From positions 1 to 29,192 of the IMG/VR virus record IMGVR_UViG_3300042898_000606: a DNA stretch of 29,192 nt. One strand, given 5' to 3'. The stretch comes from a virus. Its lineage: Duplodnaviria; Caudoviricetes. This document shows positions 1 to 29,192 of this stretch, piece by piece (positions within the stretch are counted from its first letter, which is position 1; every line of letters begins with the position of its first letter). The position numbers and the translations under genes were made by a program. The notes under the pieces were generated by a model that made no database searches, was not told where the DNA came from, and worked only from the letters and a program-made list of their open reading frames with translations.

Positions 1-127
1 ATCATAATCCCAAAACTCTGATTCAGGGATACCAAGGTAAGCAAACACCTGGAGGTGCTTATCAATGGGGTCAAGTTCCTGATTGTTATTAATATCAGTG
101 ATTGCTTCAAACTGCTCAATAGTGAGC
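1..127. repeat. 127-bp terminal direct repeat (left copy), circular-contig overlap
   Basis: Identical to 29066-29192. A length of 127 matches a common assembler k-mer, and the repeat lies inside a reading frame that continues across the junction. Confidence 0.95.
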
Positions 128-171
128 TCTTCAATTTGGTTGGGAATCTCCCTGTTTAAGATAGTTACCAT
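1..171 (-). CDS. 5' part of origin-spanning gene (putative tail assembly chaperone A, ~182 aa in total)
   Basis: ATG at 171 (minus) reads MVTILNREIPNQIEELTIEQFEAITDINNNQELDPIDKHLQVFAYLGIPESEFWDYD, in frame with ORF 28688..29113. Confidence 0.85.
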   Translation of the reverse strand, partial: MVTILNREIPNQIEELTIEQFEAITDINNNQELDPIDKHLQVFAYLGIPESEFWDYD

Positions 172-184
172 AGTTAAATTTTTG

Positions 185-213
185 AACAAATATACGTTTT
201 TTTTAATATAGGT
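185..213 (+). promoter_or_regulatory. putative phage late promoter copy 1 (AACA-N15-TAATATAGGT)
   Basis: Motif shared with four other operon starts; 1 nt before ATG 215. Confidence 0.75.
187..194 (-). promoter_or_regulatory. Bacteroidota housekeeping-sigma -7 element (TATATTTG) for the minus-strand operon
   Basis: CAAATATA is the reverse complement of TAnnTTTG, 15 nt upstream of the ATG at 171. Confidence 0.6.
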
Positions 214-214
214 A

Positions 215-1168
215 ATGGCTAAAGATAAAATCCCTACCTACCAAATTACTATTGACCCGGCATACGCTGAAAATGGTGAGGACCTTGGCATCGAACAAAT
301 AGCTTTTACCTCTAATCCTGCCATCAAAGTAAAGGGTATGGCATTCAACTCTCAAGCTAAGCCGTTATTCTTTAGTGATGAGCTCAAGTATCGTATCACT
401 GCACCTGCTTTGATACCAATGGAGATATATCGATTGGATGAGGATACTAATGAGGAGTATAATGTCAAGTTTACCAAGGAAGAGATAGAGCTAATTCATG
501 GAAAATTCATGCAAAAGATGGTTAACCAAGACCTATTTAACCTGGAGCATGACCAATCTCAGACCGTTCCTGCCTATGTACTTGAGGCATGGATAGTAGA
601 CAACCCAAAACAGGACAAGGCATATTCCACATTTGGTATTGAAGTACCTGAGGGTACGCTGATGGTAACTGCCCAGGTTACTGATAAGGAATACTATGCA
701 GAACTTGTAGCACAAGACCAAATAGGATTTAGCATTGAGGGCTACCTTGGAATGAAATTAAAAGAGCAAACAAAAACAAAAACAAATATGAACAAGTTAC
801 CTGATGGAGAACACACTATCGAGGATAAAATCTACGTTGTAAAAGATGGAGAGGTTATTGAGATACGTGATGTTGAAATGGAGGAGACCTCAGAAGAGGT
901 AGCCTTAGAAGAAACTGTTATCGAAGAGGATACAGTAGAAGAGGAGACAATGGCGGTAGACCCTGTAGTTGATGCAGAGGCTATCATTGCTATTGTACGA
1001 CCTTTATTAGATGAGCACATGAACGCTGTAGCTGCAATGATTGCAGAGATGCGTAACCAACTAGATGAGATATTGTCTACTGAGGTAGAGGATGAGGAGA
1101 TTGTAGAGGATGTGGCCTTGAGTGCACATCAAAGACTAAGTAACTTTGTAAAATTTAACAACAAATAA
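215..1168 (+). CDS. prohead protease (XkdF/S78-like) fused to acidic scaffold domain
   Basis: Motifs ALIP, NLEH, GTLMV and GFSIEG typical of phage prohead proteases; very acidic C-terminal third; directly upstream of the capsid gene. Confidence 0.8.
   Translation: MAKDKIPTYQITIDPAYAENGEDLGIEQIAFTSNPAIKVKGMAFNSQAKPLFFSDELKYRITAPALIPMEIYRLDEDTNEEYNVKFTKEEIELIHGKFMQKMVNQDLFNLEHDQSQTVPAYVLEAWIVDNPKQDKAYSTFGIEVPEGTLMVTAQVTDKEYYAELVAQDQIGFSIEGYLGMKLKEQTKTKTNMNKLPDGEHTIEDKIYVVKDGEVIEIRDVEMEETSEEVALEETVIEEDTVEEETMAVDPVVDAEAIIAIVRPLLDEHMNAVAAMIAEMRNQLDEILSTEVEDEEIVEDVALSAHQRLSNFVKFNNK
788..1168 (+). CDS. putative nested in-frame scaffold protein (MNKLPDGEHT...)
   Basis: In-frame ATG preceded by the A-rich leader AAACAAAAACAAAAACAAAT, similar to the capsid gene leader. 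Confidence 0.55.
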   Translation: MNKLPDGEHTIEDKIYVVKDGEVIEIRDVEMEETSEEVALEETVIEEDTVEEETMAVDPVVDAEAIIAIVRPLLDEHMNAVAAMIAEMRNQLDEILSTEVEDEEIVEDVALSAHQRLSNFVKFNNK

Positions 1169-1180
1169 AAACCAAACAAA

Positions 1181-2125
1181 ATGCGTAAATTAAGATTTGA
1201 CCTACAAATCCTGCCAAGTGCAGAATTACAACCTAACGCTGAGGCATTCTATGCACAAGCTTATTTAGGTGGTACTGAGATTGCTGATAACTTCCGTACT
1301 CTACCTGGTATCAAGTACAAAACTAAGATTGGTACTGTTACTTTCGGTACAGACTTATTGCAAGTATCCCCATGTAACTTCCCTAACCTTAACGCTGACC
1401 AATTAAGCTCACATGAAGTAGACGTATGTGCTCTTTCTGCAATGGCTCAAGTATGTCAGTTTGACCTAGAGCAATCATTTGTATCTTTACAGATGGCAGC
1501 AGGTTCCAACGGAGATTTCTCTGTAGCTAACTTCTTTAACTTCTATTGGTCTGAAATGGCTAACTCTGTAAACGGACAAATTGAAGCTCTACGATGGAAA
1601 GGTGATATCTTATCTTTGAACCCACAACTTGCTTTGTGTGATGGTTATGAGAAAGGATTACGTGCAAGTGTAATAGCAGGTGATGCTATCAATGGTGGTA
1701 CAGGTGCTATCACTACATTCTCAGGTGTTGGTGAGTTAGCTGATAAATTAGAGGCTGCATTTGCTTTGGTTCCTGCAGCTATTGCTTCCCGAACTGCTGA
1801 CCTACGTATCTACATGCCTACTCAATTGGTTAACATCTACCGATTAGGTGTAGCTTCAGGTAACACTAACGCGTTTATCACTCAAGATTTGGCGTTAACT
1901 TACTTAGGTATCAAGATTGTAGTTTGTCCAGGGATGTCTAACAACAAATTTGTTATCACATTGAAAGACAATCTAATCTTTGCTTTTGATGGTGAGGGAG
2001 ATCCATCTGATTTACGTGCAGTAAACTTAGCTGATACTGTTGCTGAGCCGGTTATCCGTACTCGTGCTAACATGAAAGTTGGTTTTTCTTTCGTGAATCC
2101 TACAGATATCGTTTACTACTCTTAA
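1181..2125 (+). CDS. major capsid protein
   Basis: 314 aa after the protease/scaffold, with a strong A-rich leader and a downstream hairpin; sequence style fits HK97-fold capsid proteins. Confidence 0.8.
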   Translation: MRKLRFDLQILPSAELQPNAEAFYAQAYLGGTEIADNFRTLPGIKYKTKIGTVTFGTDLLQVSPCNFPNLNADQLSSHEVDVCALSAMAQVCQFDLEQSFVSLQMAAGSNGDFSVANFFNFYWSEMANSVNGQIEALRWKGDILSLNPQLALCDGYEKGLRASVIAGDAINGGTGAITTFSGVGELADKLEAAFALVPAAIASRTADLRIYMPTQLVNIYRLGVASGNTNAFITQDLALTYLGIKIVVCPGMSNNKFVITLKDNLIFAFDGEGDPSDLRAVNLADTVAEPVIRTRANMKVGFSFVNPTDIVYYS

Positions 2126-2134
2126 TAATAATCC

Positions 2135-2158
2135 ATAGAGGGGGGCAACCCCCTTTAT
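2135..2158 (+). terminator. hairpin after capsid gene (partial terminator or mRNA stabiliser)
   Basis: ATAGAGGGGG-GCAA-CCCCCTTTAT, a 10-bp stem with a GNRA loop and a weak U tract. Confidence 0.65.
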
Positions 2159-2174
2159 ATAATACTTAAACACA

Positions 2175-2720
2175 ATGGCTATTCCATGTCAAGCCCTCGA
2201 GGCAATCGTAAAATCATGCGAGAATAACAGTGGAGGTATCTATGGTATTTGGATTAACCAACAAGATAACATAGACACTATTACTCCTACAGATCCATCT
2301 GCAGGTTTAGGGTGGGATATCACAGGTATCACTCTAGTAGCTCTTGCTCCATTATTTGAGAACTTCTACATTAAAAGAAACACATCTAACTTCACTGAGG
2401 ATAGCACTATTGACCTAGTTAATGGTAGCTCTTTTGTGACTTCAACTATTAACTTAATGTTCCATCGACGTGAGGCTGATAAGTCTCGTGCTATCAAAAT
2501 CCTTGGAGCAGGACAACAGTATTTGACTGCTATCATCTTAGATGCTAACGGTAAGTATTGGTACTTCCCATACTTGCAAGTATCTGCTACAGGTGAAGGT
2601 TCAGGAACAGCTCGTGCGGATGGTTCTAAATACTCTGTTACTTTGGTAGCTGAGAATGAGTACCTAGCATACGAAGTTAATATGAGTGTTGGAGCACTTG
2701 CTACAATCGGAGTTCAATAA
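2175..2720 (+). CDS. major tail tube protein (probable)
   Basis: 181 aa, beta-rich, with DANGKYW and GSGTARADGSKYSVTL motifs recalled from Bacteroidota siphovirus tail tubes; co-transcribed with the capsid gene. Confidence 0.6.
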   Translation: MAIPCQALEAIVKSCENNSGGIYGIWINQQDNIDTITPTDPSAGLGWDITGITLVALAPLFENFYIKRNTSNFTEDSTIDLVNGSSFVTSTINLMFHRREADKSRAIKILGAGQQYLTAIILDANGKYWYFPYLQVSATGEGSGTARADGSKYSVTLVAENEYLAYEVNMSVGALATIGVQ

Positions 2721-2742
2721 GCAATTCTACCTCTCTATATTT

Positions 2743-2773
2743 AGAGCCCTGCCGTAATGGTGGGGCTTTTTTT
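2743..2773 (+). terminator. intrinsic terminator
   Basis: AGAGCCCTGCC-GTAAT-GGTGGGGCT followed by a T run (2767-2773). Confidence 0.85.
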
Positions 2774-2776
2774 ATG

Positions 2777-2806
2777 AACATTTGACAACTGAGATTTAAT
2801 ATAGGT
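2777..2806 (+). promoter_or_regulatory. putative late promoter copy 2 (AACA-N16-TAATATAGGT)
   Basis: Immediately after the terminator and abutting the GTG start at 2807. Confidence 0.75.
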
Positions 2807-3157
2807 GTGATATACTTAGATCAAGGTGTTATTAATCAATTCGTGTTGACTCTTAGCGAGGTAACTACGGTTAGTACACCACATTATTTATTTGTATTCA
2901 CTAACGAAATGAATACCACAAGCACACCACAGCTATTCACAGCTCCTGATACAAGTGCTTACCCTGAAAGATACAACCTGTTTGCCCTAGATGAGCCTAC
3001 AGATATCATACTAAAGAAAGGGCAGTACAATTACCAGGTTTATGAAAGCTCAACTGCATTTGTTTTGCCCCTTACAATAGCTCAGACTACAGGCGTAGTA
3101 ATTGAGGAGGGGAGAATGGTAGTAAGTGGTCCTGCAGGTAACTCAATATACGATTAA
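2807..3157 (+). CDS. virion structural protein, hypothetical (beta-rich)
   Basis: 116-aa ORF leading the portal operon. Confidence 0.6.
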   Translation: MIYLDQGVINQFVLTLSEVTTVSTPHYLFVFTNEMNTTSTPQLFTAPDTSAYPERYNLFALDEPTDIILKKGQYNYQVYESSTAFVLPLTIAQTTGVVIEEGRMVVSGPAGNSIYD

Positions 3158-3159
3158 CT

Positions 3160-4455
3160 ATGGCATGGTACGATAGATTTATTAACACAAAACAAAAAGG
3201 CCCCGAGGTAATTGAGGGCTACCAATCATTTAGCACCCCATTCCTACCGGTAGGGAGAGGTAACCTTACCTTACCTGTGGTAGACCCCAGGTATAACGCT
3301 AACATGTGGCAGTACTTTGGAAGTGACAACCTCTATCCTGAGCTATTGAATCAGATGTACTTTAGCTCCCCATTGCATGGTGCCATTGTGGACTTCAAGA
3401 CCAATGCTGTGATTGGTGGAGGGTTTAACCTTACCACTGACAAGCTCACACCACAGGAAAAGCTAGAGATGTTTACCTTTGAAAAGAAAGCTAACCTCAA
3501 GCACACCGTTAAGGCAGTTACAAAGCAGTTAATTCTACACAATCGGGTATATTTCAAGCTGTATTTTGGTGAGAAACGCAAGCTCATGAAAATTGAGAAC
3601 GTATCTCCTGAGAAAGTAAGGGTAGGTAGAGATAAAAAAATGTACTTTTTGTGTGATGATTGGAGCAGGAGAATAGGTATTGAGGAAATTAAGCCATACC
3701 ACATTACCTGTAAAGATGCATGCCAACTATTTAGCTACGAAGTTAAGTCAGTTGGGCAGGACTACTATCCCATACCAACATATAGTTCCTGTTTAAATTT
3801 TGCATTTTTGAGTGGCGAGTTAAGTTACTTCGCTAAAAGTAACATACAAAATAGTGTATTCCCTAGCTTTGCTATGATGTTCCCAAAACGTCCACAGTCT
3901 GAGGAGGAAAAGCACATGATCAAGGAAACTATTGACCGCCTCAAGGGTGCAGCTAATGCCGGTAAGGCAGTTGCATTCTTTGCCAATAGTGCCGACCAAC
4001 TTCCAAAGATTGAATCACTACCTACCAATGGCAATGATAAATTATTTCATGAGGCATCTGCACTTAACACTGAGCAGATTTGTTTTGCTCATACCATTGA
4101 CCCTATTCTTATGGGAGTACGTACCACTGGGAGCCTAGGTAGTGGTAGTGATATCAAGCAAGCCTATGTTATCTTTGAAAAGAATGTAGTAATGGAGCTA
4201 CGTCAACAGGTGACTACTATCTTTAATGAGCTCTTGGGTATTGCTCGCATCCCTGCTGATTTCACCATCAACAATTTTCAAATAATTGGAGATACTATCA
4301 TTGAGGTAGATGAGGAAACGGCAAAAGTTAAGGATGCATTGAATAACTTGAGTGATGCATTGCTTGGCAAAGTACTTGAAAAAATGACTACCAATGAGAT
4401 TAGAGCTCTAGCCTCATTACCTCCTATTGATGAACCTACTCAACCTATTGTATAA
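3160..4455 (+). CDS. portal protein
   Basis: 431 aa; motifs SSPLHGAIV, YYPIPTY, GAANAGK and ICFAHTIDPILMG typical of phage portals. Confidence 0.85.
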   Translation: MAWYDRFINTKQKGPEVIEGYQSFSTPFLPVGRGNLTLPVVDPRYNANMWQYFGSDNLYPELLNQMYFSSPLHGAIVDFKTNAVIGGGFNLTTDKLTPQEKLEMFTFEKKANLKHTVKAVTKQLILHNRVYFKLYFGEKRKLMKIENVSPEKVRVGRDKKMYFLCDDWSRRIGIEEIKPYHITCKDACQLFSYEVKSVGQDYYPIPTYSSCLNFAFLSGELSYFAKSNIQNSVFPSFAMMFPKRPQSEEEKHMIKETIDRLKGAANAGKAVAFFANSADQLPKIESLPTNGNDKLFHEASALNTEQICFAHTIDPILMGVRTTGSLGSGSDIKQAYVIFEKNVVMELRQQVTTIFNELLGIARIPADFTINNFQIIGDTIIEVDEETAKVKDALNNLSDALLGKVLEKMTTNEIRALASLPPIDEPTQPIV

Positions 4456-5021
4456 TGCTGTATTTCATAACTGAGTCATACCTCAAAACAAACACACCCA
4501 TTACAGCTAATGTGGATGTTACTGACGTAACTCCCTACATTGCGACACAAGCGGCATTAAGAGTGCAGCCTATCCTGGGCACTACGTTCTATAATTACTT
4601 GCTTACTCAGTACAATAACACAGCGCTTAACCCTGACGAGATAAATCTAGTAGAGTTCATTCAGCCTGTTATCGCATGGAGGAGTGCTGAGGATGCAGTG
4701 TTCGGGTTGACCTACCAACTTAAGAACAAAGGCCTACAAACTCAGTCAGGTGACTTCTCAGCAAGCGTATCACGCTCAGAGGTAGCCTTTGGCATGGAGC
4801 ATTATGCACAAAAAGCTAGTTTCTTTGAGCAACGTTTAATTAGATGGCTACTTGCTAACCGTAACCTGTTCCCTTTATTCATTAGTACAGCTAACCAGGA
4901 TACTGACCTCAGACCAATGTTTCAAAACTGCTCATGCATAACTCAATGGCAAACTACTTGCACAGGAATGTGTGGTAACTTCCTTGAGAATGGGTACAAT
5001 AACAGCATTCTAATCTTGTGA
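4455..5021 (+). CDS. head-tail adaptor / head completion protein
   Basis: Coupled to the portal gene; helical 188-aa protein with a PILGTTFY motif. Confidence 0.6.
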   Translation: MLYFITESYLKTNTPITANVDVTDVTPYIATQAALRVQPILGTTFYNYLLTQYNNTALNPDEINLVEFIQPVIAWRSAEDAVFGLTYQLKNKGLQTQSGDFSASVSRSEVAFGMEHYAQKASFFEQRLIRWLLANRNLFPLFISTANQDTDLRPMFQNCSCITQWQTTCTGMCGNFLENGYNNSILIL

Positions 5022-5509
5022 AGTCACAGCTATCCATACTACTAGCTACAATGCATGCCAATTGGTTTAAACTCTTAGGCGTTCTCAGTGCATTTTTGAT
5101 GCCTATCTCAGGGTTATTGTTTTTAGTTGGATTTGTGATCGTGTTAGATACTATAACAGGGGTGTGGAAGAGCTATAAAAACAAGGTAAAGATAACTAGC
5201 AGAGGCCTATCTGCAATCATTAGTAAGATGTTACTCTATGAGGTAACTGTTATCATGTTCTATATGATAGATAAGTTCATACTAAATAGTATCATCCTGC
5301 AGTTTTTTTCCGTAGAGTTATTGCTTACTAAGGTGCTTGCACTCATCCTGGTATCAATCGAGGTCATGAGCATTAACGAAAACTACAAAGCAGTGAAAGG
5401 CCTTGACCTATGGCAGGCAATGAAAAATTTATTTGCAAGAGCCAAGGACATAAAAAAGGAAGTCAATGAAATTAGACACAACGAAAATATTTCAGGAACG
5501 CCTATCTAA
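5018..5509 (+). CDS. holin (phage holin 4-like)
   Basis: Several TM segments, motifs LDTITG, ITSRGL and EVMSINEN; directly upstream of the endolysin. Confidence 0.85.
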   Translation: MKSQLSILLATMHANWFKLLGVLSAFLMPISGLLFLVGFVIVLDTITGVWKSYKNKVKITSRGLSAIISKMLLYEVTVIMFYMIDKFILNSIILQFFSVELLLTKVLALILVSIEVMSINENYKAVKGLDLWQAMKNLFARAKDIKKEVNEIRHNENISGTPI

Positions 5510-6113
5510 TAGCCAATACTTCCACGAGGAGTCTGAGAAAAAACAAATCTATTTACACCACACTGCAGGCAATGGTAACCCCATAGCTGTATCACGTTGG
5601 TGGAATAGCAACTCAGATAGGATAGCTACTGCATTTGTGATAGGTGAAAGAGGTAGCATAGTACAGTGCTTCTCTTCCAAGCATTGGGCCTATCACCTGG
5701 GGATAGATAGTCAGGACTTCTCAGTACATGGACTAAAATATCAAAATCTAAACAAGCTATCTGTAGGTATTGAGATATGTAATTGGGGCCCATTGAAGCT
5801 CAAGGATGGTAAGTACTACAATTATGTTAAGGGAGTAGTGGACCCATCAATGGTCACTACATTAGATGTACCATACAAGGGTAACAAGTTTTGGTACAAA
5901 TATACAGATGAGCAGATAGAATCTACTAGACAGCTTGTGGAGTACCTGTGTGAGACCTATGATATCCCCAAGGCTTACCGGTCAGAGATATTTAGCATAG
6001 ACAAAGAGGCATTCAAAGGTACTGCAGGAATCTACACTCACAATAGTGTGAGAAAAGACAAGGCAGATATTTACCCATGCCCCCGAATAATTAAGATGCT
6101 ACAAAACCTATAG
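5466..6113 (+). CDS. endolysin, N-acetylmuramoyl-L-alanine amidase (Amidase_2)
   Basis: Zinc-amidase motifs IYLHHTAG, AYH, SVGIE, TH and KADIYP. Confidence 0.9.
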   Translation: MKLDTTKIFQERLSNSQYFHEESEKKQIYLHHTAGNGNPIAVSRWWNSNSDRIATAFVIGERGSIVQCFSSKHWAYHLGIDSQDFSVHGLKYQNLNKLSVGIEICNWGPLKLKDGKYYNYVKGVVDPSMVTTLDVPYKGNKFWYKYTDEQIESTRQLVEYLCETYDIPKAYRSEIFSIDKEAFKGTAGIYTHNSVRKDKADIYPCPRIIKMLQNL

Positions 6114-6116
6114 CAG

Positions 6117-6581
6117 ATGAGGAGTTTAATAATTATTTTGTCGCTAGTATCTACTATATTTGCGACATCCTGCTCAGCTCCTAAGCGAGCTCAATGGCAC
6201 TACAAGAAAGCATTAAAGAATGGCTTGCAAGTAGTACAGGATAGTGATACCATCCGCATTACTACAGTGGACAGCATCCCTGTGATACACAATGATACGA
6301 TTGTATGGGAGAAGTTCTACACAACTAAGGATACGGTCATTAAATTCAACAATATATACGTACCAAAGACTAGATGGCAAACACGTATTGAGTACAGGTA
6401 TAAGACCAAAGTTGAAAGGATACGAGGTAAGACTATCTACAAAACAGCTCAGGCAGAACAGGTAATAAAGTACAGATGGGCTTGGTGGCCTATTGTTATT
6501 TCGTTTATTTTAGGTATATTGCTCCGTTTTTTAATTCAAAAGGGGCTGATAGATAGAATAGCCCTGCTATTTAAGCTATGA
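6117..6581 (+). CDS. putative unimolecular spanin (lipoprotein with C-terminal TM helix)
   Basis: Signal peptide with lipobox-like FATSC, beta-rich middle, C-terminal hydrophobic helix WWPIVISFILGILL; follows the endolysin. Confidence 0.6.
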   Translation: MRSLIIILSLVSTIFATSCSAPKRAQWHYKKALKNGLQVVQDSDTIRITTVDSIPVIHNDTIVWEKFYTTKDTVIKFNNIYVPKTRWQTRIEYRYKTKVERIRGKTIYKTAQAEQVIKYRWAWWPIVISFILGILLRFLIQKGLIDRIALLFKL

Positions 6582-7351
6582 GAAAACGACTATTTTATGA
6601 CATTGAGACTTCATTCAATGTCGGGGTATTTTGGAGAACAGGATACAACCTTAACATTAACCCAGGTGACATCATTCATGAGCGTGCAATCATCTGCATC
6701 TGCTATAAATGGGAGGGTGAGGAGGAAATTCACAGCCTAACTTGGTCCAAATCACAGAGTGATAAGAAAATGATAGAGGCATTCGTTAAGGTATTGCACA
6801 AAGCAGATGAGATAGTGGCTCACAATGGGGATAGATTTGACCTCAAGTGGATACGCACACGGGCTTTATTTCATGGCATCAATGTAATGCCCTCACCCAA
6901 GACCATAGACACGCTGAAATGGGCCAAAAGGTACTTTAATTTTAACTCAAACAAACTAGACTACATAGCTAAGCTACTTAAGGTAGGTGCTAAGATGGAA
7001 ACAGGAGGGCTTGATCTATGGAAAGACATCGTATTTAGAAAGGACCAGGATGCATTAGATAAGATGGTGGCCTATTGCAAGATGGATGTTGAGGTACTTG
7101 AGTCAGTATTCAATAAACTAAACAGCTACACCCTAGTTAGTCATAACTATGCTGTTCAGAATGGGGGTGATAAGTACGAATGTGCAGAATGTGGAGGTAC
7201 TAATCACAGGCACAATAAAAAAGTAGTCACTGCAGCAGGTACCGTACACCATTGGCTACAATGTAGAGACTGCAAAAAACACAATAAGATAAACCACTTG
7301 GTATTCACTAAGTATCAGGAGTATCTATACAAGCGAAAGAATATATCTTAA
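6578..7351 (+). CDS. DnaQ-like (DEDDy, RNase H fold) 3'-5' exonuclease with C-terminal zinc ribbon
   Basis: ExoI DIET, ExoII HNGDRFD, ExoIII YCKMD; CAEC...CRDC at the C terminus. Confidence 0.8.
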   Translation: MRKRLFYDIETSFNVGVFWRTGYNLNINPGDIIHERAIICICYKWEGEEEIHSLTWSKSQSDKKMIEAFVKVLHKADEIVAHNGDRFDLKWIRTRALFHGINVMPSPKTIDTLKWAKRYFNFNSNKLDYIAKLLKVGAKMETGGLDLWKDIVFRKDQDALDKMVAYCKMDVEVLESVFNKLNSYTLVSHNYAVQNGGDKYECAECGGTNHRHNKKVVTAAGTVHHWLQCRDCKKHNKINHLVFTKYQEYLYKRKNIS

Positions 7352-7403
7352 GCTTTTACACTGATTTTACTACATATTTTTTAAGTTTTTAGGCTGATTC
7401 CTT

Positions 7404-7422
7404 ATTTAGAATCATTCTAAAT
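7404..7422. promoter_or_regulatory. perfect 9-1-9 palindrome, Fur-box-like operator
   Basis: ATTTAGAAT-C-ATTCTAAAT in the largest regulatory gap. Confidence 0.65.
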
Positions 7423-7455
7423 TTGTGCAAAACTTAATTTTTTTGTGCAAAATGT

Positions 7456-7485
7456 TTTGCAGATATGAAACCTTTTATATCTTTG
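7456..7485 (+). promoter_or_regulatory. early host-sigma promoter (TTTG-N18-TATCTTTG)
   Basis: Matches the Bacteroidota -33/-7 consensus, upstream of the first early gene. Confidence 0.75.
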
Positions 7486-7513
7486 TCAGGTATTAACACT
7501 TAAAAATTTATTT

Positions 7514-7693
7514 ATGGAACGTTTTAACCAACAATTTAACAGAGCCCTTGACTTTATCAAGGCAAACGAAAACAACGCAGAAGTGCTCACTTTTTTCCTA
7601 GAGCAAATGCTTGTAGAAGCTAATGAGGAAATGACTCAGATAGCATTAGATAACACCGAAGATTTTTTAACCATCTTAAACGCTAACAAATGA
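7514..7693 (+). CDS. hypothetical early protein, 59 aa (MERFNQQFNRALDFIK...)
   Basis: Manually translated; A/T-rich leader after the promoter; ATGA-coupled to the next ORF. Confidence 0.75.
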   Translation: MERFNQQFNRALDFIKANENNAEVLTFFLEQMLVEANEEMTQIALDNTEDFLTILNANK

Positions 7694-7788
7694 AAAGAGA
7701 ACTATTCAATGTAGCTGCAAGTGTAGCTGTAATTTTAGCTACCATGGTAGCAATGTATAACACTTTAATTTTTATGATATGCAAGTAA
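7690..7788 (+). CDS. small membrane peptide, 32 aa (MKRELFNVAASVAVILATMVAMYNTLIFMICK)
   Basis: ATGA overlap with the previous gene; single hydrophobic helix. Confidence 0.65.
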   Translation: MKRELFNVAASVAVILATMVAMYNTLIFMICK

Positions 7789-8069
7789 CAATAGATAATA
7801 GCACAGCATTCTTTGAATTTGATGAGGTGCATGGTAGCTGTGAGTTTAACATAACTAACATTACCGAGGAGGATTATGAGGTAGAGATAACTAATGTATT
7901 GGCTACCCAAGTGATTGGTGAGGTGGAGCTTGACTACATCCTAACGGATACACAACTTGACCAACTAAATGAGGAGATTATTTGGTGCATTCAGGATACT
8001 AACCTGGTAAGAGATATGCAGGACTTTGATAATGGATTTGATGAGGATGATTGGAGGTATGATGCATAG
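7779..8069 (+). CDS. hypothetical acidic protein
   Basis: 96-aa D/E-rich ORF in the early operon. Confidence 0.7.
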   Translation: MQVTIDNSTAFFEFDEVHGSCEFNITNITEEDYEVEITNVLATQVIGEVELDYILTDTQLDQLNEEIIWCIQDTNLVRDMQDFDNGFDEDDWRYDA

Positions 8070-8307
8070 AGATATCTCAGAGATGGCTAGATGGTGGACC
8101 CGTCAGTCATTCGCAGGAGATAAGGGAGGCTCCTTTAATACCTCCCTATATTTAGAATACCTTAAATGTAAGAACTCATGTATCGACTATTGTACTACTA
8201 CGAAAACAGGCTCAGTGAAAGCTATGACTTCCCAAGCAAAGCCCTCTGCCATTGGCAGCTCAATAAATTCAGAGCAGCAGGTACTCATATTTACGGACAC
8301 TTTGTAA
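8059..8307 (+). CDS. hypothetical protein (WWTRQSFAGDKGGSFN motif)
   Basis: ORF track 8026..8307; start moved to the ATG overlapping the previous stop region; its 3' half overlaps another ORF. Confidence 0.5.
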   Translation: MMHRDISEMARWWTRQSFAGDKGGSFNTSLYLEYLKCKNSCIDYCTTTKTGSVKAMTSQAKPSAIGSSINSEQQVLIFTDTL

Positions 8308-8321
8308 TTGAGAAGGTATGA
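8178..8321 (+). CDS. hypothetical protein, 47 aa (MYRLLYYYENRLSESYDFPSKALCHWQ...)
   Basis: Manually translated; its stop is ATGA-coupled to the HNH gene. Confidence 0.6.
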   Translation: MYRLLYYYENRLSESYDFPSKALCHWQLNKFRAAGTHIYGHFVIEKV

Positions 8322-8926
8322 GACAAGATAAAATACTAGCAATACTCTACCCATACATCCCAGCTAAAGTGCTAGGTGAGTATCTAGGGTTGACTGCATC
8401 CCAAGTGTACAATAGAACGTACAGCAGAAAGATAAAAAAAGACCCTAAAACAAAGAAAGCAATAAACAGGGCCCTGATATTAAACGCAGGTACGCACACT
8501 AGGTATCCTAAAGGTCATGTGCCATTCAATAAAGGTACTAAATGTCCTAATCTACTGCTAACTAATGCAGCTGCTACGATGTTTAAGAAAGGCAACAAGC
8601 CATTCAATACTAGGGAGGCCAATGCAACTAGCATACGTAAGGACTCAACAGGTAGATTGTATCACTACAGTAAGATAGCAGATAGCAAATGGGTATTAAC
8701 GCACCGGTTGATGTGGGAACAGGCTAATGGACCAATCCCTCCTAAGCACATAGTGAGATTTATTGATGGCAACACCATGAACTTAGAACTGAGCAACCTG
8801 GAATGCATCCCAATGAGTGAGAATGCCAACCGTAACACTATACACAGGTTTCCTGATGACCTAAAAAAAGTAATCAGACTTAAAGCAAAATTAAACAAAC
8901 ACATAAAAAACAAAACAAATGGCTAG
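8318..8926 (+). CDS. HNH endonuclease-domain protein with N-terminal HTH and FKKG repeats
   Basis: HRLMWE...GPIP...FIDGNTMNLELSNL...N (HNH_3-like); repeats RYPKGHVPFN and MFKKGNKPFN. Confidence 0.85.
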   Translation: MRQDKILAILYPYIPAKVLGEYLGLTASQVYNRTYSRKIKKDPKTKKAINRALILNAGTHTRYPKGHVPFNKGTKCPNLLLTNAAATMFKKGNKPFNTREANATSIRKDSTGRLYHYSKIADSKWVLTHRLMWEQANGPIPPKHIVRFIDGNTMNLELSNLECIPMSENANRNTIHRFPDDLKKVIRLKAKLNKHIKNKTNG

Positions 8927-9164
8927 AAATGGAATGAACGATCTACGTGATCACCTCTTTGCAGCACTCGAGAGATTAAATGATGAGGAGCTAACATCTG
9001 AGCAACTGACTACGGAGGTAGAAAAGGCACAGGCAATTTCTAACCTATCCAACTCTGTGATAAACAGTGCTAAGGCTGAGGTAGACTTCATGAAAGCTAC
9101 CGGTATGATAGCTACTACAAGCAACCTATTCAAGGGTGTTAATGACCCTAAAAGATTAGACTAA
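8919..9164 (+). CDS. conserved phage protein (DLRDHLFAALERL family), commonly adjacent to this HNH type
   Basis: Helical 81-aa protein with a recognisable N-terminal motif. Confidence 0.7.
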   Translation: MARNGMNDLRDHLFAALERLNDEELTSEQLTTEVEKAQAISNLSNSVINSAKAEVDFMKATGMIATTSNLFKGVNDPKRLD

Positions 9165-9358
9165 TGAACCAACACAAAATATACAGGGTGCTAAGGCTCC
9201 TGCAGATGCTACAGGAAAAGCCCAGGACTGTAATGGGAATGGCTAGGTACTTAGGTACAAGTGAACGCACAGCATACAGGTACCTTAAGCTATTTGAAAA
9301 GCTAGAGTATAACGTAAAACGAGATAATTACTACAAATATTACATTGAGAAAAAATGA
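9164..9358 (+). CDS. winged HTH DNA-binding protein (HTH_11-like)
   Basis: TVMGMARYLGTSERTAYRYL. Confidence 0.8.
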   Translation: MNQHKIYRVLRLLQMLQEKPRTVMGMARYLGTSERTAYRYLKLFEKLEYNVKRDNYYKYYIEKK

Positions 9359-9852
9359 GAGGAGAAATAGATGAGACAGTATTCGAGCTCACAAAGCTAC
9401 AGAATGAGGACCTAATGAAACTAATCCTGGACTACCAACTAAACACACCTAGTAGAGTAGAGATATCAGCATATAAGAGGTACTACCTGTACAACTATAT
9501 GTACAACTACCGGCACATGACCCTGAGCATGATAGGTAAATTCTTTAACCGCGATCATAGCTCAGTTATTCATGGCATGAAAGAGCATAGCTATTGGTAT
9601 GGTAGAAAAGATGAGAGATACCTCAAGTACATTCACCCATTACCTGACCTAATCAAACAGAAAAGGGATGATATTAATATCTTTGATGTCAGTGTCATGC
9701 CGATGTGTGACGAAGAGGCAAGGGTAACAATCACAGGAAATATGCCGCCAAAGTTATTAACAAAATTTCAGGATAAGATGACTGTATCCGATATAGTAGC
9801 TATCTTTGAGGACCATAATTTTTTAAGGGTTAATATGGGGGAGGGGGTTTAG
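9355..9852 (+). CDS. protein with DnaA domain IV-like (Bac_DnaA_C) HTH
   Basis: TLSMIGKFFNRDHSSVIHG resembles the DnaA signature SLxxIGxxFxRDHTTV. Confidence 0.75.
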   Translation: MRGEIDETVFELTKLQNEDLMKLILDYQLNTPSRVEISAYKRYYLYNYMYNYRHMTLSMIGKFFNRDHSSVIHGMKEHSYWYGRKDERYLKYIHPLPDLIKQKRDDINIFDVSVMPMCDEEARVTITGNMPPKLLTKFQDKMTVSDIVAIFEDHNFLRVNMGEGV

Positions 9853-9866
9853 GCTCCCTCTTTTTT
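9801..9866 (+). ncRNA. putative ~50-nt small RNA (TATCTTTG -7 element, antisense core, terminator)
   Basis: TATCTTTG at 9801-9808; core 9813-9835 complementary to the leaders at 7491-7517 and 13276-13295; hairpin plus T6 at 9841-9866. Confidence 0.45.
9841..9866 (+). terminator. intrinsic terminator
   Basis: GAGGGGGTT-TA-GGCTCCCTC followed by TTTTTT. Confidence 0.75.
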
Positions 9867-9867
9867 A

Positions 9868-10050
9868 TGACCGTATGACGATGTGACGATACTCTTATAG
9901 GGGGTACTTAATATATAGAGCACTAAAAAAGTTTTCGTTCTGGAAAATTTATCGTCTTATCGTCATGAAATAGCTGAAACCCAATACAGCACTAGTTTAT
10001 AGCCGTGACGATGATTTTATTTTATCGTCATTAGTTGGAATTTATTGTCA
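9868..10050. other. putative replication origin with TGACGAT/ATCGTCA iterons
   Basis: Copies at 9876, 9884 and 10006 (TGACGAT) and at 9951, 9959, 10024 and 10044 (inverted, some with 1 mismatch) in the non-coding gap before the primase-helicase. Confidence 0.7.
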
Positions 10051-10063
10051 TTTATTATATTTG
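10034..10063 (+). promoter_or_regulatory. host-sigma promoter for primase operon (GTTG-N18-TATATTTG)
   Basis: The -7 element ends 6 nt before ATG 10070, implying a leaderless or near-leaderless mRNA. Confidence 0.65.
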
Positions 10064-10069
10064 TAACCT

Positions 10070-12385
10070 ATGTTTAACCCTAAAATATCAGTTTTCAGGA
10101 GTTTGTACAACTCAAAGGAAACGCCATTCACACTTGAGGCCATAGAAGTGTACAACAGAATCAAGCAAGGTAACCCCGAGCTGATTAATAAGATAAAGAA
10201 ACTAAGAGCAGGAGATGCGGAAAGCAAAATGCAGCTCATGGCTATCATGTTCAACGGCACATTTAGTGAGCGTAAAGATGATGGCCTGATACAGCACTCA
10301 GGATTGTGCGTGCTGGATTTTGACAAGTATCCTGATAAGGAAACTTTGACAGCAGAACGGAACAGGCTCAAGGAATGCCCCTATGTGTACATGATGTTCA
10401 CTTCTCCCAGTGGTAATGGACTCAAGGTAGTTATCCGTACACCTGAGAGCAATAAGTTTGAGCACAAGCGTAGATTTGAGGCATACAAGGAATACATTAA
10501 TAGTGATTATTTTGACGTGGCCAATAGCAATGTGTCAAGGGTATGCTTTGAAAGCTACGACCCTGATGCCTACCTCAACGAGTTCTGTGATGTGTTCCAA
10601 GGAATTACCCAGGATAAAGGATATCACAAGGCAGAAAAGATTGCAGTGCTCCCCATTGCTAATGAGGACCGTATCATTGAGCTTGTCATGAAGTTTAACC
10701 ATGGCATATTTGAAGAGGGTAGGAATAATTGGACCTTTAAAGTTGCCTGCTGCATGGCGGAGTATGGGGTAGACCAGTATGCCGCTAAGAATTACCTCTT
10801 GCAATATGCACAGGAGGACTTTACAGCCACTGAAATAAACTACACTGTTATCAATGCATACAAAAGTAGCAACTTTAACACTAAGTACTTTGAGGATACA
10901 TACACCGTTAACAAGGTCAAGCTAAAATTAAAGGAAGGCCTTAAGGATGAGGACATCCAAAAGCAGTTAGGCGTATCAGGTAACATCATTGAATCAGTTA
11001 AAGAGGAGGTACAGAACTCAGATGATGTATTCTGGCAGGCAGATGGAAAGAAAATTACTATCGTACCGCATGACTATGCTAAATTCCTGCACAAGCATGG
11101 CTTTGCTAAGTACTATCCGGAACGGAGTAACAAGCCTACCTATGTTTATATTGAAGAGAATAAGGTATCTGAGAGCTCAGTGGAGCTAATCAAAGATTTT
11201 GTACTCAAGTACTGCCTTGCTAAGGGTGAACTTGACGTATATAACCACTGTGCTAAGTCAGCAAATTTGTTTACTGAATCACACCTTAATATGCTAGAGT
11301 CTATTGATATGTGTATCCTGCAGGATACAAGGCATGTATCTTACATCCCATTCAATAACGGAGTGGTCCAAGTATCCAAGGACAAAGTAGAGCTACTTAG
11401 CTACATTGATATAGATGGGTACATTTGGAGGGAGCAGATAATCAAAAGAAATTATACCAAAATCGCGATTCACGATAATAACTTCCAAGATTTTGTACAC
11501 AAGGTATCAGCCCAGGATGAGCAGCGTATAAAAGCAATGGAGTCAACACTAGGATACCTCATCCATACATTTAAAGATAAGACAGACCAAAAGGCAATCA
11601 TCTTTAATGACCAAGAGATAGATGATAACCCTAACGGAGGGAGTGGTAAGAGCTTAATGTTAACTGCCATTGGGAATATCCGTAAGATTATAAAGATAGA
11701 TGGTAAGGCATATAACCCATCAAAGAATGATTTTGTGTACCAACGGGTTAATATAGATACTCAGGTGCTTGCATTTGATGATGTTAAAAAACACTTTGAC
11801 TTTGAGCAGTTATTCTCCCTAATCACTGAGGGGATACCGGTCAACAGAAAAAACAAGGATGAGATATACATACCATTCGAGCGAAGCCCTAAGATAGTTA
11901 TCACTACCAACTATGTGATTAGTGGGGCAGGTACCTCACATGATCGTAGGAGGCATGAAATAGAGTTCTTTCAGTACTTTAATAGTCAACGTAACCCACA
12001 GGATGAGTACGGTAAGTTACTTTTTGATGAGTGGAGTAAAGATGAGTGGTCACACTTTGATAACTACATGCTATCTAACCTACAGATGTACCTCCAGAAT
12101 GGATTGGTGAGAAGTGTATCTATCAATGCAGATGCTAAGCGGTTTATTCAGAACACCTGTAAGGAATTCTATGACTTTGTTATGGATGGAAATATAGCCC
12201 TTAATGTAAACTACTATAATAAATCATGCATGGAAGCATTCCAATCTGATACTAATGGCTTCAAGGACCTAGATAGCAGGAAGTTTATCAAATGGGTGCA
12301 AGCCTACGCTAGTTATAAAAATTATAAATTCACAAAAAACAGAAACCAAAATGGCAGATATTTTGAAATCACTCTTGTTGATTAG
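10070..12385 (+). CDS. primase-helicase (BT4734/VirE-N-like primase, PriCT, SF3-type helicase)
   Basis: FNGTF, LDFD, SPSGNGLK, SRVCFESYDP; EGRNN (PriCT); Walker A GGSGKS, Walker B LAFDD, motif C ITTN, and DRRR. Confidence 0.9.
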   Translation: MFNPKISVFRSLYNSKETPFTLEAIEVYNRIKQGNPELINKIKKLRAGDAESKMQLMAIMFNGTFSERKDDGLIQHSGLCVLDFDKYPDKETLTAERNRLKECPYVYMMFTSPSGNGLKVVIRTPESNKFEHKRRFEAYKEYINSDYFDVANSNVSRVCFESYDPDAYLNEFCDVFQGITQDKGYHKAEKIAVLPIANEDRIIELVMKFNHGIFEEGRNNWTFKVACCMAEYGVDQYAAKNYLLQYAQEDFTATEINYTVINAYKSSNFNTKYFEDTYTVNKVKLKLKEGLKDEDIQKQLGVSGNIIESVKEEVQNSDDVFWQADGKKITIVPHDYAKFLHKHGFAKYYPERSNKPTYVYIEENKVSESSVELIKDFVLKYCLAKGELDVYNHCAKSANLFTESHLNMLESIDMCILQDTRHVSYIPFNNGVVQVSKDKVELLSYIDIDGYIWREQIIKRNYTKIAIHDNNFQDFVHKVSAQDEQRIKAMESTLGYLIHTFKDKTDQKAIIFNDQEIDDNPNGGSGKSLMLTAIGNIRKIIKIDGKAYNPSKNDFVYQRVNIDTQVLAFDDVKKHFDFEQLFSLITEGIPVNRKNKDEIYIPFERSPKIVITTNYVISGAGTSHDRRRHEIEFFQYFNSQRNPQDEYGKLLFDEWSKDEWSHFDNYMLSNLQMYLQNGLVRSVSINADAKRFIQNTCKEFYDFVMDGNIALNVNYYNKSCMEAFQSDTNGFKDLDSRKFIKWVQAYASYKNYKFTKNRNQNGRYFEITLVD

Positions 12386-12587
12386 TATACTAACAGGGTG
12401 CAAGAGCTCGCAAAAATGCGATGCATACGGATACATTAAGATGGAAAAATACGACTACATTCAGGTAGTTGGCTACACTGATACCATTCCTACCTTTGGT
12501 GAGACATGGATGCAGCTTCCCAAGGGTGAATACCAGGTGAAAGCATGGAAAGAGAATCAGGAGTACTTATTGCATGTCAAACTATGA
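12351..12587 (+). CDS. small lipoprotein
   Basis: Signal peptide with lipobox ILTGC. Confidence 0.65.
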   Translation: MADILKSLLLISILTGCKSSQKCDAYGYIKMEKYDYIQVVGYTDTIPTFGETWMQLPKGEYQVKAWKENQEYLLHVKL

Positions 12588-13039
12588 AAAAAGAATATAA
12601 GGCACTGCTCCATGAGCTGAAGCTGCAACGCTATGCCATTACTCACCCGAATTACCCACAAGATTATATACCTAAAACAATGTACAAAGATTCAACGGCC
12701 AATGGCCTAACCAGAGCTATCTGTGATTATATTAATTACAATGGCTATCAGGCAGAACGCATTAACACAATGGGTACAGCAAGAGAAAAAAAGACCACAG
12801 CCGGTAAGGTGATCGGGGTAACCTGGACTAAAGGCACCTCAACTGCAGGGAGTGCCGATATATCTGCTACCATTAAGGGGCGCTCAGTTAAAATAGAGGT
12901 CAAGATAAAAGATAGACAATCTGAAGCTCAGAAAAGATACCAAGAACATATAGAAAAAGCAGGAGGTATCTATATAATTGCTAAGGACTTTGATAGTTTT
13001 GTAGAGTGGTACAATAAATTCATACAGTCATGCAATTAG
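12584..13039 (+). CDS. VRR-NUC (PD-D/ExK) nuclease / Holliday junction resolvase-like
   Basis: GSADI...IEVK...QSEAQ; likely start is the ATGA-coupled ATG at 12584. Confidence 0.85.
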   Translation: MKKEYKALLHELKLQRYAITHPNYPQDYIPKTMYKDSTANGLTRAICDYINYNGYQAERINTMGTAREKKTTAGKVIGVTWTKGTSTAGSADISATIKGRSVKIEVKIKDRQSEAQKRYQEHIEKAGGIYIIAKDFDSFVEWYNKFIQSCN

Positions 13040-13245
13040 ATCCCGATATACTAGATAGGATGATAGATGAGCTATCATTTACCCCAGAACAGCTCAAAGA
13101 ATTAGGTATGAAGTTTTGGATAAGTTCAGATTATGAGTTTATCCTAGATGATTATGATGGCTTTGCAGTTAATAAGAGCCCATTACTAAAAGGGGATACA
13201 ATATATTTTTGTACTGAGTATAAATTTTTATTGCAATTTGTATAG
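13030..13245 (+). CDS. hypothetical protein
   Basis: 71-aa ORF overlapping the previous stop. Confidence 0.6.
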   Translation: MQLDPDILDRMIDELSFTPEQLKELGMKFWISSDYEFILDDYDGFAVNKSPLLKGDTIYFCTEYKFLLQFV

Positions 13246-13262
13246 TTAGTGCAATTAATTTG

Positions 13263-13270
13263 TATATTTG
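13263..13270 (+). promoter_or_regulatory. host-sigma -7 element (TATATTTG) for the recombination operon
   Basis: Intergenic, 22 nt before ATG 13293; TTTG at 13237-13240. Confidence 0.65.
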
Positions 13271-13292
13271 TAGAAATTAACACCTTAAAATT

Positions 13293-13835
13293 ATGACAAC
13301 AGTTAAAAAACAAGCAGCTGAGCAAACAGCACCCGAGGTAATTACCCTCAACATCTACCAAAAACTGCACCTAGCTAAGCAGTCAATGGGTAAGGTCATT
13401 AAGAATGCTACTAACCCACATTTCAAACGCAGTTACGCTGATATTAACAGCATCATTGAGACTGTTGAGCCTATCTTATTAGATTGTGGATTGCTACTAT
13501 TGCAACCCGTAAGAGATGGTAAAGTATTCACTGAGATAATTGATATTGAAACAGGAGATAGTATGGAAAGTTCACTTGAATTACCTGCTATTATAGACCC
13601 TCAGAAGCTACTTAGCTGCATTACTTACTACCGTAGAGGTACACTAGTTAGTTTACTTTCCCTGCAAGCTATTGATGATGATGGTGAGACCGCAAGCAAG
13701 GCACCCAAGGCAAAGCCTACGTTGGATGGGGATAGATGGACCAAGGCATTCAATGCAGTGAAGAGTGGTAAATTCACACCTGAGCAGATTAAAGAGATGT
13801 ATAACCTAACAAAAGAGCAGGAGGCACAACTATGA
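13293..13835 (+). CDS. erf: ERF-family single-strand annealing protein
   Basis: KNATNPHFKRSYA, GLLLLQP, SCITYYRR and DDDG motifs. Confidence 0.9.
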   Translation: MTTVKKQAAEQTAPEVITLNIYQKLHLAKQSMGKVIKNATNPHFKRSYADINSIIETVEPILLDCGLLLLQPVRDGKVFTEIIDIETGDSMESSLELPAIIDPQKLLSCITYYRRGTLVSLLSLQAIDDDGETASKAPKAKPTLDGDRWTKAFNAVKSGKFTPEQIKEMYNLTKEQEAQL

Positions 13836-14101
13836 TACTACCTAACAAAAAGCAGTTAAAAGAAATGCAATATCTTAGTGTTCGTAGGAAAGAAGATAAG
13901 CAGTGGCTAGACCAGTTAGCTAATGAATACGGATGCAGCATAGAGGATGCATGGAAATTGTATGTAGAGAGTGATAACGAATACATCTATCTTAATGAAA
14001 ATTTTGGGTTCTCAATTAATGAAATTAAAGTTATCCCTGAGGATTGGGATGGTGGATGCCAACATATTTATAGATGTGCTGCTAATATCATTAAGCTATG
14101 A
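13832..14101 (+). CDS. hypothetical protein
   Basis: ATGA-coupled at both ends. Confidence 0.7.
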   Translation: MILPNKKQLKEMQYLSVRRKEDKQWLDQLANEYGCSIEDAWKLYVESDNEYIYLNENFGFSINEIKVIPEDWDGGCQHIYRCAANIIKL

Positions 14102-14721
14102 AGTTCAGAGCATCATCATTAGGAAAATTAATGACCTCCTCCCGTACTAAGGGGGAGGCATTGAGCCAAACAGCTAAGAGCTATATCATCCAAAAGGCTA
14201 AAGAGGATTTCTTTGAGTATCGGAGTGAGCTCAACAGCAAGTACATAACCAAAGGATTAGCCCAGGAGCAGGACAGTATCGACCTACTTAACTTGGTTAG
14301 GCTAGAGGACTACAAAAAGAATGAGGAGAGGGTAGAGAATGAGTGGCTATCCGGGTGCTGTGATATTATCACTGAGACAAGTATCATAGATATTAAAACC
14401 TCGTGGTCTTTAGATACGTTTCCTGCCACTAACTATGAGCTCAAGGACCTATCTGACTATGAATGGCAAGGACGTGCTTACATGTGGCTATATGACATGC
14501 CATCTTTCGAGCTGTGCTATGTAATGGTAACTACTGCTCCTGAGATTATGGGTGACTATGAGAATGGAGCTCTGCACTATGTAGATCATATTGCACCTGA
14601 GAAGCGTATCACATCCATTACCTTTGCTAGAGATAAGGAGATAGAGATACAAATGGCTGAGAGATTAATTTTAGCTAATGAGTTCTATAACGAAGTATTA
14701 AACCAATTAAAAAATAAATAA
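14098..14721 (+). CDS. YqaJ / lambda-exonuclease-like 5'-3' exonuclease
   Basis: RASSLG, KGxxQE, GCCD, IDIKTS and YEWQGRAYM motifs. Confidence 0.85.
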   Translation: MKFRASSLGKLMTSSRTKGEALSQTAKSYIIQKAKEDFFEYRSELNSKYITKGLAQEQDSIDLLNLVRLEDYKKNEERVENEWLSGCCDIITETSIIDIKTSWSLDTFPATNYELKDLSDYEWQGRAYMWLYDMPSFELCYVMVTTAPEIMGDYENGALHYVDHIAPEKRITSITFARDKEIEIQMAERLILANEFYNEVLNQLKNK

Positions 14722-14722
14722 A

Positions 14723-15034
14723 ATGAAAACACAAAAAGAAATTGTAATGCATAAACTAAATGCAAAAAGATTTAAAAAAAATAACTTGTATTCTACAAAG
14801 AAAATATCTAGTATCCTTGGAATAACAAATAATAAAATGTTGAGAAATGGAAACTTAAATATTTCTTTAAAAAATAGCCCTGAGTGGAGACATGAATACC
14901 GTAGAATGTGGACGTATATAGGGCCTGAGATTAAAAATACAATAGCATCGACATTACCTAAAAAACAAGTAATAAAAACAAAACCTAAACGAAGAGAGAT
15001 ATCTTTATTTTGGGGATTAATATCTATAAGATGA
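14723..15034 (+). CDS. hypothetical basic protein
   Basis: Lys-rich ORF encoded by conspicuously A-rich DNA. Confidence 0.6.
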   Translation: MKTQKEIVMHKLNAKRFKKNNLYSTKKISSILGITNNKMLRNGNLNISLKNSPEWRHEYRRMWTYIGPEIKNTIASTLPKKQVIKTKPKRREISLFWGLISIR

Positions 15035-15243
15035 ACATAACACACGAAAACGAAATAAAGCAAGAGGATAGCATCCTAGTAGCAGTGATGGCTAAGTACT
15101 ATGAACGGAGTAAGAGGGGGCAGCAGAAGTACGGTACTAACCTAGATAGGAAAGATGTTGACCTGGAGGGATGGCTTAACCATCTACAGGAGGAGCTGAT
15201 GGATGCTACTCTTTATATTGAGAAATTAAAGAAAGAGATATGA
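15031..15243 (+). CDS. small all-alpha protein, MazG/NTP-pyrophosphohydrolase-like
   Basis: GQQKYG...WLNHLQEELMDATLY; ATGA-coupled start at 15031. Confidence 0.5.
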   Translation: MNITHENEIKQEDSILVAVMAKYYERSKRGQQKYGTNLDRKDVDLEGWLNHLQEELMDATLYIEKLKKEI

Positions 15244-15452
15244 AACAAACAGCAGTAGAATGGTTGGTTGAAGAGTTTAAAGAAAAACTAACAGGAAATA
15301 ATTTACCTAATTGGGTTTTAGATGTTATCCAACAAGCCAAAGAAATGGAGAAGCAACAGATAATAAATGCTAATAACAGAGGTTGGAAAGTTGCAAGAGA
15401 AAGCATTTATGAACTAGGAGAACAATATTACAATAAAACCTTTAAGGGGTAA
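15240..15452 (+). CDS. hypothetical protein (MKQTAVEWL family)
   Basis: Recognisable MKQTAVEWL, QAKEMEKQQI and EQYYNKTF motifs. Confidence 0.75.
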   Translation: MKQTAVEWLVEEFKEKLTGNNLPNWVLDVIQQAKEMEKQQIINANNRGWKVARESIYELGEQYYNKTFKG

Positions 15453-15491
15453 AAATTACCCTCGATTAACAATAAGGGGTAAAAATTGCCC
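15443..15491. repeat. two 19-bp direct repeats TAAGGGGTAAAAATTRCCC, each palindromic
   Basis: 15443-15461 and 15473-15491, period 30 bp. Confidence 0.85.
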
Positions 15492-15512
15492 CTTTAACTA
15501 AATAGAAATGAT

Positions 15513-15734
15513 ATGAAAGCAACACTTGAATTTAACTTACCTGATGAGCAGGCAGAACACTACTGTGCCATCAAAGGCCAGGATATGCTAAATGTACTAT
15601 GGGAGCTCAAATCAGAGCTCCGTAGTATGTTGAAGTATGGTGAGCTACCTGATGCACAATATGAGATAGTAGAGAAGATACAGGACTTCCTAATGAGTAG
15701 CCTAGATGATAACGATGTAAACCTAAATAAATGA
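15513..15734 (+). CDS. hypothetical conserved phage protein (MKATLEFNLP family)
   Basis: 73-aa ORF with A-rich leader. Confidence 0.75.
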   Translation: MKATLEFNLPDEQAEHYCAIKGQDMLNVLWELKSELRSMLKYGELPDAQYEIVEKIQDFLMSSLDDNDVNLNK

Positions 15735-15979
15735 GATACCCTATTATTTTCTTATCAGCTCTAGTCATTGAGATATGCAGCACCTTTTACATTAGGTTTG
15801 TATCTGAGGGCAATGCACCAGGTATGATATTCTTTGCAGCCATTGGCCCATTCCTTGGGCTCCCATTCCTAACCTACATGATAGAGGCTACTAATTGGAA
15901 TGAAAGGATATTGAATGCTGTAGCACTGAGTGCAGGATATATCACAGGAACAGTAATAGTAATAACTTTAATAAAATGA
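15731..15979 (+). CDS. small membrane protein (3 hydrophobic segments)
   Basis: Hydrophobic pattern; ATGA-coupled. Confidence 0.7.
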   Translation: MRYPIIFLSALVIEICSTFYIRFVSEGNAPGMIFFAAIGPFLGLPFLTYMIEATNWNERILNAVALSAGYITGTVIVITLIK

Positions 15980-16068
15980 TTATATTAGCAGCAATTTTAA
16001 TAGCCCCTGCCATAGTGTGGGGGTGGATAAGCACAATTAACTACATCAAATACATAAACCATGAGTAA
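15976..16068 (+). CDS. small membrane peptide, 30 aa (MIILAAILIAPAIVWGWISTINYIKYINHE)
   Basis: Manually translated; fills the gap and overlaps both neighbours. Confidence 0.6.
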   Translation: MIILAAILIAPAIVWGWISTINYIKYINHE

Positions 16069-16417
16069 ATTCAAAGGAGAGGTGGTATTCATTACCCCGA
16101 CAACGTCAGTATCTGACAAATTTAAGAAGAGAGAAGTAACCCTGAAGTCTCAGGATGAGTACCCTCAGTACGTTACCTTCCAATTAACCCAGGATAAATG
16201 CGATCTAGCTAACAACCTGAAAGCAGGGGATGCGGTAGAGGTGAGTTATAACCTACGAGGCCGTAAATGGGAGGCACAAGATGGTACCATTAAGTACTTC
16301 AACTCCATTGAAGCATGGACTATGAGCCTGAGCTCAAAGGTAGAGAATAGTGCTGTTGATAAATTGAGAAAAACTTTTGACACTACAGATGAGAGCAGTA
16401 ACGATTTACCTTTCTGA
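16061..16417 (+). CDS. ssb: single-stranded DNA-binding protein (DUF3127 family)
   Basis: FKKRE, YPQ, NLRGRKW, YFNSIEAW and an acidic tail ending DLPF. Confidence 0.88.
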   Translation: MSKFKGEVVFITPTTSVSDKFKKREVTLKSQDEYPQYVTFQLTQDKCDLANNLKAGDAVEVSYNLRGRKWEAQDGTIKYFNSIEAWTMSLSSKVENSAVDKLRKTFDTTDESSNDLPF

Positions 16418-16610
16418 GGACCAACAGCTATCCGAATGGATGCGAAAAGAGATAACAGGCATGCTATCCAAGAGATATAAGCTAACCCATCTATCTGAGG
16501 ATATGAATGTGAATTATGCTAAGCTATACCGCTTCATGAGGGGTAGGAATGTAACCACTGAGATATATGATTCATTTTTTAGAGTATATTTGAAGTCATG
16601 GAACTCCTAA
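16389..16610 (+). CDS. HTH DNA-binding protein (Cro/XRE-like)
   Basis: LTHLSEDMNVNYAKLYRFMRG. Confidence 0.6.
   Translation: MRAVTIYLSEDQQLSEWMRKEITGMLSKRYKLTHLSEDMNVNYAKLYRFMRGRNVTTEIYDSFFRVYLKSWNS
16585..16592 (+). promoter_or_regulatory. host-sigma -7 element (TATATTTG) before the sigma-like operon
   Basis: Ends 5 nt before ATG 16598, the same geometry as the primase promoter. Confidence 0.5.
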
Positions 16611-16846
16611 CATTAATACCCTTGGCATGGTGGTGGTGCAATTTTGAGCCACTACAAGCAACTATTACAAGGATATACATGTCTTTTAGAATTGGCACAT
16701 GGGCTATACCCTTACTAGATGCATTGAGCTGTAGTAAGTGTGTAGCCTTTTGGCTTACATTAGCATGGCATCAGGATTTTATCCTTGCATGTCAGGCAGC
16801 ACTGGGTGCATACATACTTGAATTATGTTTGAACAAACTGACATAG
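16598..16846 (+). CDS. membrane protein with CxxC (DUF1360-like)
   Basis: Hydrophobic, LSCSKCVAFW. Confidence 0.65.
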   Translation: MELLTLIPLAWWWCNFEPLQATITRIYMSFRIGTWAIPLLDALSCSKCVAFWLTLAWHQDFILACQAALGAYILELCLNKLT

Positions 16847-17040
16847 AGATAATAGATAAGATAGATGCTACTGCGGATGCTGTGAAGTATTCTAAGCACT
16901 CCTGTGTTCAGCTCTATAAAATACGGGTCAAGTATGATGGGCCACAGCCTAGGGAATGCTTCTGTGCATCTGTTAGGCGTAAAGTGTGGTACAAAGACTT
17001 TATGAATTGGTATGAAAAGAGTCTTAGACAGGTACATTAG
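16825..17040 (+). CDS. small Cys-containing hypothetical protein
   Basis: 71 aa, ECFCAS. Confidence 0.65.
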   Translation: MFEQTDIEIIDKIDATADAVKYSKHSCVQLYKIRVKYDGPQPRECFCASVRRKVWYKDFMNWYEKSLRQVH

Positions 17041-17557
17041 TACCCATTACTACGAGGTAAGGGCTTACACGCTGTACTTTCTCACTAAGATGGGGAGTAA
17101 TATCGAGGCGGATACGGTTATTAATAACTCATACCTCCATGTACTAAGCATCAATGAGGATACTCAGAGCGAAGCCCAGGTGAAAAGCTACCTGCTCAAT
17201 ACCATCAAGTATCAGATTCTATGGAATACCTCACTAAGCCACAAGGATGATAGGGTTACTTCAATGGAATACGATGCATCTGAGCAGGAGGATAATGAGC
17301 AGGACCTACAGGCTAAGATACTAGAGGATAAAATATACAGTACTCAGAAGGGATTGATAGAGATATACAGAAGCGAGATAGATGATCATGTGCACAGGAT
17401 AGTATTTGAGGCATACATTGATAAGGGATACACCACAGCAAGAGGGATGGCTAAGTACTTTGATATACCGGTAACATCTGCTCACTATCTGATTCGAGAA
17501 ATTAAACAAAATTTACGCAAATTACAATATAGGTATGAGACTATCTCAAATAATTAG
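17012..17557 (+). CDS. divergent ECF sigma-like / late transcription activator
   Basis: Region-2-like ADTVINNSYL...YLLNTIKYQI and region-4-like HTH TARGMAKYFDIPVTSAHYLI; 181 aa; located just before the packaging genes. Confidence 0.6.
   Translation: MKRVLDRYISTHYYEVRAYTLYFLTKMGSNIEADTVINNSYLHVLSINEDTQSEAQVKSYLLNTIKYQILWNTSLSHKDDRVTSMEYDASEQEDNEQDLQAKILEDKIYSTQKGLIEIYRSEIDDHVHRIVFEAYIDKGYTTARGMAKYFDIPVTSAHYLIREIKQNLRKLQYRYETISNN
17505..17534 (+). promoter_or_regulatory. putative late promoter copy 3 (AACA-N16-CAATATAGGT)
   Basis: Inside the 3' end of the sigma-like gene, abutting ATG 17535. Confidence 0.7.
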
Positions 17558-17711
17558 CCTATTGGCTACGTTCACTGCTTTGACCGGTGCTGTGTTTTTG
17601 CTTAGAGATAACAGCACTCTAGCAATGAGAGCCTTTGGGATATGGGTAGTGCTTTATTATGCATGGCTATTTTTAGAACAATACGAATATGAAAAAGAAA
17701 GTAAAAAATGA
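17535..17711 (+). CDS. small 2-TM membrane protein, 58 aa (MRLSQIISLLATFTALTG...)
   Basis: Manually translated; starts directly after the late motif. Confidence 0.7.
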   Translation: MRLSQIISLLATFTALTGAVFLLRDNSTLAMRAFGIWVVLYYAWLFLEQYEYEKESKK

Positions 17712-17901
17712 GTACCTAGGTCAGTATATAACCAGGTACAATCCGTTGGGGTTTGAGACCTCATTCACAGTAACTGAAGAGACAGCTAACCAAGCTGAGC
17801 ACCTTACATCTGTAGGGTTAGGATATCTCTTTGAAGAGGTAGAGTCTGAAGCTAAGAGTAAAAAGTATAAAGGGGTAGAGCCTGAGTCAAATGAGGCCTA
17901 A
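17689..17901 (+). CDS. hypothetical protein
   Basis: 70-aa ORF upstream of terS. Confidence 0.7.
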   Translation: MKKKVKNEYLGQYITRYNPLGFETSFTVTEETANQAEHLTSVGLGYLFEEVESEAKSKKYKGVEPESNEA

Positions 17902-18313
17902 GCATATACCTACTCCCGAAGATATGTGGGATCTATTCGAGGCCTACAAGAGATGGTGTAAAGAAAACCCTAGATACTCCTATTCCCTATCTACTAAGAC
18001 AGGAGAGGCTACAGCAGTACCATTAGAGAGACCGCTTACTCAAGTGGGTTTCAGGACTTTTGCTGCTGAGAAAGGGCAGAGTGTTCAGGATTATTTTGCA
18101 AACTACGAGGGGAGATATTCCGCGTTCACGACAATCTGCTCACGCATAGAGGAGGCAATCCGCATGGACCAAATCGAGGGGGGTATGGTTGGGCAGTACA
18201 ATGCTTCCATTACTCAACGTCTAAACAACTTAACTGAGAGGGTTGACACTACCACTAAGGGAGATAAGATAGAGAGCATACAGGTAACCATAGTGCGGCC
18301 TGATGCAGATTGA
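17891..18313 (+). CDS. terS: terminase small subunit (P22 gp3-like DNA packaging protein)
   Basis: TPEDMWDLFEAY, RPLTQVG and GMVGQYNASITQRL motifs; upstream of terL. Confidence 0.85.
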   Translation: MRPKHIPTPEDMWDLFEAYKRWCKENPRYSYSLSTKTGEATAVPLERPLTQVGFRTFAAEKGQSVQDYFANYEGRYSAFTTICSRIEEAIRMDQIEGGMVGQYNASITQRLNNLTERVDTTTKGDKIESIQVTIVRPDAD

Positions 18314-18470
18314 ATTCATGTGTGCCGTGGTTGAGGACTACATCTACAAAATGAAAGGCGTACAGGTTAGGATAGATAGGAGGGCAGTAGCTACCGATGG
18401 CAGGCAGATGGCTATGCTAATGAATGCATTTCAAATAGCTAATGGAAATAAAGAGCACAGTAATATTTGA
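18303..18470 (+). CDS. hypothetical protein, 55 aa (MQIEFMCAVVEDYIYKMKG...)
   Basis: Manually translated; bridges terS and terL with overlaps. Confidence 0.6.
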   Translation: MQIEFMCAVVEDYIYKMKGVQVRIDRRAVATDGRQMAMLMNAFQIANGNKEHSNI

Positions 18471-19593
18471 GAAAAACTACGAGGCACTCAATGACCCGGG
18501 GATAAGGTTTGTAATTAATGAGGGAGGCTCACGTTCCTCCAAGACCTATAGCCTTTGTCAGTTAGTTATCATCTATTGCTTACAGAACAACCATAAGGTA
18601 GTATCTGTTATTCGTAAGACATTCCCTGCTCTAAGGGCTACAGTACTCAGAGACTTCATTGAGATACTCAAGGAACTCAATATCTATTCAGTAGAGGACC
18701 ACAATAAGAGTGAGCACATCTACACGTTCCCTAATGGGTCCATCGTGGAATTCTTTAGTGTGGATGATGAGCAAAAGATACGGGGCCGCAAGAGAGACAT
18801 TGCATGGTGTAACGAAGCCAATGAGCTATACTTCGATGATTTCACTCAGCTGAACATGAGAACAGAGAGTAAGCTAATCTTTGACTACAACCCTAGTGAA
18901 TCTACCTCATGGCTCTATGAGCTACCACAAGAGGAGAGCATCATGATTAAGTCAACGTACAGGGATAACCCATTCCTACCTCAGAGTATCAGGACTCAGA
19001 TAGAGGACCTAAAGAGAACGGATGAGGCACTGTATCAAATCTATGCCTTGGGTGAGAAAGCAATCAGCAAGAGTAACATCTATTCTCAGTGGTCATTCGT
19101 GGCACATAGGCCTGCTAGGTTTGTCAAGTTTGTATACGGCTTAGACTTTGGATACAATCACCCTACCGCACTCATGAGGGTGTACTACTGTGATAAGGAT
19201 ATATACGTTGAGCCTGTGATATATGAAAGCTACCTGACTACTACCATGCTGATTGAAAGGTTAGCAAGCCTAGGCATAGAGCAGACTGTTAGCATACTAG
19301 CAGACTACTCAAGGCCTGAGATTATACAGGAAATGAATATAGCAGGCTATGATGTACTGAATGCAAACAAGGTAGTTAAGAAAGGGATAGATAACCTTAA
19401 GACCTTTGGCGTTATATGCCAGGATGATAAGGCACTCAAGAGGGAGTATGAGAATTACAAGTGGAAAAAGGTAGGGGACTTTATAACAGATGAGCCGGTT
19501 AAGTTATTCGATGATGCCATGGATGCAATCAGGTACGCGACTACTCACATTAAGCAGCAGTATTATTCGGATGATGTCTACTATGCATTCTAG
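18442..19593 (+). CDS. terL: terminase large subunit (PBSX/SPP1-like)
   Basis: Walker A GGSRSSKT, Walker B AWCNEA, DYNP; nuclease GLDFG and DDAMDA. Confidence 0.95.
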   Translation: MEIKSTVIFEKNYEALNDPGIRFVINEGGSRSSKTYSLCQLVIIYCLQNNHKVVSVIRKTFPALRATVLRDFIEILKELNIYSVEDHNKSEHIYTFPNGSIVEFFSVDDEQKIRGRKRDIAWCNEANELYFDDFTQLNMRTESKLIFDYNPSESTSWLYELPQEESIMIKSTYRDNPFLPQSIRTQIEDLKRTDEALYQIYALGEKAISKSNIYSQWSFVAHRPARFVKFVYGLDFGYNHPTALMRVYYCDKDIYVEPVIYESYLTTTMLIERLASLGIEQTVSILADYSRPEIIQEMNIAGYDVLNANKVVKKGIDNLKTFGVICQDDKALKREYENYKWKKVGDFITDEPVKLFDDAMDAIRYATTHIKQQYYSDDVYYAF

Positions 19594-19594
19594 A

Positions 19595-19624
19595 AACAAA
19601 ACACCAGGATAAAATAATATAGGT
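19595..19624 (+). promoter_or_regulatory. putative late promoter copy 4 (AACA-N16-TAATATAGGT)
   Basis: Fills almost the entire terL-tail gap, abutting ATG 19625. Confidence 0.75.
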
Positions 19625-21091
19625 ATGGCAATGACATTAAAGGCAGCACCTCAAGTGCTCACCCCTGCATACAACCCTATCAAGTATATCTATGATAGCA
19701 CCAACAAAAACATTGGAGGCTTTAAGTATATCTTTGAGGTGTACGAGTCAGGCACTGCCAATCAGATAGCAGAGTACAGGGTGCTCCCTGTTTTCTCTAC
19801 AGGCTACGGAGAGATAGACCTAAGCAAGCTATTGCAAGCCAAGGTAAGCTATGACCTATTCCCTACTAACACCACAGCATATCCTGCACCAAACAGTCAT
19901 TACAAGTATGATGTCAAGGTAGGTGAGGAGTATCTTACTACTACCACGTTCACCACTACTATGAGTCAGTACACTACTGCACCATACTCAGGAAGAGTAC
20001 AGCTGAATGGAGCTAACACATTTGTGGTAGGTGATCAGATAGTCTTGACACAAACATTTATAGGTACAGTCAACCCTACCCTTGACGGCCTGTACACTGT
20101 GCTCGTAGCTACACCTACATTCATTGTTATTAACTTCCTATGGTCAGGAATCATTAACCCTAACAAGGATGTTGACATTACCTATGCCGATGGGAGAAAG
20201 ACTGTAACCTACAACATCATTAGTGACCTGAATAACTACGTCTTTAATGGTGCACTGCCTTGGACTGAGTGGCCATCATGGAACCAGGCTAACTATAACT
20301 TGAGCAGTAACACTGACAAGTTCCTTACCTCCATTCCTGCTACCAACTTTTACTCTACCTTATCTCAGGACCTATGGATGAACGCAGTCTATGGCGCTAT
20401 ACCTGGAGGAACGCACAGGATAGTATTCACCAATGATGGGGGTGATGTGTTGAGAAAGACAGTGACTGCCTCAGACCACGTAACAGGGAATGCGGTAGGT
20501 CCTAACAATGCAGGCACCTTGACTGTAGTCTCGGGTACACTGCCATTGATTAAGCCTACCACTCAGTGGTATGAGTACTACTATCAGCACAATGGTGCAC
20601 AGGTAACACAGAGCTACCGAGTGAACATAGATCGTAGAACACAGAGCCAAGAGTACAGCATTATATTCCTTGACCGCTATGGCTCATGGGGTAGCTTTGC
20701 ATTCACAGGCAGAGCCTATGAGAAAGGCAACGTAACTCGTGAGCAGTACAACATGGATGTGCAAGGTAAGATAGCTAGCAGTGAGTGGACCTATGACCTG
20801 ATAGATAGAGGGTACATTAACAGCTATGTAACAGTAGAGGAAACCATTGACCTGAATACTGATTGGATGACTCAGGACATGGCTACCTATTTTACTGAGC
20901 TAATCAGTTCACCCTACACATACTTCAAGGTAAGCAACTACGATGTGAGCTGCGATGTACCTACAAGCACAGCCTATGTGAGCTGCAACATAGTGACCTC
21001 TAGCTATGAATACTACAAGCAACGGAATAAGAATCTAATCAAGCAAAGCATTACTATTAAGCTAGCTAATAACGACATGGTCAATGGTTAG
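19625..21091 (+). CDS. tail tip / distal tail structural protein
   Basis: 488 aa, Thr/Tyr-rich; FLDRYGSWGSFAF and LNTDW motifs; first gene of the tail operon. Confidence 0.6.
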   Translation: MAMTLKAAPQVLTPAYNPIKYIYDSTNKNIGGFKYIFEVYESGTANQIAEYRVLPVFSTGYGEIDLSKLLQAKVSYDLFPTNTTAYPAPNSHYKYDVKVGEEYLTTTTFTTTMSQYTTAPYSGRVQLNGANTFVVGDQIVLTQTFIGTVNPTLDGLYTVLVATPTFIVINFLWSGIINPNKDVDITYADGRKTVTYNIISDLNNYVFNGALPWTEWPSWNQANYNLSSNTDKFLTSIPATNFYSTLSQDLWMNAVYGAIPGGTHRIVFTNDGGDVLRKTVTASDHVTGNAVGPNNAGTLTVVSGTLPLIKPTTQWYEYYYQHNGAQVTQSYRVNIDRRTQSQEYSIIFLDRYGSWGSFAFTGRAYEKGNVTREQYNMDVQGKIASSEWTYDLIDRGYINSYVTVEETIDLNTDWMTQDMATYFTELISSPYTYFKVSNYDVSCDVPTSTAYVSCNIVTSSYEYYKQRNKNLIKQSITIKLANNDMVNG

Positions 21092-23936
21092 GATACAACT
21101 AGCAACAGGCTACCTTGATGTTAAGGAGGGCACAGCATTCCCCTTAAGTTTTCAGGTAGGGGATATCAGAGATATATCTCAAAGGAAAGGTAGCTTCTCT
21201 AAGACCATTACATTGGTAGGCAGTAAGAATAACAATAACCTACTTAACCACTACTATGATGTTAACATTGTAGCCGGTACCTTTAACATCAATGCATTAA
21301 CTACCTGCTCAGTTATTCAGGATGGTATCCCTGTCATGGAAAATGCTAGCATGCAGCTAACCTCAGTTAAAAAGGTGCAGCTCACTGAGCAGTATGAGGA
21401 GCATGTGGAGTATGAGGTATTGATTAAAGAAAGCAAAGCAGATTTCTTTACAGCTATAAATAACAAGGAGCTAACTGATATAGACTTCAGTGACTTCAAT
21501 CATGCCTATGATGCATTCAATGTATTCAATAGGTTTAGCAATACAGTGGTAGATGGCTTCAAGTACTTCCTCCCAGGTAGTGGTAGTGTGTTCACTGTTA
21601 CTCAAGAGTATAAGCCTGCCATCTTTGCTAAGACTTACTTCGATCGTATCTTTCAGGATGCAGGATTTACATACAGTTGGCCTGACTTGGTAGATGATAA
21701 GTTTGACAGGTTAGTCATTCCATACAATGGGGATACAGATAACTTTGACTACAATGATTATACGGTCAAGGCTAGTGCAGGACCTAAGACATTTATATCT
21801 ACAGGCTTTGCAGGTAGTGTAGGAGCTCAGCCTACATTCAATTTAACTAACATGCCATGGACGGAGATAGAGGACCCTCAGAATATCTTTAACCCTGTCT
21901 TGGGTAACTACACCATACCATTTAATATCAGCTCAAACAACTCGCAGCAGTATGACTACAGTGTAACTATGACCTATGAGCTAAGGCTAGTGAACTCCCA
22001 TACCGGTACATTGTACTCAGGTACTAATACCTTTGCCTCACCTGTGTTCTACAGACCTAGGCTATTGGCTAATGTTAACACTACTCAAGTAGCTGCTGTT
22101 AACCTATACACTAACCCTGCTCCATTGAATGGAAGTACTGCTATTACCTATGCAGTGCAGAGCCCTACCTCCATCCCTGTAGGTACCACTACAATCTTAA
22201 GCCAAACAGTTACGGCTAGTATACCTGTGACTGCTCCGAGTGTACCATCGGGTGCTACAGCATTCTTAAAGTTTGATGTGATTAAGGATAGCTTTCAGTT
22301 GCCTAACCAACCTGCTCTTAACCCAGCTTGGAGAACAGGCTCAGCTACAGGCCCTCTATGTGCTGCTAACAAAATCAGGATGCATGTAGTAGTAACTAGC
22401 ATTAACATTAGCATTACCCCATCCAATAACATTTATGCGAGTGCGGGTATCATTGATGTTAATGACTACGTGCCTCAGAAGATAAAGCAGAATGATTTTG
22501 TTAAGGCTATATTCAACATGTATAACCTGTATGTAGATGTAGATAAAAACCAACCTAATCAGCTCAACCTAATCCATAGGGATGCATACTACGATGCAGG
22601 TCAAGAGGTAGATTGGACATACAAGCTAGCCAAGGATAGAGAGCAATCATTGTCGTTCCTACCTGAGCTAACAAGTAAGAAACTAATACTCACCTACACG
22701 CCTGATACGGATGGCCCTAATGCTACGTACACTACAGCTACCAATCAGATATACGGGCAGGCAGAGGTAGTCTTTGATAACGAGTATGTAAAGGATGTAA
22801 CTACTAAGCCTGTGCTCTTTGGTCCTACTCCAATCATTAAGAGTGCATTCGGTGCATTTGTACCAATGCTATCAGGGCAGGCACCTAAGACTAACATCCG
22901 TATCCTGTATGATAGCACCGCAGATGTAGGTTTAACATCCTGCTCACCATACCATATCTATGACTATGGTACTGTAGGTATGCAAAGTGTTACTAGCTAT
23001 CCCTATGTAGGCCACTTCGATAACCCACTCAACCCTACCTGGGATTTAAACTTCTCAGTGTGTGCGTTCTACTACTACCAACCATCAAGCCTAACCGATA
23101 ACAATCTATATAACAGGTATTGGAGGAGGACCATGGGGCAGATTAATAGTGGTAAGATGTTAACTGCCATGTTTAATCTTAAGGATACAGACATCCAAGC
23201 TATGAGGCTCAATGATAAGATACGCATTGACAACTCGTGGTGGAATATTAACAGGGTCATTGATTACAATGCCAATGCTAATCAGCTCACACAGGTAGAG
23301 CTAATCAGTATAGATAGTGAGATAAACTTCATGCCGTTTATTAACCCATTTGGAACACCAGGTGTGGGGCTGCCTAACATCTCAGGAATACAGCAGGTAG
23401 CTAACAGCACTGTAGTTAATACTAAGAGCATGAACAGCAACGTGCTTACAGGTGGTCAAGTGATTGGTGAGGTAGTGAACCGGGGTAACGTGGTACCTGG
23501 GGGGCTCAGAGTAATGGTAGCCACTGAGGGGTACAGTGTAGAGGATGATGGCATAGTTACTGACAACCTAGTGGTAAGGGGCCGCATGAACGGGATACCT
23601 ATTGAGCCATCATGTTACAAGTACACAGCTATACTTTTGCAAACAGGAACAGCTGCCCCTACAGTAGATGTCAAAGAGTCTAGCTTTGGGGATATAGAGT
23701 GGACTCGAGTTGCCGTAGGTCAGTATCAGGGAGTTATACAAAATTGGGAGATAGGAACTATCCTGGATAGTGAGCTAACTGTTATGATAAACAATGTTAA
23801 TCCTGACGGAGTAATTAGTGCTCAGTATATAATATCGGGGAATAGATTAGATATAACAACAACTCAGATAGGTGTGGGCTATGTAGATGGCTACCTTAAT
23901 TATACTACTATCGAAATAAAATATTACAAGCCATAA
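21084..23936 (+). CDS. large tail tip / baseplate hub protein
   Basis: 950 aa; DIRDISQRKGSFSKTI, KQNDFVKAIFNMYNL and DWTYKL motifs; beta-rich central insert. Confidence 0.65.
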   Translation: MVRIQLATGYLDVKEGTAFPLSFQVGDIRDISQRKGSFSKTITLVGSKNNNNLLNHYYDVNIVAGTFNINALTTCSVIQDGIPVMENASMQLTSVKKVQLTEQYEEHVEYEVLIKESKADFFTAINNKELTDIDFSDFNHAYDAFNVFNRFSNTVVDGFKYFLPGSGSVFTVTQEYKPAIFAKTYFDRIFQDAGFTYSWPDLVDDKFDRLVIPYNGDTDNFDYNDYTVKASAGPKTFISTGFAGSVGAQPTFNLTNMPWTEIEDPQNIFNPVLGNYTIPFNISSNNSQQYDYSVTMTYELRLVNSHTGTLYSGTNTFASPVFYRPRLLANVNTTQVAAVNLYTNPAPLNGSTAITYAVQSPTSIPVGTTTILSQTVTASIPVTAPSVPSGATAFLKFDVIKDSFQLPNQPALNPAWRTGSATGPLCAANKIRMHVVVTSINISITPSNNIYASAGIIDVNDYVPQKIKQNDFVKAIFNMYNLYVDVDKNQPNQLNLIHRDAYYDAGQEVDWTYKLAKDREQSLSFLPELTSKKLILTYTPDTDGPNATYTTATNQIYGQAEVVFDNEYVKDVTTKPVLFGPTPIIKSAFGAFVPMLSGQAPKTNIRILYDSTADVGLTSCSPYHIYDYGTVGMQSVTSYPYVGHFDNPLNPTWDLNFSVCAFYYYQPSSLTDNNLYNRYWRRTMGQINSGKMLTAMFNLKDTDIQAMRLNDKIRIDNSWWNINRVIDYNANANQLTQVELISIDSEINFMPFINPFGTPGVGLPNISGIQQVANSTVVNTKSMNSNVLTGGQVIGEVVNRGNVVPGGLRVMVATEGYSVEDDGIVTDNLVVRGRMNGIPIEPSCYKYTAILLQTGTAAPTVDVKESSFGDIEWTRVAVGQYQGVIQNWEIGTILDSELTVMINNVNPDGVISAQYIISGNRLDITTTQIGVGYVDGYLNYTTIEIKYYKP

Positions 23937-23937
23937 C

Positions 23938-26157
23938 ATGAATGAAGTAGAGATACCATTAAAGATAAGTGGCATTGCTGCCATCAAAGCGGAGCTTAGA
24001 GACCTTAAGGGGCAGATAGCGGAGTCTACTGATCCCGAATCAATGACCGTCTTAGCTGAAAGAGCAGGAGCATTAAAGGACCAACTTAAGGATGCTAATG
24101 AACAGGTCAATGTATTTGCTTCCGGGTCAAAGTTTGAGCAAGTATCTAATAGCTTTGGCTCTATTAAGAATGACATAATGAGCCTTGACTTCGAGGGTGC
24201 AGCTGAAAAGTCTAAGGCCTTTGCAAAAACATTAGGGAGCATTAACCCTAAGGACCTAGGCAAAGCATTCGGAGGCTTGATGACTACCTTAAAGACAGTG
24301 GGGGGAGCCTTTGTAAAGTTAGGTATGCAGATACTAGCTAACCCACTCTTTTTATTGGTGGCTGTTATTGTGGCTATTGTGGCTGTAGTACTAATCTTTC
24401 TAAATAAGATAGGTGTGCTACAGAAAGTCATTGACTATTTAATGATACCTATCAACGCATTGATTCAGGGATTAAAGGATTTAGGTGATTGGCTAGGATT
24501 AACTAGCTATGCTGCAGATGAGAACGCAGATAGAATGGCTAAGGCTAATGAGAAAATAACAGAGAGCTCTAAGAAACGTACTGAGTTATTAGGTGAGAAC
24601 TATGACCAGGAGATAGCCATGGCTAAGATAGCAGGTGAGGACACTACTCAGCTCGAGCTTGACAAGTCGAGGTCAACAGAGAAAGAGGCTATTAAAAGAA
24701 AGAACTCAGCTAAGAAAGCTCTTGAAGCAATGGCCCATCAAGAGGGTGAGGAAGCCACAAAAAAACGGGAGGCATTACGCAAGCAGATAGAGGATGAGAA
24801 TAAAATTATTCGAGGTGGTGTTAATCAGCGCAAGTTAATAAAGGCTCAAGAGATAGCAGATGAGAAAGCTGCAGAAAAGAAAGCAGATGAGGCAGCAGAG
24901 GCAGCAGCAGCTAAGGCAGCAGCAGCAGCAGAGAAGGCTAGAGAAAAAGCTAAGGCAGCTGCTAAGCAAAGACTAGATAACGCTAGGGCATTGAGAGACT
25001 TTGAGCTCACACAGATACAGGATGCCAATGCAAGAGAGGTAGCTATCGTAAATGAGAAGTATGCCAGGTTAATGAATGACCTGAAAACGGATGCCACTAA
25101 AACAGCAGAGGAGAAAGCTAAGTTTAATGCGATGTTTATATTGCAACAGCAGCAGGAACTTGATAAGCTAGCAACAGATAAGGCTAAGATTGAAGCGGAT
25201 AACTTAAAGAAAGGTAATGAGATTATAGCTGATTTACAGCTGCAGATGATGGAGGAGGGAACTGAGAAAGAACTCGCCATGACTAAGACAAAGTATGACA
25301 AGCTACGAGCTCAGACCTTAGCAGATACCACACTAACCGAGGAGCAGAAGAAAGTACTTACTCAATTATACAATGATCAGGAGGAGGCAGAAAATCAGAA
25401 GAGAACAGATGCCAAGTTAAAGCAACAGGAAACCCTTGCTAAGACGTTAGCAGATGCTGAGCTTACTGAGGACCAAAAGAAACTGCAAGCACTTCAAACA
25501 AAGTATGACGCAGAGTATAAACTAGCAGAGGGTAATGTTGCCCTGCAGTTAGCTCTTAGTAATAAATTCAAAAACGATACAATAGATATAGAACGAGATG
25601 CATCTAATCTTAAAGTTGAAAACGCTAAAAAAGAAAGGGATGCAAAAATACAGCTAGCAGGAGACATAGCCACAGGTATTCAAAATGTAGGTGCTGCCTT
25701 TATTAAGGACCAAAAGAAACTCGAGAAGTTCAACAAGGCAATGGCATTAGTGCAGATAGGTATTGATACTGCCAAGGCAATCTCTGCATTAGTTGCTGCA
25801 TCACAATCTAACCCCTCCAATGCTGTTACCTTTGGAGCGTCAGGTATTGCACAATTTGCTGCAGGTATCATACAGATTGCTACCAACGTAGCCAAGGCTA
25901 AGTCTATACTAACATCAGGCGGCACCCCATCAGGCGGTGGCGGCGGTGGCGGCGGTGATACAGGTGGCACCCCTAACGTAGCACAGCAAGTACCACAGGG
26001 AGCACAGCTATTTGGCTCAGCTAATGCAGGAGGTACAATGAGTGCAGGAGGTGGTACAAATAATAGCTCTATGACTGTGACCGCTGTAGTATCAGAGACC
26101 CAGGTAACCAACGTACAGAATAAGATTAATAAGATTAACAAAAACGCTGAACTATAA
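23938..26157 (+). CDS. tail tape measure protein
   Basis: Long A/K/E-rich coiled coil, hydrophobic segment after NP, Gly-rich C terminus ending VVSETQVT. Confidence 0.85.
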   Translation: MNEVEIPLKISGIAAIKAELRDLKGQIAESTDPESMTVLAERAGALKDQLKDANEQVNVFASGSKFEQVSNSFGSIKNDIMSLDFEGAAEKSKAFAKTLGSINPKDLGKAFGGLMTTLKTVGGAFVKLGMQILANPLFLLVAVIVAIVAVVLIFLNKIGVLQKVIDYLMIPINALIQGLKDLGDWLGLTSYAADENADRMAKANEKITESSKKRTELLGENYDQEIAMAKIAGEDTTQLELDKSRSTEKEAIKRKNSAKKALEAMAHQEGEEATKKREALRKQIEDENKIIRGGVNQRKLIKAQEIADEKAAEKKADEAAEAAAAKAAAAAEKAREKAKAAAKQRLDNARALRDFELTQIQDANAREVAIVNEKYARLMNDLKTDATKTAEEKAKFNAMFILQQQQELDKLATDKAKIEADNLKKGNEIIADLQLQMMEEGTEKELAMTKTKYDKLRAQTLADTTLTEEQKKVLTQLYNDQEEAENQKRTDAKLKQQETLAKTLADAELTEDQKKLQALQTKYDAEYKLAEGNVALQLALSNKFKNDTIDIERDASNLKVENAKKERDAKIQLAGDIATGIQNVGAAFIKDQKKLEKFNKAMALVQIGIDTAKAISALVAASQSNPSNAVTFGASGIAQFAAGIIQIATNVAKAKSILTSGGTPSGGGGGGGGDTGGTPNVAQQVPQGAQLFGSANAGGTMSAGGGTNNSSMTVTAVVSETQVTNVQNKINKINKNAEL

Positions 26158-26594
26158 TGAACTCACTACAAGCAATCATAGATCACATTGAGCTGTTCTA
26201 CAATAACCATCTACAAGTAAAGAAAGTAGGCAGTGATTTCAAGGAGCAACTGTTCAACTTTGCTACACAGGATGAGAAATATCCTATCGTTTTTGTGGTA
26301 CCGGTAAGTGTTAACCCTACCGAGAACACATCCGAGTTTAACTTTGACATCTACTGCTTTGACATCATACAAAAAGATAGGGCTAATATCATAACTATCC
26401 TAAGTGATACACAGCAGATACTCAATGACCTCTATGTGTACTACATGACATCCACTGACTACTCATTTGATGTGATAGGGCTACCATCATTCCAAGCACT
26501 CAACAATGATTTACTTGACTATGCTGCAGGCTATGTCATGAACATCACACTAACGGTGAATGATTGGACTGATTGTGCTGTGCCACTTAATTAA
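26157..26594 (+). CDS. tail completion/terminator-like protein
   Basis: 145-aa acidic protein with a YP motif, coupled to the tape measure gene. Confidence 0.55.
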   Translation: MNSLQAIIDHIELFYNNHLQVKKVGSDFKEQLFNFATQDEKYPIVFVVPVSVNPTENTSEFNFDIYCFDIIQKDRANIITILSDTQQILNDLYVYYMTSTDYSFDVIGLPSFQALNNDLLDYAAGYVMNITLTVNDWTDCAVPLN

Positions 26595-26623
26595 ACATTT
26601 GAGGGGGTTAAAATAATATAGGT
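26594..26623 (+). promoter_or_regulatory. putative late promoter copy 5 (AACA-N16-TAATATAGGT)
   Basis: Fills the intergenic gap, abutting ATG 26624. Confidence 0.75.
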
Positions 26624-27397
26624 ATGGCTAATGGATGGTGGGGTGATTGGAGACCCTCTTTACCTGCTCACACAGGAGACTTACAGGCAACAGATTTAAT
26701 AGAGTGTACCTCTATTGTTGGTGGTGTACCTGTGAACACAGCTATTACAGGGCAGCAGATAATTGATGCGGCAGCAGGGGGTGGTGCATCCTGGGGAGGT
26801 ATCACAGGAACGCTATCAGCTCAGACTGATTTACAGAGTGCATTGAATGCTAAGCAACCTACTCTAGTAAGTGGCACTAACATAAAGACAGTGAATGGCA
26901 ACTCATTGGTAGGTAGTGGTAATGTTAGCATAGGTCCTAGGTTAATGGGTTTTAGTGGAATACTAGGTACCAATACTACAGGTACCGCAGTTACTATATG
27001 CCACTCACTATTAATACCTGCCAACACATTAGGTACAAACAATATCCTGCAGTTAGTATTTAGAATGATGAGGGTAACAGGTAACACGGGGCAGATGTAC
27101 GGCCGTATCTATTTTAACACTACCAACAGCTTAACGGGTGCTACCTTATTCAACACTATCTTTACAATGAATGGAGGAGGTACTCAATTCCTTGGATACG
27201 TTGAGCGTAACTTTAGCTACAATGGTACTAACTTGACTAGCTACCTTAATGCTGCGTATAGTGACAACACCACAGGTACCATTCTCAATGTACCCTTTAA
27301 TAGGTCAGTGGATAATTACATCCTGTTTACTATGCAATGTCAGGGAGTGACTGAGACTGCTAACATAAACCTATTCAAAGTATTCGCGTATGTTTAA
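26624..27397 (+). CDS. tail fibre / receptor-binding protein
   Basis: WGGITGTLSAQTDLQSALNAKQ and LVSGTNIKTVNGNSL fibre-shaft motifs; G/T/N-rich beta C-terminal domain. Confidence 0.7.
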   Translation: MANGWWGDWRPSLPAHTGDLQATDLIECTSIVGGVPVNTAITGQQIIDAAAGGGASWGGITGTLSAQTDLQSALNAKQPTLVSGTNIKTVNGNSLVGSGNVSIGPRLMGFSGILGTNTTGTAVTICHSLLIPANTLGTNNILQLVFRMMRVTGNTGQMYGRIYFNTTNSLTGATLFNTIFTMNGGGTQFLGYVERNFSYNGTNLTSYLNAAYSDNTTGTILNVPFNRSVDNYILFTMQCQGVTETANINLFKVFAYV

Positions 27398-27533
27398 TAT
27401 TAACGGAATAGAGTACACCATCACAGGACCCATTGAGGTAGTGAGTGATACACAGCTCCATGTGGAAACAGATAAGGGTATCATTCTAGTAGATGATACA
27501 ATGGAAATATATAAAGCATTAACAAATGGCTAG
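27390..27533 (+). CDS. small protein, 47 aa (MFNINGIEYTITGPIEVVSDTQ...), possibly fibre-associated
   Basis: Manually translated; overlaps both neighbours by 8 nt. Confidence 0.6.
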   Translation: MFNINGIEYTITGPIEVVSDTQLHVETDKGIILVDDTMEIYKALTNG

Positions 27534-27999
27534 ATACGGTAACACAGGTATATTCAATGTGCTATATCCTACACGTAGGAAAATGGCTAACATACTTAGG
27601 AGGATAGTAAGAAATGATATCTCTAATCCTACAGGTAGTACTCTAGTAGATAGTATCCGTATCAATGCTCGAATAGTAAACATGGAGCGCTTAGAGATAG
27701 AGATAGTAGCTATGTACTATTTTATATTCCTTAACAATGGGGTGCCTCAGACTGCTAATGCTTATGGGTTTAATGATGGTCAGATAGCTCCTAGAGAATT
27801 TGTAGATGCGTTTACTAGGGAAATGGAGAGCTCAGGATTAACAGCACAAATATATCAGCAGTATTTTGATTGGCTTACTAAGACTTACCCAATGAATAAA
27901 TGGTCAGAGGTATTAAAAGAGAATCAAAAGATAGTATATACTTTCTATGCACTTGACCCTCCTCCAGGATTCTCTCCTAACGTACCATTAAATGTCTAA
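27526..27999 (+). CDS. putative neck/tail completion protein (HK97 gp10-like)
   Basis: TLVDSI, YFIFLNNG and IAPREF motifs. Confidence 0.5.
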   Translation: MARYGNTGIFNVLYPTRRKMANILRRIVRNDISNPTGSTLVDSIRINARIVNMERLEIEIVAMYYFIFLNNGVPQTANAYGFNDGQIAPREFVDAFTREMESSGLTAQIYQQYFDWLTKTYPMNKWSEVLKENQKIVYTFYALDPPPGFSPNVPLNV

Positions 28000-28728
28000 T
28001 TGTTTTTTCATAGACAGCACATTAAACACATAGATGAGAGGTAGGGCTCCTACCTTTTCACTCTTAGTAATATCCCCATTGGTAAGGCCGTAGATAGTTT
28101 GCTCCCATGACCACTTAGTCTGAGCCTGTTCTTTCTCTATTTCTTTAACCTCTTCGGGATCTAACTCCCTGCGCTCCTCCTCACTAAGCTCTTGGTCAAG
28201 CTCACCACTAAACAGGTTCTCATAGTTTTTTAGAAACGTATCCCTGTACTTGAGAAACTCATGCACTATACCATAGACATCTGTAATAGCTACGTCATGA
28301 AATTTCTCAGCTCTGATATTACAATCAAACTCATAGGGCTCAAGTATCTCATCCCCCCACTCATTTGTCTTTGTATGCCGGTAGCAGATGGCACAAACTT
28401 TGTCAAGATTTGTGACGTAGTTATCTGTGAAATAATAGTCCAGGTCAATGTACTCGAAAAGAGTGAGCTTGTTGAGTGGCTTAAACTTCATTCCAAAGAG
28501 CTCATGCTTATATATTTTGGATGGCTCAGAGGTGCACCACTTGGCTTCTGCTACAAGTTCTGCCATCTCATCTACATCCATATCCTCAATGACCTCCATA
28601 GGCTCATCTGATAAGATAGAGAGAGCCTCACTATTGTAGTGGTAGGCTCCCTGTTCTCTATCTATGCCGCTAAATTCAATGAACTGCTCAAGCGTTACTT
28701 GACTCCACTGCTTCGGTAATTTGATCAT
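27988..28728 (-). CDS. putative tail assembly chaperone B (246 aa)
   Basis: Likely start MIKLPKQWSQVTLEQF at 28728; C-terminal WSWEQTIYGLTNGDITK...L motif. Confidence 0.6.
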   Translation of the reverse strand: MIKLPKQWSQVTLEQFIEFSGIDREQGAYHYNSEALSILSDEPMEVIEDMDVDEMAELVAEAKWCTSEPSKIYKHELFGMKFKPLNKLTLFEYIDLDYYFTDNYVTNLDKVCAICYRHTKTNEWGDEILEPYEFDCNIRAEKFHDVAITDVYGIVHEFLKYRDTFLKNYENLFSGELDQELSEEERRELDPEEVKEIEKEQAQTKWSWEQTIYGLTNGDITKSEKVGALPLIYVFNVLSMKKQLDI

Positions 28729-29192
28729 TGGCTTGCTGTGATATTTTTTTAGCAATAAACATGATATAAGGAATGGAGATAGCTGCATTCAATTTACGGA
28801 TGAGCTTTGCTTTGTGCTTGATGTGTGCATCTGCATAGTGCTCAGCAGAGGTAAGGTCCTCCCGTTTAAACATCACAGCTAACATCTCGGATACATATCC
28901 TTTCTCTTTTTTTATTGTTATCTTTTCAATCATCTTAGTATCCCGTACAGTTAACTTTAATTGTGCTTTGTACACATAGCCCTCAAGCTCTATCTCCTCA
29001 ACTGTTGGATAGTCTTTCTGCTCACTGCTGTTAAAGTCTCTTACCATCCCTACAAAATCAGCTACATCATAATCCCAAAACTCTGATTCAGGGATACCAA
29101 GGTAAGCAAACACCTGGAGGTGCTTATCAATGGGGTCAAGTTCCTGATTGTTATTAATATCAGTGATTGCTTCAAACTGCTCAATAGTGAGC
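28688..29192 (-). CDS. 3' part of origin-spanning putative tail assembly chaperone A
   Basis: Open frame continues through the terminal repeat to the ATG at 171. Confidence 0.8.
   Translation of the reverse strand, partial: LTIEQFEAITDINNNQELDPIDKHLQVFAYLGIPESEFWDYDVADFVGMVRDFNSSEQKDYPTVEEIELEGYVYKAQLKLTVRDTKMIEKITIKKEKGYVSEMLAVMFKREDLTSAEHYADAHIKHKAKLIRKLNAAISIPYIMFIAKKISQQANDQITEAVESSNA
29066..29192. repeat. 127-bp terminal direct repeat (right copy)
   Basis: Identical to 1-127 (atcataatcc...atagtgagc). Confidence 0.95.

Follow-up and report, generated by a model that had tools for sequence, protein, structure and literature searches.

The 29,192-base sequence analysed in this study (hereafter the window), a complete virus record with direct terminal repeats, probably encodes a trans-acting small RNA of about 54 nt, predicted to pair with, and block, the translation starts of three early operons. 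The original prediction had proposed an RNA directed at the phage's own early and recombination starts, with silencing of host mRNAs as a further branch; conservation, target ranking and covariation speak for the former, and the latter was not supported. A conserved promoter box, an anti-leader stretch and a terminator would together yield an RNA of ~54 nt with its own transcription start. The components of this cassette and the features around it are:

9355-9852, plus strand: HTH gene resembling the DnaA C-terminus; in the window allele, its 3' end and the cassette overlap
9801-9808, plus strand: predicted sigma-ABfr -7 promoter box of the small RNA, TATCTTTG (consensus TAnnTTTG)
9813-9866, plus strand: predicted small RNA of ~54 nt, delimited by promoter and terminator
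9813-9835, plus strand: anti-leader seed of 23 nt, single-stranded (unpaired in the consensus fold), with the anti-AUG first
9837-9866, plus strand: intrinsic terminator (GC hairpin and U-tract), common to the cassette and the first early operon
9870-10030, no strand: probable replication origin, with direct and inverted short repeats immediately 3' of the terminator, kept across the family

The RNA would pair with the starts of the first genes of three early transcripts made by the host polymerase, i.e. those of the first early gene, the primase-helicase gene and erf. Pairing over the A-rich positions -3 to -13 and the AUG would block 30S loading, as has been shown for the host RNAs FopS and GibS. 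In Bacteroidota, upstream adenines drive initiation, and translation starts are A-rich and lack Shine-Dalgarno sequences (available text of PMC6847099). One host polymerase would transcribe both the RNA and its targets, so that the RNA would accumulate once the phage has entered and increase with genome copy number, braking early, replication and recombination proteins by delayed negative feedback. In a cell that already contains the RNA, a second phage whose leaders bear the same address would be silenced as well, and kin exclusion would arise as a by-product. The selected role may be timing, copy control or exclusion.

The window carries head, portal, lysis, terminase and tail genes, together with genes for an Erf recombinase, an exonuclease, an SSB and a BT4734-type primase-helicase. 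Among its 50 proteins, none was matched as an integrase or as a CI-type repressor (Pfam being applied to subsets of 11 and 20 proteins). Relatives of the primase are present in phages and genomes of Flavobacterium and other Bacteroidota and, since TAnnTTTG boxes also precede the operons, the host is likely a member of the Bacteroidota. The phages carrying the cassette are a widespread freshwater family, for which no close cultured relative was found among annotated phages (best 37%) and no close relative among plasmids. The sole minus-strand operon (27988-28788 and a gene running from 171 across the genome end) has its own promoter box and is kept in relatives; family searches, including Pfam, assigned its two conserved proteins to no family. 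The 9-mer AATATAGGT occurs five times on the plus strand (205, 2798, 17526, 19616 and 26615), each a few bases from the start of a late-region gene, and is likely a late-promoter or late-leader motif. The designation of 9870-10030 as a probable origin is based on its repeats.

The TAnnTTTG element was correctly placed at 9801-9808 within the DnaA-like ORF, which gives a weak Bac_DnaA_C match (E 5e-6, below the Pfam cut-off), and the intrinsic terminator that had been predicted downstream of it is recognised as a GC hairpin with a U-tract. The distance from sigma-ABfr box to transcription start is 4-5 nt according to the available text of PMC6847099, so that the RNA is predicted to start at 9813-9814, on the anti-AUG. 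The promoter box by itself is weak evidence, because TAnnTTTG occurs 48 times in the window (34 times on the plus and 14 on the minus strand). We agree with the initial remark on the poor -33 element, of which nothing but a TG (9779-9780) is left; a TG 19-22 nt upstream is found in 10 of 15 cassettes. RNA data were available as contigs from two runs with small word shares. One run supplied a single 151-nt contig at 9723-9873 (depth 2), beginning 90 nt before the predicted start, and no long piece on 14000-29192 was seen among the contigs of the first run; in the second, contigs of relatives span most of the 7-14 kb region of the window. These contigs are uninformative as to the predicted RNA. 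Neither the window nor eight loci of other seed types matched an Rfam family at its gathering score, and eight sub-threshold matches are regarded as due to chance.

Conservation in relatives, which the original prediction had made a test of the proposal, was clearly observed. Among 170 protein-retrieved loci, 129 carry the seed with its full context, representing 61 distinct contexts; the promoter box lies 5-6 nt 5' of the seed in 60 of these and the terminator is present in all 61. The two free positions of the box vary, while its six consensus positions are constant. At distinct junctions with a primase identity of at least 70%, the window seed was found in 57 of 67 cases, and the other 10 contain wholly different seeds placed in the same frame of box and terminator; none of the 10 junctions missed by the search pattern has a near-variant seed. 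In a set of 63 contexts (protein-retrieved plus pattern-retrieved loci), the DnaA-like gene terminates at the very beginning of the seed in 33 and reads through it in 28. Five seed variants occur in this set, including a one-base 5T/6T indel, and the anti-AUG is never touched. Among the 28 read-through alleles none of the seven seed codons varies versus 33 of the 41 upstream codons, a comparison in which five of the seven are prescribed by the search pattern itself. In the terminator stem, both sides have changed at 4 of the 10 pairs. A peptide gene on the opposite strand was considered and rejected, the ORFs there comprising 1-28 aa in type A and 2-79 aa in the other seed types, none of them conserved. 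Since the seed hardly varies even where it lies past the stop codon, as in about half of the contexts, and no opposite-strand peptide is conserved, the constraint acts on the nucleic acid.

Most of the family possesses the cassette. It is held by 116 of 120 distinct loci with 4.5 kb available upstream of the primase: 109 match one of ten type patterns, seven are variants recognised by inspection, and four hold no cassette. The cassette was not found in genomes G003 and G006 or at loci L271, L277, L318 and L384, of which G003, G006, L271, L277 and L318 constitute a cassette-less clade. In that clade (L409-L410, L415-L416 and L421), the clade's own leader motif has a complementary stretch before a late-operon terminator; this candidate was not counted, as no promoter box was seen before the complementary stretch. 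Candidates in L390 and L392 were likewise not counted, their targets not being established. At L035, a deletion in the DnaA-like gene has removed the first bases of the promoter box and left seed and terminator intact. L192 and L193 show two oppositely oriented copies of the cassette on one contig, possibly an assembly fold-back.

It might be argued that the internal box is incidental and that the seed functions solely as the 3'-terminal part of a long read-through mRNA, either by folding back onto the leader of that mRNA or once processing has taken place. The sharing of one terminator by cassette and early operon in the window would suit this reading, as would the weak -33 element and the overlap of the box with codons in the window's clade. 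However, the spacing of the box is maintained also where the box is intergenic (a full -33 element being present in one such clade), and in other clades the cassette has moved to the end of the late operon. The seed is also less accessible in the read-through context in 9 of 9 alleles, an effect that added sequence tends to produce anyway. We therefore give this explanation little credence, and return to an RNA with its own start and to the sites with which it would pair:

7478-7516, plus strand: target 1, comprising promoter box 7478-7485, leader 7491-7516 and the first early gene 7514-7693; rank 2 of 227
13263-13295, plus strand: target 2, comprising promoter box 13263-13270, the leader with AUG 13276-13295 and erf (13293-13835); rank 1 of 227
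10056-10086, plus strand: target 3, comprising promoter box 10056-10063 and codons 2-5 of the primase-helicase gene (10070-12385); rank 6 of 227
14695-14725, plus strand: weaker predicted target, start of a 103-aa gene 3' of the exonuclease; rank 3
9135-9166, plus strand: weaker predicted target, start of the HTH gene 9164-9358; rank 4

The complementarity first reported between the reverse complement of 9813-9835 and the leader at 7491-7511 (19 of 21 positions) was reproduced, and is the longest of 52 inverted pairs in the region 7300-10200. Over the whole 23-mer this leader scores 19, and the next best site in the genome 15. Pairing with the erf leader at 13276-13295 is as previously described, the product of 13293-13835 being assigned to the Erf family by protein family matches, and both of these targets do follow promoter boxes (7478-7485 and 13263-13270). 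The start of the primase-helicase gene 10070-12385, which is nearly leaderless, is a third target, absent from the original prediction; it ranks 5th of 44 hand-listed starts. The three targets lie 2.3 kb upstream and 0.25 kb and 3.5 kb downstream of the cassette, each behind its own promoter box.

By raw duplex energy the two leaders are only the 2nd and 5th non-self entries among 1166 sites. With target accessibility included, erf is 1st, the first early gene 2nd and the primase 6th of 227 ATG starts, which agrees with the expectation that the leaders would outrank background targets. The five best of the 44 hand-listed starts are those of erf, the first gene, 14723, 9164 and the primase; the capsid start is 10th and that of the divergent, promoter-led minus-strand gene 21st. 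When 300 shuffled seeds were run against these 44 starts, some start equalled the erf score 20 times and the second-best start equalled the first-gene score 4 times, and not one shuffle placed erf and the first gene jointly on top. The predicted duplexes are modest (-11 to -17 kcal/mol). Different portions of the seed are involved, the 5' half for erf, the middle together with the 3' part for the first gene, and the GGG run for codons 2-4 of the primase; the greater constancy of the seed, compared with any one leader, would follow from such a division among targets. In whole-genome rankings (G002 having been left out, and G003 and G006 having no seed to rank), at least one of the three targets was among the top two non-self starts in 6 of 8 genomes. 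In G008 erf was 5th, in G010 erf and the primase fell outside the top nine, and in G009, whose contig breaks off within erf, the top nine contained not one of the three named targets.

In the family at large, rewriting of the seed has given rise to about ten types. A scan by architecture only (box, 12-55 nt, GC hairpin and U-tract) over 405 sequences showed that distant clades share this build and have new seeds, CAT standing 5-10 nt after the box in nearly all of them. The seed of each clade mirrors its own leaders, e.g. type D those with ACACGCT and type C those with CAATTAAC; types H and I were found after the leaders had been seen. In type I the terminator hairpin displays the anti-leader in its loop and is preceded by a second hairpin of freely varying sequence. 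Among type-I loci (L405 7150-7240, L201-L258), a G-C to A-U change in the terminator stem is seen in four loci.

We compared own-clade and other-clade pairing in a swap matrix of nine types (type J, known from the single locus L368, was left out). The mean z for own-clade targets was -4.15 for erf, -4.02 for the first gene (seven types) and -3.37 for the primase, versus -0.99, -0.85 and -0.75, respectively, for other clades, and the own-clade target was best in 8 of 9, 5 of 7 and 6 of 9 rows, respectively. Permutation gave p values of 2/362880 (erf), 1/5040 (first gene) and 1/362880 (primase); with H and I excluded, so that only architecture-picked types remained, they were 2/5040, 2/120 and 2/5040. 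As the clades are kin, these p values do not derive from independent draws. Drift from a common ancestor, however, would erode complementarity rather than keep it through a rewrite. The seed types span all main branches of a quick primase tree (52 of 172 rows). The primase of L122 is 87% identical to that of the window and nests among type A, and its seed and both leaders are of type C, which looks like a recombination event that kept seed and addresses together. As a more doubtful extension of these results, a single 55-nt RNA may be a master repressor whose early-transcript addresses are clade-specific, the seed types representing RNA-based immunity groups that determine which kin are able to replicate in one and the same cell.

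Taking into account how common the promoter box is (48 copies in the window) and that raw duplex energies overlap the background, an ordinary operon terminator preceded by AT-rich sequence resembling the leaders by chance would have to be considered. Against this stand the non-coding invariance of the seed and the own-clade complementarity retained across rewritten seeds, by which this explanation is in practice already refuted; its probability is close to nil.

The covariation between seeds and leaders, named as a check in the original prediction, thus holds at the level of clades, while at single pairs compensation is incomplete and a G-U bias is absent. Mismatches between seeds and their own targets comprise 3 G-U compatible changes versus 9 reverse transitions, a weak test given the G-poor leaders and n = 12. 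In clade D, seeds with the C-to-T change are found solely where the leaders show the corresponding G-to-A change (L283, L303, L306 and L382), but L282 and L288 keep C opposite A.

The lack of a G-U bias would also be compatible with a shared motif serving as an operator, bound after the early promoters by a phage HTH or DnaA-like protein and present in inverted form at the cassette, with no RNA pairing involved. Two HTH-type genes adjoin the element, and a protein and its binding site would covary by clade too. However, the cassette copy is inverted in every type whereas the leader copies are all in sense orientation; it lies between a promoter and a terminator, with no ORF, and carries the anti-AUG. 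The target copies, moreover, keep their position relative to the start codon while their distance from the promoter varies, and the type-I copy resides in a conserved hairpin loop. We consider an operator improbable.

Somewhat less improbable, and still unlikely, is that the RNA pairs with the same sites and acts on nascent transcripts, by termination or decay in the manner of P4 CI, mainly as the immunity factor of a non-integrated carrier state. The three main targets are all at the extreme 5' ends of transcripts, the seed is displayed in a hairpin loop in one clade, and the clade-specific seed types resemble incompatibility groups; the failure to match an integrase or a CI-type repressor among the 50 proteins fits as well. 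On the other hand, the anti-AUG has been kept at the 5' end in eight linear types, which points to translation; no partition genes were recognised, no close relative was found among plasmids, and nothing observed indicates a carrier state.

A further explanation is that the main targets are host mRNAs, and that the phage leaders match because they copy the host leader style. The A-rich starts of Bacteroidota, devoid of Shine-Dalgarno sequences (available text of PMC6847099), would favour it, as would the observation that the type-A seed varies less than any single phage leader. However, when the seed, in a leader form of 19 nt, was sought and a single mismatch permitted, matches turned up in 3 of the 401 genomes covered for the likely host phylum (which may not include the host) versus 8 control matches, and none of the three matching sites begins an ORF of more than 18 aa. 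Late phage leaders, which would be expected to share the host style, rank lower, and the clade addresses are specific words and not generic A-runs. Host mRNAs as the main targets are hence very improbable, and the originally suggested silencing of host mRNAs found no backing.

A role as primer RNA for the origin was set aside in view of types D, F, G, H and I, in which the cassette stands last in the late operon, 2-3.5 kb away from the primase. In several clades (L302, L310-L318 and L322), a long structured leader with a shared core replaces the short leader between promoter and primase.

The phage sRNAs described so far derive mostly from enterobacterial or other model temperate phages, and act mostly on a single phage gene or on host genes; the available text of a review (PMC12197685) contains no mention of "Bacteroid-" or "Flavobacter-". 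No description of the present RNA was found in Rfam or in the literature searched, and five short motifs were absent from the supplements of PMC10690425 that were covered, its large alignment archives lying outside the search. Here, a single predicted RNA seems to coordinate three early operons at separate places, in a phylum that lacks both Hfq and Shine-Dalgarno signals. If true, this would be an RNA-based solution for small phages with no recognisable repressor, allowing them to time or limit their early expression and to exclude kin, and would provide a set of orthogonal translational switches for Bacteroidota. The natural panel of matched and mismatched seed/leader pairs makes the mechanism testable in Flavobacterium reporters without phage culture.

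Antisense control of replication is well known from plasmids, where CopA and RNA I, each cis-encoded and with a single target, act as dosage-coupled brakes on a replication protein, and seed divergence defines incompatibility. In phages, OOP of lambda adjoins the origin, and C4 of P1/P7 is a trans-encoded antisense RNA whose specificity differs between related phages and which controls the antirepressor operon of proteobacterial temperate phages. C4 constitutes Rfam family RF01695 (PMC2864571), whose model matched neither the window nor the eight loci of other seed types. P22 sar, lambda OOP and STnc6030 of BTP1, the last of which gives superinfection exclusion, resemble the predicted RNA in repressing phage genes by pairing (available text of PMC12197685). 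Unlike the latter, they are encoded opposite a single target with full complementarity; the cassette is on the same strand as its several targets, up to kilobases away and imperfectly complementary, and the strand opposite it has no conserved ORF.

P4 CI is likewise a small RNA that represses the element's own replication genes by pairing with leader sites. It is processed from the transcript that it controls, pairs with two sites in one leader, causes premature termination and confers immunity (available text of PMC4825925), whereas the RNA described here has a predicted promoter of its own, does not lie inside a controlled leader between two complementary sites, and would address three separate transcription units by pairing over their start codons.

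The closest likeness in build is to FopS (Rfam RF04319) and GibS of Bacteroides thetaiotaomicron, which combine a sigma-ABfr promoter, a single-stranded 5' seed and an intrinsic terminator; the same promoter box, unpaired 5' seed and terminator are recognised in the cassette, which is known here from its sequence. In these Hfq-less bacteria, FopS and GibS repress the first genes of polycistrons by long AU-rich pairing over the translation start (available text of PMC11697453 and PMC7366714). They are, however, host-encoded and aimed at metabolic operons (FopS is further characterised by RbpB binding and by its repression of polysaccharide-utilisation operons), while the phage RNA would be self-directed and rewritten with its targets by clade. 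Membership in RF04319 is not indicated, the match attaining 15 bits versus a gathering score of 56 (E 9.1) over model positions 21-71 only, with the seed part of the model unmatched. The features expected of a trans-encoded sRNA are nonetheless apparent, as several translation starts show imperfect complementarity above background, and seed and targets change together at the clade level. The predicted RNA is thus similar to FopS and GibS in build and to P4 CI or C4 in purpose, and is a member of none of these groups.
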